A stretch of DNA of 64,000 nucleotides from Escherichia phage ALITA: sequence record PP359570, one strand, 5' to 3'. The notes beneath the pieces are model-generated. The model had not been told where the DNA came from and searched no databases. It was given only the letters and a program-made list of their open reading frames with translations. Position numbers and translations under genes: made by a program. Shown here piece after piece: positions 1 to 64,000 of the stretch (its first letter is position 1; each line of letters starts with the position of its first letter).

Positions 1-582
1 ACGTGAGCTACTAAAACTACGTTTCGACGAAGAATAACTTTTCGAAGACTTACTATAAGAGCTAATAGGGCTTGAGTAAGACTTACGAGCAGAGTAATCA
101 CTATTCACTTTTGTTGTTGACGGGCGTGAATACGTTTGTACACTTTGCTGCTTAATTGTGTTTTGTTTAGTGGTTGTATATTTATTTCCTTGTTTATCAT
201 AAAAACTATGCTTTTGTGTTGTATATGCTTTACTGTTAGTTGTAGGAGCAGCGTTGTTATTAATAATTGTTGTACTGCTACCACCATCTCTATAACCGCC
301 ACCGCCACTATTACCACTCAACATATGACCAAGAAGCATACCTGTAGCAAACTCACCTACACCAGAAGAACCACTGCCGCCTCCTTGCACAACAACTGTT
401 GAAGGTTGTGCAGGTGCTGCTTGAACAACTTGAGGTGCAGGTTGATTTACATATTGTTCATCTACCATCTGATTTGGTGTTTGTTGGTAACGTTGATTTT
501 GTACATTTTCAGAATCATCACAACCTACCAGCAATGCACTACCTAATACAACTGCAACAATAAAAGATTTAATGTTTTTCAT
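1..582 (-). CDS. putative lipoprotein (partial; gene runs past the window start)
   Basis: ATG at about 580-582 on minus strand; N-terminus MKNIKSFIVAVVLGSALLVGC = signal peptide plus lipobox L-V-G-C; Gly/Ser/Thr-rich low-complexity body; reading frame open to position 1. Confidence 0.5.
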   Translation of the reverse strand, partial: MKNIKSFIVAVVLGSALLVGCDDSENVQNQRYQQTPNQMVDEQYVNQPAPQVVQAAPAQPSTVVVQGGGSGSSGVGEFATGMLLGHMLSGNSGGGGYRDGGSSTTIINNNAAPTTNSKAYTTQKHSFYDKQGNKYTTTKQNTIKQQSVQTYSRPSTTKVNSDYSARKSYSSPISSYSKSSKSYSSSKRSFSSSR

Positions 583-775
583 TTGTAACCCTCTCATTTA
601 AAGTCTCAACACAATTTTTAAAATCCCTAGAGAAACAATACATCTGTTCTCCGTTCCTGTTGATAGTAATTGTATGGTTATCAATATATGTTGTCAAGAT
701 AAAAATCAAACAAAACAACCCTAGAGCAAAACAAATATTTTCAAACAGAATCCAAAGAACACGTAAAACCACCAT
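569..775 (-). CDS. hypothetical small hydrophobic protein
   Basis: 68-aa track ORF with a hydrophobic stretch; no recognisable motif. Confidence 0.25.
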   Translation of the reverse strand: MVVLRVLWILFENICFALGLFCLIFILTTYIDNHTITINRNGEQMYCFSRDFKNCVETLNERVTNEKH

Positions 776-814
776 CAGATCACCTCAACAAAGCCCCCGA
801 AGGGGCTTAATGAA

Positions 815-1792
815 TTAAGCAACAGTCTGGTCTTCTTTTTCAGGGAAGATTAAACTTGCAATAACACCCAACCCAAGAGTACCTAACACAATATACATAC
901 TGATCGTCGGATCAATGTGTGCTGGCAGGAAACTCACTTTTGCGTGCAGAGTTTCTGCAAACGGATGATACATCAGTTTTACACCCACAAACACCAGGAC
1001 TACGATAACTGCTTTCTCCAGATGAACCAAATACTTCAGTGCAACACTAAGAACAAAGAACAGAGCACGTAAACCTAAGATTGCACAAAGCATCGAAGAG
1101 AACACCAGCAGAGGTTCTTGTGTCACTGCAATTACTGCTGGAACAGAGTCTACTGCAAAGATTACGTCTACCATTTCCATTACAAACACACAAACCAGAG
1201 CCGGAGTTGCTACACGAACACCATTTTTGATTGTGAAGAACTTCTCACCATCCATCTGATCAGATACAGGGAACAGCTTACGAACAATACGAGTAGCCCA
1301 GTGTTTAGAGTAATCAATTTCTGCATCATTATCCCCAGCGAATACCATTTTAGCCGCACAGAAAAGGATGACAGCACCGAAGAAGATATTAACATACCAG
1401 CCCAAACTCAACAAGTAAGTACCTACTGCTACAAACACACCTCGGAAGACAATTGCACCTGCAATACCCCAAAGTAGAATCTTGTGCTGCAAGTGTGTGC
1501 TTTTAATACCAAAACTTGCGAAGACTGCCACAAATACTACTAAGTTATCTACAGAAAGAGATTTCTCCAACACATAACCACTCAAGAACAAGCTCGCAAA
1601 ATCAGCACCGTGTTGGAAGTATACAAAACCATAGTAGGCTAATGATACCCCAATCCAGAAAATTGACCAGCCAATTGCAGATTTAAATGAGATCTCTTTG
1701 TTTTCTCTGTGTCCAAAGAAGTCAATACAAATCGACAAGACTAAAATACCCACTAAAACAACCACATCAATAATTGGGAAACCCAGTTGCAT
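815..1792 (-). CDS. TerC-family integral membrane protein
   Basis: 325 aa, multiple TM helices, TerC-like LEKSLSVDNLVVF motif; AGAGGAG RBS upstream of ATG. Confidence 0.75.
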   Translation of the reverse strand: MQLGFPIIDVVVLVGILVLSICIDFFGHRENKEISFKSAIGWSIFWIGVSLAYYGFVYFQHGADFASLFLSGYVLEKSLSVDNLVVFVAVFASFGIKSTHLQHKILLWGIAGAIVFRGVFVAVGTYLLSLGWYVNIFFGAVILFCAAKMVFAGDNDAEIDYSKHWATRIVRKLFPVSDQMDGEKFFTIKNGVRVATPALVCVFVMEMVDVIFAVDSVPAVIAVTQEPLLVFSSMLCAILGLRALFFVLSVALKYLVHLEKAVIVVLVFVGVKLMYHPFAETLHAKVSFLPAHIDPTISMYIVLGTLGLGVIASLIFPEKEDQTVA

Positions 1793-1869
1793 TCTTTTCT
1801 CCTCTTTAATGCGGAGGACAATCCTCCGCTCTATGTCTTATACTATAAACTGTTTTTAAAGAAAGTCAA

Positions 1870-2118
1870 CTAGTTCAGTTCTGTAATTTTAAGTTTATCT
1901 TCTTTGTTAATGATAGGGAAAGCTACAGCATCACCTACGTCATCAATAAAGCAAATAGCAATACCACCTTCCACTTTGCTAATCTGACCATTAAAGGCAT
2001 GATACGGGGCAGGAACTTGATCTCCATCTTCAAGGAGAATAGCCTCGTAAACCTTGCCGATAGTACAATCACGAGTGTTTCTAAATTTTTCAAGCACTTC
2101 AACATTTACTTTACGCAT
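1870..2118 (-). CDS. hypothetical protein
   Basis: 82-aa ORF co-oriented and tightly packed with neighbours. Confidence 0.45.
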   Translation of the reverse strand: MRKVNVEVLEKFRNTRDCTIGKVYEAILLEDGDQVPAPYHAFNGQISKVEGGIAICFIDDVGDAVAFPIINKEDKLKITELN

Positions 2119-2132
2119 ATAAAAATCCTCTC

Positions 2133-2339
2133 TTATTTGTTAGATTGAAAGATACCACGAAGTACCGCAAGAATGAACGTCACACAGACTACACTCCAAA
2201 ACGTTACAGGAACATGATGCCAGTCTAAACCGATAATGTCAATCATATAGTTGTATGCTAAAAGCAGTAGCCAACTAGGGATTAACACAATCAAGAACAC
2301 AACAATAAAACAACCTAATACTGCTAAAACACCTGCCAT
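2133..2339 (-). CDS. small membrane protein
   Basis: 68 aa with two predicted TM helices. Confidence 0.45.
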   Translation of the reverse strand: MAGVLAVLGCFIVVFLIVLIPSWLLLLAYNYMIDIIGLDWHHVPVTFWSVVCVTFILAVLRGIFQSNK

Positions 2340-2348
2340 ACTTTCTCC

Positions 2349-3065
2349 TTATTTCAGTTTGTAAACAATTACATTTAAACCTTTGTTCACTAGAGTTTCT
2401 TCGATCATAAGTTTTACAATATTCCAAGAACCTCCAGCCAAACCACAACCAAGCATTGGTAAACCTACAATTTTACCGCCTGAAGATACAACATCGTCTC
2501 CCATACTATCTAACGCATTGTAGATAGCTTCATAATTCAGGTCACGCTTACCTTCCTCACGACGACTATAACCATATTGTCCATATAAATTATAAATTGT
2601 CAAATTGTTTTCTGTATATTTGGTAAACGTACCTAATTTTTTATAATCACCACGTTTAGTGGCACAATCTGCTTTAAACGCACCAGGCCACTTGCTTTTA
2701 ATTTTTGGTGCAATACCACTACCCATAGTGCAAAAACAGTTACAGCAGTGTGCTATAGCGTCTATATCGCCTCTCTCGGCTGCTGCTAAAAGATCACCGT
2801 ATACCTCAATGATACCTGCCGGATAACTTGTTACAATTTCATCTTCCCAATACATTTTCTCTACACCACCGATCAGTGCAAAGTTTTGTGTAATGCGATC
2901 ATCAATATAGTTAAGACCTGAAACATACACAGCGTATTCATCCTGTGCTGTAATACCTTGCACACGAATTCTTAAGACACCATCTTTATCTGTTGCTACA
3001 CGCCCAAAATCTTTTTCTGTAATATTGGTGATAGGATCTCCGAAAGTCATTACTTTATTAGACAT
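2349..3065 (-). CDS. macro-domain protein (TARG1/OARD1-like ADP-ribose-processing fold)
   Basis: Start moved to internal MSNKV (ATG about 3063-3065) just after the stop of the upstream gene; motif IAHCCNCFCTMGSGIAPKIKSKW resembles the AHC..(D)C.MGAGIA signature of TARG1-type macrodomains. Confidence 0.55.
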   Translation of the reverse strand: MSNKVMTFGDPITNITEKDFGRVATDKDGVLRIRVQGITAQDEYAVYVSGLNYIDDRITQNFALIGGVEKMYWEDEIVTSYPAGIIEVYGDLLAAAERGDIDAIAHCCNCFCTMGSGIAPKIKSKWPGAFKADCATKRGDYKKLGTFTKYTENNLTIYNLYGQYGYSRREEGKRDLNYEAIYNALDSMGDDVVSSGGKIVGLPMLGCGLAGGSWNIVKLMIEETLVNKGLNVIVYKLK

Positions 3066-3915
3066 AATAATCCCCTTTAACATTAGGTTTGTTGATAATG
3101 TTGCTTTCAAAAAATTGACGTAGGAAATCAAAGTTCTCTTTGTATTTTTCAATGTTATTGTAACCTTCTGCAAGGCAACCAAAGAACAGTTGTTCTACAT
3201 AATACAAAGGAAGTTGTGAAAGTGCAATTTTAAAATCAACTTCGCTTTGACTCATTAGATACTTAATAGGACGAACCAAACATTTAGCATCAGCTTCTTG
3301 CTTAATCATTTTAATAAAAGCTGCCAGATTATTGATATAGTTGAAGTTAAGTGCAGCTTCGGTGTTGGCTTCTGTACCTTCATACTTTGCAAAGTACAGG
3401 AAAAACGTATCGTTTTCAACACCTTCTTTGTCTAAAATTTCAATAAGTTTTTCTTCGTGTGTTCCTGTAATATTAACATCATCAATGAAAATCAGAGTTT
3501 TATTACCCCAGAAATCACGATTGATAGAGAAAGTGTCACCATCGATCAAAGCCTTACGATCTTCTTTGCTAAGAAATCCATAATCATTGATATAGCTCAC
3601 TTTACGATGAACGATATCCCACTCCACTGGTTTACCACCTTTGATAGAGATTAGGTAGTTGAGGTGATCTACAAAATGTTCAGATAACACTGTAGCTGCA
3701 TTTTTCACATAGTTATATGGAGATGGAATAACAACAAAACTTTCATTTACCAGTCGTTCTTCATACTTAGAAAAGAAACTTTCAGCCAGAATGCGCCCCA
3801 TTCTTTTTGCTGCCTGGTTACTACCAAACTTTAGTTTGGAATAATCTGCAATGTTAAATTTTGCTTCCTTCAGGTTAGTAAAAGTATTAGCAAAATGTTG
3901 AATTTGATTACGCAT
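3058..3915 (-). CDS. phosphoribosyltransferase (type I PRTase)-like protein
   Basis: KTLIFIDDVNITGTHEE matches the PRPP-binding loop (hydrophobic x4-DD-x-TG-T); stop abuts the macro-domain gene start. Confidence 0.45.
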   Translation of the reverse strand: MRNQIQHFANTFTNLKEAKFNIADYSKLKFGSNQAAKRMGRILAESFFSKYEERLVNESFVVIPSPYNYVKNAATVLSEHFVDHLNYLISIKGGKPVEWDIVHRKVSYINDYGFLSKEDRKALIDGDTFSINRDFWGNKTLIFIDDVNITGTHEEKLIEILDKEGVENDTFFLYFAKYEGTEANTEAALNFNYINNLAAFIKMIKQEADAKCLVRPIKYLMSQSEVDFKIALSQLPLYYVEQLFFGCLAEGYNNIEKYKENFDFLRQFFESNIINKPNVKGDYYV

Positions 3916-4564
3916 TAATAAGTTCCTCTTTTTTAAGTTTAGCCAACAAGTCTTCTGGATTAATAATATGACAGAACTTCATCCCTATGTCAACAGCTTT
4001 TCCATCATAAATCAAACTATCTCCAACGTGTAAAATCTCTTCTGGTGCGAGATCAAACGTCACCATTTCATCAAAAGAGAGTTTAAAAAACCTAGGATCT
4101 GGTTTACACAAGCAAAACTCGTCAGAAAAATGCATAAAGTCAAATGGTAATTTTGTTAAGCCAGAATATACAGCTAAGAAACTACCTGGTACAAAATTAG
4201 TATTGCTCTTAATACTCAAAGAGTAGGTTGAACTTAGCTCTTCCAACTTCTTGCAAAGTTCAGGATTCAATGTTGGAGGATGTTTTATAAACATTGCCAA
4301 ACAATCTCTTTTTAACCCATCCACTTTATCAAGATCAATGTTCAAACGAGTAGAAAGTGTTACCCAAGCATCCTTAGACGTTCCACAAATGCCTTTTTCT
4401 GCTTTTAAATCCAAGAAAGTTTTTACCTCTTTGTATACGGTAGCTGCTTCTGCCTCAGAGCAAGAGGCATACTCGGCAATAACCTTGTTGCGCTCTTCTG
4501 CATACAAAGGGTTAGCAGTAATAAGAGTATTCCATACATCAAAAGAAATATGCTTAACAGTCAT
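3908..4564 (-). CDS. HAD-superfamily hydrolase/phosphatase-like protein
   Basis: Start at MTVKH (ATG about 4562-4564, GGAGG RBS); HAD motif I-like ISFDVWNTL and motif IV-like HVGDSLIYDG; overlaps PRTase-like gene start. Confidence 0.55.
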   Translation of the reverse strand: MTVKHISFDVWNTLITANPLYAEERNKVIAEYASCSEAEAATVYKEVKTFLDLKAEKGICGTSKDAWVTLSTRLNIDLDKVDGLKRDCLAMFIKHPPTLNPELCKKLEELSSTYSLSIKSNTNFVPGSFLAVYSGLTKLPFDFMHFSDEFCLCKPDPRFFKLSFDEMVTFDLAPEEILHVGDSLIYDGKAVDIGMKFCHIINPEDLLAKLKKEELINA

Positions 4565-4566
4565 TT

Positions 4567-4722
4567 TTAATCCTCCGTCCAAAAGAATATCATCTGCTTA
4601 ATTTTATTGATTTCTTGATGTAGTAACTTTCCAGCATGTGATTGATCTTTAATATTGACAGCAAGAATTTCAAGTTCCGTTAGTTTTTCTTGGATAGCTT
4701 TATATTCATCATCTGTAAGCAT
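4567..4722 (-). CDS. hypothetical small protein (51 aa)
   Basis: Unlisted short ORF MLTDDEYKAIQEK... filling the gap, RBS-like AAAGGGGA upstream; coordinates approximate. Confidence 0.3.
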   Translation of the reverse strand: MLTDDEYKAIQEKLTELEILAVNIKDQSHAGKLLHQEINKIKQMIFFWTED

Positions 4723-4733
4723 TTTCTTCCCCT

Positions 4734-4925
4734 TTAGAATGGTAATCTTTGTATGTCACTTATCCCCACACCAAGAAGTCTAGCAATATCCTTATCTAAA
4801 AGCAACTCTTTTTGTTCTAAAATGTTAATCAGATCTCCTAATACTTCTTTAATGTCACGATCATTTTTAGCAACGTGACCACCTGCTGTATCAACTTTAT
4901 CTTTAAAAACAAAGTAATGATCCAT
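4734..4925 (-). CDS. hypothetical protein
   Basis: Track ORF 4734..4937; start moved to MDHYF which has a GGAGGG RBS. Confidence 0.4.
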   Translation of the reverse strand: MDHYFVFKDKVDTAGGHVAKNDRDIKEVLGDLINILEQKELLLDKDIARLLGVGISDIQRLPF

Positions 4926-4942
4926 AATACCCTCCATATAAA

Positions 4943-4967
4943 TAAAGGAGGCTTTCGCCTCCTTTTA
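4943..4967 (-). terminator. rho-independent terminator hairpin (GGAGGC-GAAA-GCCTCC plus T-run)
   Basis: Perfect GC-rich inverted repeat followed by TTTATTTAT on minus strand, directly downstream of the ATPase gene. Confidence 0.55.
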
Positions 4968-4971
4968 TCAC

Positions 4972-6132
4972 TTAGTAAGAACGACCACCAAACACATACT
5001 CTGTGTAGTTTTTACGTTCTTTGTTTTTAATAACAACTTCAATGTTGTTGCCTTTATCATCGGTGAACACAAAGTGATAACCGTCACCACCCATTGTACG
5101 GATGTGTTTTTCATCATACGTCAGCAAGATACGGTCTACACCCCAGTAGTAGTCACCTTCTTCATCTTTGTCTTCTACTGTAACGACCCCTTCCATTTCA
5201 GGAAGATGCTCTTCTCCTAGCTTATGGTCTACAGCTACAACATAACGATTACCGCTAAACAAACCCTGTGCTGTCATACCGTCAATATCGGTATCTGCCG
5301 AAACATCTCCTGTACGATCTACACCGTTAACTTTCAGGAGTTTAACTTCTTTTGCAGCATAGCGGTGTTCAGTAATACTGATACCCATTAATGCAAGTGC
5401 ATCAGAGAATTTGTCATTAGGGTAACGGTTAAGTTCTTCTACTAGTGACTGAACAATATCAAAGTTCAAGTCCACGGAAAGATTATAAAGCGTTTCAAAA
5501 TCTGGTAAAAAGGCTTTGTTCTCCAGATTTTTAGCCAGATAGTCATCCATAGTAGCTTTAGGTAGTTTCTTATAGCTAAAACTGTAGAAAATACGGCTAG
5601 GACGATTACGCAAAAATTCTGATACATAACCATCATTTTTAGTCAATACAAACAGCTTGTCATAGCCACCTACACCATCCAGCAGAGTAAGCAAACCATC
5701 CTGTGCATCTTTTTCAGCATACAGTTTATCAAATTCATCGATCATAATCATCACAGGTTGTGTGATTTTAGACATAAAATTGATAAAGCCTTCGCCATTA
5801 AAAGCACTACCGATAGAAATAGTAGGAATACCCATTTCACGAAGAGCAGAAGACAGCATTTTAGCTTGCAAAGTTTTACCACTACCCTTCGTACCCTCAA
5901 GGAGAACACCTGTGTTTTTACCTTTGCGGCTAAGGAACGTCTTGATAATACGTTCTGATTTATCATCAGTATCACCGTATGTTACTGAAGGGACTTCCAT
6001 ATCGTTTTTAGGATACAGGAAGAACTCACCACTTTGAGTAACACCTACACCAAAAGTTCCTGCTGGAATTTCTTCAATATCTGTACCAGATTTCTGACGC
6101 AGGAAGATTTGATTGCCGAATACTGTAAACAT
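4972..6132 (-). CDS. P-loop NTPase (AAA-like ATPase), paralog A
   Basis: Walker A GTKGSGKT, Walker B-like MIMIDEFDK; N-terminal ~250 aa paralogous to 21127..22254. Confidence 0.6.
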   Translation of the reverse strand: MFTVFGNQIFLRQKSGTDIEEIPAGTFGVGVTQSGEFFLYPKNDMEVPSVTYGDTDDKSERIIKTFLSRKGKNTGVLLEGTKGSGKTLQAKMLSSALREMGIPTISIGSAFNGEGFINFMSKITQPVMIMIDEFDKLYAEKDAQDGLLTLLDGVGGYDKLFVLTKNDGYVSEFLRNRPSRIFYSFSYKKLPKATMDDYLAKNLENKAFLPDFETLYNLSVDLNFDIVQSLVEELNRYPNDKFSDALALMGISITEHRYAAKEVKLLKVNGVDRTGDVSADTDIDGMTAQGLFSGNRYVVAVDHKLGEEHLPEMEGVVTVEDKDEEGDYYWGVDRILLTYDEKHIRTMGGDGYHFVFTDDKGNNIEVVIKNKERKNYTEYVFGGRSY

Positions 6133-6152
6133 AGTTTTCTCCTCTATTTAAT

Positions 6153-6623
6153 TTAGTCAGATTCCCAAATGTTGTCTTTCTTAACCCACATTCGTTGATT
6201 ATCTGAACCTCTATAACGTTTCGTTGTTGGTTGATTCATATCATACTTACCATCTATCACTATGTCAACCAGTTTTTTAATTTTCTCTGGAATTTCTTCA
6301 AAAAGATATCCTGTATATAAGACAATATCTTTTTTGTTTCCAAAACAATCTCTTACCTTCTCAAGAACATACTCTACAGTGTCAATGTTCTCTTTGTCAA
6401 GAGGTTCACCACCTAAAACTGTTAATCCTTTAATGAAAGGTCGAGATAAATCTTCCAAGATAAGATCTAATGTTTCAGTAGTGAACTCTTGTCCGTAGTT
6501 ATACGACCAGGCTTTCTGGTTAAAGCAGCCACGGCAACCGTGGCTACAACCGCTCACCCACAAAGAGCATCTTACACCATCACCGTTGAGCATGTCAACA
6601 GGTTCATATCCGGCGTAATTCAA
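6153..6623 (-). CDS. nrdG: anaerobic ribonucleotide reductase activating protein (radical SAM)
   Basis: 156 aa, Cys cluster CSLWVSGCSHGCRGC, immediately downstream of and overlapping nrdD. Confidence 0.8.
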   Translation of the reverse strand: MNYAGYEPVDMLNGDGVRCSLWVSGCSHGCRGCFNQKAWSYNYGQEFTTETLDLILEDLSRPFIKGLTVLGGEPLDKENIDTVEYVLEKVRDCFGNKKDIVLYTGYLFEEIPEKIKKLVDIVIDGKYDMNQPTTKRYRGSDNQRMWVKKDNIWESD

Positions 6624-8419
6624 AAATGTTTCTCCCTTTCTAGTACCTCTTGCATTTTACCTTTATTATAAGGGCGAGAGTTAGGGGCAGAAAGGTATCC
6701 TGACACTCTTCTGATTACAGATATAGATTCTTCCTCATGATTGCCACAACTTGGACACTCGAAGCCTTTAGCTGTTGCCTTAAATTCACCATGAAAACCA
6801 CATTTGAAACACTGATCTACAGGTTGGTTCACGCCAAAATAAGGAATTTTGTTGTAGGCATAATCTACAAGAGTTTCCAGTGCTTGCAAGTTATTTTTAA
6901 GGTTTGGTGTTTCTACATAACCTATGTTCCCACCGTTACTGATTTGTGCAAAACCTTCCTCATAATCCCACTTTTGGAACGGGGTAGTGTGCATCCACAC
7001 AGGTTGATGGAAAGAGTTTGTCAAGTAGTCACGATCAATAGAACCAGGATAGCGATCATTTAATGCTTTGGCAAATTTATAGCACAAGGATTCTGCTGGT
7101 GTTCCATACAAACTAAAAGCTAAACCAGAACGTTCTTTAAATGTGCCACAGATATCCTTCATATATTGAAGGATGTTTTTACCCATTGCTTTTGGATTGG
7201 TGTTACCTGGGTATAAAATCTCCATAGCTTCTGCTAAACCTACATAACCGATACTAATAGAGGCATAACCACCTTCAAATAGTTTACCAATCTCTTCATT
7301 AGCTTCTAGTCGAGCTAAAGCCCCTTCCATAAACAATGTAGGGTTTTGAGATGCTTTGGTATGTCTAATACGGTTAACACGTAGCATATGTGCCTTATAC
7401 GCCACCTCCATATGTTGTTCCAACAGTTCAGTAAATAAGATGCCCTTTTCACGGGACTCTGCTGCAATGATAGGTAAGTTTAAAGAAACTACGCCTAAGT
7501 TGAAACGACCATCATATTTTTCACCTTGCTCTGTTGCATAGTATGACAAGAAGCTACGGCAACCCATGCTTGTGACGCGACCATCTGAAGATCCTGTAAC
7601 TTCTTTATTTAAAGGTACAGAGATAAAATCAGGATAAATGCGTTCAGCACAACACTCCATTGCCAGTTGCTTCAAATCATAGTTTGGATCGCCAGCTTTC
7701 ATGTTAACACCATCTTCCAAGAAGAAGATAACTTTAGGAAACACAGGAGTTACCCTATCTTTTCCCAATCCTTGTTTGTGCACCATTAGGTAGTTTTTAG
7801 TGATCATTCTACCAAAAGCAGAGGTATCCAAACCTAAACTAATTGTTATAAAAGGTGACTGACCATTTACACTCATTAGAGTGTTCACCTGGTAGATTAA
7901 AGTTTGCATTGCATCATAGACCTGTTTATCTACCATACGCATAGCAATATCATAATCGCCAACATCGGCATATATTTTATTAAAACTTGCTTTAACGTAT
8001 TGACTAAGCCCAGTATCAACATGTGCACAAGTTTGTCCACCATATTGGCTAGAAGCTACTGCTTGAATAATTTGAGTTAGGACAGTAGTCGCTACACCGA
8101 TAGATTTTGGTTTTTCAATATGTGCATTACCAATACGGAAACCGTTCTCAAGCATATCTTGGTAATTTACCAGGCAACAATTAGTTAAAGGTGAGAGTAA
8201 ATAATCTAAATCGTGAATGTGACCATACCCACTTTTATGCCATTCTGCCAGATCTTCCGGTAAAATATGGGTCATTGCCATGTGCTTGCTTAGGATACCT
8301 GCTAGTAAGTCTCGGTGAGTATTAACAATCATTGCAGGTTTGTTTGCATTTTCACGAGTAAATTCTTCGGATGTTTGTTCGAGGAATCCGATTACATCCT
8401 CATATAGTTTTTGGGTCAT
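6620..8419 (-). CDS. nrdD: anaerobic ribonucleoside-triphosphate reductase
   Basis: ~600 aa; C-terminal glycine-radical motif RRVSGYLS and Zn-ribbon Cys pairs (CFKCGF...CPSCG); start set at MTQKL with GGAGG RBS; uninterrupted (no intron). Confidence 0.85.
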   Translation of the reverse strand: MTQKLYEDVIGFLEQTSEEFTRENANKPAMIVNTHRDLLAGILSKHMAMTHILPEDLAEWHKSGYGHIHDLDYLLSPLTNCCLVNYQDMLENGFRIGNAHIEKPKSIGVATTVLTQIIQAVASSQYGGQTCAHVDTGLSQYVKASFNKIYADVGDYDIAMRMVDKQVYDAMQTLIYQVNTLMSVNGQSPFITISLGLDTSAFGRMITKNYLMVHKQGLGKDRVTPVFPKVIFFLEDGVNMKAGDPNYDLKQLAMECCAERIYPDFISVPLNKEVTGSSDGRVTSMGCRSFLSYYATEQGEKYDGRFNLGVVSLNLPIIAAESREKGILFTELLEQHMEVAYKAHMLRVNRIRHTKASQNPTLFMEGALARLEANEEIGKLFEGGYASISIGYVGLAEAMEILYPGNTNPKAMGKNILQYMKDICGTFKERSGLAFSLYGTPAESLCYKFAKALNDRYPGSIDRDYLTNSFHQPVWMHTTPFQKWDYEEGFAQISNGGNIGYVETPNLKNNLQALETLVDYAYNKIPYFGVNQPVDQCFKCGFHGEFKATAKGFECPSCGNHEEESISVIRRVSGYLSAPNSRPYNKGKMQEVLEREKHF

Positions 8420-8435
8420 TAATCCTCCGTGGAAA

Positions 8436-8462
8436 ATAAAAGCCAGCATTAAGCTGGCTTTA
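8436..8462 (-). terminator. rho-independent terminator-like hairpin
   Basis: AGCCAGC-TTAA-GCTGGCT stem-loop followed by TTTTATTTT on minus strand, between the 316-aa gene and the nrdD RBS. Confidence 0.45.
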
Positions 8463-8508
8463 GGGTGGATCTTTATTTTAAATCTTTTTCGTAAGATTGT
8501 CCTTGATC

Positions 8509-9459
8509 TTAGTCAAGGTTTTTGGTAATACGTGTACAACCATCAGAAGTCAAACCGTCAACTTGAGTTTCCCAAGTGCCATGAATATTTCGGAACAATG
8601 TTGTTACACCTTTTGGTTCATTAATAATGATTGCCATAACAAGTTTAGGATCGATAACAGACATAATCTTTTCCTCAATACCCTCTGTAATAACATTATT
8701 ACGCACAATATTAATTACATCTTCTTGTACAGAAAGGGTACTTACGTTCTTAAGAGTATATACCTGCTGCGTAGTGTAAATGATACGAACATAACTTACA
8801 GAACGAGTAGGCACAGGTTTACGCGGTCGGCGAAAACGTGGTTTTGGTGAAGATTCAGTCTTACTTTCATTTTTTGAATAATACTCCTCAAACAGTTTAG
8901 TAAATGTTTTTACATCAACTACAAACCGATCTTTCCTATATGGAGAATTCTTATGTGCACCATTAATACCACTGTTTTCATCGAAGAAAGTAATGTTTTC
9001 TTCAGTTGAATATGTTAGATAATGGTCTGCATCTTTCCAATGTGGTTGTGGACAATGCGGATTACAAACGGAAAGCAGATAACTAATATCTTCTTCCGTT
9101 GCACTAGTATCCAGGAAACACGTATTATGCACAGTCAGTTCTACTTTTGCAACCATATCCATTTCTTTATCCTCGTTGGCAAGATATTCAGTACGAATAA
9201 TCTCCAGAAAACCTTCAGGTGTTACTTCCATAAATGTGTATTCAGGGTGAAGTTCCATATATTCAAATCCACAACCATCTAATTGCTGTAGGAAGTTAGG
9301 ATAGAAGAACAAATCATTAACACTGTGAATCAGATCATTGATTTCTGCTTCAGTTGTGTAACCAAAACTCTTGTGAATTGCTTCGTTAAGAATATGCAGG
9401 ATACCCATCTCTTCTGCTGCTTTTTTAACTTCCAGTTTATTAGCGTAAAATGCAATCAT
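8509..9459 (-). CDS. hypothetical protein with basic KPRFRRPRKP segment
   Basis: 316-aa ORF in operon context; no recognisable catalytic motif. Confidence 0.5.
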   Translation of the reverse strand: MIAFYANKLEVKKAAEEMGILHILNEAIHKSFGYTTEAEINDLIHSVNDLFFYPNFLQQLDGCGFEYMELHPEYTFMEVTPEGFLEIIRTEYLANEDKEMDMVAKVELTVHNTCFLDTSATEEDISYLLSVCNPHCPQPHWKDADHYLTYSTEENITFFDENSGINGAHKNSPYRKDRFVVDVKTFTKLFEEYYSKNESKTESSPKPRFRRPRKPVPTRSVSYVRIIYTTQQVYTLKNVSTLSVQEDVINIVRNNVITEGIEEKIMSVIDPKLVMAIIINEPKGVTTLFRNIHGTWETQVDGLTSDGCTRITKNLD

Positions 9460-9476
9460 TATGTTCTCCTTCTAAA

Positions 9477-9911
9477 TTAGTTTAAAATTTCTTTTGCAAT
9501 GGTAGAAGCAAGTTTTCCATCATATTGATTCGGATACTCTGCTTTAAGGTGTTTCATCATATCTGGCATTTTCTTGCCTGTCAAGGCAAATTCTTCAGCA
9601 ATAGCTCGAAGATCATCTTCAGATAGCATTTCTGGCAAATATTTTTCCAGAGTGGTGATATCACGCATAGCTCGCTCACACTTGCTAATGGAGGCATTAA
9701 CTTTCTTAAGCGAGTCTAGTTCCTCTTTAGCGTGTGCAATACCAATCTTAACAATGTTAATCATAATATCGTCTTCTGATTTGTTTAGATTTGCCTTTTG
9801 AGTACGAGCAAGGTCAAACTCACCAATAATATTAGTTAACAAAGCAAAAGCACCTTTATCGGTTGTACGTGCTAAGATACGATCTGCTTTCATTTGTGTC
9901 ACAATAGACAT
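9477..9911 (-). CDS. GatB/YqeY-domain protein
   Basis: 144 aa, all-helical; C-terminal ...DGKLASTIAKEIL resembles the GatB/YqeY C-terminal signature. Confidence 0.5.
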   Translation of the reverse strand: MSIVTQMKADRILARTTDKGAFALLTNIIGEFDLARTQKANLNKSEDDIMINIVKIGIAHAKEELDSLKKVNASISKCERAMRDITTLEKYLPEMLSEDDLRAIAEEFALTGKKMPDMMKHLKAEYPNQYDGKLASTIAKEILN

Positions 9912-9923
9912 TCTATTCTCCTC

Positions 9924-10496
9924 TTATTTGCTAATGCTTTGAATCTTATTTACAACACGGTTTATTGCCAGTGAAGCCCTAGGCTCCGCAATACCTGTTG
10001 CATAGATATAAGGATGACCTCTTGGAGACTCCCTCATACCGAATGAACCTAATTCTAAACCATATTTATCCTCTACGTCAACCCCAATATTAGTGGGTAC
10101 TAAATATGTTTTAACTCCATAATAAGTAGAGAAGAAACAGCGCATAGCGTTAGCATACTCTTCAATTGTAGCATCAGGGTAGAACTCAATCAACTCCAAT
10201 TTCAAGAAAATATTGAAATGAGTGTCATCTAAATTTTCTTCTGTACGGTAACATGGTGTTAGTGCCATATAAGGATTACCTGCTGCAAATTCAAAACCAT
10301 CCTTCTCCATTTGCAGGAAAGATTGTTCTGCACTGGCTACATAGTATTTACCGTTAGGATGCCCTAATGGGCGATCCTCTTTATTTTCTGGTAGTGTGTA
10401 CGCCAGTATATCAGCATCCACGAGATATGGAACTTCCAACATTTGTGCAAACCGACCATAGTAATCAATAGCTTGAGCTATTACTTCAACATTCAT
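9924..10496 (-). CDS. minimal class II (IIb, AspRS/AsnRS/LysRS-type) aminoacyl-tRNA-synthetase-like catalytic core
   Basis: Motif-2-like TPCYRTEENLDDTHFNIFLKLELIEFY (compare c-FRxE...H-PEFT-lE-Y), preceding YYVASAEQSFLQ (compare fyaLpqSPQlfKQ) and EVPYL motif-1-like; only 190 aa, no anticodon-binding domain. Confidence 0.45.
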   Translation of the reverse strand: MNVEVIAQAIDYYGRFAQMLEVPYLVDADILAYTLPENKEDRPLGHPNGKYYVASAEQSFLQMEKDGFEFAAGNPYMALTPCYRTEENLDDTHFNIFLKLELIEFYPDATIEEYANAMRCFFSTYYGVKTYLVPTNIGVDVEDKYGLELGSFGMRESPRGHPYIYATGIAEPRASLAINRVVNKIQSISK

Positions 10497-10744
10497 GAGC
10501 GACCTCCATTGCGGAATGCACGTTTAGTAATGTTCGACATAGTGATCAAATCTTGAAGCGTCATATCAGGAAAATGCTGTTCAAGAACACCTTCAACAGC
10601 GCCTACAATATCTGATAACTCAATAAGTTGCATCAGCTTGCAATCTTGATCAATAGCATCCTGAAGTTCATAAAGCTCTTCTTGAATTTTAGCAATAGAA
10701 CCATATTCCTCTTTGCTAATCTCCTTCAAATGATACCCTGCCAC
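10493..10744 (-). CDS. hypothetical protein (possible MazG-like all-alpha NTP pyrophosphohydrolase)
   Basis: 83 aa; EE..E...E.LSDIVGAVEGVLE pattern is reminiscent of MazG-type EExxE motifs; weak. Confidence 0.35.
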   Translation of the reverse strand: MAGYHLKEISKEEYGSIAKIQEELYELQDAIDQDCKLMQLIELSDIVGAVEGVLEQHFPDMTLQDLITMSNITKRAFRNGGRS

Positions 10745-10754
10745 TTTAACCCCC

Positions 10755-13529
10755 TTAGTTTACCAGTTTATTTATATCTGGTAAAAGATTTATTTCACCT
10801 AAGAAATCACCTTCACCTTCCTCTAGCCAACTCTCATATGCTTGTGCATGATTATAGTTACCATCAAAAGAATCTGCAACAAATTTTTCTACAGTTTTTC
10901 GAGATGTGCCAGCACCAAATACACCAAGTTTAATACCATTGATCGGTAAAGTGGTGCTTGTGGGTACTTTCTCTGTTGCAACACGGTTGATATCTATAAT
11001 CTCCTGTACGGTTGTGTTCCATTGTAAGCATTTAACACAACGGGTATGCGCTACATACAGTAGGTTTCGCTCTGCCTCTTCCAGTCCTACCCATTCACCA
11101 GTCTTTTTATCATAGTTGGAAGGAAAATCATTAGCAACAATAACCTGATCCCACTCCAAACCTTTAGACTTGTGTGCTGTAGTCAGTGTGACTTTTGCTG
11201 TAGGAGAATTTCTATGCGTTCTAAGTGTATGTGCTATAGTGTTTGCCTTACCAGAAACTACGATGTTTAACAAGCGTTTAGCATCTGGATCAGCCTCTGC
11301 ACACTCAACAAATTCATCCCAGTCTGCGTAAGGTAATACAGTTTCATGTTTTACTTTCTCAATATCTCCTCTCCGAAGAGCATTAACACTATCTACCATA
11401 GAGATAAAATCCCTGGTATCTACGTTAATAATAATTTCTTCCCCATCTGCAATACGATCCATTGCCTCCATAAGCAAGGTTAAATTCTTGCGAAAGATGA
11501 TAGTGTAAGGTTTTGTATAGTCTACAACATCTGATTTGTAGCTACCTACTACAGTATCAAAGCCTTTACCAACCAAAGGATGACGCAAAGGTTCTTTATC
11601 GCTTAAAATCATATTGGCAATGTTTGCCACTTTGGGGCCAAAACGGAAGCAAGCAGTTAATGGAAGTTCTGCCCCATACTTAGCTGTTTCAATCATCATA
11701 TTAGAGCTACCTCTAAATTGATAAATGCAGTTGTGGCTAAGAATTTCATTGCCAAAGAAGTTAGCAGTATCCTCTACTTCAATATCATAATAGATACCCT
11801 CACTATCTACAATGTCCACAATCTCTTCTGCCGTTACAGTATCACCATCTTTTACCAACACAGACATGCCTTTAAACAAACCCGCTGCCGGAATTAAGTT
11901 ATATTTGGCACTGTTCACAGAGGACATGCATTCTTTTAAAGATGCAAACGGAACTATTTCAAGGATCTTTTGTGCAAAACTCAATGCTTCACGATAAGAA
12001 TTGAAATATTTACGTACACGGTAACGACCTTCCAATTTAGCAGCACTTACGCTTACACCTGCTTTAATCAGTGAAGAATAGATCGGCATTTCACTTTCTG
12101 TCCACTCAAAACTAACTTGTGTTCCTTTACAACCTTGTGCTCGCAAAGTCACTGTTAGCATTTTTCTTTCATCTACTGCACAATTGATGCTGTGCCAGTG
12201 TGGATAAGCAAAATGATAATCTTTATCCTCTAAAAGTTTAAAACCATTTTGTCCGAATTGTTCAAAGATGTTATTGATCCTTTCTTGATTAATGCCGCGT
12301 GAACTTGCTTCAAATACACAAGTAGGAATGCCATATTGTAAACTGTAAGCCATTTCTTTTTCCATAGCAGCTTCACGGTTTTCAACAATATCCAACACCC
12401 ATAATTTCTGTGCTTTTTCAGAACGTGTACGTTGCCCCAGTTTAGAAAAACCTTCTTTATCATCGAATTTGTTAGTGATCCCTACTCGGAAACCTAAATC
12501 TTTCCTCCACATTAGGTATACCACCATCTGATCATCTTTCAGAACATAGGATGAAGCCCAAATACGATGGTTATGTGTCATATCTAAAGTTTTACCTGTG
12601 GCAGTAATAATATTCCTACCTTTTGTACGTGTAGATAAAGTCTTATTTGTTACTTTTCTAAATGTAACTTTACCATTAGAATAAGACTCTACCTTATCAC
12701 CGATTTGCAGGTCTTTCATTGTAACCTGACCATTCTCGGTATTAAGTACCGTGTTTTCCGACACACATTGGAATTCATCGCCCACTACCACAATTTGTTT
12801 TGCAGATTTAGCATTTCGCAGAATAGACAAGAATGCAGGGTTAACATCCTGGAATTCATCACCAAAAATAATATCATAACCAAGATCAGCACCAGACAAT
12901 TCAAACAATTTTACATAGGTGTCATGCGTCATTAAAGTATCTGTGTTAGGATCGATGCGCTCTCGCCACAATTGTTTTGCATACTTAACTACTTCTGTAA
13001 TTAGTTTGTGTTCGTTAATACCTTTTCTTTTAATATCTGCAAGATGTACACTAGGAAAATGTTTACGGCTGATAAAAGGATCATCCGAAAATTCAAACTT
13101 ACCTACGGTTTGCTTGATCATTAAACCGATCATAGCACGAGTTAAAAGTGTTTTACCTCGTTTATCAATAAGATTATTAATCTTAAATTTCTTTGCTATC
13201 TCACTACCTGTACCTGCAACGTTAACATACTGTCCTTCTGGTCGTGACAGTTTTGCACGTAAACGATGATCCAGGAATTGATAGCAAATAGAATGCAATG
13301 TACGGCATTCTACATTTAGTGGCATCTTACGTCGTGCTTCTTCTGCCATGCTTTTATTGAAAGCTAAGTAAAGAATGCGATCTTCTGTACTGTTAGCCAG
13401 CAAATAAAGTGTTGACGTTTTGCCTGATCCAGATTTAGCTTGGATAGTTAAAAAGCGATGGTCTGGAAAAGCCTCCTTAATAGCTGTTTGCTCTTCTGTT
13501 GGAGTGAAGCTCAACTCTTTCTTAGCCAT
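10755..13529 (-). CDS. UvrD/PcrA-like SF1 DNA helicase, interrupted by an in-frame intein
   Basis: Walker A AKSGSGKTST, motif II GDEFQD; motif III split as VVVGDEFQ / CIYQFRGSS by a 346-aa insertion; start set at MAKKE with GAGAGG RBS. Confidence 0.8.
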   Translation of the reverse strand: MAKKELSFTPTEEQTAIKEAFPDHRFLTIQAKSGSGKTSTLYLLANSTEDRILYLAFNKSMAEEARRKMPLNVECRTLHSICYQFLDHRLRAKLSRPEGQYVNVAGTGSEIAKKFKINNLIDKRGKTLLTRAMIGLMIKQTVGKFEFSDDPFISRKHFPSVHLADIKRKGINEHKLITEVVKYAKQLWRERIDPNTDTLMTHDTYVKLFELSGADLGYDIIFGDEFQDVNPAFLSILRNAKSAKQIVVVGDEFQCVSENTVLNTENGQVTMKDLQIGDKVESYSNGKVTFRKVTNKTLSTRTKGRNIITATGKTLDMTHNHRIWASSYVLKDDQMVVYLMWRKDLGFRVGITNKFDDKEGFSKLGQRTRSEKAQKLWVLDIVENREAAMEKEMAYSLQYGIPTCVFEASSRGINQERINNIFEQFGQNGFKLLEDKDYHFAYPHWHSINCAVDERKMLTVTLRAQGCKGTQVSFEWTESEMPIYSSLIKAGVSVSAAKLEGRYRVRKYFNSYREALSFAQKILEIVPFASLKECMSSVNSAKYNLIPAAGLFKGMSVLVKDGDTVTAEEIVDIVDSEGIYYDIEVEDTANFFGNEILSHNCIYQFRGSSNMMIETAKYGAELPLTACFRFGPKVANIANMILSDKEPLRHPLVGKGFDTVVGSYKSDVVDYTKPYTIIFRKNLTLLMEAMDRIADGEEIIINVDTRDFISMVDSVNALRRGDIEKVKHETVLPYADWDEFVECAEADPDAKRLLNIVVSGKANTIAHTLRTHRNSPTAKVTLTTAHKSKGLEWDQVIVANDFPSNYDKKTGEWVGLEEAERNLLYVAHTRCVKCLQWNTTVQEIIDINRVATEKVPTSTTLPINGIKLGVFGAGTSRKTVEKFVADSFDGNYNHAQAYESWLEEGEGDFLGEINLLPDINKLVN
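11730..12767 (-). mobile_element. intein (346 aa) within helicase motif III
   Basis: Begins with Cys (CVSENTVL...), ends ...SHN followed by Cys; block-B-like TxxH (THNH); excision would restore contiguous GDEFQ-CIYQFRGS; size suggests an embedded homing-endonuclease domain. Confidence 0.7.
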
Positions 13530-13530
13530 T

Positions 13531-14007
13531 TCAACCTCTCTTAATTTGTTTAACAAGCATAGGAACAAAGTCTCGTTTTAAAATTTGTTCAATAATATGA
13601 TCAGGTAGCTGTTGGAAATTATAATTAAAAGCTACTGTCTCACCTTTAGGCGTTTCTACCCGCACATATAACATGTTACGAAGTTTATCAACTTGTGCTG
13701 TATATTCTAAACCATGTAATTGATGTAATGCAAACATCAAATCATCAGTTTCAGTTTGGAATCTATCCCTTCCCTGCATCAAGGACAAGGAAAAAGGTAG
13801 ATTTTCCCTAAGAGCCACCTTCTTAGGAACTAGTGAAGGAAAATACTCACCAATAACTTCCTGTGTAAGCTGGATACACTCTTTTTCAAGTTGGTTTTGT
13901 TCCTTAAGTTCACAAACACTTTTTTGTAAAGTGTTAACCTCTTTTTGCAAAGCTGCTAGTTGAGCACTTAACTTTCTTTTTTGATTACGACCAAAACGTT
14001 TAGACAT
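13531..14007 (-). CDS. hypothetical protein
   Basis: 158-aa ORF, coiled-coil-like N-terminus. Confidence 0.5.
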   Translation of the reverse strand: MSKRFGRNQKRKLSAQLAALQKEVNTLQKSVCELKEQNQLEKECIQLTQEVIGEYFPSLVPKKVALRENLPFSLSLMQGRDRFQTETDDLMFALHQLHGLEYTAQVDKLRNMLYVRVETPKGETVAFNYNFQQLPDHIIEQILKRDFVPMLVKQIKRG

Positions 14008-14015
14008 ATTTCCCC

Positions 14016-14531
14016 CTAGTAAAACCCTTTAACAATCTGTATTAACTCGGCACAACGGTTGACCAACTTTTCCTCATACAATACACGTTGTGGCATATGT
14101 TGTATAATATACTCCATTTGCTCATGCCATGTCCACTTTTCTTTTTTGTCTGGGATAACATCACTAGCACGAGAATTATCTTTTAATGTTTGTATAATCC
14201 AATTGCTTGGAAAGTGCTCTCCACCTTTCTTAAATGGTTTATAGTGGCCTAGAGTGAATTGAGAATCCCCTGTTAGAGCACCCAATTTATTTAGATGGAT
14301 AATCAAACTACGAAACACGTAGTATTCATAGATGTTATCCACCGTATAGCAAGCATAATATTTCAAGATGCCCTTATCTCGCGGATACTTACCAACATCC
14401 AGATTACACCAGTTGACATTTTCTGGATCATAGTTGTGTTCCTTAAGCCATATTTCTCTTTCATCAAAGTCTGGGTATATTACCGCCCTGCTTACAGAGT
14501 CAACAAGTGGAGATTGAGCATCAAAAAACAT
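14016..14531 (-). CDS. hypothetical protein
   Basis: 171-aa ORF. Confidence 0.5.
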   Translation of the reverse strand: MFFDAQSPLVDSVSRAVIYPDFDEREIWLKEHNYDPENVNWCNLDVGKYPRDKGILKYYACYTVDNIYEYYVFRSLIIHLNKLGALTGDSQFTLGHYKPFKKGGEHFPSNWIIQTLKDNSRASDVIPDKKEKWTWHEQMEYIIQHMPQRVLYEEKLVNRCAELIQIVKGFY

Positions 14532-14552
14532 TATATTTTCCTTATTGGTTTA

Positions 14553-14918
14553 TTAAACGTTTTCTAAATCTTTTAAGGCATTACCCAACGTTAGAACAAT
14601 AACATCGTTTGCTGCCTCTTCCCCATTGATATTGGTGAAATTTGGTGTGACAAAAGTAACCATATAAAACTCGTCCACCTGGAAGACAGCAATAACACCA
14701 TCCATCTTAACATCTTGACGAAAGGAAAAACCAATCATCTTCTCTTGCAAAGGCATATCCCCTTCCTTCATTACTGCCAGGGAGTTTTCAGGAATGTTAT
14801 ATTTATCTGCTCCGATGTAGATGTACGTAATGTTATCTTTATCGTGATGATACAGGGTTGCTTTTTCCATATCTAAACCTGACAGATCAAATACGTTAAT
14901 TTCTTGTGTAGTCTTCAT
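14553..14918 (-). CDS. hypothetical protein
   Basis: Start moved to MKTTQE (GGGAGG RBS) to resolve overlap with upstream ORF. Confidence 0.45.
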   Translation of the reverse strand: MKTTQEINVFDLSGLDMEKATLYHHDKDNITYIYIGADKYNIPENSLAVMKEGDMPLQEKMIGFSFRQDVKMDGVIAVFQVDEFYMVTFVTPNFTNINGEEAANDVIVLTLGNALKDLENV

Positions 14919-15282
14919 AAATATCCTCCCAAATCCAATAATCATCTGTGTAAGTAGGATGCCTTTTATCCCACTCTGTTCTAGCCCAAGCAACCGCTGC
15001 TACCAACACATCACCATGACAAGGTTGAGGTGAGCAGAAGCAAACTAAATCTTTCCCTTCTAATTCTAACAAATCTTCAAGAGTGATTTTACCACAACGA
15101 ATTTGCTCCCACAACCACTCTTTATATCTTTGTATAGTTGATCCTCGTGGTTCATCATCCTTTAACTTAAAAGGATTTGCAAACTTTGAGGCTTTTAACC
15201 CCATATGAGGCATAGCTCTGCCAATGTACACTGCACCTTCAGGTATTACTTTACCTAAATGGTAGAAATTTAATACTTTCAT
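14896..15282 (-). CDS. DUF4326-like protein
   Basis: VYIGR...ANPF...CFCSPQPCHGDVL pattern resembles DUF4326; start moved to MKVLNF. Confidence 0.4.
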   Translation of the reverse strand: MKVLNFYHLGKVIPEGAVYIGRAMPHMGLKASKFANPFKLKDDEPRGSTIQRYKEWLWEQIRCGKITLEDLLELEGKDLVCFCSPQPCHGDVLVAAVAWARTEWDKRHPTYTDDYWIWEDIYEDYTRN

Positions 15283-15283
15283 A

Positions 15284-15634
15284 TTAACCCAAACACATCT
15301 GTGCAATCAAGCCCTGTATAAATTTATTAGCTTCTTTACTGTCGTAATCAGTTTCTTCTGGATATCCATCTTCATCGTACACAACTGTACCTTCAATATA
15401 CCCTGCCTCAATTAAGGCACGGATCATATCAAATTGCCAGCATGAGTTACCAAATGGACGTTTACCATTAAAACACTCTTCTTCTCTCCATAACGTAGAG
15501 AGTAGTTGTCGGAAATATTCCCGTACAGTGACAGTACCAAGATCTGAATCCTCAAACATAACATCCAGGGCATCAGGATTGCTTTTCTCTACATAAGGAA
15601 TATATTTAACACCATTAATAGTTACATCAAGCAT
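15284..15634 (-). CDS. hypothetical protein
   Basis: 116-aa acidic ORF. Confidence 0.5.
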   Translation of the reverse strand: MLDVTINGVKYIPYVEKSNPDALDVMFEDSDLGTVTVREYFRQLLSTLWREEECFNGKRPFGNSCWQFDMIRALIEAGYIEGTVVYDEDGYPEETDYDSKEANKFIQGLIAQMCLG

Positions 15635-15997
15635 TTATTTCTCCTTATCATCATATTCTAGGAACATATCTGCACGATATGCTTTACGCTCTTCAAACTT
15701 AGCAGGATCTACAACAATAAGCAATACAAGGTTAACATCTAAATACTTCTTAACAAATAGAAATAAATCTTTTCCACAGTTAAAACCTACACCAGTATAG
15801 GCATCCCCATATTGATCTACTGATTTAATCTTCTTACTAACCGTACATTCTATGCTATTCTTTTCTTCTTGGTATAAGGCTTTCCCACCCCAATATGTAA
15901 AGAATTTAGTACCGTCAGCACCAAGTTTAAAACCTTCTGTTGCATGCCCAGCAAATGAAAGTAAACATAACCAAGTGATCATCAGGTACTTTAGCAT
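15635..15997 (-). CDS. putative secreted protein
   Basis: Start at MLKYLMITWLCLLSFAGHA (signal-peptide-like). Confidence 0.45.
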   Translation of the reverse strand: MLKYLMITWLCLLSFAGHATEGFKLGADGTKFFTYWGGKALYQEEKNSIECTVSKKIKSVDQYGDAYTGVGFNCGKDLFLFVKKYLDVNLVLLIVVDPAKFEERKAYRADMFLEYDDKEK

Positions 15998-15998
15998 T

Positions 15999-16481
15999 TT
16001 AACCACCCAATTGCAAATGTTTAGAAAGAACAATATCCCACTGATCACCACAACCGTTATCTATGCGGAACATAATGTACGTATCATCTTCTTCTACAAC
16101 ATATAACACCTCATAGGAATTACAACAGCCTTCCCAATTTTTAACAGCCTCTGGTGTGTCATGTGTAAAAATTTCATTACCATCATACGACCAAAACAAA
16201 GGGGTGAGGTTTTCGAACGTCAGTGAAGTAGGGTTCACTTCATCTTTAACTGCTTCCTCATACTCCTTATGCGTTTGTACTGCTTTAGTTAGTGTACTCA
16301 TGTCTATCTCCTTTTCTCCTTCTTGACTATGGAGGATAGCGAACTCTCTAAACTCCACTTCACGCCATGTTTTTAGGTAGTGCTTTATAATTTTATCAAC
16401 ATCTGCCTGTTCAACATTACTTTTCAAGCAATAGTAATCATGGTCTTCGCCCATTCTACCCCATATGCTATACCTTGTCAT
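15999..16481 (-). CDS. hypothetical protein
   Basis: 160-aa ORF. Confidence 0.5.
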   Translation of the reverse strand: MTRYSIWGRMGEDHDYYCLKSNVEQADVDKIIKHYLKTWREVEFREFAILHSQEGEKEIDMSTLTKAVQTHKEYEEAVKDEVNPTSLTFENLTPLFWSYDGNEIFTHDTPEAVKNWEGCCNSYEVLYVVEEDDTYIMFRIDNGCGDQWDIVLSKHLQLGG

Positions 16482-16749
16482 CTGATTGATCCTTTACATT
16501 GCTCTTGGTATACACAGGAATAACATCGTGTTGATCTTTATTACTTTCATCTGTTAAAGCCCAAAACAACTTACCTGCTGGATGTTTAAAGATATAGGCA
16601 ATAGGTTCCTCTTCCTGTGCTTCTTTGCTACGGATACCATCCCTCCAGGCAAGCCAAGTGTAGATCATCACTTCTTGACGTTCTTCTTCGTTAGGCCACA
16701 TATGTGGTGGGAAGGTTTTATCAAACCATTGCTTAAATTCTTCGGTCAT
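16468..16749 (-). CDS. hypothetical protein
   Basis: 93-aa ORF. Confidence 0.45.
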   Translation of the reverse strand: MTEEFKQWFDKTFPPHMWPNEEERQEVMIYTWLAWRDGIRSKEAQEEEPIAYIFKHPAGKLFWALTDESNKDQHDVIPVYTKSNVKDQSDDKV

Positions 16750-16759
16750 AATCTACTCC

Positions 16760-16924
16760 TTAGCGTACAAAGTTAACTTCTGCTTCTTTCAGCTTTGACA
16801 CTTCTACATAACCACCATGATCATCTTTAATCCATTCTTTTCCTTTACGGATGATAACAGGGTATGTAGAGTGAGTAAGTTTAGGTACAGATCTTTTTGT
16901 TTTAGTGATAGAAATGTTTTGCAT
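16760..16924 (-). CDS. hypothetical small basic protein (54 aa)
   Basis: Unlisted ORF MQNISITKTKRSVPK... with perfect AAGGAG RBS; coordinates approximate. Confidence 0.4.
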   Translation of the reverse strand: MQNISITKTKRSVPKLTHSTYPVIIRKGKEWIKDDHGGYVEVSKLKEAEVNFVR

Positions 16925-16984
16925 AGTAGTCTCCTTAGTAAATTTTACATAGAGTCTAGATTATTTAGTAGATAGAGTCAATAA

Positions 16985-17251
16985 CTAATTACTGTTAGAT
17001 CTGTATTCTGTCTTCCATTCGCAATGGTAAACTTCAACAGGTTCTAACTTCCAGTGTTCAGGAACTAATTCAGGGCAATATCTACAAAAGAGAAATAGAT
17101 AGATAATTAAGACAGGTATTAAATAGTAAAATGGTATACGATCATAACCATACTTACGAGATAACATGTAGACATATAGATAGGGTATAACAATTAATCC
17201 TATAACTATAAGTAAGAAGAGAAGTATAAACCTTAGTGTAGTAACATCCAT
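16985..17251 (-). CDS. small membrane protein
   Basis: 88 aa with two hydrophobic helices. Confidence 0.4.
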   Translation of the reverse strand: MDVTTLRFILLFLLIVIGLIVIPYLYVYMLSRKYGYDRIPFYYLIPVLIIYLFLFCRYCPELVPEHWKLEPVEVYHCEWKTEYRSNSN

Positions 17252-17415
17252 AGTATTCTCCTATACAGTAATATACTCTGTTCCTGCCCCTCCATGAGTG
17301 ACAGGAACAATATCTATAGAGAATACTAACTCGCTTCGCTCGTCACCTTTCAGGTTTAGGGTAGCATGTTTTTCTGAAAAAGTCAATACTCTCCACAAAA
17401 CTTTACAAAATACTT

Positions 17416-17688
17416 TTACATAGGTACAACAGAGTCTGTTTTGAAGTCGTACATATGATTTACACCTGTGATTTTTGACATAGAGATTGCACGTTTAGCA
17501 CCTGCAATTACCTGGTCTGTCTTCTTAATCTCTTCACGGAAATTACGTACAGTTAGAGAGAAGAAACGATGATCCATCCATTGACGATTCACACGATCAC
17601 GCTTGAAGTGACGGAAATCTTCAATCTGTTTATTGCGCAATCGGCGCAGTACATGCAATAATTTATAGTAAGGGTGTTTATTTTTCAT
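17416..17688 (-). CDS. hypothetical basic protein
   Basis: 90-aa ORF. Confidence 0.4.
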   Translation of the reverse strand: MKNKHPYYKLLHVLRRLRNKQIEDFRHFKRDRVNRQWMDHRFFSLTVRNFREEIKKTDQVIAGAKRAISMSKITGVNHMYDFKTDSVVPM

Positions 17689-17691
17689 AAT

Positions 17692-18120
17692 TTATTCTCC
17701 AAATCGAAAATCGTCAATATCATCAAACCATACACAATGGCGAGTCCTTTCTTTTTCTGTTGCAGACATTGTTTCAACAGCTTTAGGACTAAGCACAACA
17801 GGAATGTAACGAACAGGTCGTTCATAATAGTAGCCATACTTTTCTGTATTAGCTGCCTCAAAGACTTTACGGCGTTCTTCAAGATCTTCTATGGTGAATC
17901 CTACCATATAACCATCATGTTTGCTACCCCATCCTTCCTCACTTTCAACAATCGGGATATAAAAGCCGTTACGCGTCCCTGACGCTGGTTCTTCTTGAGC
18001 CTGAAGGCAAGCCTCCCATCCTGCTTTAAAGACGTTATAGAGCGATTTACGCACGTTATGAGTGCCGCTTTCGCTTGCTGGATAGAGTTCATTAAATTTA
18101 TCTTGGATTTGTTGCGTCAT
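17692..18120 (-). CDS. hypothetical protein
   Basis: 142-aa ORF. Confidence 0.5.
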   Translation of the reverse strand: MTQQIQDKFNELYPASESGTHNVRKSLYNVFKAGWEACLQAQEEPASGTRNGFYIPIVESEEGWGSKHDGYMVGFTIEDLEERRKVFEAANTEKYGYYYERPVRYIPVVLSPKAVETMSATEKERTRHCVWFDDIDDFRFGE

Positions 18121-18263
18121 ACTCGCCCCTTAGTGATTATTTGACCAGCTAAACAAATAGCTTGCAGTACAGTAAAGAAGTAGCCTAATTTTACACTACC
18201 TAATACCCAGAATGCAATGTTTGCAAACAAACAGAAAGCAATATTAAGTCTAAAGAATAACAT

Positions 18264-18530
18264 TTAATCCCCTTCGTATTTAGGTAAAGGCATATATGCC
18301 ACAATAGGAGGGTAATCAAAGTGAAAATGATGGTTCACCACAATAATCTTACCAGACATACTTTTATGCACTTCACAATACCCTTTTCCACCATCTTCCA
18401 TTACCACCACATACTCACCTAGTGGGATATCGTATGGATCTTCTACTTTTACCCATTCTGTCATTTTGTAAACTCCTCGTAGTAAGGTAAAGCCTTGATC
18501 AGTTGTTCTGAAGTGCCATTTTGCACCCAC
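18264..18530 (-). CDS. hypothetical protein
   Basis: 88-aa ORF. Confidence 0.45.
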   Translation of the reverse strand: MGAKWHFRTTDQGFTLLRGVYKMTEWVKVEDPYDIPLGEYVVVMEDGGKGYCEVHKSMSGKIIVVNHHFHFDYPPIVAYMPLPKYEGD

Positions 18531-18596
18531 GTAACACCATTGTCAACAGAAACATACCCTTTTTTGTCAATAAATTTACGCAGACAGCCAGTGAAC

Positions 18597-18776
18597 TTAT
18601 TTTTGTAGATCATTTCTTCTTTCCTTTTTGATTACAGCCCCATCACTCCCTTGCCAAACTTCCGATCTGAATTCCATCTCAAACCACTCACCACCGCAAA
18701 AACGGCTATGTTCAACACGTCTATCTTCCTTCATTGCTTCTTTAGCTTCGATAGAAGTTAGTTCGATGTTTTGCAT
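18597..18776 (-). CDS. hypothetical small protein
   Basis: Start at MQNIEL with AAAGGAG RBS (the longer track ORF has an implausible N-terminus). Confidence 0.4.
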   Translation of the reverse strand: MQNIELTSIEAKEAMKEDRRVEHSRFCGGEWFEMEFRSEVWQGSDGAVIKKERRNDLQK

Positions 18777-18894
18777 TTGTTTTTCTCCTTTCATTTGGTA
18801 TGCGCTAATCTTAACAAAATAAAAATGTATGTCAATACTTGATTTGAAATTAGTTTCTGGTACTCTGTGTGTATCGTAACAAAAGAGGTTAGAT
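18777..18894. promoter_or_regulatory. divergent intergenic control region at the strand switch
   Basis: AT-rich 118-bp gap between leftward and rightward gene blocks; promoter boxes not resolved. Confidence 0.35.
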
Positions 18895-19185
18895 ATGAAC
18901 ATCACACTAGCAACTAAGAATATTACAGAAACTTTTGATGGTTTTGGCATTATTATTGCTGTTCATGGGCATAACGAAAAATGGTTAGCCTCTTTTGAAG
19001 AGGACAAAGAACGCAATGTACGTTTGAATGCACCAATCAAAGTTTTACACCAGGTAGGTGAGAATAAGAAACAATGGAGATCATACAAAGAGTGGAACAT
19101 TACGAACGAGTTAATACACAAACTTGACAAAGTGATAAACATGTTCGACAATGCACCAAGCAGTGCAAAACGTGTTTTACTATAA
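18895..19185 (+). CDS. hypothetical protein
   Basis: 96-aa ORF. Confidence 0.5.
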   Translation: MNITLATKNITETFDGFGIIIAVHGHNEKWLASFEEDKERNVRLNAPIKVLHQVGENKKQWRSYKEWNITNELIHKLDKVINMFDNAPSSAKRVLL

Positions 19186-19196
19186 AGGAGAGTGAT

Positions 19197-19550
19197 ATGA
19201 AAATTGTACACGATGAAATTCAATTTGAAGACAGTGATCTTCTTGATCTGGATGTGACACTAAGTAAACTGATCTACAACGCACTTTCTGCATATCGTGC
19301 AAAAGTGATAGCCACAAACAATGTTAAAATTCCTAGTGGGTTACTTCGTCGGATGTACCCACACGCTAAAGGTGACTATCTACCTTATATGGAAGAACGA
19401 GCAGCAGAACACTGGTTAGAAATTCTTGAAAAAATGGAGTCCTCTTTTAAAGATTCAACTCCACCGGAAGAAGTTAATGAAAAACAACGGCAAGAGCGTT
19501 TAGAAGGTCGTATTTTGTTTGCTAAGTATTTCCATAATTTGTGGAGCTAA
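19197..19550 (+). CDS. hypothetical protein
   Basis: 117-aa ORF. Confidence 0.5.
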   Translation: MKIVHDEIQFEDSDLLDLDVTLSKLIYNALSAYRAKVIATNNVKIPSGLLRRMYPHAKGDYLPYMEERAAEHWLEILEKMESSFKDSTPPEEVNEKQRQERLEGRILFAKYFHNLWS

Positions 19551-19626
19551 ACATATCTGGTAAAATCACTTATATGTTCTTAGTATACTTGTGTAAAGAA
19601 GTTATCGGTCTAATTAAGGGGAAGAT

Positions 19627-19878
19627 ATGATTCAGTTTCAAAAAGGTCAAAAGATGACAGTTCACAATGCAGAGGAAATGGAATTTGCACTTAAACTTCT
19701 CGAAAATGCTGGGTTTGTGTGGATCAACGGTGGAGAGAAGCCTACAGCTTGGCTTCCACATGAGAAAATAGCCAACCACACCTTTCCTGATAGTATCAAT
19801 TGGCATTCTGATGGTAAGATTTGCCGTGGAAGTTACCCAACAGGTGTTGAGTGGACTATTAAATTAGGAGGGCTTTAA
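19627..19878 (+). CDS. hypothetical protein
   Basis: 83-aa ORF with GGGGAAG RBS. Confidence 0.5.
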   Translation: MIQFQKGQKMTVHNAEEMEFALKLLENAGFVWINGGEKPTAWLPHEKIANHTFPDSINWHSDGKICRGSYPTGVEWTIKLGGL

Positions 19879-19879
19879 T

Positions 19880-20218
19880 ATGTTTAGTAAAGAAATGAGA
19901 GAAGTAATTGCCACTTTGGTAGTTGATCATGGTGTTGAAGTTGAGCGTCACGTTTGGAACGATGAACCTCCTTTCTTCGATTTGGCATCACGAGCTAAAA
20001 GTCATATGCACCTGCTGGAAGACGGTAATGAGTTTGTTCTCCGTATGCGTTATGATCGAGAGTTTCGAATTCCGCTTGACACTGAACCAGATGGTGTAGT
20101 AATGTGGTTGGCAGAACATTTCGCATACGATGCACTACATGGAAGAAGTTTTGGTAATGAGCGTTGGGATGCCATTTGTCGTAAGCATAATATTGAACCA
20201 GAGTACGGGAGTATGTAA
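19880..20218 (+). CDS. hypothetical protein
   Basis: 112-aa ORF. Confidence 0.5.
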   Translation: MFSKEMREVIATLVVDHGVEVERHVWNDEPPFFDLASRAKSHMHLLEDGNEFVLRMRYDREFRIPLDTEPDGVVMWLAEHFAYDALHGRSFGNERWDAICRKHNIEPEYGSM

Positions 20219-20469
20219 TGTTAAGTATCAAACCTAAAATGATAACGGAAGATGAAGCAGACTTTATTTTCAAATGTGGACGTGTATGGAGAGAATTCAC
20301 AAAAGGAAATGAAGTGGTTGTTGTTGTCGAACACAAGATATCTATCCAGGATCTGTTTGGACAATATGTTGATGTTATTAAATTAGGTATTGACAAGGGT
20401 TTAGTTGAGGTGTTAACATTAGATCAAGTTGAAGCAGAGCACCTCGATAAAGTAGTGGTTGAATTTTAA
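20218..20469 (+). CDS. hypothetical protein
   Basis: 83-aa ORF, ATGT overlap with upstream gene. Confidence 0.5.
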   Translation: MLSIKPKMITEDEADFIFKCGRVWREFTKGNEVVVVVEHKISIQDLFGQYVDVIKLGIDKGLVEVLTLDQVEAEHLDKVVVEF

Positions 20470-20489
20470 AATACAGACGGGAGAAAGGT

Positions 20490-20663
20490 ATGAGTTTCTT
20501 TGTTACAGTATTTATGGCTATCTGGATTGTAGTCTCACTCGTTCTTTTCCTGGTGGGTTGTCTGGAAGAGATTAAGAAAGCGGTTATTTGCGGTTTCTTT
20601 GGCTTTATTATCTCTCCTGCCTGGATGTGGTTCTTCATTATGATTGGTTTCCTTAAAAGGTAA
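20490..20663 (+). CDS. small membrane protein (57 aa)
   Basis: Unlisted ORF MSFFVTVFMAIWIVVSLVLFLVGC...; GGGAGAAAGG RBS. Confidence 0.4.
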   Translation: MSFFVTVFMAIWIVVSLVLFLVGCLEEIKKAVICGFFGFIISPAWMWFFIMIGFLKR

Positions 20664-20677
20664 GTGAGGAATAAAGA

Positions 20678-21115
20678 ATGAGTAAAACAAACGCAATTGC
20701 AGATAAAGCAACGGATGTACTTCTGAACATGGTTAACGTCACTATTCAAACAATGAGTGATGTTGTAGAGTTTGGAAAACAACAAATTCCAGAAGTAATC
20801 CATCAATTATTAGTGTGGAAAGCAGTATCCGCAGGTTTATGGCAACTTTTTAGTATTTGCTTTATGTTTATTACTTTTATTGCTGTGCGGAACCTCGTAA
20901 AAGCAATTAAAGATAAAGAATGCCTGTGGTCACGAGATCGCTATGGTGAAGTATCTGCTTTACCTATTGTTGGTCTTGTTGTCTGTGCTTTCTTTTTCTT
21001 TTTAGGATTTGTTATTTTCTTTTCGAATTTTGATTGGCTAAAAATCATTATTGCACCAAAAGTGTATCTGATTGAATTTGCTGCTGATTTAATTCGTTCA
21101 TCTCAACAAAAATAA
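20678..21115 (+). CDS. membrane protein
   Basis: 145 aa with several TM helices. Confidence 0.5.
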   Translation: MSKTNAIADKATDVLLNMVNVTIQTMSDVVEFGKQQIPEVIHQLLVWKAVSAGLWQLFSICFMFITFIAVRNLVKAIKDKECLWSRDRYGEVSALPIVGLVVCAFFFFLGFVIFFSNFDWLKIIIAPKVYLIEFAADLIRSSQQK

Positions 21116-21126
21116 AAGGGGTTAAA

Positions 21127-22254
21127 ATGAAATACACGATTTATGGTGATATTGTAAGTGTAAATAAAGATATGGGCGTGGAATCTAACTATCTTCCACC
21201 TGGATTCTATACTGTTAGTCGTGATCCCCTTGGCAATTATTTTTTAAGCCGTGGTAATCTAACAGGTGTACCGGATGTTTTGTATGGTGAAACAGAAAAA
21301 CGAGCAAATCACGTTATCCGTACATTCCATCGCCGGAGTGCACAAGGTAAAAACACAGGCTTGCTTCTGACAGGAACTAAGGGCAGTGGTAAAACTATGT
21401 TAGCCAAACTCATTAGTCGTGACCTTGTAGAAGAAGGTATTCCAACTATTATGGTTACTCAAGCCTACAGCGATGCTAATTTCATTGAACTTATTAGCAA
21501 GATCACCGACAAAGCAGTGATTATTTTTGACGAGTTTGATAAAGTATATGAGAAGAAACAAGATCAAGAAGCACTTCTCACTTTGTTAGATGGTACTGGG
21601 AGTGGTAATAAACTGTTTATTCTAACTAAAAACAGTGGTTTTATCTCTGAATTCTTTTTAAATCGTCCTAGTCGTGTGTTTTATAATTTTAATTATGATA
21701 AAATCTCACTAGAAACTATGATTGACTATTTAGATAAAAACTTGGATAACAAAGCACACTTTGATAATTTCCAAAGGCTTTGGGATGTAAGTTTAGAGTT
21801 GTCCTTTGATGTGATCCAAGGTATAGTAGAAGAACTTAATTTCTACCCTGATTTATCCTTTAAAGAATGCATCTCTATGATGGGCGTTTCTTTGGGTGGT
21901 GGTAATAAATGGGATATCAGCAGCGTTGTTATTAATGGAAAACTTCAGAAAGTTAGCTGGGTATCTAGTTGGCATAACTTCACACCTGCAATCTTCTTAG
22001 GTGGCTCGTGCACACTAGACGTGTACTTGTCATCTCCAAGTGATGCAGACTCTAAAGAAGCCCTTGCTAATAGCTCTTACGTGGTTTTTGATGATGAAGG
22101 CGATGCTCGAATTCCATTGAATGCGACAAAAATGAAAGCAGATCTTATTACAGGCGGTAAAATCGTTGTGTTTAGTGATGATCCAGAAGATTCTTTCCGT
22201 ATTGTTCTGGAACCAACTATCACCAATGGTGCAACTTTGGCAAGCGTGTTTTAA
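21127..22254 (+). CDS. P-loop NTPase (AAA-like ATPase), paralog B
   Basis: Walker A GTKGSGKT, Walker B VIIFDEFDK; N-terminal ~250 aa alignable to 4972..6132 product; C-terminus divergent. Confidence 0.6.
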   Translation: MKYTIYGDIVSVNKDMGVESNYLPPGFYTVSRDPLGNYFLSRGNLTGVPDVLYGETEKRANHVIRTFHRRSAQGKNTGLLLTGTKGSGKTMLAKLISRDLVEEGIPTIMVTQAYSDANFIELISKITDKAVIIFDEFDKVYEKKQDQEALLTLLDGTGSGNKLFILTKNSGFISEFFLNRPSRVFYNFNYDKISLETMIDYLDKNLDNKAHFDNFQRLWDVSLELSFDVIQGIVEELNFYPDLSFKECISMMGVSLGGGNKWDISSVVINGKLQKVSWVSSWHNFTPAIFLGGSCTLDVYLSSPSDADSKEALANSSYVVFDDEGDARIPLNATKMKADLITGGKIVVFSDDPEDSFRIVLEPTITNGATLASVF

Positions 22255-22267
22255 GTAAGCCAGCAAA

Positions 22268-22296
22268 TAAAAACCCGCTTCGGCGGGTTTTCTTGT
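22268..22296 (+). terminator. rho-independent terminator (AAACCCGC-TTCG-GCGGGTTT plus T-run)
   Basis: Perfect hairpin followed by TTTCTTGTAT; same sequence recurs near 47227 and, inverted, near 51595. Confidence 0.7.
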
Positions 22297-22328
22297 ATTG
22301 ATACCAGATTTAATAAGAGGAGTAATAG

Positions 22329-23735
22329 ATGCCAGCACCAAAATCATGGGAACAATATAAAGAAGAATTAACACCCCTTGCTAAAAATCACAACATTCAG
22401 ATTCTGGGTTATATTGGTGAATGGAAAGGGAGCAAGACTAAACTTAAGCTATCTTGCTCTGATCATGGGGAGTGGGAAAGTACCATAATCAATAGCTTTA
22501 AAACTAAAGGCGGTAAATGTTGCCCCGATTGCAATGGTCGTAGAAAAGTAACAGAAGAAAAGGAATGTATTTCCCTTGTTGATGTTGCTAAAGAAAGAGG
22601 GTTTACTTTTATAGGTCTTGCCGAAGAGTGGCGAGGTGTGCTAACAAAAATCCGCATAGTTTGCCCTAAACATGGAGAGTGGAACACCACGACCATTAGT
22701 GGTTTTAGGAAGGGACGTGGTTGTCCGGCATGTGCAAGTAATAAGCCGTTAACATGGGAAACAGAATTACCGATCTTGGAAGAGATAGCACAGAAGAAGG
22801 GGTATCAGGTGTTAGGGTACGTGGGAGAATGGAAAGGGATTGATACAAAACTTGATTTGTTGTGTCACTGTGGTAACAGATGGGATACTACAAGTATTAA
22901 CAGTTTTAAACATGATCATGGTTGTCCTTTATGTGGGTATGAGAATACAAGGAAGGCACAAACAATACCCGACGATCAACATATTGCAGATTTCTTTTCT
23001 ACAGGGAAATTTAAGGAAGGCACTATCTTTACCAATACAGGGAAACGTAGTTGTAGTAAAAACAAGGACATTATCTGGATGATCGAATGTCCTGTTTGCT
23101 CTCATGATGAGTATGTGCAAGCAGGTGTATGTGATGGTAAGTTTTATATGACACGTAGCGATCTTAAGGCTGGACACTTGCCCTGCCGCTGTGCAACTAA
23201 CTCTCATTATACAGAAAATCAGATTACCTACAGGGTAAAAAAGGAAGTAGAAGGGAGAGGGTATGTCTGGGTAGGTTGGATCGGTAAACCGTCTATAAGA
23301 CTGGGTAATTTTAAATATCTTTGTCTTGTTCATGGGGAACAAATTGGTAGTGCTTATCGCTTACTATATCAGGATAATGGTTGTCCACAATGTGCAGGTC
23401 ATAGTCAGCAGCAATTGTATGTTAATGTTGTTAAAGATAATGGTATTATAGTTGCTCTTAAGTTTGGTATATCTAAAGATAGTGCTAGGAGATTAAACAT
23501 TCAAAATAGGCGTAATATGTTTTTTATGGAGCGTATTTGTTTATATGATTTTAGTACAGTGAAGCAGTGTAAGGCTGCTGAAAGAGCTATAAAGAAAAAA
23601 TTAAAAACTGGTATCTTAACAGCAAGAGAGTTGAAAGATGGTTATACAGAAACAGTAAGTGTTTCTGATTTGGAAAATCTTCAAAAAATTATTACACAAT
23701 ATGGTGGCAAATTAGTATACAGTAAGGAGGTGTAA
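22329..23735 (+). CDS. tandem zinc-ribbon repeat protein with C-terminal GIY-YIG-like (T5orf172-type) domain
   Basis: About 5 repeats of GY.GEWKG..TKL...C..HGEW.TT.I..FK...GCP.C; C-terminal LYVNVV...ALKFGIS...RR...E resembles GIY / YIG / Arg / Glu arrangement. Confidence 0.45.
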   Translation: MPAPKSWEQYKEELTPLAKNHNIQILGYIGEWKGSKTKLKLSCSDHGEWESTIINSFKTKGGKCCPDCNGRRKVTEEKECISLVDVAKERGFTFIGLAEEWRGVLTKIRIVCPKHGEWNTTTISGFRKGRGCPACASNKPLTWETELPILEEIAQKKGYQVLGYVGEWKGIDTKLDLLCHCGNRWDTTSINSFKHDHGCPLCGYENTRKAQTIPDDQHIADFFSTGKFKEGTIFTNTGKRSCSKNKDIIWMIECPVCSHDEYVQAGVCDGKFYMTRSDLKAGHLPCRCATNSHYTENQITYRVKKEVEGRGYVWVGWIGKPSIRLGNFKYLCLVHGEQIGSAYRLLYQDNGCPQCAGHSQQQLYVNVVKDNGIIVALKFGISKDSARRLNIQNRRNMFFMERICLYDFSTVKQCKAAERAIKKKLKTGILTARELKDGYTETVSVSDLENLQKIITQYGGKLVYSKEV

Positions 23736-24287
23736 ATGCGGATTACTGATAAGTATGTGTTCTTCTTCTCGGCAAAAGATGAATTTAGCAACTGGTATCT
23801 ATCATCTTTTATTGAACCTTTAGCTCCCAAGTATAATAATTCTATTACAAGTTCTGTTGAATTTACTTGTGTGGAACAATATATGATGTGGAGAAAAGCA
23901 TGTTTGTTTTATGATTACAGTATTGCATCTTCTATTTTAACCGGAGATCTAAGATATACAGGAGAAAAAGAACAAGCATATTATAAACGACTAGGCAGAT
24001 TAGTTAAAGATTATGATGAAGATACCTGGGCTTCTTTACGGGAGAAGATTGTCAAGCGTGGTTTGTATCTTAAATACACACAAAATGAAGATCTCAAAAA
24101 TAAACTTATCGCTTACGCAGATAAGGAGTTCGTAGAGGCAAGCCCCTATGATTCTATTTATGGTATCAAAATGGGGATGTGGGATCGGGACGTGGAAAAT
24201 AAGGATTGTTGGAAAGGGCAAAATCTTTTAGGAAAATGGCATACAGACCTTGCTGTTTATCTAAAATCACAATCTGATATTTCCTGA
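23736..24287 (+). CDS. NADAR (YbiA/DUF1768-like) domain protein
   Basis: FFFS..DEFSNWY, EQYMMWRKA, LGRLV, KFVEASPYDSIYGIKMG match conserved NADAR blocks. Confidence 0.55.
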   Translation: MRITDKYVFFFSAKDEFSNWYLSSFIEPLAPKYNNSITSSVEFTCVEQYMMWRKACLFYDYSIASSILTGDLRYTGEKEQAYYKRLGRLVKDYDEDTWASLREKIVKRGLYLKYTQNEDLKNKLIAYADKEFVEASPYDSIYGIKMGMWDRDVENKDCWKGQNLLGKWHTDLAVYLKSQSDIS

Positions 24288-24504
24288 TATTTTGAAAATT
24301 TTTATTTTTATAAAAAGGGGTGTGGGTTTCATGTACGGAAATCCACCCTCTGAATAATATATCCAGAGTAAGTAGTATTCTGTACTCTGTTAATAAAGTA
24401 TTTAATTTGTTTGTTGGATTATGGTGGCTGATCTTTAAAAGGCATACTATCTCTTAACTACTACTTATAACAAAACAGTAAAATCCTTTTTATAAAAGTA
24501 CAAA

Positions 24505-24715
24505 ATTATTTAAAGTTTTTACAGATTTTCGGGTACAAATTTTGAAAATGAAAAGTTCAAGTTTGGTCAAAATTATTTAAAGTTTTTGTACGTATTTCTG
24601 TCCAGATTTTGAAAATGAAAACTTCAATTTTTTAAAAATTCCCCAGTTTATTTAAAGTTTTTTTGCCTTTTTCCGTAGAAAAATCAAAAATGAAAAGTTC
24701 AATTTCGTGTTTTTA
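24505..24715. repeat. three ~70-bp imperfect direct repeats (iteron-like)
   Basis: Each unit contains TATTTAAAGTTTTT ... TTGAAAATGAAAA(G/C)TTCAA; non-coding, AT-rich. Confidence 0.6.
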
Positions 24716-24723
24716 TAGGTGTG

Positions 24724-24840
24724 TTAATGAGAATCATTTTCGTTTGTAAATGAGAATCATTATCATTTAACTATGTAAGTGATAATCATTCTCAGTAAGA
24801 GAATGAGAATCATTAGCAAATGAGAATTTTTCTCATTTAC
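24724..24840. promoter_or_regulatory. cluster of five Fur-box-like palindromic sites (AATGAGAATCATT family)
   Basis: AATGAGAATCATT x3, GTGATAATCATTCTC, and perfect palindrome AAATGAGAA-TTT-TTCTCATTT; core matches part of the GATAATGATAATCATTATC consensus. Confidence 0.45.
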
Positions 24841-25098
24841 AGAATAACGCGCAGGGGCGGTGTTTGTCTCGCGCTCCCGTGTCCCCTCGCCATACAATAA
24901 GAATAGCATAACCAATAACAAAAGCAAGCGATTATTTTTATCTTTACATTTCTTTACAAATTTATTTTAGACGAGCTACCGGCGATCAACCTTCCAACCA
25001 GTGCCCCCTGGTATGTTAGCCCCGCCTTTACGCCGTGGGGTGGCGTTTCCTCTTCTGTATGTAAAACAGTATAAGCCCGATCCCTGGGCTTGTCAAGA

Positions 25099-25365
25099 TT
25101 ATTTTTTGTTTTCTTGCCAGGATAGGACACCTAACCAAAAATACATGTCGCCCCGCGCCCCTGGTGGGATCTTGCTTTCCCCGCCGCCACTGCAAGCCCA
25201 TAAATAACCATCAGCGAACGGATCAAAGTGATCTATCTCTTCCACCTTATGATCGCCCAGGTTGAGAACGGTTTCAACCTTTAAGCCCGTTGCGCTTGCT
25301 ACCTGGTGCACCGTGCCGCCTTGCCAGCCCAGTGAGTGCATGAGATGTAAAGAAGTATTTGTCAT
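25099..25365 (-). CDS. hypothetical protein in GC-rich segment (uncertain)
   Basis: 88-aa ORF with GC-rich, enteric-like codon usage unlike flanking phage DNA; weak RBS; 3' end overlaps a consensus TTGACA-17-TATACT promoter on the same strand. Confidence 0.25.
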   Translation of the reverse strand: MTNTSLHLMHSLGWQGGTVHQVASATGLKVETVLNLGDHKVEEIDHFDPFADGYLWACSGGGESKIPPGARGDMYFWLGVLSWQENKK

Positions 25366-25737
25366 GGTATCGCCCTTTCTTTGTTGTGCGCCCTGGTTGG
25401 CGCGGTAGAAAGATGATAGCCGTTTCCTTCATATATAGCAAGCAAAAAAGAAATGAAAAAAAGATTAAAAAATGGTTGACGTTCCTCACCTGGTAGCGTA
25501 GTATTCATCTTGTCGAGGGGGGCAAGACACAACGACAATAAACAATAGGCGGGTGCAATGCAAGACGGGCAAAGGTGAGGATCTCCACAATCCACCGTCA
25601 CAATAACATTACTTATAAAAGGTTGATAACGATGATCAAGAAAGAAAATAGCTTGACGGTTGGAACGATTAACGCTATCATTCTTGCCGTTCCATTTTGG
25701 ATTGTAGTTGCGGTTATTATTTTCTAAAAAAATATTC

Positions 25738-25793
25738 TTGACAACGTTTTTTAATCTGATAAGATGTATCACATAGGGCGGCAATAGTGCCGC
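25738..25793 (+). promoter_or_regulatory. promoter plus 5' stem-loop cassette (PeSL-like) #1
   Basis: TTGACA, 16-nt spacer, TAAGAT, then CACATAGG-GCGGCA-ATAG-TGCCGC hairpin about 25 nt before the ATG. Confidence 0.6.
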
Positions 25794-25817
25794 TCATAAC
25801 AGAAGAGAGAAATAATC

Positions 25818-26090
25818 ATGGCATCATATAGCGCATCAATGATTGTAAAGGGTATCACTGGTAAACCTATGCGCGGTGGCGGATCTTTCGCTAACATCAA
25901 TATTGATGGACGTTTATCCCTGGACGCAGCGATCACAGTGGCACGGGAAACATTTAAAAAAGAATGTAATTTCAATAAACAAGATTATCTCGGTTTTGCT
26001 ATTGAAAAAACCGCGCGCTTTGTGGATTATAAAAGCCCGAAAATGATCGACACTACACTAAAAGCGCAAGATGTAGCGTTTTTGCTTTAA
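25818..26090 (+). CDS. hypothetical protein
   Basis: 90-aa ORF behind cassette #1. Confidence 0.5.
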   Translation: MASYSASMIVKGITGKPMRGGGSFANINIDGRLSLDAAITVARETFKKECNFNKQDYLGFAIEKTARFVDYKSPKMIDTTLKAQDVAFLL

Positions 26091-26093
26091 GAC

Positions 26094-26154
26094 TTGACAC
26101 TGAAAAATAATTTGATAATATATACCACATAAGGCGGGGAAATGGTTTCCCGCC
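26094..26154 (+). promoter_or_regulatory. PeSL-like cassette #2
   Basis: TTGACA-16-TAATAT then GGCGGGGAAATGGTTTCCCGCC hairpin. Confidence 0.6.
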
Positions 26155-26176
26155 AAATCAAAGAAAGGGTAATGCA

Positions 26177-26539
26177 ATGAGCAAGCAAATCAATACTATC
26201 ATGTTTAATCTGGTATCTTTCCGCGATGACGTGAAAAACCTTTCGCGTGATGCAGTGGATGCACGGATCGAAAGCTATCGCACACAGATCGCAACGTTAC
26301 CGCTGAAACGTGATCAACATGCCGCTAATATGATGCTTGATGCTATGATTAAAAAGATGATTCAATGTGATCTTACCCTGGCTTATGAATATGCTGGCGA
26401 TCTCTTTGTAACATATAGCAAGCCCGTTCCAGGTATGAGCACCACGGAAGAATTGCATGCCTTAAATCTGCGACAAGATGCATGGGATAACATGCGCCGT
26501 GTTATGGTATGGGTAGAAAGCGGTAAAATTTACGAATAA
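26177..26539 (+). CDS. hypothetical protein
   Basis: 120-aa ORF. Confidence 0.5.
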   Translation: MSKQINTIMFNLVSFRDDVKNLSRDAVDARIESYRTQIATLPLKRDQHAANMMLDAMIKKMIQCDLTLAYEYAGDLFVTYSKPVPGMSTTEELHALNLRQDAWDNMRRVMVWVESGKIYE

Positions 26540-26545
26540 AAACGG

Positions 26546-26598
26546 TTGACATTGCACTAAAACCTGATAAGCTATCTTAAAGCGGGAATAGTTCCCGC
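26546..26598 (+). promoter_or_regulatory. PeSL-like cassette #3
   Basis: TTGACA-16-TAAGCT then GCGGGAA-TAG-TTCCCGC hairpin. Confidence 0.55.
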
Positions 26599-26617
26599 TT
26601 ACATAGGATAAAACTTT

Positions 26618-26764
26618 ATGAAACAATATGTAATGAGTATTCACACCAAAAACGGCGCTACTGTTACGACTCCGGCACGGTTTGCACTTGTAAACCGTTG
26701 CAAGAGACTAAAACGAGAGCTAAAAAACAACCGTGCAACGGGCTTTAAACGCTGGGGAGGATAA
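26618..26764 (+). CDS. hypothetical small basic protein (48 aa)
   Basis: Unlisted ORF MKQYVMSIHTK... directly behind cassette #3. Confidence 0.4.
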   Translation: MKQYVMSIHTKNGATVTTPARFALVNRCKRLKRELKNNRATGFKRWGG

Positions 26765-26766
26765 TC

Positions 26767-27027
26767 TTGTTTTTTCTAAAAGTTTTTGATAATGTGATCG
26801 CTTTTGAACATGCTACAACGTTCGACCTGGCGAGATACGCTATCAGGTTTAAAGATAATGTTTATCCCCGTGCTGGCGGCGGTTACACTATTTTTAATCA
26901 TCGCAACGCGCAACTAACTGATATAACTAATCCAGATCCTGGAGTGTATCGGATAGGCTGGCTACCGTCAAAAGATGCGGCAAGCATGTTTAAGGTATGT
27001 AAACTACTAACAGAAGAGGCGAACTAA
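26767..27027 (+). CDS. hypothetical protein (TTG start)
   Basis: Track ORF; GGAGG of the upstream gene end serves as RBS (translational coupling). Confidence 0.4.
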   Translation: MFFLKVFDNVIAFEHATTFDLARYAIRFKDNVYPRAGGGYTIFNHRNAQLTDITNPDPGVYRIGWLPSKDAASMFKVCKLLTEEAN

Positions 27028-27028
27028 C

Positions 27029-27583
27029 ATGGGGCGTGAATATGTGATCCAGTCCTGGGTAAAGCATGATGCTAATGATCCGCGCATAATACCAGATGAC
27101 ATGATCGATCACATGGTAGGGTATAGCGGGGAGCAGATAGGAAATCGAGCGGCAAAGAGCAACGGCAACACCAGGACGCGATCCGTTCGCCCTGGATGGC
27201 TGGCAAATGGTAACGCTGACATTGCAAGCGCCGCAGATCCAAGCGATGACGCTAAAAATAATCCCTTATACAGTATTGATCCGGCTTTTAAGGTGTTGGA
27301 AGAGTATCCCGCTAAATTAGCCGCACTAGATAAAGCATACGAAGAAAAACGGGTGGCATGGACTGTATACAACACCGCTAAAATGGTGCTAGATGCAAAA
27401 TTGATTAAAGCCCAGGAGAAGATCAATAAACTTGTTACCATAGCGCAAGAGGAAGACCAGGACGACCAGGAGGAAGAGGAAGAAATCATGCCTAACCTGG
27501 AAGAGGAAGAGATCCAGCCATACACGCCGACAGAAGAGGAAAAAATACAAGCCTTAAAAAATTATAAAAATTGTATTGTGTAA
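27029..27583 (+). CDS. hypothetical protein with acidic C-terminal tail
   Basis: 184 aa; DQDDQEEEEEIMPNLEEEE tail. Confidence 0.5.
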   Translation: MGREYVIQSWVKHDANDPRIIPDDMIDHMVGYSGEQIGNRAAKSNGNTRTRSVRPGWLANGNADIASAADPSDDAKNNPLYSIDPAFKVLEEYPAKLAALDKAYEEKRVAWTVYNTAKMVLDAKLIKAQEKINKLVTIAQEEDQDDQEEEEEIMPNLEEEEIQPYTPTEEEKIQALKNYKNCIV

Positions 27584-27586
27584 GGC

Positions 27587-27641
27587 TTGACATATGCAAA
27601 CAAGCCCCGTAATATGTACCACATAGAGCGGGGCAACCCCC
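27587..27641 (+). promoter_or_regulatory. PeSL-like cassette (degenerate hairpin)
   Basis: TTGACA-17-TAATAT then CACATAGAGCGGGGCAACCCCC (short GGGG/CCCC stem). Confidence 0.45.
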
Positions 27642-27663
27642 TCAAAGGTGAAATAAAAATCAC

Positions 27664-27691
27664 TTGACAACTGAAATCAGTAAGCTATAAT
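27664..27691 (+). promoter_or_regulatory. consensus sigma70-type promoter (TTGACA-16-TATAAT)
   Basis: Perfect -35 and -10 hexamers about 40 nt upstream of the 27729 ATG; tandem with the preceding cassette. Confidence 0.55.
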
Positions 27692-27728
27692 GCTTATATA
27701 AATTAAAGCGTTACTAAGGAATAAAATC

Positions 27729-35689: not shown

Positions 35690-35960
35690 ATAAGTTATCT
35701 AACTAAATTAAAACTAATTATCTCACTTTTATTTATAACTTACTGTTACTATCTCATTGATAACCTTATATTAAACAACAATAACTAATATAAATCATTA
35801 CTAAGCTAAATATAATCTATCTAACCCTTAAAACTACAATTATAATCTATCTAATTGTTGCACAAAGTAACTATTAAATTGTTAGTAACATTACTAAATA
35901 ATTCACATCCTATCTATTTATGATCTAATCTTTACCTTTCTATCTATTACCTAAATAACC
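35690..35960. repeat. G-depleted tract with reiterated ATCTA / TATCTA motifs
   Basis: About 270 bp with only ~5% G on the plus strand and 10 or more ATCTA-type repeats; non-coding. Confidence 0.5.
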
Positions 35961-36517
35961 ATTTCATACAGTAATTATTCCATATGGTAATCATTTCATA
36001 CAATAATTATAACAAGAAATATAATTCGCAAGCGTATCATTAGCAGCCTATGCCGGACACATAGGCGGCTAATAATAACGCAACTACACACCCCACATAA
36101 TAACCATCAACGATGGTTATTATTTGTGTTTATGTAGCTTGCAACAATTGCAAGCGCAACAATATACATGGTATATTGTATTCCCTTACATTGTTGCGGT
36201 GCGTTATTATTAGCTAATGTTTAGAACATTGGCTATAATATAAGCTGCATATAATAAACTATGCAATAATAAACATGGTGAATAATGACACCGATGATCA
36301 TAATGCGCCACCCTCCAGGGGGCGCTATGTAAACACAAAGAAATCTTTCTTGTCAAGAAAATATTGCCACTATTGCGCAAAATTATTTTTATCTGAATAG
36401 ATGATTTTTCATACTATTGCCCCTATAACATACCTCATTTGTTGAGCCTACTTTCTTAAAAGCGCAATAAATCAGAATTATCTTGATTTTTAGGGCGTTT
36501 TATAGTACAGAAAGTAT

Positions 36518-36536
36518 GCAAATGATAATCATTATC
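36518..36536. promoter_or_regulatory. near-consensus Fur-box-like 19-mer
   Basis: GCAAATGATAATCATTATC matches the consensus GATAATGATAATCATTATC at 17 of 19 positions (16 consecutive). Confidence 0.5.
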
Positions 36537-36702
36537 AGCTATCTTCCACGGGTAGCACTATTTCACGCCAGATCATTTCATTTGGCAAGGTGTATATAGA
36601 TGTTTAGACTTGCCAAGCCATTGATTTACTTAGAATTTATCTGTTTTGTTGTGAGTAATACCTTTCTTACTCAGAAAATAATCAAAAGTCTTATAAGTCA
36701 TT

Positions 36703-36738
36703 GAATGATAATACAAATGATAATTATTCTCATTGATA
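36703..36738. promoter_or_regulatory. tandem degenerate Fur-box-like sites
   Basis: GAATGATAATACAAATGATAATTATTCTCATTGATA. Confidence 0.35.
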
Positions 36739-37093
36739 TTTGAGGGGGACGGTCGGCAGAAATCGGGGGGCGCTGAAAATCGCGTTAAGCACCTCTCGCA
36801 AGCGAGCAGTATTTTGCGGCAAGTTATTGATATTATTGACTTTACGCTTATGAAAAGGGGGTGTGTCGAAATAAATCGGGTATACCGGAAAATTTTTGTG
36901 GCATAGATATTTATTTGTCTATATTATGTACAAAGGGGTGTATTAAAAATAATAGGTATATATAGAATAATTGATAGGGAAATCCTATACTAATCCCTCC
37001 ATTAATGATGTTTCTATGTTGCTGTTATTGTAATAGATGAAAAGACGCTGTATGATGTGTGGCATGAAACGTAAACTTATAAAGGAGTCTGAT

Positions 37094-37463
37094 ATGTGTG
37101 TCCCTCTTAGCAGTCCACTGCTGTTAGAATTTTACAAAGCATGGATGGAAGATCATTCCTCAATGCATCGTGAGAATGTTGGTTTGTGTATTTGCCTTAT
37201 GGATTATCTGGCAACCACTATGTCAAAGAAAAAAAAAACCTACGCAAGAAGATATAGAACATTTCAAGATGGTTCGTAGTAAAACGCTGGAAGAGATGAA
37301 ATTGCAATTCACGTGTGCTGGGCTATCCTCCTTCCTGCCCTTTAATGATGACCTTCTGTGTTATGAAGATGAAGGTAAGAAACATTCTTGCCATACTAAC
37401 CCAGAGAGATTGCAGTGGGTGAAAGATCGTATCGAAGATGCAAATAATGTTTGCATTGGATAG
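37094..37463 (+). pseudogene. frameshifted member of a three-gene paralog family (frameshift at an A10 run, about 37229-37238)
   Basis: Track ORFs 37037..37279 and 37170..37463 are N- and C-terminal halves of one protein alignable to the 39245 and 40237 products; frames join if the A-run were A9. Confidence 0.6.
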
Positions 37464-37533
37464 AAATGCCTGTACACTGTGTTCCATAAGATATGCAATA
37501 TCGCGCATAACAAACTACTAATGAGAGGTGTAA

Positions 37534-37851
37534 ATGAGAACTTTATCTTTGTATATTGATCGTAACTCCATTCGAGAAATGCGAGATGTACAACAGGATT
37601 ATGAATTCTACCCGGAAATTTGTGAACGCTATGAAACTATTCTTAATTCTGTAGAAGACCCAGATACCAGTGAAACAGGTGCTTCCCACTTACTGTGGAT
37701 GTTGAATGAAATTCAGGATGGGTGTAATGATATGTCTGAAACCAAACGCCATCGTTGGCTAGGCTATATTCAGGGTGTTATGGTTATGAAAAACCTTATT
37801 ACAGTTGATGATGAACGTAACGCTACACGCCCCATCTTTAATGGAGCATAA
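37534..37851 (+). CDS. hypothetical protein
   Basis: 105-aa ORF. Confidence 0.5.
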   Translation: MRTLSLYIDRNSIREMRDVQQDYEFYPEICERYETILNSVEDPDTSETGASHLLWMLNEIQDGCNDMSETKRHRWLGYIQGVMVMKNLITVDDERNATRPIFNGA

Positions 37852-37852
37852 C

Positions 37853-38068
37853 ATGAAAAGCATTCAGGTGTGTATTGAAAATAATTGTGGTTATCTGGGG
37901 TTGACACATGTTGCTTTCCCTCTTATGTTAGATGCCGATATCGCTTACAGCGGAGTTGCTTATGTGTCATTCAAGACAATGAGCCAAGTACCTGGCTGGA
38001 AGTGGGAAGTAGTTGATGTTGTTGAAGGAGAAGATTATGTTTTCCTTCCACACGAATATATTGTTTAA
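37853..38068 (+). CDS. hypothetical protein
   Basis: Start at MKSIQV adjacent to upstream stop. Confidence 0.45.
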   Translation: MKSIQVCIENNCGYLGLTHVAFPLMLDADIAYSGVAYVSFKTMSQVPGWKWEVVDVVEGEDYVFLPHEYIV

Positions 38069-38082
38069 AAGAGGAAAAGAAG

Positions 38083-38259
38083 ATGGATAAAGAGACTACT
38101 GTGTACTTAGTAACAAAGAATACCCCAGGCTGGAGCCAATGCAGCACTGTACCTTACAAAATCTGTGCAACATTAGAACTAGCACAACGTGCAGAAGCAG
38201 AAGTGAATGCCATGCAATACAGCTATGGTGAAATCATTCCTTTTACTCTTGAACAATAA
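38083..38259 (+). CDS. hypothetical small protein (58 aa)
   Basis: Unlisted ORF MDKETTVYLV... with AAGAGGAAAAGAAG RBS. Confidence 0.4.
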   Translation: MDKETTVYLVTKNTPGWSQCSTVPYKICATLELAQRAEAEVNAMQYSYGEIIPFTLEQ

Positions 38260-38270
38260 GGAGTTGTGTA

Positions 38271-38723
38271 ATGTTTGAAATTGGTAAAGTGTATCGTTTT
38301 AAAAACCCATCTTATATCCGTAAGTTTGCTAACGTGTCTGAGTGCAATAGCAGGATTGCTTCTTTTTTAGGTGATTCCTATTTTCGTGTATTAGATGTGG
38401 ATGATTGGTATGGTGTCACTGCTTTGCAATCCTTAGCAGGAGAACAAGAAATTATCGCTCAAAATGAAGGAGACTTTCTTCAGTGTTACACGTTGCTTGC
38501 AAAAAGTGAGTTTGAATATTTTGTAGAAGTCTTAGAGGAAGCACCAAAAAGTAAACACGAAGAGAAATACCTGCTTGTAGTGGATGGAGTTCCGATCATG
38601 GAAACCATCTCCCGTGAGGAAGTTGAAAAAGAGGCGAAACGTTACAAGCTGGATCGTACACAGAGTGTAGTTGAAATCTATTCTCTTGTTGGTGTTGCAG
38701 ATATTAGTGTGAACATCGTATAA
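38271..38723 (+). CDS. hypothetical protein
   Basis: 150-aa ORF. Confidence 0.5.
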   Translation: MFEIGKVYRFKNPSYIRKFANVSECNSRIASFLGDSYFRVLDVDDWYGVTALQSLAGEQEIIAQNEGDFLQCYTLLAKSEFEYFVEVLEEAPKSKHEEKYLLVVDGVPIMETISREEVEKEAKRYKLDRTQSVVEIYSLVGVADISVNIV

Positions 38724-38726
38724 TAT

Positions 38727-38939
38727 ATGTGTAATGGCAGATACATTCTTCGTGTATCTGATAAGTCTCCTATGTTTGACTGGCGGGGCTGGTGGCTACT
38801 AGCTCCGATGCAAGGTCTGACAGACGTGGAAAAGGAGGCTTATGTGTATACAAAAGAAGAGATAGAAGATAGTCTTTATTTGACAGATAACATTAAGAAT
38901 GGTATCTTTGAGTGTAAATTGAAAGGAGAGGAAGAATGA
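38727..38939 (+). CDS. hypothetical protein
   Basis: 70-aa ORF. Confidence 0.45.
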   Translation: MCNGRYILRVSDKSPMFDWRGWWLLAPMQGLTDVEKEAYVYTKEEIEDSLYLTDNIKNGIFECKLKGEEE

Positions 38940-39235
38940 CTATTACAGAAAAACTGCGCTGTATTGCGAAGCAAAGTGGAGAAGGTTTATGGTTTCCTAT
39001 TGAGGAAATTATTCAGGACTGTTATGATCAGGCTAAGACTGGCAAATACTCCAAAGCATTTAAACCATCTGTTTTCGGTTTGGATGACTATCCAAAAAAT
39101 GAGCAAGCAAAGAAACGACAAGTTGATTTGATTGATCTTGCTATGGAAGCACTACGAGAGCATGGGCTTAGTAAGGTGTATGCTTTAAACACCAAAGAGG
39201 GTTTTGTAGATTCAGTGATCGTAGACTGGTATTAA
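38936..39235 (+). CDS. hypothetical protein
   Basis: 99-aa ORF, ATGA overlap. Confidence 0.5.
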   Translation: MTITEKLRCIAKQSGEGLWFPIEEIIQDCYDQAKTGKYSKAFKPSVFGLDDYPKNEQAKKRQVDLIDLAMEALREHGLSKVYALNTKEGFVDSVIVDWY

Positions 39236-39244
39236 GGAGAAGCC

Positions 39245-39613
39245 ATGCAAGAGAATAGTAAAGTGTGTAACATGAAAAGCAGCCCCTATTTGCTACAATT
39301 TTATGAGTGGTGGTTAGAACAAGAAGATACAAACTTTAGCAAAAAGCATTATGGTCTTTGCACGTGTCTTGTAGACTTCTTATACAATATTGCTTTGATA
39401 AAAGATGTTGAGAATGTAGCAAAGCTCCAATCCTCTGTACGAGAGGAAATGAAGGAACAATTTAAGAAAGCGGGTTTGAACCATTTACATCCGTTTAATA
39501 CGGATTTCTCGCACTACTTTACGGAAACAGAACTAGGCATTGCACACCTTAATAAAGAACGTGTACAATGGGTGATTGATCGTATTCGTGATATGGAGGA
39601 ATACAATGGTTAA
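39245..39613 (+). CDS. hypothetical protein, paralog family 1
   Basis: SSPYLLQFYEWW...GLCTCLVDFL...NKERVQWVIDRIRD aligns with the 37094 and 40237 products. Confidence 0.55.
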   Translation: MQENSKVCNMKSSPYLLQFYEWWLEQEDTNFSKKHYGLCTCLVDFLYNIALIKDVENVAKLQSSVREEMKEQFKKAGLNHLHPFNTDFSHYFTETELGIAHLNKERVQWVIDRIRDMEEYNG

Positions 39614-39824
39614 GTTTAAAACTTTCTGTGCAATCACTGTTTGTCTTATTCTTGCATACGTGTTATTCTCTAGTATCATTCGTTTAGGTGAGTATATGGC
39701 AAGAGAAGCTCGTGAAAGTGAAGCTAAAAAAGAACAGTGCATCGTGTTAAAGCACCAAAGGGATGCTGAAAAGTTTCTCGCACTTGATTGCAATCGTTAT
39801 GTATCTTATCAAATGTATGAGTAA
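39606..39824 (+). CDS. small membrane-anchored protein, paralog family 2
   Basis: Start at MVKFK (GGAGG RBS); KEQCIVLKHQRDAEKFL similar to KEKCIILKHKKQAEDFL of the 43078 product. Confidence 0.5.
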   Translation: MVKFKTFCAITVCLILAYVLFSSIIRLGEYMAREARESEAKKEQCIVLKHQRDAEKFLALDCNRYVSYQMYE

Positions 39825-39833
39825 GGAGGGTTT

Positions 39834-40058
39834 ATGGTAAAACGTCTGGAATGGGATGCGTGTACTGCTCACGCTTGTCACTGTGATATTGTTGAAGATC
39901 CTAATGGAGAGATGGTGTATTATGAGGATTACGAAGCATTGCACAATGCTGTGATTGCTTTACTGGATGATATTGGCTCACGCTATCCAGGACAACAATT
40001 CACGTGTCCACATATCCAACTATTAGCCGAACTTACGGAGTATCCAAGTGTTCCATAA
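39834..40058 (+). CDS. hypothetical Cys-rich protein, paralog family 3
   Basis: CDIVEDPNGEMVYYEDYEAL similar to CDIVPDPEGDYVLLADYNKL of the 43954 product. Confidence 0.5.
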   Translation: MVKRLEWDACTAHACHCDIVEDPNGEMVYYEDYEALHNAVIALLDDIGSRYPGQQFTCPHIQLLAELTEYPSVP

Positions 40059-40059
40059 T

Positions 40060-40227
40060 ATGGGTGTCCCTGAACAACTGCTCTTTATTGTAGGATTAGT
40101 AGGCTTATTGGCGGCTGGCGCTAAAGCCGCTTCTCACACGCATCACATAATGTTAAGATTTCTATTCCTGCTCCCTTCTATCCTCGTACTACTAGTCATA
40201 CTGATCGATAACATTTTTCACAATTAA
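40060..40227 (+). CDS. hypothetical membrane protein (55 aa)
   Basis: Unlisted ORF with two hydrophobic helices. Confidence 0.3.
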   Translation: MGVPEQLLFIVGLVGLLAAGAKAASHTHHIMLRFLFLLPSILVLLVILIDNIFHN

Positions 40228-40236
40228 GGAGAGGTC

Positions 40237-40821
40237 ATGAGTAAAATTATACCAAGCAGTTATGAATTATTGCAGTTTTATGTATATTATATAGACTGGG
40301 TTAATAGATCGAATGTTAAAGACAATGCGATGTTTAGTAAAAACATCTGTTTAACAGAAAGTATCTTCCGTTACTGGCACACAGGTAGAAAGTGTACACA
40401 CAGTGAAGCTATGCGCATTGTAGGTGAATACCTGGAGCAATTGCAAAAAGCAGAGCTACCTGTCCTTCACCCATTCAATGAATCTAAAGAAGAATTAGAA
40501 CAAGAGTGTAGAGAAGGTAAGTGCCATTTGAATGAAAAACGTATCGAATGGGTGAGGCAACGTTTAGCCGATGCAGGAAAGACTCCTAGTGACTCTGACT
40601 ATACGTGGTATGATGTAGAGGGTTTAGTTCAAGGTTTTGAGGCTTGTGCTATAGATAATACAAACTTTGCCAAAGTTTTATGCGAGGCTTATGACCTGGC
40701 AGATAAAATCCGAAATCACGGATGGAAACAAGAGCATAAAGAATCATATGAACGCCTTGACAAGATTTTCAAACAGATCTATTCTAACCACAAGAAGATG
40801 TTCCAAATGGAGGATGTGTAA
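40237..40821 (+). CDS. hypothetical protein, paralog family 1 (longest member)
   Basis: N-terminal 120 aa alignable to the 39245 product; extra C-terminal domain. Confidence 0.55.
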   Translation: MSKIIPSSYELLQFYVYYIDWVNRSNVKDNAMFSKNICLTESIFRYWHTGRKCTHSEAMRIVGEYLEQLQKAELPVLHPFNESKEELEQECREGKCHLNEKRIEWVRQRLADAGKTPSDSDYTWYDVEGLVQGFEACAIDNTNFAKVLCEAYDLADKIRNHGWKQEHKESYERLDKIFKQIYSNHKKMFQMEDV

Positions 40822-40893
40822 TGAAAGAGATTATTTTGAAGGGCATCGTTACGAAGTTCCAGAATACTGTCTTTGGATAAAACGGGAGGAATA

Positions 40894-41061
40894 ATGCAAA
40901 CATTTTTTATCGACAAGTTCAATAAAAGTATGAACACGTGGATGGCAACATTCACTATGCAATTTGCGTCATTTAAAGAAGCTCAAGAATGGTGCGATCA
41001 ACACAAGGATTTTGATTTTTACTATCAAGTTAATGCAAACCTTTCTCCAGAGGAGAAATAA
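40894..41061 (+). CDS. hypothetical small protein
   Basis: Start at MQTFFI with GGGAGG RBS. Confidence 0.45.
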   Translation: MQTFFIDKFNKSMNTWMATFTMQFASFKEAQEWCDQHKDFDFYYQVNANLSPEEK

Positions 41062-41062
41062 T

Positions 41063-41407
41063 ATGTTGGCTGATATTGAAATCCTTATGTACCGACAAGG
41101 TATGATCAAAATGTGGCTAGATTCTTTTAGCAACATATACTGTACAGTACGATCAGCAGACGAGCGTAAAACGCTTATTTTATCTGCTATTGTTGATAAA
41201 CAACGTTTCTTCAAAGAAATTTTGCAAACAGGCTTCTCCGATGCAGGAGTAGAGATTGCAACGCTTAGTCTTGGAGTGCTGTCTTACTTGGAATCCGTTG
41301 TTTTATATGTCTTCTCTTTAGAGGAAGACTTGCAATTTGAAGCATTAAAACTTATCCTAGATGCTGCAATTGACATAGAACAAAATCGAATTGATTCTTT
41401 TGAATAA
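41063..41407 (+). CDS. hypothetical protein
   Basis: Start at MLADIE with GAGGAG RBS. Confidence 0.45.
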   Translation: MLADIEILMYRQGMIKMWLDSFSNIYCTVRSADERKTLILSAIVDKQRFFKEILQTGFSDAGVEIATLSLGVLSYLESVVLYVFSLEEDLQFEALKLILDAAIDIEQNRIDSFE

Positions 41408-41422
41408 AATAAGGAGAAAACT

Positions 41423-41881
41423 ATGAAAGAGGTTAAACATTATCCACATGGTCGTAGTTTTGTAGCTGTATGGCATGTTCCTGCTCGTAATGAACTATTT
41501 TGTGCATCTTTTCATTACAAAGATGGACAATATTTCACCTATGACGAAACGATGGATGATTTTATCCCAGAGTGCGATCATGGGTATACACCAATGTTCT
41601 TTAAACGTATGAAAGCTCGTTTCTTCGTTACAGATGTTGATGGTGAACCTACTTGGCACATCGAAGAAGATTGGCAAGATTCTGTGGATATTAAAGAAGC
41701 CCCAGAATGGGCTACACTACTGGTACACGTCAAAACCCCTACTCTTGACGTTATGGCGTGGGTTAATCATGATGATACCCATTACCAATACATAAATGGT
41801 AGCACAGAGATTTCTGGTGAGATTATTGGTCGTTGGAAGCCTACGAATCAGGTTGCTATTGTCGGGTATAAGACAGTATAA
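41423..41881 (+). CDS. hypothetical protein
   Basis: 152-aa ORF with AAGGAG RBS. Confidence 0.5.
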   Translation: MKEVKHYPHGRSFVAVWHVPARNELFCASFHYKDGQYFTYDETMDDFIPECDHGYTPMFFKRMKARFFVTDVDGEPTWHIEEDWQDSVDIKEAPEWATLLVHVKTPTLDVMAWVNHDDTHYQYINGSTEISGEIIGRWKPTNQVAIVGYKTV

Positions 41882-41882
41882 T

Positions 41883-42077
41883 ATGAAAAATAATGTAGAT
41901 TGGGATGATTTATCCGATTTTGAAAAATGGTTCTTAGGTAGTGGTTGTTATGCAGATGGGGATCTCGAAAGAGATCCTTCTGGAAACTACACTATGCCAT
42001 TAACCCAAGGTTTTTATGAGTGCTGGTGCGCAGCACAAAACAACGTACTGATTAAGGAGACAACACAATGCAATTAA
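41883..42077 (+). CDS. hypothetical protein
   Basis: Start at MKNNVD. Confidence 0.4.
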   Translation: MKNNVDWDDLSDFEKWFLGSGCYADGDLERDPSGNYTMPLTQGFYECWCAAQNNVLIKETTQCN

Positions 42078-42307
42078 ACATCGGACAACCAATTTTTGAT
42101 GCAGATACTGGTCAATATGCAGTGATTGTTGCTCGTATGAGCGGTGATGACCTTATTGTTTCAGAACTACTCGGATCAGATCCGCAACTGCGCGTAGTAT
42201 GTGACCTATATCTTCGAGACGAAAGTGATCGCATTGCACTGAAAGAAGATGGTATGCTCTACTATACCTGGACTAGAGATCCTGGGGTAACGGAGGTAGA
42301 GGTATAA
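42068..42307 (+). CDS. hypothetical protein
   Basis: 79-aa ORF. Confidence 0.45.
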   Translation: MQLNIGQPIFDADTGQYAVIVARMSGDDLIVSELLGSDPQLRVVCDLYLRDESDRIALKEDGMLYYTWTRDPGVTEVEV

Positions 42308-42606
42308 TGGTAAGGAATAGGGGTTTACATAAAAGAAGACACCTTACTTACTGGCATCGTAAAGTACATGAACCTGTATCAAAGAAAGAATGGCAATATC
42401 TGCCTTATGGGAAGGAGCGAAGAAAGTATCTGTTAGCTCACTTAAGGGTACATGGTTCTCTTCCTGTTAACAGTAAGTGGCAATTGCAAACAGCTTATGA
42501 CGAAGATATGAAATATCTGTTAAAGAGAGGCATTATTTGCCTTGTTAAGATAGGACGATGGAAATCTCGTCAATCTTATATCGTACTTAAACAGGAGAAA
42601 CGATGA
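42307..42606 (+). CDS. hypothetical basic protein
   Basis: 99-aa Lys/Arg-rich ORF. Confidence 0.45.
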   Translation: MVRNRGLHKRRHLTYWHRKVHEPVSKKEWQYLPYGKERRKYLLAHLRVHGSLPVNSKWQLQTAYDEDMKYLLKRGIICLVKIGRWKSRQSYIVLKQEKR

Positions 42607-42854
42607 ATATCAAAGATGTTGTAGCATACGTAGAAGATGAAGTTAAAAACCATACAAGTTTACTGAAAGTAATGGTTGTGGTTAAAGATGGTATTGGACA
42701 AGTAAACGTACAACATGTCTTATCTGACACTGTATATAATGTGTTTGAATGTAAAGAAACACCTCATGGAGTACGTGTGGTTTATATTGATAACAATTTC
42801 AAAGAATGTGTGAGACATACCTTAGAAAATGAACTAAGGATCACAATCTTATGA
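42603..42854 (+). CDS. hypothetical protein
   Basis: 83-aa ORF. Confidence 0.45.
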   Translation: MNIKDVVAYVEDEVKNHTSLLKVMVVVKDGIGQVNVQHVLSDTVYNVFECKETPHGVRVVYIDNNFKECVRHTLENELRITIL

Positions 42855-43024
42855 GTTATTATGTTGTACCTTATGCCAATAAGTGGAGAGTAAGAGAAAC
42901 TTGTTTTCTATTCTCCTGGTGGGCTACGTTCGGAGATGGTTGTGGAAATGATACAGGAAAGCCTGTAGAGTACGACACAAAAGAAGAATGTGAACAGTGG
43001 ATAAAATTAACACAAAGATGTTGA
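42851..43024 (+). CDS. hypothetical small protein (57 aa)
   Basis: Unlisted ORF with ATGA overlap to upstream gene. Confidence 0.3.
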   Translation: MSYYVVPYANKWRVRETCFLFSWWATFGDGCGNDTGKPVEYDTKEECEQWIKLTQRC

Positions 43025-43077
43025 CACGATCTTAACTTCTTGTTAGTATCAATGTGTACTAACGATAAGGAGGGTTT

Positions 43078-43302
43078 ATGAAGTCTGTAAACAAGTTGCA
43101 ACAATTTTTGTTATCAACAGCAATCTTTTTGCTTTTGTTAATTGGTATTCTGTATGGTGCATCTAACTTATACAATCTACATAATGATGTAGAACAGAAT
43201 AAAGAGAAGTGCATCATTCTAAAACACAAGAAACAAGCAGAAGATTTCTTAAAGAATAAGTGTTACAACTACATTGATTATGAGGAGACAAACAATGATT
43301 AA
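43078..43302 (+). CDS. small membrane-anchored protein, paralog family 2
   Basis: AGGAGGG RBS; N-terminal TM helix; paralog of 39606. Confidence 0.5.
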   Translation: MKSVNKLQQFLLSTAIFLLLLIGILYGASNLYNLHNDVEQNKEKCIILKHKKQAEDFLKNKCYNYIDYEETNND

Positions 43303-43537
43303 AGAATTAGGTATGCGAGTATACAGTGAGTGGACTCCAAGCAATGGCCCAGGAGTTGTTGCAGCTAAATGTATCAATGGTCGTATTGAGTACCTGGAAG
43401 GGTATGAAGATAATGAAGAGTTAGTAGATTATGCTAAATCTTTTATTGAAGATGATACAGACTTTATTGTATTATATGATACAGGAGAGTTAGAGTATGG
43501 ATATGATGGAGATGGGGATATCTTTGAACTTCAATAA
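43295..43537 (+). CDS. hypothetical acidic protein
   Basis: Start at MIKELG. Confidence 0.45.
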   Translation: MIKELGMRVYSEWTPSNGPGVVAAKCINGRIEYLEGYEDNEELVDYAKSFIEDDTDFIVLYDTGELEYGYDGDGDIFELQ

Positions 43538-43744
43538 GAGTAGTAAGTAAGGTATAAAGAGTATATAGTTAGTTATAGAGTTAGTAACATTACATATACT
43601 CTTTCCATGTATAACATGGAATATTCTCTACCTCGCTATCGCTCGGTATATAAGATTAGGGTAGCATGTTTTTTACGAAAAGTAAAACTGTTTATACCGA
43701 TTGATAGCAGGTTTTTAATAGATTCTATCTATGAGGAGTAAAAA

Positions 43745-43963
43745 GTGTACAAATTATATAAAGGAAAAGATAAGTTTACGGGTAATACATCTGGTTTCTA
43801 TGTAACACCACGTGGCGTTGCCGTATTTGATTGGATTCCTGGTACTCCAGATCGTGAAATGATCTCTCTTGTAAAACTGTCGGAACAAGAGTACACTTAC
43901 GGTGACATTACAACATTCTATTCTCGTGCAGAAAATCCAAAACTGATCGCGGAGTGGGAATAA
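43745..43963 (+). CDS. hypothetical protein (GTG start)
   Basis: Track ORF; GGAG RBS. Confidence 0.4.
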   Translation: MYKLYKGKDKFTGNTSGFYVTPRGVAVFDWIPGTPDREMISLVKLSEQEYTYGDITTFYSRAENPKLIAEWE

Positions 43964-44226
43964 TGGTTACACGATATGGCTTAGAGGTGTACAGCCAAGG
44001 TGCTGCTGGTCAATGTGATATTGTACCAGATCCAGAAGGAGACTATGTTCTTCTTGCTGATTACAACAAGCTAGAAGAAAGACTTCTGGCTGTGTATGCT
44101 AAAGAGAACAAAACAATCTGTCCTTATTGCAATGGAATGGGTTGGGTGGTTGCAGATGTTGGACAAATGTATGAATGTGTACCTTGTAAAACCACAGGCT
44201 TTATTGAAAAGGATACTGACAAATGA
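43954..44226 (+). CDS. hypothetical Cys-rich protein, paralog family 3
   Basis: Paralog of 39834; extra CPYCNGMGW...CVPCK Zn-ribbon-like tail. Confidence 0.5.
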   Translation: MGIMVTRYGLEVYSQGAAGQCDIVPDPEGDYVLLADYNKLEERLLAVYAKENKTICPYCNGMGWVVADVGQMYECVPCKTTGFIEKDTDK

Positions 44227-44471
44227 CTGTAGCAGATAAAATGAGAGAACTGGCAGAAAACGCAGAACTTAACAAAGCAAAAGAGAGTTTACAAAACGTC
44301 TACGCGTATATTGAAAGAGCAGCTAAAGATGGAGACAGAGAAGCTGCTATATATACGCTTTATCCAACTTTCGTAAAAGTTAGTTTGGATGCTGAAGGTT
44401 TTTCAACTTTTATTGATACAGAAACATCTCATTACGATGAAAACTTTACTCGAATAGTTATTCGATGGTAA
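44223..44471 (+). CDS. hypothetical protein
   Basis: 82-aa ORF. Confidence 0.45.
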   Translation: MTVADKMRELAENAELNKAKESLQNVYAYIERAAKDGDREAAIYTLYPTFVKVSLDAEGFSTFIDTETSHYDENFTRIVIRW

Positions 44472-44576
44472 ATTTCTGATATTTATGCGCCCTGGCTACC
44501 TGGGCGTAATAAATTCAGCTTATATTTGATCCGCGCCTTCGGCGCTTAGGCAAAGCCACGCCACACAGGAGAGTTT

Positions 44577-44987
44577 ATGTTCAAATGGTTAAAAGAGTTT
44601 CTAACATCTTTGGCAGAACCTAAGCAAGATGTTATTAAAAGCTCTATCACAGGAAAACCGCTTGTTATAGTTACAGGCGGTTTTGGTCATGGGTTTTCTC
44701 TTAAACAAACAGATATAGGTTTACAGGGATCTTTGATTAGTTTTAGAATCACCCAACTAGGAGATAATAGACAAACAATCTTAGACCTTTTCAATGGGGA
44801 ATTTGATGACTATTTATCCAAGAGTGGTAAAGAACGTCTGATCGAGCATATAAAACACCGCTATGAGCATGGTGGTTACTACTTAGATACAAAACGTAAT
44901 GCACAAGGTGATCTTGACATAGTTCGTATAGCGTGGGATAATGAATTTAAAACTAAACTTGGTAAACTTCTGGAGGAGTTATGGTAA
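44577..44987 (+). CDS. hypothetical protein
   Basis: 136-aa ORF. Confidence 0.5.
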   Translation: MFKWLKEFLTSLAEPKQDVIKSSITGKPLVIVTGGFGHGFSLKQTDIGLQGSLISFRITQLGDNRQTILDLFNGEFDDYLSKSGKERLIEHIKHRYEHGGYYLDTKRNAQGDLDIVRIAWDNEFKTKLGKLLEELW

Positions 44988-45163
44988 ATATTAAAACAGG
45001 TGATATTGTACGTCTTGCCAGTGAAGAAATGTTAATGACTGTAATGGTATCTACTTATGATACTTGCGAAGTGGTATGGTTTGATGTTAATGAACAACTA
45101 CAGAAAGCTACATTTGATAAACGTATGCTTCGTAAAGTTGAAGAAGTGAAGGAGGAAGAATAA
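44981..45163 (+). CDS. hypothetical protein
   Basis: 60-aa ORF. Confidence 0.4.
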   Translation: MVNIKTGDIVRLASEEMLMTVMVSTYDTCEVVWFDVNEQLQKATFDKRMLRKVEEVKEEE

Positions 45164-45164
45164 T

Positions 45165-45377
45165 ATGACAATGTTGCTTCGTATGTTTGTGTTTCTTATG
45201 TTCTGGATTATCGTTGGTAACGGTATTGTATTTTTGATTTTTCCTGAAGTAATGACAGGTAATGAAAATAAGGCAGTGCCTTACATTATGCTTATCGGTT
45301 ACGGTATTGGTACACTTGGATTACTGTTTGCTGACTGGTTAGTCAATACCTTGTTCTCTAAGTACAGGAACAACTAA
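45165..45377 (+). CDS. small membrane protein
   Basis: 70 aa, two TM helices. Confidence 0.45.
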   Translation: MTMLLRMFVFLMFWIIVGNGIVFLIFPEVMTGNENKAVPYIMLIGYGIGTLGLLFADWLVNTLFSKYRNN

Positions 45378-45378
45378 T

Positions 45379-45651
45379 ATGTCAGAAAAATTACCTAATG
45401 TTTTCTTTTGTTTTGTAGATTGTGTTACACAAGAAATTATAGTTGACGAAGAAGGTATGTTTACTTATTTTGCATCTGAAGAAGAGGCAAAACTATCAGC
45501 TATGAAATGTATAAGCCAACTATCAGTACCTGCTGTCAACAGGTTCGGTATTGCACAGGTGTATAAAACAGTAACAGAGTTTACACCAGATCGAAAACTA
45601 ACTTTTCTTAACGTTCACTTTGTTTGTAAGTTTAGTGAACTACGACATTAA
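45379..45651 (+). CDS. hypothetical protein
   Basis: 90-aa ORF. Confidence 0.45.
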   Translation: MSEKLPNVFFCFVDCVTQEIIVDEEGMFTYFASEEEAKLSAMKCISQLSVPAVNRFGIAQVYKTVTEFTPDRKLTFLNVHFVCKFSELRH

Positions 45652-45664
45652 ATCAGGAGTAAAA

Positions 45665-46264
45665 ATGAAAGAATATTGGAGTGGTGAGAAGGGCTTACTG
45701 AAGCCAGGAATGCTTTTGCGAGTGAAGAACATGTTGATCACACAAGATTACATAATGCCTAACCCTGGAGCATTAGTAGAATTCCTTACTGCGCGAGATC
45801 AACCTGGGGTTGGTGAAATGTGGATTGTAACGTGGATATCTCTCGATGGTAAATTGCGCGTTGCTCCTATTGACCCAAAACACCTAGAATCTCCTTACGC
45901 CAGTATTGATCCTCGGATCATAGATTTGGCTAGAGTTTATAAAGCTCGGACTGGTGTAGAATTAAATGTGGAAATTTTAAATCAATGTATTGACTTCTTA
46001 CCGGAAAAAGTGCATAATGCACAACAAGAAGGCAACGGTTTAGAAGTTGTTCTTCTTAATGATGGGATGTTCTCTGGTTTGGCATCCGTAGATTTTCCAA
46101 TAACATTAAGATTGTTACCTGGAGAATATGTACTGGATGAAGATACTATTGCTATATCCTCTAAGATTTTAGAACTCATTCCAGGTGCAAGGTGTGTTGG
46201 TGATACATCTTCCTTGCTGTTTACCCTGAATGAAGAAGCCATTATAGTTAAAAAGGAGAAGTAA
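45665..46264 (+). CDS. hypothetical protein
   Basis: Start at MKEYWS with AGGAG RBS. Confidence 0.5.
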   Translation: MKEYWSGEKGLLKPGMLLRVKNMLITQDYIMPNPGALVEFLTARDQPGVGEMWIVTWISLDGKLRVAPIDPKHLESPYASIDPRIIDLARVYKARTGVELNVEILNQCIDFLPEKVHNAQQEGNGLEVVLLNDGMFSGLASVDFPITLRLLPGEYVLDEDTIAISSKILELIPGARCVGDTSSLLFTLNEEAIIVKKEK

Positions 46265-46369
46265 ATGATGACGTTTATTGTTGGTGTTGTTGTTGGTTAT
46301 TTTGGTCACAAGTACCAAGATGTTATCATCGCTAAAGTTGACGAAGTAATCGAAAAATTTAAACACTAA
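46265..46369 (+). CDS. hypothetical membrane micro-protein (34 aa)
   Basis: Single hydrophobic helix; speculative. Confidence 0.25.
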   Translation: MMTFIVGVVVGYFGHKYQDVIIAKVDEVIEKFKH

Positions 46370-46420
46370 TTTTTTAAAAGGCTGTACTGCTGTGCAGCCT
46401 ATCTTTCAAAGGAGAGTAAA

Positions 46421-46594
46421 ATGTTCAAAGATACCAATTATAAATGTGTACATTGTGGTAAATCTTTTGGTGATCACAAAGCTAAAACATTCAATTGTCC
46501 ACGAAAAGGGCGGGGTAGCTTTAAAGGTTTTAATCCATCCCACGTTTATTCTCCCAACTACGAGAAACCAGAAGAAGAAAAATTTGTAATCTGA
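46421..46594 (+). CDS. hypothetical Zn-ribbon-like small protein (57 aa)
   Basis: AAAGGAG RBS; CVHCGKSF...FNCPRKG. Confidence 0.4.
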   Translation: MFKDTNYKCVHCGKSFGDHKAKTFNCPRKGRGSFKGFNPSHVYSPNYEKPEEEKFVI

Positions 46595-46603
46595 GGAGGC
46601 AAT

Positions 46604-46891
46604 ATGGAACTAGTGCAAGAAGTTTATGAAAAACTGAAAGAAGAGAATCTTGATTGGCCTGAACATGCTCTTATTGTCGTCAAAGATACTAATGGTGAAA
46701 TAAAATTCTCAAGTGTAAGTGAAGATGATGTTGTTTTAAGTCCTACAGGATATTATATGAGAGGTGTTACGTGTCTATTCAACACCAAAGTGTATCCTGA
46801 AATTAAACTTAGTTACGGTGAACCTGATCATCCAGAAATCGTTACACGTAATGAATATGAAAATTATTATTTTGCTCGTGAAAGCAAATAA
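46604..46891 (+). CDS. hypothetical protein
   Basis: 95-aa ORF with GAGGAGG RBS. Confidence 0.5.
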   Translation: MELVQEVYEKLKEENLDWPEHALIVVKDTNGEIKFSSVSEDDVVLSPTGYYMRGVTCLFNTKVYPEIKLSYGEPDHPEIVTRNEYENYYFARESK

Positions 46892-46899
46892 GGAAAACT

Positions 46900-47223
46900 A
46901 TGCAAAAAATAAACACTGGTTCTCGTCCTAAACAGAAGCAAACAAAAGCAAGGGTATCTTATGTTGACAACTCTTGTTATAATTTCAAAAATGTTAAAGA
47001 AGTTATCATTGATGAAAAAGAAGGTTTGATTCACATTTCATCTGAACGTTTGAAAGGTAGTGTTACTCTTCGTGAGAATGTATCTATACCTATGAAAGTT
47101 GTGGCTACACTCTGTGTTGATAAACCAGATGTTGTTAACTACTATGTGTTCCGTGATAGTTGTATTTCATTACATAACAAGATTTTTAAATCTTCGCACG
47201 TTAAAACAAAACACATTGTATAA
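46900..47223 (+). CDS. hypothetical protein
   Basis: 107-aa ORF with AAGGAAA RBS. Confidence 0.5.
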   Translation: MQKINTGSRPKQKQTKARVSYVDNSCYNFKNVKEVIIDEKEGLIHISSERLKGSVTLRENVSIPMKVVATLCVDKPDVVNYYVFRDSCISLHNKIFKSSHVKTKHIV

Positions 47224-47226
47224 CAC

Positions 47227-47254
47227 ATAAACCCGCTTCGGCGGGTTTTCTTGT
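47227..47254 (+). terminator. rho-independent terminator (AAACCCGC-TTCG-GCGGGTTT plus T-run)
   Basis: Identical hairpin to the one at 22268. Confidence 0.7.
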
Positions 47255-47297
47255 ATGTGTGTTTTTATTTGTCTTAGCATAAACAATAGGAGGTATT

Positions 47298-47519
47298 ATG
47301 TCTGTAGTTGTAGAAGGTAGTATTGGTTTCTTAGTAGATAACCCTCACCCTTTCGTGGTTAAGGTTCATATTCAAGAAAAGGTAAGCAACAATACGTGGT
47401 TGTGCTTGTTAGATAGTAAGATACACTCTTATACAGAGGTTTATCTTCACACTTGGCAAATTGGTACGATAACAGCAGAGGATGAATTGATAATTGAACT
47501 ATATGAACGAGATCTATAG
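47298..47519 (+). CDS. hypothetical protein
   Basis: 73-aa ORF with AGGAGG RBS. Confidence 0.45.
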   Translation: MSVVVEGSIGFLVDNPHPFVVKVHIQEKVSNNTWLCLLDSKIHSYTEVYLHTWQIGTITAEDELIIELYERDL

Positions 47520-47595
47520 ATGACTTTATTAGAGAGTATCGTAGTGTTAATCATCTTTATCATTGTTGTCATAGGATATTTTACAGAAGACTAAA

Positions 47596-47636
47596 ATAAA
47601 GCCCCTAGAATCGCTTCTAGGGGGCTTTTGTTTGCA
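47596..47636. terminator. bidirectional terminator-like hairpin at the convergent junction
   Basis: AAAGCCCCTAGAA-TCGC-TTCTAGGGGGCTTTT, T-run on one side and A-run on the other. Confidence 0.55.
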
Positions 47637-47695
47637 TTAGATAGGGAAACGTATTACTAAAATAAAAAGTGCGTTAGAATGCGTTACAGGAGGTT

Positions 47696-47953
47696 TTAAG
47701 AATGCATAAAATCTTCTTCAGGGCAGGTTGAGAGATAAGAGATGCACGTTGGGACAACAACAACATTATCTTTAAGGTTTGCAACCAAGCCTTTTGTAAT
47801 TCCAGCCACTGCCCCGTTAATATCTGCTTGACGGATACCGAAACCTTGTTGTGCGGATAGATAACAAAATCCCTCACCTTTCTGTTGATTATTATTGAAG
47901 TAATAAACGTAGTGCATCATAAAATGGTCTTTAACGATTTGTTCTGTGGTCAT
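47696..47953 (-). CDS. hypothetical protein
   Basis: 85-aa ORF. Confidence 0.4.
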   Translation of the reverse strand: MTTEQIVKDHFMMHYVYYFNNNQQKGEGFCYLSAQQGFGIRQADINGAVAGITKGLVANLKDNVVVVPTCISYLSTCPEEDFMHS

Positions 47954-47965
47954 AATATTCTCCTA

Positions 47966-47990
47966 TAAGAAAAGGGGCTTTCGCCCCCTT
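47966..47990 (-). terminator. rho-independent terminator (GGGGC-GAAA-GCCCC family)
   Basis: AAAAGGGGCTTTCGCCCCC downstream of the Sir2-like gene on minus strand. Confidence 0.5.
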
Positions 47991-47997
47991 GGTCAAG

Positions 47998-48810
47998 TTA
48001 CTTAGTCAAATGATCTTCTATCATTTTTATGAAAGCAGGATTGCTAAAAGCCTCTGCTGCCTTTTCTCTATAAACAAAGACTCCTCTATCTTCGTAAAGA
48101 AGAGTTTCTTCGTAATTAATTCCTGGGTTAACAACAATCATTTTTGTACCCATATTAAGTGCAGGGAATAATTCCCAATTAAAATTGATAACTTGGTTTG
48201 AACATCCTACTACAACAACCAAATCTTGCATGGTCAAAGTATCAAACAAGTGAGCCATATCTGCATACAAAGGTGCAGCCTCACCAAAAAATACAACATT
48301 AGGCTTCACCCAGTTATAATCATCTATGTTTATACTATTGTAACCAATGTCTACCAGTGTTTTGTAATCTCCAGGATGCATACGGTAAACTACTTCAGGA
48401 AGATACCCGTGCACGTGAATAACAGAATCCCTGTCCACACCTGCTCGCTCTAATAGATCATCAACGTTTGTTGTCAAGTTTACTACTTGGTTAGGATATT
48501 CCTTAAACCACTTTGCTATTTGAATATGTGCAGCATTAGGTTGTACATCTTTAAGCTCAACACGTCTTTTGTTATAAAATTCGTGTGTTTTGGCATACAA
48601 ATCCATACCGTTCTCGTCTACACCACCGACCACTGGAAGATCTGGAGATGTTCTCACACGATAACCTGCTTGGAAAGCTCCAATATCGCAGACCTCTTCT
48701 AAATCATATTCTTCCCACAAGGCACGACCACTATCTGTGTCTGTTCGGAACGTTCGAATCCCACTGTCTGCACTTAAACCTGCGCCACTAACAAAAATTA
48801 CTCTTCGCAT
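47998..48810 (-). CDS. Sir2 (sirtuin)-family protein, NAD-dependent deacylase or ADP-ribosyltransferase-like
   Basis: FVSGAGLSADSGIRTFR (compare GAGIS.eSGIptFR), NVDDLLERAG...HVHG, KPNVVFFGE; no four-Cys Zn module. Confidence 0.7.
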   Translation of the reverse strand: MRRVIFVSGAGLSADSGIRTFRTDTDSGRALWEEYDLEEVCDIGAFQAGYRVRTSPDLPVVGGVDENGMDLYAKTHEFYNKRRVELKDVQPNAAHIQIAKWFKEYPNQVVNLTTNVDDLLERAGVDRDSVIHVHGYLPEVVYRMHPGDYKTLVDIGYNSINIDDYNWVKPNVVFFGEAAPLYADMAHLFDTLTMQDLVVVVGCSNQVINFNWELFPALNMGTKMIVVNPGINYEETLLYEDRGVFVYREKAAEAFSNPAFIKMIEDHLTK

Positions 48811-49367
48811 TCAATATCCTCTTCGTAATCATCATCCCAAGAAGATGCGTCGTAACGCTCTTCCTCTTCGAAATCCCAATTAATTTCTACTCCAAAATCT
48901 AAAAACAATTTAACAATGTTTTCTGTAGAGTAGTATTTATCATAAGCGTTAGCTAGTTCCCAATACTTGTCACTCAATTTTTTATATTTAGGATCATTAT
49001 AATCATAATCTACTTTATAACCATAATCATACATCTCTTGTTCAGCTTTAAGCATAGCTTCTGGTGTAAGAAGATTAGGGAACGGACGATTTCTTTCTTT
49101 TAACTTAGAAACAATCCAGTTTGCAACATTTGCCACTTCACCATCTTGATTATCACCTAAACAACTTGCATAATCTCCATCTTCGTAAGTGCCTAAATCC
49201 CCACAGACCACATGTACAATAGATGAATACGATCCACACGTTTCACAATCTGAAAAAGTGTCTACTGTTGTAATATCAATAGATAAAACTGGTAAAGCCA
49301 TAGCTTCTTTCACACAAGCCTCCTCATATAATAACATATCATCAAAACCCATATATCCTCCACACAA
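48798..49367 (-). CDS. hypothetical acidic protein
   Basis: 189-aa ORF, very acidic C-terminus. Confidence 0.45.
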   Translation of the reverse strand: MCGGYMGFDDMLLYEEACVKEAMALPVLSIDITTVDTFSDCETCGSYSSIVHVVCGDLGTYEDGDYASCLGDNQDGEVANVANWIVSKLKERNRPFPNLLTPEAMLKAEQEMYDYGYKVDYDYNDPKYKKLSDKYWELANAYDKYYSTENIVKLFLDFGVEINWDFEEEERYDASSWDDDYEEDIECEE

Positions 49368-49406
49368 ATAAAGCCCCTGATTGGGGCTTTGGTTAAGTTT
49401 TACGGA

Positions 49407-50015
49407 TTATACCAGACTTTTAAGGTACTTGTCAAGGGCTTCTTGATCACCTTGACAAACATAGCAACGGAAGTCTTGAGCAGAAGGTTCTTTGTCCTCG
49501 TCCCAATCCCAATAAACAGTACCTTTATAACGTGAGCCTGGGAACTCGAAATATGCTGTATGAGTAATATGATGTGGGCCACCCCAAAACTGTATAAAAG
49601 TAAATTGAGGATACGCTGCTTTAACTGTATTTTCAAACCAAGTTTTACGATCTAATGCTTCGTTTATAAAATAAGCATGGCGTTCCATTTCATCCCAGTT
49701 TTTCCAAACGCATTTTTCATCCAGAGAAAAAACAAAATCCTCGCTGTTGAATTCATCTGTATCTTCCAAAATATCATAATCATGTGCACTAGGTATCCAC
49801 CATCCAGCTTCTAATAGTGCTTTCACGGGTACAAAACCTTTTTCAGCATATTGATCAAATTCTTTTACTCTACGTACAGTGCAGTATTCATCTTCACCAC
49901 CAATGTCCAGCAGACAAGCACCTTTGCGTCTTGCTGCAAGACCATGTGTATCAAAAACTACAACACTACCTTCACCATCTTCACGATCTACTTGATATGC
50001 AACTTTTTGAGTCAT
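49407..50015 (-). CDS. hypothetical protein
   Basis: 202-aa Trp/Asp-rich ORF. Confidence 0.5.
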   Translation of the reverse strand: MTQKVAYQVDREDGEGSVVVFDTHGLAARRKGACLLDIGGEDEYCTVRRVKEFDQYAEKGFVPVKALLEAGWWIPSAHDYDILEDTDEFNSEDFVFSLDEKCVWKNWDEMERHAYFINEALDRKTWFENTVKAAYPQFTFIQFWGGPHHITHTAYFEFPGSRYKGTVYWDWDEDKEPSAQDFRCYVCQGDQEALDKYLKSLV

Positions 50016-50138
50016 ATTACCCCCAATGTATATGGGAAATTAACCAAAAGATAAATTCCCAAAAACACCAACCAAGAAAAGTTAATGGAATTATAAAAGC
50101 TATCAGAGCAGTCTTCCAGCCTTTCCACAATGTTTCCA

Positions 50139-51128
50139 CTATTCCTCCATACATTTAAGAATATGTGCAATGACAGGTATAGTCCAACCGTTACCTAACA
50201 TCTTATATGCTTGTGTGTTACTACTCACTTTAAAGTAGTCATCTGGCACACCTTGCAAACGGCAACACTCTTTAACGGTTAACTTTCTATAATGTACGCC
50301 TTCACTCAATTTTTCAAAAGCATCTAAATATCTTCCAGGTGGAATGTAAGCTAATAGTACGTCTTTCGGCACAGTCGTGAGGCAACGAGTTTTTTCACTG
50401 TCCTGAACTTCCAAACAATGTACCAAACGATCAGTTTTAGATGTACTACGTTTGCCATTTTCATTAATTCTACGCCCATATATTGCTGCTGGATAAAAAA
50501 CCAGTTGTCTGCGACTCTTTTCAAAATACTGTTCTATATTACCACCTTTGGCATAATTTGCATCTATGCAATAAGCCTTATCTCTGTCTACAATACTATC
50601 ATCTTCAATGATATCTTGCAACACTTCATTGGTAATATCCCAGGGTTTTATTTCCCAGTTGCACCAGTATAAACGTTGTCTATTCTGTGCCGTGAAATCT
50701 GCGGAGTTAATGAATACGGGATCAACACCTAAGTAACTTGTGATCACGTTTTCCCACTCCACTTTCATCTTAACGTTTTCAAGCATGAACTTAACATTAG
50801 GGTTAAACTTTTTAATATGTTCAAGAATCTCAACATATTCGAAGAATAGCTTAGATCGCGGATCTTGAAAGTTCAAACCCTTACCAGAAGAAGAGAAGCC
50901 TTGACACGGACTACCACCTAACAAAAGATCAATTTCTCCCCACGGGATATCCCATTCTCTCCATTTTGTAACATCACCTAACTGAATAATATCTGGAAAA
51001 TTTGCTTGGCTTTCAGCTATGGCGAATTTGTCTAATTCTGAAGCATAATATGTATCTACGTCAATACCTGCACTTTTTAGCGCAAGCATTCCTCCTGACA
51101 TGCCATCAAAAAGACTTAAAACTTTCAT
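50139..51128 (-). CDS. DNA (cytosine-5)-methyltransferase
   Basis: Motif I LSLFDGMSGG, motif IV GGSPCQGFS, motif VI ENV. Confidence 0.85.
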   Translation of the reverse strand: MKVLSLFDGMSGGMLALKSAGIDVDTYYASELDKFAIAESQANFPDIIQLGDVTKWREWDIPWGEIDLLLGGSPCQGFSSSGKGLNFQDPRSKLFFEYVEILEHIKKFNPNVKFMLENVKMKVEWENVITSYLGVDPVFINSADFTAQNRQRLYWCNWEIKPWDITNEVLQDIIEDDSIVDRDKAYCIDANYAKGGNIEQYFEKSRRQLVFYPAAIYGRRINENGKRSTSKTDRLVHCLEVQDSEKTRCLTTVPKDVLLAYIPPGRYLDAFEKLSEGVHYRKLTVKECCRLQGVPDDYFKVSSNTQAYKMLGNGWTIPVIAHILKCMEE

Positions 51129-51130
51129 TA

Positions 51131-51541
51131 TTACTTCTTCTCCTTAACACTAGCTGGTAATTCTGCCTTGAGGCAGAAGTTTAAACGGTAAGCCTCATTC
51201 TCATTTAAAAGTACAGATTCACACGATAACCAGAACAAGAGATCCTCAATACCAGGGCTGTTAAGCCAACAGTGCAGAAGAGAATGTTGTTCTATATCAA
51301 TGTAATTTAGTAACAAGGCTTGTAAGGCGTAACTAGTTCCTGTCGTTTTTGCTTTTTCAAGGATGATATTGTGTTTACTAACAACTTTCTTCCTAAGACC
51401 AAACCATTTATTAACAACAACAGTCTCTTCTTGTAGTTGTTTTCTTATTTTCTCACATTCTTTAACTACAATCTGCATCTTATCCACTGCTGATTGAAGT
51501 TGTTCTTTTGTTGGGTTTACAAAATAATCACTATAATACAT
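51131..51541 (-). CDS. hypothetical protein
   Basis: 136-aa ORF. Confidence 0.5.
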   Translation of the reverse strand: MYYSDYFVNPTKEQLQSAVDKMQIVVKECEKIRKQLQEETVVVNKWFGLRKKVVSKHNIILEKAKTTGTSYALQALLLNYIDIEQHSLLHCWLNSPGIEDLLFWLSCESVLLNENEAYRLNFCLKAELPASVKEKK

Positions 51542-51594
51542 GCTAAACTCCTCTTCTGTTTTTCTGTAGTTTATTCGAAAAAACTGGTGTTGTC

Positions 51595-51622
51595 AACAAA
51601 AAACCCGCCGAAGCGGGTTTAT
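51595..51622 (-). terminator. rho-independent terminator (AAACCCGC-TTCG-GCGGGTTT plus T7 on minus strand)
   Basis: Same hairpin family as 22268 and 47227, inverted. Confidence 0.65.
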
Positions 51623-51623
51623 A

Positions 51624-51881
51624 TTATTCTACAGGAACTTCTTCACCAAGAGAAACTTCTAAACGGAATGCTTTACTTTCAATACATTCACTACCTTTTA
51701 AGAAATCGAATTGCACTATAGACTGACTTAATAGAATAGATAGAATCACATCGCAATCTTCACTAGGGGCTAGATGTTTGTATTCTTCCTTCAAGGTAAC
51801 ATCATAAAAACATAAGTCCCCTACTCCTAGTTCATCCCATCCTTCCCACGCATCTACAAAGTTAAACTCTAAACCTTTCAT
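51624..51881 (-). CDS. hypothetical protein
   Basis: 85-aa ORF. Confidence 0.45.
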   Translation of the reverse strand: MKGLEFNFVDAWEGWDELGVGDLCFYDVTLKEEYKHLAPSEDCDVILSILLSQSIVQFDFLKGSECIESKAFRLEVSLGEEVPVE

Positions 51882-52402
51882 ACAATCTCCTCGTAATTGT
51901 TATTGTGTTTTACTGTCTCAACATACAATAAAGATTCCATCTGTAATACATTACCAGAAATAATAAACCCATAAGCCATTTCAGATGTGTCTATATCATA
52001 TGCCCCGTCTTCCGGTTTAGCAAAGTGTAAAACTATTTCATCTGGGTTTTCTTCATCCCATAGTTTAGAAATTTTCCGAACCAGAATGTTAGCTAAAATA
52101 GTTGACATTCGGGATAAAGCTGTATCCTCATATCTTTTAAAACCTAGCCAATAGAGGTTAAGAATTTCTACTTCTTCTTGTGTTAAGTTTTTGTCTAAAG
52201 TAATCAGATCTGTAGAGCACGGCGTTTTTGTTGAACCTACTGTTACAAAACCTGGAGTGTTATGAAAAACAATCTTAACTTTATCACGTATAAAGTTTAA
52301 ACCTTGTGCCTCAACTATATATTGTATTGTAGGTACAATATCGTTTGTTACATCAATAAAACTATCTTTAATGACGCTTATATTATTTCTGGACAATACC
52401 AT
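51878..52402 (-). CDS. hypothetical protein
   Basis: 174-aa ORF. Confidence 0.5.
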   Translation of the reverse strand: MVLSRNNISVIKDSFIDVTNDIVPTIQYIVEAQGLNFIRDKVKIVFHNTPGFVTVGSTKTPCSTDLITLDKNLTQEEVEILNLYWLGFKRYEDTALSRMSTILANILVRKISKLWDEENPDEIVLHFAKPEDGAYDIDTSEMAYGFIISGNVLQMESLLYVETVKHNNNYEEIV

Positions 52403-52961
52403 TCTCCTCTAAGATAGGCTTAATAAATTCGAAAATTTGTTTTTTACTTTTACCTCGAATATTAAAACAAGGAACATTAAACTTTTTAGCCAACATCCAA
52501 GCTGTTCTTGTACCACCTAAAGGATCTCCATTTTTATCTGTATTTGCACAAGCCAAAAGAAAACAAGATGGTTTTGGATTCTCAAGATCTCTTCCAAGAA
52601 CTTGGTGGATATTTCTTTGATGTAATTTTTTAGCACCTTGAGATAATCTGTCCCAAGCTGGATGCAATTCTTTTGCATATTGCAAGGTTAAAGCATAGTT
52701 TACACTATCTGGTCTGTCAAGAACAATAACCTCTCCCTCTATTTCATTACCTTTAAACGAGAGCCAAGGGATGTATATTTCTTTCTTTGTATTGTTCCCA
52801 CTATCATATACCCCGCATTCAAATGCGGAATCTGCACCTTCTGCTTTACCAGATCGCAAAATGAACCATGTAGATAGCCATTTTGCAACAGATACCATAG
52901 TATCCCATTCTTCGTCTGTAATATCTCTGCTACCAACACCTGTGTAGAATAAATCGCTCAT
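52383..52961 (-). CDS. Rossmann-like SLOG/DprA-type domain protein (tentative)
   Basis: Start at MSDLFY (GGAGAAAACC RBS); YTGVGSRD...SGKAEGADSA resembles the DprA/SLOG nucleotide-binding core. Confidence 0.35.
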   Translation of the reverse strand: MSDLFYTGVGSRDITDEEWDTMVSVAKWLSTWFILRSGKAEGADSAFECGVYDSGNNTKKEIYIPWLSFKGNEIEGEVIVLDRPDSVNYALTLQYAKELHPAWDRLSQGAKKLHQRNIHQVLGRDLENPKPSCFLLACANTDKNGDPLGGTRTAWMLAKKFNVPCFNIRGKSKKQIFEFIKPILEENGIVQK

Positions 52962-52971
52962 GGTTTTCTCC

Positions 52972-53292
52972 TTAACAAGTAATATTGGGAGTAACAATTG
53001 GATTAACAATTGGAGTGATAGGGTACGTAAACCAAGGGCTTCCAATTTCCCAAGGATTATAAGGTCTACGAGGATCAAATGGAGGAGTTACTTCAGGCTT
53101 TTTCCAAATCTCCGCTAGTTGTTTCTTCCATTTATCCCTTGCTGTCTCATTATCTTCATCCAACTGTTCATCATTATCTTTTATTTCTGGTTTTGGAAAT
53201 AAAAGCTCTTTGACTAACTCAACATCTTCCGTCTCAATAGTAGTTTCTTTCGTAAGTTCTCCTACTGTTTCTTTAATTGTGATTTTATACAT
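52972..53292 (-). CDS. hypothetical protein
   Basis: 106-aa ORF, Pro-rich C-terminus. Confidence 0.45.
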   Translation of the reverse strand: MYKITIKETVGELTKETTIETEDVELVKELLFPKPEIKDNDEQLDEDNETARDKWKKQLAEIWKKPEVTPPFDPRRPYNPWEIGSPWFTYPITPIVNPIVTPNITC

Positions 53293-54038
53293 TAGTCCTC
53301 CTCTAAAGTAGAATAAAATTGTAACGTATTTGAATCATCAAAATATGCAAAGGTTAAATTACCATTGAAGCAAGATCCTGTGTCCATATATACCCTATTA
53401 CTGCTAATCATAGGTTTAGGAACATAAGAATGCCCGTGAAATACATAATCTACTCCTGAAACCCTAGGAAGAAGAATCCCTTCAAGTGCGCAATCTATCA
53501 TATCACGATCCCACATTAAAGATTCTGTGAATCGAGAAACTTGCTCTTTATTCATATTCAAACAAAATGGCAAAACTTCTGTCACTGGTAAATGTTCCAA
53601 AACTGAAGGATACCCACCGTGAATAAAGCCTAGTTTCATATTACGATAATTGACAACAAGTACAACAGGTAAATCTTCTAGCATCAAAGCAAGAGCAGTT
53701 GCACCCTCTTCTCCACACTCGTCTAGAACTGTATGGCCTCCGTTCTGAAACCAACATTCGTAATATCGTCTATCACCTTCTAGCAACCCTTTAATCATCA
53801 TATCTTCATGGTTCCCACGAATACCATAACGATTTAGCTTTCTGGTGAATTCAACAACACAACGAAAATTCTGCTTGCCGCGATCTGTAAGATCTCCTAA
53901 AGATACAACAACATCTTGATCTCGGATACCTAAAGTATTAACACCTTTCTGGTACAAATCAAAGCAACCATGTAAATCACCAATAATAAACAGGTCTTGA
54001 TCATCTTTTACACTAATTTCTTGATATACTAGCATCAA
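53292..54038 (-). CDS. Ser/Thr protein phosphatase (calcineurin-like metallophosphoesterase)
   Basis: GDLHGC, GDLTDRG, GNHE motifs in canonical order. Confidence 0.8.
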   Translation of the reverse strand: MMLVYQEISVKDDQDLFIIGDLHGCFDLYQKGVNTLGIRDQDVVVSLGDLTDRGKQNFRCVVEFTRKLNRYGIRGNHEDMMIKGLLEGDRRYYECWFQNGGHTVLDECGEEGATALALMLEDLPVVLVVNYRNMKLGFIHGGYPSVLEHLPVTEVLPFCLNMNKEQVSRFTESLMWDRDMIDCALEGILLPRVSGVDYVFHGHSYVPKPMISSNRVYMDTGSCFNGNLTFAYFDDSNTLQFYSTLEED

Positions 54039-54361
54039 CTCTCCTCAAAATCCATAAGTATAAAGATATTAACTTTACCTTCTATATTATGTTCTACAAC
54101 AAGATCTGCAAATTCTTTGTAGGCTTTTTCTTCTATTTGTTCAATGTGAGACGCTACATCTTTGTATATAGCGTCACCATCTACTTTAACAAGGAGGAAT
54201 AGAGATCTTACTTCAATCTCTTTATTTTTACGGGGTAGAAAATCGACGGCTTCTTGTATACGCCAGCCGAGATACCCTGGAGTCCTTTGAATATCCTCCA
54301 AATGACTTTCTAAGATTTCCCTTCCTTTGTCTATTAAAGCCTGTTCTGTCGTTATTTTCAT
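54035..54361 (-). CDS. hypothetical protein
   Basis: 108-aa ORF. Confidence 0.45.
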   Translation of the reverse strand: MKITTEQALIDKGREILESHLEDIQRTPGYLGWRIQEAVDFLPRKNKEIEVRSLFLLVKVDGDAIYKDVASHIEQIEEKAYKEFADLVVEHNIEGKVNIFILMDFEES

Positions 54362-54371
54362 CCCCTTCTCC

Positions 54372-54944
54372 TTAATGTGTTAATGAAACTGCGTAACTAA
54401 ACACAGGTTCAGATATTACATCGGCTACAGTAATAAAAACGTCTTCGTCTTGAGTTGTTTCTACACGACATACAGTTACACCATTCACCACGAATTCAAC
54501 GCAATGTGGAATATCTTCACAAACGAAGGTAGTGTAAGTAACACCCAAAGCATCATACAAAGATTTAACAGTGTTTGCAAGTGCCGCAGTTTCTTCTTTT
54601 TCTGAGACAATGAATGCTGTAACAACAAGATTGTTTGCATAGTTTAGACTGTCCTCTATAGCCAATGATTTACAAGGTAGTAATGCAAAATATTTACCTG
54701 GTTTAATCAGACCTGCTTCCCATTGATTCAAAATTGCTTGGGATGGTTTAGTAATATAAAACAGATTTTCACTTGGGTTATCAATATTACTTCTGGCGAT
54801 ACAACGTGAAGGATTATTAATATCAAACACATGATCAAAATCTACACAAACTGGTAAACTGAAAGGTGTGAATTTTTTACCTAATAATCCTACTGCTGAC
54901 AATATGTTTGCTGTGCTTATCTTCCCGTTAAAAGCTAAACGCAT
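54372..54944 (-). CDS. hypothetical protein
   Basis: 190-aa ORF. Confidence 0.5.
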   Translation of the reverse strand: MRLAFNGKISTANILSAVGLLGKKFTPFSLPVCVDFDHVFDINNPSRCIARSNIDNPSENLFYITKPSQAILNQWEAGLIKPGKYFALLPCKSLAIEDSLNYANNLVVTAFIVSEKEETAALANTVKSLYDALGVTYTTFVCEDIPHCVEFVVNGVTVCRVETTQDEDVFITVADVISEPVFSYAVSLTH

Positions 54945-54955
54945 ATTTAACTCCT

Positions 54956-55159
54956 TTAACTAGCAACCGTAACTTCCGAACTTTCTTCTTTCGTACTGTC
55001 TACGATATGCCTGGTGGCAATATACGAGACTTGCCAGTTACCATCTGGTGTAGTCTCAATAAGTACCCTATCTACTTCGAGAAAATGCAAAAATTCAACC
55101 ATCGCTCGCTTCGATAGGAATTGTTTTTTAACAGTCTCCTCAAAAGATTGAACTGCCAT
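54956..55159 (-). CDS. hypothetical protein
   Basis: 67-aa ORF. Confidence 0.4.
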   Translation of the reverse strand: MAVQSFEETVKKQFLSKRAMVEFLHFLEVDRVLIETTPDGNWQVSYIATRHIVDSTKEESSEVTVAS

Positions 55160-55168
55160 GTTTCCTCC

Positions 55169-55831
55169 TTATTTAATATTCAATTTTGCACAAAGACGTT
55201 GTACCGCTTTGGCATCGAACAAACTCCCACGAATAGTTCTCTTTCCTGATTCATTCAGATGTTTTGCAATCGTCATATATGGCGTTTTACAAGCTCTGTA
55301 TGCAACTAAAGAATCTTTTAAAGAAAGCGCAAACTCTTTTGAGCGTTTTGCTTCTTCCGTTTTCGTATAATCTGTTCTTTTGTATTTAGGGTTTGCTGCA
55401 CCAAGAAGCGTTCCCTTCGCTTTTGCTACTTTAAGGCTCTTCTTAACACGATCAGATATTGCACGAGCCTCTTCTTCTGCCAGAACTGCTAAAATATTTA
55501 TTATCATATTTTCAGCGGAGGGCATAGTTGCTATTCGTACATTAATCATCTCTAACAAGGTTGCAACAGAAGCTGTGTTACGTCCAAGACGGTCAACCTT
55601 AGCAACAACAAGTGTAGCACCTGTTTCTTTGCAAAGATTAACAGCTTTTACAAGCTCTCTACGTTGCTTCCAATCGCCTTTACCCGAATAAAACTCTGCA
55701 AAGCTACCTACAATAGTATAATTTTCTTGTGAATCCAGGAAGCGTTGGATATCTGCTTCCTGTGATTCTATACCATACTGGTTGCCTTGTTGTTTCTTCT
55801 TAGAAAGTCGATGATACAGTACAAACTTCAT
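55169..55831 (-). CDS. serine recombinase (resolvase/invertase family)
   Basis: N-terminal YHRLSKKKQ (catalytic Ser context), VAKVDRLGRN resolvase motif, C-terminal HTH-like segment. Confidence 0.7.
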   Translation of the reverse strand: MKFVLYHRLSKKKQQGNQYGIESQEADIQRFLDSQENYTIVGSFAEFYSGKGDWKQRRELVKAVNLCKETGATLVVAKVDRLGRNTASVATLLEMINVRIATMPSAENMIINILAVLAEEEARAISDRVKKSLKVAKAKGTLLGAANPKYKRTDYTKTEEAKRSKEFALSLKDSLVAYRACKTPYMTIAKHLNESGKRTIRGSLFDAKAVQRLCAKLNIK

Positions 55832-55888
55832 AATACCCTCCTGTTCTGTTACAGGAAGTATGCACTACCTTAACGTTAAAGTCAACAG

Positions 55889-56104
55889 TTAAGTAGTGGT
55901 AATATCATCTTCTTGAATATCAGGATCAACTTCTGCAAAGATAGCTTCTACAGGAATTTCTTCACCTGCTATTCTAGAAAGAAGCACTGAACCAATAGCT
56001 TTTGCGTGTTCTTCGGATTCCGCATAAACATTAGTCCCTGTGTCTTTTTTCTTAGTTTCGTTAAAATATACCAGATAGTAATTGTATGCCATTATTCTTC
56101 CCAA
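55889..56104 (-). CDS. hypothetical protein
   Basis: 71-aa ORF. Confidence 0.4.
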   Translation of the reverse strand: MGRIMAYNYYLVYFNETKKKDTGTNVYAESEEHAKAIGSVLLSRIAGEEIPVEAIFAEVDPDIQEDDITTT

Positions 56105-56343
56105 TCGTTGTTACGAGCATTTTCAAGAACCTTGACAACTTCTGCATACTCTACAGCTAAACCAGCACACACTTCAGCTTGTTTTGCAATTGCTTGTTTA
56201 AAGAACATAGCGATTGCAACACTCTGTGTTGTGTGAATGTTATCTGCTTTAGTTGATACGTGAAGATCAAAATCTTCTTCATCAAAGGGGAGTTCCATAG
56301 TAACAATAAATTTCTCGGTCATAAAAATGCTCCTCTTAAACAA
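56092..56343 (-). CDS. hypothetical protein
   Basis: 83-aa ORF. Confidence 0.4.
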   Translation of the reverse strand: MFKRSIFMTEKFIVTMELPFDEEDFDLHVSTKADNIHTTQSVAIAMFFKQAIAKQAEVCAGLAVEYAEVVKVLENARNNDWEE

Positions 56344-56845
56344 AATAGAAAGGTTGAGTTAAACCCAGCCTGTTTTTTGGGTCGTAGACGTACCAAGCAT
56401 ATGCTGTCTTATCAGTACCACCTGCAACAAAAGATGGTCGTTCAGAAAGAACAATCAAATTTGTTGGTGGATTCTGTTTATGGAACTCCCTTCGTTTAAT
56501 AGACTCTAGGAACCCAAGACGCAACAAGTATATGCAAACGTCTGCTTCTTTTAAGCTCTTTTGCAAGAACTCAAGTGCAAGTTTGAATGGGGGATTTGTG
56601 ATTATAATATCCGGCTTAGTATGCCATTCGTGGTTAAAATAATCTTTCCCTTCTTCTAACTCACAATATTCTGATCCTTCTGGAAAATGTTGATAAATTG
56701 CAGCAGCAGCACCTTTACACGGTTCTGCAAAAATAAAACCTTCTTCTTTAAGGTTATTAAAATCTATTACACTAAATAATGCATTTATACATTTTTGTGG
56801 AGTAGGATAGTAATCAGTTGGTGGACGATCATACTTATTTGCCAC
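56336..56845 (-). CDS. small phage-type DNA N6-adenine methyltransferase (Dam-like)
   Basis: DYYPTP and IITNPPF (N/DPP[FY] catalytic motif); 169 aa. Confidence 0.6.
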   Translation of the reverse strand: MANKYDRPPTDYYPTPQKCINALFSVIDFNNLKEEGFIFAEPCKGAAAAIYQHFPEGSEYCELEEGKDYFNHEWHTKPDIIITNPPFKLALEFLQKSLKEADVCIYLLRLGFLESIKRREFHKQNPPTNLIVLSERPSFVAGGTDKTAYAWYVYDPKNRLGLTQPFYFV

Positions 56846-57263
56846 TACTTAAAATCTCCTCTTTTGTGATTTCAGGGTCTTCTTCAAAAACCATAATATC
56901 TCTTAAGAACGTTAATTCTTCCATAGATACTGGTATTGTATCTTCTTCTGTTTTTCGTTTACATAAATCGTCAAGAAAGTTTTTAAAGTTTTCTGACAAA
57001 TCGTAAAATTTCAACAGTTGATAATCACAGGAGGAGATCCTATCTAGTTCTAACATTCTTTCTAAGATATTTTCTGTGTTGCCATACAGCACACGAACTT
57101 CTCCGAAAGGGTTGACTGAATATTGTGAAGTTCTGAACCATCCCTTTTTAGATACAGTGTAACGCTGTTCTGCTAAACTTTCAATAAAATTTTTAGCTCT
57201 TTTACAGTTTTGTTCTAAAGAGTAGTAGGCTTTTTCTACAAAGGTTACAGGTACTGGTAACAT
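56835..57263 (-). CDS. hypothetical protein
   Basis: 142-aa ORF. Confidence 0.45.
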   Translation of the reverse strand: MLPVPVTFVEKAYYSLEQNCKRAKNFIESLAEQRYTVSKKGWFRTSQYSVNPFGEVRVLYGNTENILERMLELDRISSCDYQLLKFYDLSENFKNFLDDLCKRKTEEDTIPVSMEELTFLRDIMVFEEDPEITKEEILSSGK

Positions 57264-57304
57264 ATCTCCTCCTAATAAACCCCCTCAAGGGGGTTTGTGT
57301 TAGA

Positions 57305-57958
57305 TTAATTATCAGAGGATACTTTATCAAGTTTTTCAGAGACTGTCAATACTTTTTCTTGTGATTCTTTCATTTCTGCTAAAATACTTTCAGCTTCATC
57401 ACTATCAGGATCACCAGTCAACAGCATACTAATTAGTTGCTCCTTGCTGAAGTTCAGAATATCTTCCGCTGTTAGCTCCAGTTGTTCTTCGATCTCTTCA
57501 ACAAAAGTTTCACCCCCTGAAAAAGCATCTCGTAGTTTTGCAACTTCCATTGCTTCTTCTGGGGTTGCCCCAGCGTCTAAAGCTGCTAAAGCAAAATCTG
57601 CCCCACTACCAACAGCATAGTAATCTTCAGTTAAAGGATATGCTCGCGTTGGATTATTACCCTCGTGCATATAAATTTTACCGTCTGGGTGAACAACCAA
57701 TGCCACAAACTCTTCATCTTCTTTATCAGGATCGGACTGGATCACCAAACCTGGGATTGTCTCTTGTGCTGCTTGGCATTGTAAGTTTTGTTCGAACCAA
57801 GAAAAGAAAGTCAGGATAGAAGACAGACGTCCTGCACCACCAACAAGGTAGTCCCCAATTTTACGCACTTTCTTGAAATTTAAAGTGTCTACACGACTAC
57901 CTACTGTTACTTTACCGTCAGACAGAATTTTGTTACGTGTTGCAATAATTGTTGTCAT
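57305..57958 (-). CDS. Ntn-hydrolase, HslV/proteasome beta-subunit-like peptidase
   Basis: MTTIIATR N-terminus (Thr nucleophile after Met removal), KKVRK, VGGAG, YAVGSGADFALAAL comparable to HslV blocks; acidic C-terminal extension. Confidence 0.55.
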   Translation of the reverse strand: MTTIIATRNKILSDGKVTVGSRVDTLNFKKVRKIGDYLVGGAGRLSSILTFFSWFEQNLQCQAAQETIPGLVIQSDPDKEDEEFVALVVHPDGKIYMHEGNNPTRAYPLTEDYYAVGSGADFALAALDAGATPEEAMEVAKLRDAFSGGETFVEEIEEQLELTAEDILNFSKEQLISMLLTGDPDSDEAESILAEMKESQEKVLTVSEKLDKVSSDN

Positions 57959-58449
57959 TGTACTTCCTCCTGTAGTGTTTTAAGGACTGCTTTACCACCG
58001 CTTACATATTTACGGAGGTAATCAATAGCTCTTAGTGTTTCTTTATCCACAAGAATTTTATTAGTTCTTGTTAGTGGATGATTTAGTAAATCACTGCAAT
58101 TTCTTACTAACATAGATTTCTTGTGAAAAATACTGCTAAGAAAAAGAAGTTTAGAATCTTCTTCATCAATCAGGAGTAATTCTGAATTAGACCCAGCTAC
58201 ATTTATTATACACTCAAACAAGCCTTCTTGACTATCAGATAATTCCTGGTAATATTTAGTTAGCCAATCCTCGCCTTTTAACCAACTAAAAAACATCTGA
58301 ACTTTTTGTAAAGTTGTCATGTTCTCTAAACGAAGAGATATTTCTTTTTCAATCTTGTCAATATAAATCTGTCTAAACTCATTCGGCTTAACTAAGCCAG
58401 CTTGATAGCATTCATCAATACCATTGCGATCAATCTCAATTAGCGTCAT
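57955..58449 (-). CDS. hypothetical protein
   Basis: 164-aa ORF. Confidence 0.5.
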   Translation of the reverse strand: MTLIEIDRNGIDECYQAGLVKPNEFRQIYIDKIEKEISLRLENMTTLQKVQMFFSWLKGEDWLTKYYQELSDSQEGLFECIINVAGSNSELLLIDEEDSKLLFLSSIFHKKSMLVRNCSDLLNHPLTRTNKILVDKETLRAIDYLRKYVSGGKAVLKTLQEEVQ

Positions 58450-58485
58450 TTAACCTCCATAACAGGCATCCTTGCCTTGTAATTA

Positions 58486-59238
58486 TTAGTATACTTCCGT
58501 GATGAACTGAGACAAACGGGAACGTTGGTTATCAGCAGTTGTCATTTCAACATAACCAATAAAATCCACAATAGCTTCCCTTTCTCCTTCTTCATTAATA
58601 GGAACAACACGATCTAACAAATCACCTAACCCGTTAGCTCTTCGTTTAATTGCATATGTTTGATTAACATCGCCCATAATGACAATACGTGTATTAAGAC
58701 CTGCTCGCTCAAGGAGAAGTTTTACTGTATTTGGTGACATAAGTTGAACTTCATCAATAAGAATAATGCTGTTATCCCACGTAGCACCTAGTGCATAGTT
58801 TGGAATATTAAGTTCAATTTTGCCACTTGCAATATCGTTTTCCAATTTATTTGCAGTCATAAACTGTTGGAAAATTCTTTTAGTTGATTCGTAGTGTGCT
58901 GCTAGTTTATCAGTCTTATCTCCAGATAAGAAACCAATTTGATCATCACCTACTTCTGTCGGGTTTTTAAGGAAAATCAACTTTCTGAAGTCACCAGCTT
59001 TAAGCATTTGCAATGCTTTCCATAGTGCTGTTGTCGTTTTTCCTGTTCCTGCTGGGGCATTAACAATGGTTAAATCATTCCAAACCATGCTTCTTACAAT
59101 AGCTTCTTGATTCCCAACAGGGGTAAATTCATCAAGACGGTAATCATCATTTCCTACTGCTTTAGCCGCATAACGACTGGCACGTTTGTCATCATTGGCT
59201 GCTGATTGACGACGAGCCTTTGCGGTTTTATTTCCCAT
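58486..59238 (-). CDS. phoH: PhoH-like ATPase
   Basis: Walker A NAPAGTGKTT, IILIDEVQ Walker B, GDVNQ motif. Confidence 0.85.
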   Translation of the reverse strand: MGNKTAKARRQSAANDDKRASRYAAKAVGNDDYRLDEFTPVGNQEAIVRSMVWNDLTIVNAPAGTGKTTTALWKALQMLKAGDFRKLIFLKNPTEVGDDQIGFLSGDKTDKLAAHYESTKRIFQQFMTANKLENDIASGKIELNIPNYALGATWDNSIILIDEVQLMSPNTVKLLLERAGLNTRIVIMGDVNQTYAIKRRANGLGDLLDRVVPINEEGEREAIVDFIGYVEMTTADNQRSRLSQFITEVY

Positions 59239-59251
59239 GTTTGCACTCCTT

Positions 59252-59276
59252 ATAAAAGGGGCTTTCGCCCCTTTGT
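59252..59276 (-). terminator. rho-independent terminator (AGGGGC-GAAA-GCCCCT plus T-run)
   Basis: Hairpin directly downstream of the lysozyme gene on minus strand. Confidence 0.6.
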
Positions 59277-59777
59277 TTAGTTATAAGCGTCTAATGTTCC
59301 AGTTTTAAGTACCTGAATTACACGCTCTGCGCGATTAGGCGTTTGGCGATACCATTTACTTTTACGTAAATTTATAGAGGCTTGAGTATAATATGAATTA
59401 CTCACTAAAGTCAAGCTATTTTTGAAAGATTCTGCACCTTTCAATCCCATTTGAAATACCATATTGATAATAGCCATTTTACGATTAGGACTTACTTTAT
59501 CGTAAATAGGAGATAATATGGTGCTTGAATGGATCTGTTGTATCGCTTTCTTTACGTCACTCTCAAAGATTTTTCTAGCTTCCGCTTCAGTAATAACCCC
59601 ATTGGTTTTTCTACCTACTAAGTTATCAAGAATGCGTATAGCTTCTGCTTTATCTTTGCGTTTTGTCAGAAGGTGTCCAATACCAACTGTCCAATACCCT
59701 TCGGTATCAGGATACACAGTTAGCTTTAGTCCTTCATCAAAACGTAACATATCAAACACATCAACTACTTTAGCCAT
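59277..59777 (-). CDS. e: T4-type lysozyme (endolysin, muramidase)
   Basis: FDMLRFDEGLKLTVYPDTEGYWTVGIGHLLTK...NMVFQMG...WYRQTPNRAERVI closely parallels T4 lysozyme including catalytic Glu and Asp. Confidence 0.9.
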   Translation of the reverse strand: MAKVVDVFDMLRFDEGLKLTVYPDTEGYWTVGIGHLLTKRKDKAEAIRILDNLVGRKTNGVITEAEARKIFESDVKKAIQQIHSSTILSPIYDKVSPNRKMAIINMVFQMGLKGAESFKNSLTLVSNSYYTQASINLRKSKWYRQTPNRAERVIQVLKTGTLDAYN

Positions 59778-59789
59778 GTTTTCCTTATA

Positions 59790-59933
59790 TCAGTCGCCCT
59801 CCCCATGATCTAACTCTTGAAACAGTAGGTGTTCAGGAGACATTTCACGTTTAGGCTTCGTCTTTTTAGTTTGGGACTTAAGCTCTGTTGCCAAAGCACG
59901 AGAAAAGATCTTACGTTTCTGTTTACCTTTCAT
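59790..59933 (-). CDS. hypothetical small basic protein (47 aa)
   Basis: Unlisted ORF MKGKQKRKIF... between glutaredoxin and lysozyme; GGAG RBS; coordinates approximate. Confidence 0.3.
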   Translation of the reverse strand: MKGKQKRKIFSRALATELKSQTKKTKPKREMSPEHLLFQELDHGEGD

Positions 59934-59937
59934 ATTG

Positions 59938-60204
59938 TTACTCCGCAATCTGAGCCATGAATTCACGTAGTTCAGAAAAACCTCCTACGTGGGTTAGCTG
60001 TTCACCATCTTCCACAAAAATCTGAGGAAATGTACGTGGTAGAACACCTGTTTTCTCTAAGACCAGATTCTGAATCTGATCTAAAGAATAGTCTTCATCT
60101 AAGGTAAGGTATTTAAAATCCTGTTCACGCTGTTCTAGTAGAATCTTAGCGTTAGTGCAGAAAGGACAATTTGGTTTACCGTAGATAATAAAATTCATTT
60201 TCAC
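59938..60204 (-). CDS. glutaredoxin-like protein
   Basis: 88 aa with CPFC active site in a thioredoxin-fold context. Confidence 0.75.
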   Translation of the reverse strand: MKMNFIIYGKPNCPFCTNAKILLEQREQDFKYLTLDEDYSLDQIQNLVLEKTGVLPRTFPQIFVEDGEQLTHVGGFSELREFMAQIAE

Positions 60205-61031
60205 TCCTTGTTTAAAAGTATAGTTAAAGTTCTTACAATACCGCTATCAACACTTCGCGGATTTAAAGTAGGATCTGTTTTTAAATAAGATGTTGCTGGT
60301 CTGACTGCTTTGGAGTTATAGGTTGAAGCAGACACAGGATTAACTGTAACCGATAAATCTATAACAAGAAATATCTTACGTGCAAAGTCATACCAAGAAA
60401 TATAATCTGCACCTGCATAGTGTACAATTTTACTATTTACACCATCTTTTACAAGTTTAAAAATTGTTTCTGCAAGATCAGGTGCATAAGTAGGACACGA
60501 CAAATGATCACATACTACATTAAATTCTTTTTGACCACCGTTGTAGCGTTCCAACATAGTTTTCAAAAAGTTATGTCCAAATTCACTATAAACAGAAGCT
60601 GTTCTGATAATAAGTGCTGTAGGACAAACTGTTTGTACTAAAGTTTCACCTAATTGTTTACTATAACCGTAGGTGTTCAAGGGGTTTGTTTTACTATCTT
60701 CTGTACCAGCAACATGCCCATCAAAAACATAGTCTGTTGAAATATGTACAAACTGTATCAGTAAATCATTACATGCTTTGGCAATGTTTGTTGCACCGTA
60801 TGCATTAACATTTATACAGGTGTTAACATCTTCTTCAGCTTTATCTACTGCCGTGTAAGCCGCACAATTCACAACAACATCAGGCACATGCTGTACAAGA
60901 TTATTCATAACATCTTTAAAGTTGGTAATGTCTACATCACTTGCTTCAATCAAAATAACATCTTCGGGCGCAACTTTTGCCAAAGACTGTCCTAATTGAC
61001 CTTTTGAACCAAAGATTAAAAATTTTGTCAA
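60201..61031 (-). CDS. rmlD: dTDP-4-dehydrorhamnose reductase
   Basis: Rossmann GSKGQLG, VVNCAAYTAVDKAE; last gene of the rml operon. Confidence 0.8.
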   Translation of the reverse strand: MTKFLIFGSKGQLGQSLAKVAPEDVILIEASDVDITNFKDVMNNLVQHVPDVVVNCAAYTAVDKAEEDVNTCINVNAYGATNIAKACNDLLIQFVHISTDYVFDGHVAGTEDSKTNPLNTYGYSKQLGETLVQTVCPTALIIRTASVYSEFGHNFLKTMLERYNGGQKEFNVVCDHLSCPTYAPDLAETIFKLVKDGVNSKIVHYAGADYISWYDFARKIFLVIDLSVTVNPVSASTYNSKAVRPATSYLKTDPTLNPRSVDSGIVRTLTILLNKE

Positions 61032-61582
61032 AGTATGATCTCCTTTAGTGTTTTTGCTTCCTGATCTTTTTGTGACAAGATAGGTTTAAAATTAATATCA
61101 TTAAAGATTAAATCAAAACCCCAATCTATATTGATATCTGGATCATTCCACGCAAGACTACACTCTGAAGTCGGATCGTAATATTCTGTACACTTATATT
61201 CAAAATCAGCAATATCGCTAATCACAACAAAGCCATGAGCGAAACCAGGAGGAATCCAAAATTGTGTTTTATTCTTTTCAGATAAGAGAACACCTACCCA
61301 TTCTCCAAATGTTGGACTACCAACTCTAATATCTACAGCAACATCATAAACTTCACCACGAACACAACGTACTAACTTCCCTTGTGGGTTTTTCTTTTGA
61401 AAATGAAGCCCACGTAGAACTCCTCGGATAGAACGTGAATGGTTATCTTGGACAAAGTTTTGTTTACCTATGTATTGATCATATAAAGCCTGATTAAAAC
61501 TTTCTAAGAAAAAACCACGTTCATCTCCGTAAACGTCAGGTTGAATGATCAACAAATCTTCGATTTTTGTTGCTTGAATCAT
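61028..61582 (-). CDS. rmlC: dTDP-4-dehydrorhamnose 3,5-epimerase
   Basis: 184-aa cupin with ERGFFLESF, RGLHFQ, WIPPGFAHGF motifs. Confidence 0.85.
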   Translation of the reverse strand: MIQATKIEDLLIIQPDVYGDERGFFLESFNQALYDQYIGKQNFVQDNHSRSIRGVLRGLHFQKKNPQGKLVRCVRGEVYDVAVDIRVGSPTFGEWVGVLLSEKNKTQFWIPPGFAHGFVVISDIADFEYKCTEYYDPTSECSLAWNDPDINIDWGFDLIFNDINFKPILSQKDQEAKTLKEIIL

Positions 61583-61594
61583 TTAATCTCCCCT

Positions 61595-62464
61595 TTATTT
61601 TAATTTAAGTAAATACTTGCCGTAGTCTGTTTTACTTAAAACCTCTCCAGAACTTTTTACGGAATCTAAAGTAATCCATTCATTTTTAAAAGCAATCTCT
61701 TCTAGACATGCAACCTTCATACCTTGTTGCTTTTCTATTGCATGAACAAATTGAGATGCTTCCATAAGACTTTCATGTGTTCCTGTATCCAGCCAAGTGA
61801 AACCTCTTCCTAGCTTACAGACACGTAAAGCCTTTTCTTTCCAGTACATCTCATTTATATCTGTGATCTCTAACTCCCCTCTAGCAGAAGGCTTAACGCT
61901 TTTAGCTTTCTGTATAACAGAATTATCGTAAAAGTACAAGCCTGTAATTGCATAGTTGCTTTTTGGTGCTTTTGGTTTTTCTTCAATACTTACCACTGTA
62001 CCTTCAGAATCAAACTCAACAACACCAAATCTTTCAGGATCATTTACGTGATACCCAAAAATATTAGCTCCACCATTCTTTTCAATATGTTCTCTAGCAG
62101 AATCTAAAATGCTACCAAAACTCTGACCAAAGAATAAATTATCACCTAGAACAAGTGCTACAGAATCTTCACCAATAAAGCTCTCACCAATAATAAACGC
62201 TTCTGCTAAACCTTTTGGGCTGTCCTGTATTGCATACTGTAGGGAAACACCAAAAGAAGAACCATCACCTAGAAGATTTACAAAATTAATTTGATCTTCT
62301 GGTGTTGTAATTATTAGTATTTCCCTAATTCCAGAAAGCATTAGGACAGAGAGTGGATAATAAATCATAGGTTTATCGTAAATTGGTAATAGTTGTTTAC
62401 TAACCCCTTTAGTAACTGGGTAAAGTCTTGTTCCACTACCACCCGCTAAGATAATACCTTTCAT
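61595..62464 (-). CDS. rmlA: glucose-1-phosphate thymidylyltransferase
   Basis: [39 protein letters not shown] nearly identical to the canonical RmlA N-terminus. Confidence 0.9.
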
Positions 62465-62472
62465 ACTCCTCC

Positions 62473-63462
62473 TTAAACTTTATTTTCCCACCACTCTTTG
62501 TTATCTACATACCAATCAATGGTTGAATAAAGTTTTTCTTCAAATGTGCCTTTAGCTTTCCACCCTAATTCCTTTTCAATCTTATAAGGATTCACTTCAT
62601 ATCTTAGATCATGTCCAGGTCTATCTGTAACCATCTCAATTAGGCTACAAGCATCTGTTTCAGATGGATACACCGCATCCATATAATCACAAATCATATA
62701 GATTACATCAATATTAGTTCTAGGGTTTCTGCTCCCAATATTATATGTTTCTCCAGATTTGCCTTTAGTTACTACTAGGTGTAATGCTTCTGCGTGATCG
62801 TCAACGTATAACCAGTCTCTTACCTGAAGACCATTGCCATAAACAGGGATTGGTTTATTCATCAAGATATTTGTTATCGTTTTAGGTATTAGTTTTTCTG
62901 GATGATGGTATGCTCCAAAATTATTTGAACAATTTGTTATAACTGTCGGAATACCATAAGTACGATGCCACGCTCTTACCAAATGATCGCTTGCTGCCTT
63001 AGATGCAGCATATGGACTACTTGGCTTATAAGGATTCTGTTCTGTAAACGGATAATCCCCTTCTTCCATATCACCATATACTTCATCTGTTGAAATATGA
63101 TGGAACATTTTAAGATTTGATTTATCTCCCATTAAACGAACAGCTTCTAGGAGATTAAATGTCCCAACAATATTTGAATTTATAAAAACACTCGGTGATG
63201 CTATTGAATTATCTACGTGACTTTCTGCTGCAAGATGCATTATATAATCTGGATTAACATCTGCCACAATCTTAGCAGTTAACTGCGCATTTGTCAAGTC
63301 AACACGACAAAACTTTACATTGGGTGTTTCTGATAAATTTCTAGGGTCTGAAGCGTAACCCCATTTATCTATAACGTAAATATCATTTTTAGTATTTTTA
63401 GCCAGGAAACGAACTACTGCACTTCCAATAAAGCCTAAACCACCTGTTACTAAGTATTTCAT
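62473..63462 (-). CDS. rmlB: dTDP-glucose 4,6-dehydratase
   Basis: [17 protein letters not shown], catalytic YAASKAASD (YxxxK), 329 aa. Confidence 0.9.
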
Positions 63463-63656
63463 TTAGTCTCCTTCCAATTATTCCCTTCAGTAAAAATAAT
63501 ACCTTCATAAAACAACCATCTGGAACCTTTTTCAACAGGAACAGGAATCTCTTCTTCAGTAAAGTTATAAACTTCTCTAGCATCTTCTAAAAGTGATGCA
63601 AATGTTTTTGGACTTACTGTTACGCGAGGAGCATTGATCAGTTGATCTAGCATCAT
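63459..63656 (-). CDS. hypothetical protein
   Basis: Start at MMLDQ with AAGGAGG RBS (track ORF start overlaps upstream gene). Confidence 0.4.
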   Translation of the reverse strand: MMLDQLINAPRVTVSPKTFASLLEDAREVYNFTEEEIPVPVEKGSRWLFYEGIIFTEGNNWKETK

Positions 63657-63669
63657 TCTACTATCCTCC

Positions 63670-63996
63670 TTACCAAACGTGTTGAGAAATAATAGTTTCC
63701 GTTTCAATGTTATATTTTTCAAGAAGTTGTGCGTAGGCTTCTTTTGCATTCTTATTTAGTTGCTCAAGATCTACAGCTATACTTCCTTCGCCACCTTCTA
63801 AATAAATGCCATATATGCAATAAGATTCATCAGCATCATAGAAAGGAGAGATACGGCTTAAATCAAGACCTTCTTGTAAGAACCAATTAAAATCTCCATC
63901 AAATTCTTCTTCAATTCTAGGATCTTCTCCTACAGCCCCTTCCCATTTATTAAAAGGTGCACCCTGTAACATACGCCATGCAATATCAACCCCCAC
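63670..63996 (-). CDS. hypothetical acidic protein
   Basis: 108-aa ORF ending 4 nt from the window edge. Confidence 0.4.
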   Translation of the reverse strand: MGVDIAWRMLQGAPFNKWEGAVGEDPRIEEEFDGDFNWFLQEGLDLSRISPFYDADESYCIYGIYLEGGEGSIAVDLEQLNKNAKEAYAQLLEKYNIETETIISQHVW

Positions 63997-64000
63997 TATC

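Follow-up and report, generated by a model that had tools for sequence, protein, structure and literature searches.

A conserved serine recombinase gene and two methyltransferase genes in the leftward early/middle operons of a virulent phi92-like phage

The window analysed here is a 64,000-nt stretch of Escherichia phage ALITA. Positions 50139–56845 almost certainly belong to the leftward block of early/middle operons in a virulent, phi92-like myophage with short direct terminal repeats. Encoded there are a 220-aa serine recombinase, a DNA C5-methyltransferase, a Ser/Thr phosphatase of the lambda type and a mini gamma-class amino-methyltransferase with no recognition domain. Sequence comparisons indicate that the recombinase gene is old, conserved, intact and vertically inherited. 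No working invertible switch was found, and the recombinase is tentatively interpreted as a resolvase/lox-like enzyme that may use one site per genome copy.

The window belongs to Justusliebigvirus, the phi92-like phages. The 6.7-kb stretch is 98–99.4% identical to 55 GenBank phages and forms a single collinear piece in 53 of them. A preliminary description made from the window had recognized a lytic-type genome, which is borne out by this placement and by the BME3 paper, in which lysogeny genes are reported to be absent. It also identified four genes correctly: all of the open reading frames that it named are present on the minus strand at the positions given, and GenBank annotation agrees, with the same annotations in phi92 (gp043, gp049, gp053 and gp056) and EmilieFrey/Bas61. 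These genes are not new. They entered GenBank with the phi92 genome in 2012, are annotated in about 55 near-identical phages of E. coli as well as in phi92, and go by the same names in many phages that are candidates for therapy. Within the window lie the physical ends of the genome, at a direct terminal repeat at 36445–36787 (plus strand); phi92 nucleotide 1 corresponds to window position 36445, and the right-hand repeat (DTR-R) of phi92 is annotated at 148270–148612. PhageTerm repeat lengths are 342 bp in BME3 and 317 bp in FKP3. Many tRNAs and tRNA-synthetase-like proteins are encoded by the phage near the small methyltransferase gene.

The recombinase (55169–55831, minus strand; phi92 gp053, 'DNA invertase' in GenBank) is identified by its PF00239 resolvase domain, conserved catalytic residues and an AlphaFold (AF2) model. 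PF00239 covers aa 4–141 (8.4e-22, 78.3 bits against a cut-off of 23.3), and this match of the N-terminal catalytic domain to the family model places the protein in the serine recombinase superfamily. With the gamma-delta cluster S10, R8, D67, R68, R71 and R125 as reference, residues Y6, R8, S10, D80, R81, R84, E121 and R128 are either invariant among 25 homologues, with identities down to 25%, or conserved at 90% or more. The model (pLDDT 89) has a catalytic domain, a long E-helix and a four-helix C-terminal domain, which is confident at aa 160–216 and is without a match in a Pfam HTH search. Foldseek ranks Bxb1 integrase best (1.7e-7), followed by Sin and PhiC31. Sequence matches in the PDB are to Sin (1e-5), Tn3 (2e-5), gamma-delta (7e-5) and, weakly, Gin (8e-4), and the best NCBIfam match is CcrB. 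The fold is thus closest to integrase/resolvase types (Bxb1, Sin, Tn3, gamma-delta) and not to Gin.

The nearest known systems each share some features with this protein and differ in others. Tn3/gamma-delta resolvase and Sin share its catalytic domain and residues, and in several relatives a dyad-bearing promoter region precedes the recombinase gene as res precedes tnpR. In contrast to these resolvases, it has a four-helix bundle at the C-terminus with no HTH_7 match, an N-terminal 'RLSKKKQQGNQYGIESQ' insertion of a kind typical of large serine recombinases, no identified three-subsite res array, and a home in a virulent phage rather than a transposon or plasmid. Bxb1 gp35 is the best structural match, the NTD and RD of PhiC31 Int also match, and the C-terminal motif 'IAxxLNxxGxxTxxG...V.R' resembles the start of the recombinase domain of large serine integrases. 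However, the protein is only 220 aa long, PF00239 is its sole Pfam match, and the PF07508 domain, zinc ribbon and coiled coil of large serine recombinases are absent; a BLASTP comparison with Bxb1 Int reaches only E=0.008, and there are no attP/attB sites and no lysogeny here. The NinI/lambda-type Ser/Thr metallophosphatase (53292–54038, minus strand, phi92 gp049; PF00149 2.9e-13, phrog_246 NinI-like phosphatase 7e-76) was considered as a recombination directionality factor of the Bxb1 gp47 type and rejected (BLASTP E=1.3), with only the metallophosphoesterase superfamily in common. P1 Cre-lox offers a functional analogy only: it has one site per genome, and the phage recombinase could likewise cyclise or resolve genome copies, although Cre is a tyrosine recombinase and P1 is temperate.

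The recombinase gene occurs in 161 phage records. Identity is 99–100% in all of the approximately 55 Justusliebigvirus members, 78% in FKP3, 57% in Phapecoctavirus and 49% in Shewanella phage 1/40. The gene is under strong purifying selection, with a dN/dS of 0.085 against FKP3, similar to that of PhoH (0.063). The gene order PhoH–HslV...recombinase...DprA is maintained out to Shewanella phage 1/40; the DprA-like gene (52383–52961, minus strand, phi92 gp047; phrog_768 1.4e-59) also lies near the recombinase in FKP3, KP13-16 and that phage. Such selection and synteny contradict the earlier suggestion that the recombinase is a remnant of a mobile element. In Phapecoctavirus ESCO13 the gene stands outside the leftward block, in the rightward early region, where homologues of EmilieFrey 94.1 and 95.06 kb flank it; this does point to some cassette-like mobility. 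The recombinase is restricted to phages: when 185,579 bacterial species were scanned with a pattern, only 11 relatives emerged, at 30–41% identity.

A 57-bp gap upstream of the gene (55832–55888, minus strand) is a candidate operator or recombinase site. It contains a sigma-70-like promoter (TTGACT-N17-CATACT, 55885–55857) and the short dyads TTAACGTTAA and TCCTGT-N6-ACAGGA. These window dyads (6+6 and 5+5) are not above chance, and no second copy of them occurs elsewhere in the genome. A TTGACA/T-N16-18 sequence with a -10 element stands directly upstream of the recombinase in all six lineages examined, and significant dyads overlap this promoter in FKP3 (10+5+10), phage 1/40 (11+10+11) and VPMCC14 (11+23+11). 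Phage 1/40 has a single copy of its 32-bp dyad in a genome of 139 kb, which fits one site per genome and not an inverted pair. In one of the bacterial relatives, a perfect palindrome (19+2+19) lies 57 bp upstream of the gene. A multi-subsite res array was not seen upstream of the recombinase, where FKP3, phage 1/40 and VPMCC14 each have a single dyad and the window has weak ones. The dyads could instead serve as operators for another protein.

The preliminary description had proposed that the recombinase drives an invertible switch, for example for host-range variation, and this proposal is unsupported. Neither the window nor the complete EmilieFrey genome contains a segment flanked by an inverted-repeat pair; the longest inverted repeats of EmilieFrey are 23–26-bp terminators oriented with transcription, and the tail-fibre region is collinear across about 50 genomes. 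A search of the window and EmilieFrey for the adjacent inverted crossover sites of a Hin/Gin/Cin-type invertase gave none, and the neighbourhood is collinear in 53 of 55 genomes. The protein shares its superfamily with Hin, Gin, Cin and Pin, matches Gin weakly and carries the 'DNA invertase' label in phi92, but it has no inverted crossover sites beside it and the tail-fibre genes are not invertible; the sole inverted segment lies 36 kb away and lacks inverted repeats. The same description had named missing inverted repeats or orientation heterogeneity, together with mutated catalytic residues, as evidence against a switch. Flanking inverted repeats are indeed absent, but the catalytic residues are intact and orientation heterogeneity is present at 18611–19553, 36 kb from the recombinase gene, and the existence of this segment leaves some room for an invertase role.

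This 0.9-kb segment (18611–19553) is inverted relative to phi92 and Nernie. It contains a truncated N-dom open reading frame (minus strand), homologues of gp216 (18895–19185) and gp214 (19197–19550) on the plus strand, and a divergent promoter pair that includes TTGACA-N17-TAAGAT. A true DNA invertase would flip the segment and swap the divergent early promoters that head leftward and rightward operons, and the phi92 orientation also creates a fused gp217. In favour of such an enzyme, in addition to the GenBank name, the orientations divide the isolates, with EmilieFrey sharing the window form and phi92/Nernie carrying the other. Both are common (about 32 of 55 isolates are inverted relative to the window and about 23 records are window-like), the breakpoint is exactly at window position 18610 in the approximately 32 records, a consensus early promoter lies within the segment, and its central part is 95–100% identical between orientations (99.7% for the gp216 homologue between the window and Nernie). 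This orientation evidence is a comparison between isolates. We nevertheless consider an invertase distinctly unlikely. The best candidate flanking inverted repeat is 17 nt at 82%, within chance; the junctions are non-reciprocal and the forms also differ by a 57-nt deletion, gain or loss of a 350-nt gene and an in-frame fusion; and the N-dom part is only about 75–80% identical between forms, a difference that is form-specific. Known invertase genes stand beside their invertible segment, whereas 36 kb intervene here, and the recombinase is conserved in phages without any known segment of this kind. The outgroup phAPEC8 has the window arrangement with both window-form junctions, which argues for a single derived event. 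By sequence comparison, the window appears to carry the ancestral orientation, and the differences point to one old inversion plus deletions rather than proven flipping. It is very improbable that gp053 actively inverts 18611–19553 as a promoter cassette, making a recombinase-driven switch in virulent phi92-like phages whose two states are the isolate forms. If true, this switch would swap the early promoter leading two divergent operons and either create or disrupt the fusion protein gp217.

The resolvase/lox-like interpretation, which we favour over the others but at less than even odds, accommodates a recombinase with a single candidate site. The enzyme would be active and expressed early from its own host-type promoter, would bind the dyad overlapping that promoter and so autoregulate, like Tn3 resolvase at res, and would recombine the single sites on sister copies of the genome or on copies joined head to tail, so that unit circles and multimers are interconverted as replication proceeds; it would flip no host-range segment. 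We infer both the identity of the dyad as the recombinase's site and the occurrence of recombination between genome copies. Of the earlier proposal that the enzyme resolves replication intermediates, site-specific multimer resolution survives and branch cutting does not. Against the resolvase/lox-like interpretation, this analysis revealed neither a second site nor a res-like array, nor any recombination product. Direct-terminal-repeat phages can also build concatemers without a site-specific recombinase (T7-type replication), so the need for gp053 is not obvious. The absence of a paired site in the phage genome, the host-type early promoter in all lineages and the accessory host-interaction genes nearby (Sir2, PhoH, HslV-like and phosphatase) would also suit an enzyme that targets foreign DNA (the host chromosome, plasmids, resident prophages or phages infecting the same cell) and has an early function in take-over or competition. 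This seems quite improbable, since the recombinase is conserved at 35–78% across Escherichia, Klebsiella, Shewanella and Vibrio phages and has lineage-specific dyads beside its own gene, which argues for a phage-borne site. Less probable still, the gene and its promoter could form a selfish cassette (a moron or mobile-element relic) with little role in the phage life cycle. Its own promoter and the displaced ESCO13 copy are what such a cassette would have, but the low dN/dS, the near-identity throughout the genus, the synteny retained in the Shewanella phage at 49% identity and the absence of terminal repeats or target duplications around the gene speak against it.

The C5 cytosine DNA methyltransferase (50139–51128, minus strand; 329 aa, phi92 gp043) matches PF00145 (1.5e-43) and TIGR00675 (9e-41). 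The PF00145 match spans profile positions 1–322 of 324, and GSPCQGFS and LENV occur in the translation, so that a full-length match with the catalytic PCQ and ENV motifs places the protein among DNA C5-cytosine methyltransferases. Its best PDB sequence matches are DNMT3A/B, M.HaeIII and M.HhaI. The gene has no match at this locus in the Klebsiella relative FKP3. The earlier label 'Dcm-type' holds at superfamily level (PF00145) but not at the level of E. coli Dcm: an orthologue of that CCWGG enzyme was rejected at 29.9 bits against the NF007772 cut-off of 710.

The second methyltransferase (56336–56845, minus strand; 169 aa, phi92 gp056) matches phrog_799 'DNA methyltransferase' (7.8e-57) and has no Pfam, NCBIfam or PDB-sequence match. 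Its motifs run in the order X (YPTP), I (EPCxG) and IV (NPPF), with TNPPF invariant in the family alignment, and its AF2 model has a pLDDT of 90. This X-I-IV order with (N/D)PP(Y/F) on a class I SAM fold is that of the gamma class. Foldseek matches include CamA (7e-5), M.TaqI (9e-5) and HsdM, together with the RNA enzymes PH1948, TrmM and METTL5. About 40 residues separate motif I from motif IV and contain no recognition domain; a C-terminal target-recognition domain is also absent, as the protein ends about 85 aa past NPPF (family size 150–200 aa). The protein is a bare gamma-class (TaqI/HsdM/CamA-like) catalytic domain, which shares fold, motif order and NPPF with these enzymes but lacks their whole target-recognition domain, with TM-scores of only 0.5–0.65. 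To call it 'Dam-type', as had been done, is wrong. Like E. coli Dam and T4 Dam, it is a predicted N6-adenine methyltransferase; it differs from these alpha-class enzymes in motif order and fold class, matches no Dam family model and has no recognition region between motif I and motif IV (DPPY). The Dam-like gene proper sits elsewhere in the genome (EmilieFrey bas61_0037).

Both methyltransferases had been read as orphan anti-restriction enzymes. They may modify phage DNA at particular motifs and so guard against matching restriction enzymes only. Protection of cognate sites is plausible, but broad protection is not: in the BASEL study, phi92-like phages proved 'exceptionally susceptible' to restriction-modification systems (PMC8594841), and this strong sensitivity implies that the methylases give no broad protection. 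The 169-aa enzyme, which lacks a recognition domain, could act on RNA. That it is an RNA (tRNA/rRNA) N6-adenine methyltransferase, or is targeted by a partner, rather than a DNA anti-restriction enzyme would agree with a whole family of only about 170 aa without a target-recognition domain, the fold matches to small NPPF RNA methyltransferases, the nearby tRNA-related genes and the restriction sensitivity. We regard it as unlikely, because the top fold matches are DNA enzymes and PHROG and GenBank both label the protein a DNA methyltransferase. An N-terminal YPTP motif is moreover typical of gamma-class DNA methyltransferases. The family has neither a recognition domain nor a Pfam model.

These results bear on phage-therapy safety screens, in which the recombinase sets off 'integration' flags. 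In one predictor, a recombination-related gene lowered the 'virulent' score of the related phage FKP3 to 46%. The evidence presented shows that gp053 is conserved within a strictly virulent lineage and is not an integrase. In large virulent phages that have terminal repeats, a strongly constrained serine recombinase is retained, and the promoter dyads and the polymorphic inverted segment are concrete candidates for explaining why.

All open reading frames (ORFs) named in a preliminary description of this region are present on the minus strand: a full-length DNA C5-methyltransferase (50139-51128; PF00145, 1.5e-43; TIGR00675), a lambda NinI-type metallophosphatase (53292-54038; PF00149; phrog_246, 7e-76), a serine recombinase (55169-55831; PF00239, 8e-22), and a 169-aa protein (56336-56845) whose sole match is phrog_799 'DNA methyltransferase'. 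The same annotations occur in phi92 (gp043, gp049, gp053, and gp056) and EmilieFrey, so the observation is correct and already known. PADLOC defence models gave only generic methyltransferase and helicase matches, and the phosphatase was rejected as a Bxb1 gp47-like directionality factor after specific homology was not found. Fifty-five GenBank phages of Justusliebigvirus (phi92-like phages; subfamily Stephanstirmvirinae) share the flagged 6.7 kb at 98-99.4% identity, 53 of them as a single collinear match. Phi92-like phages are virulent, in agreement with the lytic-type genome described. The collinear counterpart of the window in EmilieFrey (Bas61) spans 54.5-119.8 kb. Window position 36445 is phi92 nucleotide 1, and the annotated phi92 direct terminal repeat of 343 bp maps to about 36445-36787, so that the window crosses the physical genome ends; PhageTerm repeats from the literature are 342 bp (BME3) and 317 bp (FKP3).

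Several repeat families accompany these landmarks. Fur-box-like palindromes (consensus GATAATGATAATCATTATC) have seven matches with three or fewer mismatches, against 0.03 expected (24723-24817, 35585-35608, 36518-36536, and 36700-36740); three of them are arrayed in tandem in the non-coding region at 24.2-25.7 kb, and one 17/19 match lies within the terminal repeat. The record of Shewanella phage 1/40 has similar AAATGATA..TATCATTT motifs at each end. Within the large non-coding region, an AT-rich unit of 67-77 nt is repeated in three tandem copies (24487-24705) next to the Fur-box-like cluster and may be an origin or regulatory array. From 25738 to 34646, an early-promoter family (TTGACA-N17-TAAGAT) has at least seven copies, each upstream of a small plus-strand gene, in which a GC-rich hairpin (GGGCGGGAAATGGTTTCCCGCC) and a ribosome-binding site come after the promoter.

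The recombinase is present in 161 phage records, with identities of 99-100% in all of the about 55 Justusliebigvirus genomes, 78% in Klebsiella phage FKP3, 57% in Phapecoctavirus, 51% in KP13-16, 49% in Shewanella phage 1/40, and 25-35% in Vibrio and Cellulophaga phages. Its dN/dS against FKP3 (0.085) is similar to that of PhoH (0.063). The gene order PhoH, HslV-like, (small methyltransferase), recombinase, (phosphatase), DprA-like is kept in FKP3, KP13-16, and 05F01, and in reduced form in Shewanella phage 1/40. A pattern scan of 185,579 bacterial species (one genome each), built on a narrow recombinase alignment, returned only 11 relatives at 30-41% identity. This spread, constraint, conserved order, and rarity of bacterial relatives contradict the suggestion that the gene is a remnant of a mobile element; the evidence for an old constrained gene in a virulent lineage is a result worth keeping. 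Truncated recombinases, hinted at by partial tblastn matches in 05F01, were dismissed because the gene is full length there. In the Phapecoctavirus ESCO13, the recombinase (5995-6666) lies in the rightward early block, outside the leftward PhoH-DprA block; the promoter-plus-recombinase unit has moved within the genome, showing that the gene acts as a self-contained cassette.

Mutated catalytic residues were not seen: Y6, R8, S10, D80, R81, R84, E121, and R128 are fully or almost fully conserved across 25 homologues, the most distant at 25% identity. Solved resolvases are only weakly similar in sequence (Sin, 1e-5; Tn3, 2e-5; Gin, 8e-4). The structural model (pLDDT 89) has a catalytic domain, a long E-helix, and a four-helix C-terminal domain. 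The large serine integrase Bxb1 is the closest structural match, with Sin and PhiC31 next; the recombinase domain, zinc ribbon, and coiled coil of large serine recombinases are absent from the phage protein. A literature search found no characterised serine recombinase from virulent phages with terminal repeats.

An invertible switch, for example for host range, had been proposed as a role for this enzyme. Inverted repeats reach a maximum length of 23-26 bp in the window and the complete EmilieFrey genome, and the longest are all terminators with a GC stem, tetraloop, and T-run oriented with transcription; crossover sites flanking a segment were not found in either sequence. The tail-fibre/baseplate region is collinear on the same strand in about 50 genomes, which does not support a host-range switch, and a split in this region of J-01 is a cassette replacement rather than an inversion. 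There is no inversion in the flagged 6.7 kb among 55 genomes compared, nor at 25-50 kb, where every record matching in two places merely starts at the terminal repeat. Terminator hairpins of near-identical sequence, with a UUCG loop (AAACCCGCTTCGGCGGGTTT), lie at 22271-22298, 47229-47256, and 51601-51620, oriented with local transcription; two 28-nt copies are 100% identical. A UvrD-like helicase ORF (10755-13568; 937 aa) contains an intein (insert about 11703-12772) that is missing in EmilieFrey and found in 37 related records; it was rejected as the source of second matches at 1-25 kb because it is in place in phi92.

Comparison of window positions 1-25 kb with phi92 revealed that phi92 132245-131089 is a reverse match of 18675-19545. 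A junction-spanning query matched end to end in about 23 records, including EmilieFrey, VEcB, PD06, ZYD, and ESCO8, and broke at exactly 18610, with a second place, in about 32, a group that includes phi92, Nernie, Paula, muut, BME3, Eryne, and PaulScherrer. The segment (18611-19553) houses a divergent promoter pair, one of which is the consensus early promoter TTGACA-N17-TAAGAT, at the switch between leftward and rightward gene blocks. Homologues of gp216 and gp214 also lie in the segment, as does a short ORF with homology to the N-terminal portion of phi92 gp217. Orientation and both junction sequences in phAPEC8 (sister genus) are as in the window, and the phi92 form is therefore derived. 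The two forms differ further by deletions and an in-frame fusion giving a chimeric gp217, which the inversion created. This 183-aa chimera (phi92, 132145-132696; Nernie, 5170-5721) takes its first ~70 residues from a phAPEC8_00241-like gene and the remainder from a separate window gene (19880-20218). The N-terminal-ORF part is about 75-80% identical between forms, a form-specific difference; identity over the rest of the segment is 95-100%, a sign of gene flow between the forms. This two-orientation promoter cassette is worth keeping on record. A motif (GTAG..CAT..TTC) common to the recombinase promoter and the inversion junction, chosen post hoc, was rejected as not significant (3 found versus 0.7 expected), and a Hix/gix-like half-site at the junction, judged by eye and without a dyad, was dropped.

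Neither methyltransferase retains its original label. A Dam-type assignment does not hold for the 169-aa enzyme: 37 aligned family members have YPTP (X), EPCxG (I), and TNPPF (IV), in that order, without space for a recognition domain, and a genuine Dam-like gene lies elsewhere in the genome. The enzyme's AlphaFold model (pLDDT 90) resembles not only the catalytic domains of CamA, M.TaqI, and type I HsdM but small N6-adenine methyltransferases of RNA as well, so that DNA and RNA are both candidate substrates. The protein is conserved at 80% identity (dN/dS 0.073 against FKP3), and its corrected class is worth keeping. Several relatives have a Cys-rich, zinc-ribbon-like insertion of 25-30 residues (CxxC...CxC) after an RPxF motif, possibly a minimal nucleic-acid-binding add-on. 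With 29.9 bits against a cut-off of 710, the C5 enzyme does not qualify as an orthologue of E. coli Dcm; its closest solved relatives are DNMT3, M.HaeIII, and M.HhaI, and its lack in FKP3 marks it as accessory. The BASEL study found phi92-like phages 'exceptionally susceptible' to restriction-modification systems, seemingly without effective protection (PMC8594841). Motif counts in the EmilieFrey genome show no depletion of GATC and CCWGG (observed/expected 1.03 and 0.97) or of GAATTC and GATATC; GGCC, CCGG, and CATG are depleted (0.40, 0.56, and 0.56). The methylases can therefore only protect motif by motif; of the proposed anti-restriction role, broad protection falls away and motif-specific protection is the most that stands.

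What the recombinase acts on must be weighed among several readings. It could be the invertase of the 18.6-19.55 kb cassette, which does exist in two orientations; no inverted repeats above chance flank that segment, its structure is better explained by a single old inversion, with deletions, that has persisted as a polymorphism than by a working switch, and we regard this role as unlikely. Action on foreign DNA is about equally improbable. That the gene is a selfish cassette is less probable still: its relocation in ESCO13 would favour this reading, but its conserved order and constraint elsewhere count against it.

In six lineages, a sigma-70-type promoter (TTGACA/T, 16-18 nt, -10 element) lies directly 5' of the recombinase start, and in three relatives dyad-symmetric elements overlap it: a perfect 10+5+10 dyad in FKP3, an 11+10+11 dyad with one mismatch centred on the -10 element in Shewanella phage 1/40, and a perfect 11+23+11 dyad in VPMCC14. 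A perfect 19+2+19 palindrome also lies 57 bp 5' of the gene in a distant bacterial relative. Dyads at the window recombinase are short (TTAACGTTAA; TCCTGT-N6-ACAGGA) and not above chance level, and no second copy of them or of the recombinase upstream region was found in the genome. The 32-bp dyad of phage 1/40 occurs once in its complete 139-kb genome, with no second copy. We tentatively favour an active, early, autoregulated resolvase or lox-like enzyme with a single site per genome copy, for which the dyad at the recombinase promoter is the probable candidate. Recombination of genome copies with one another would interconvert unit circles and multimers.
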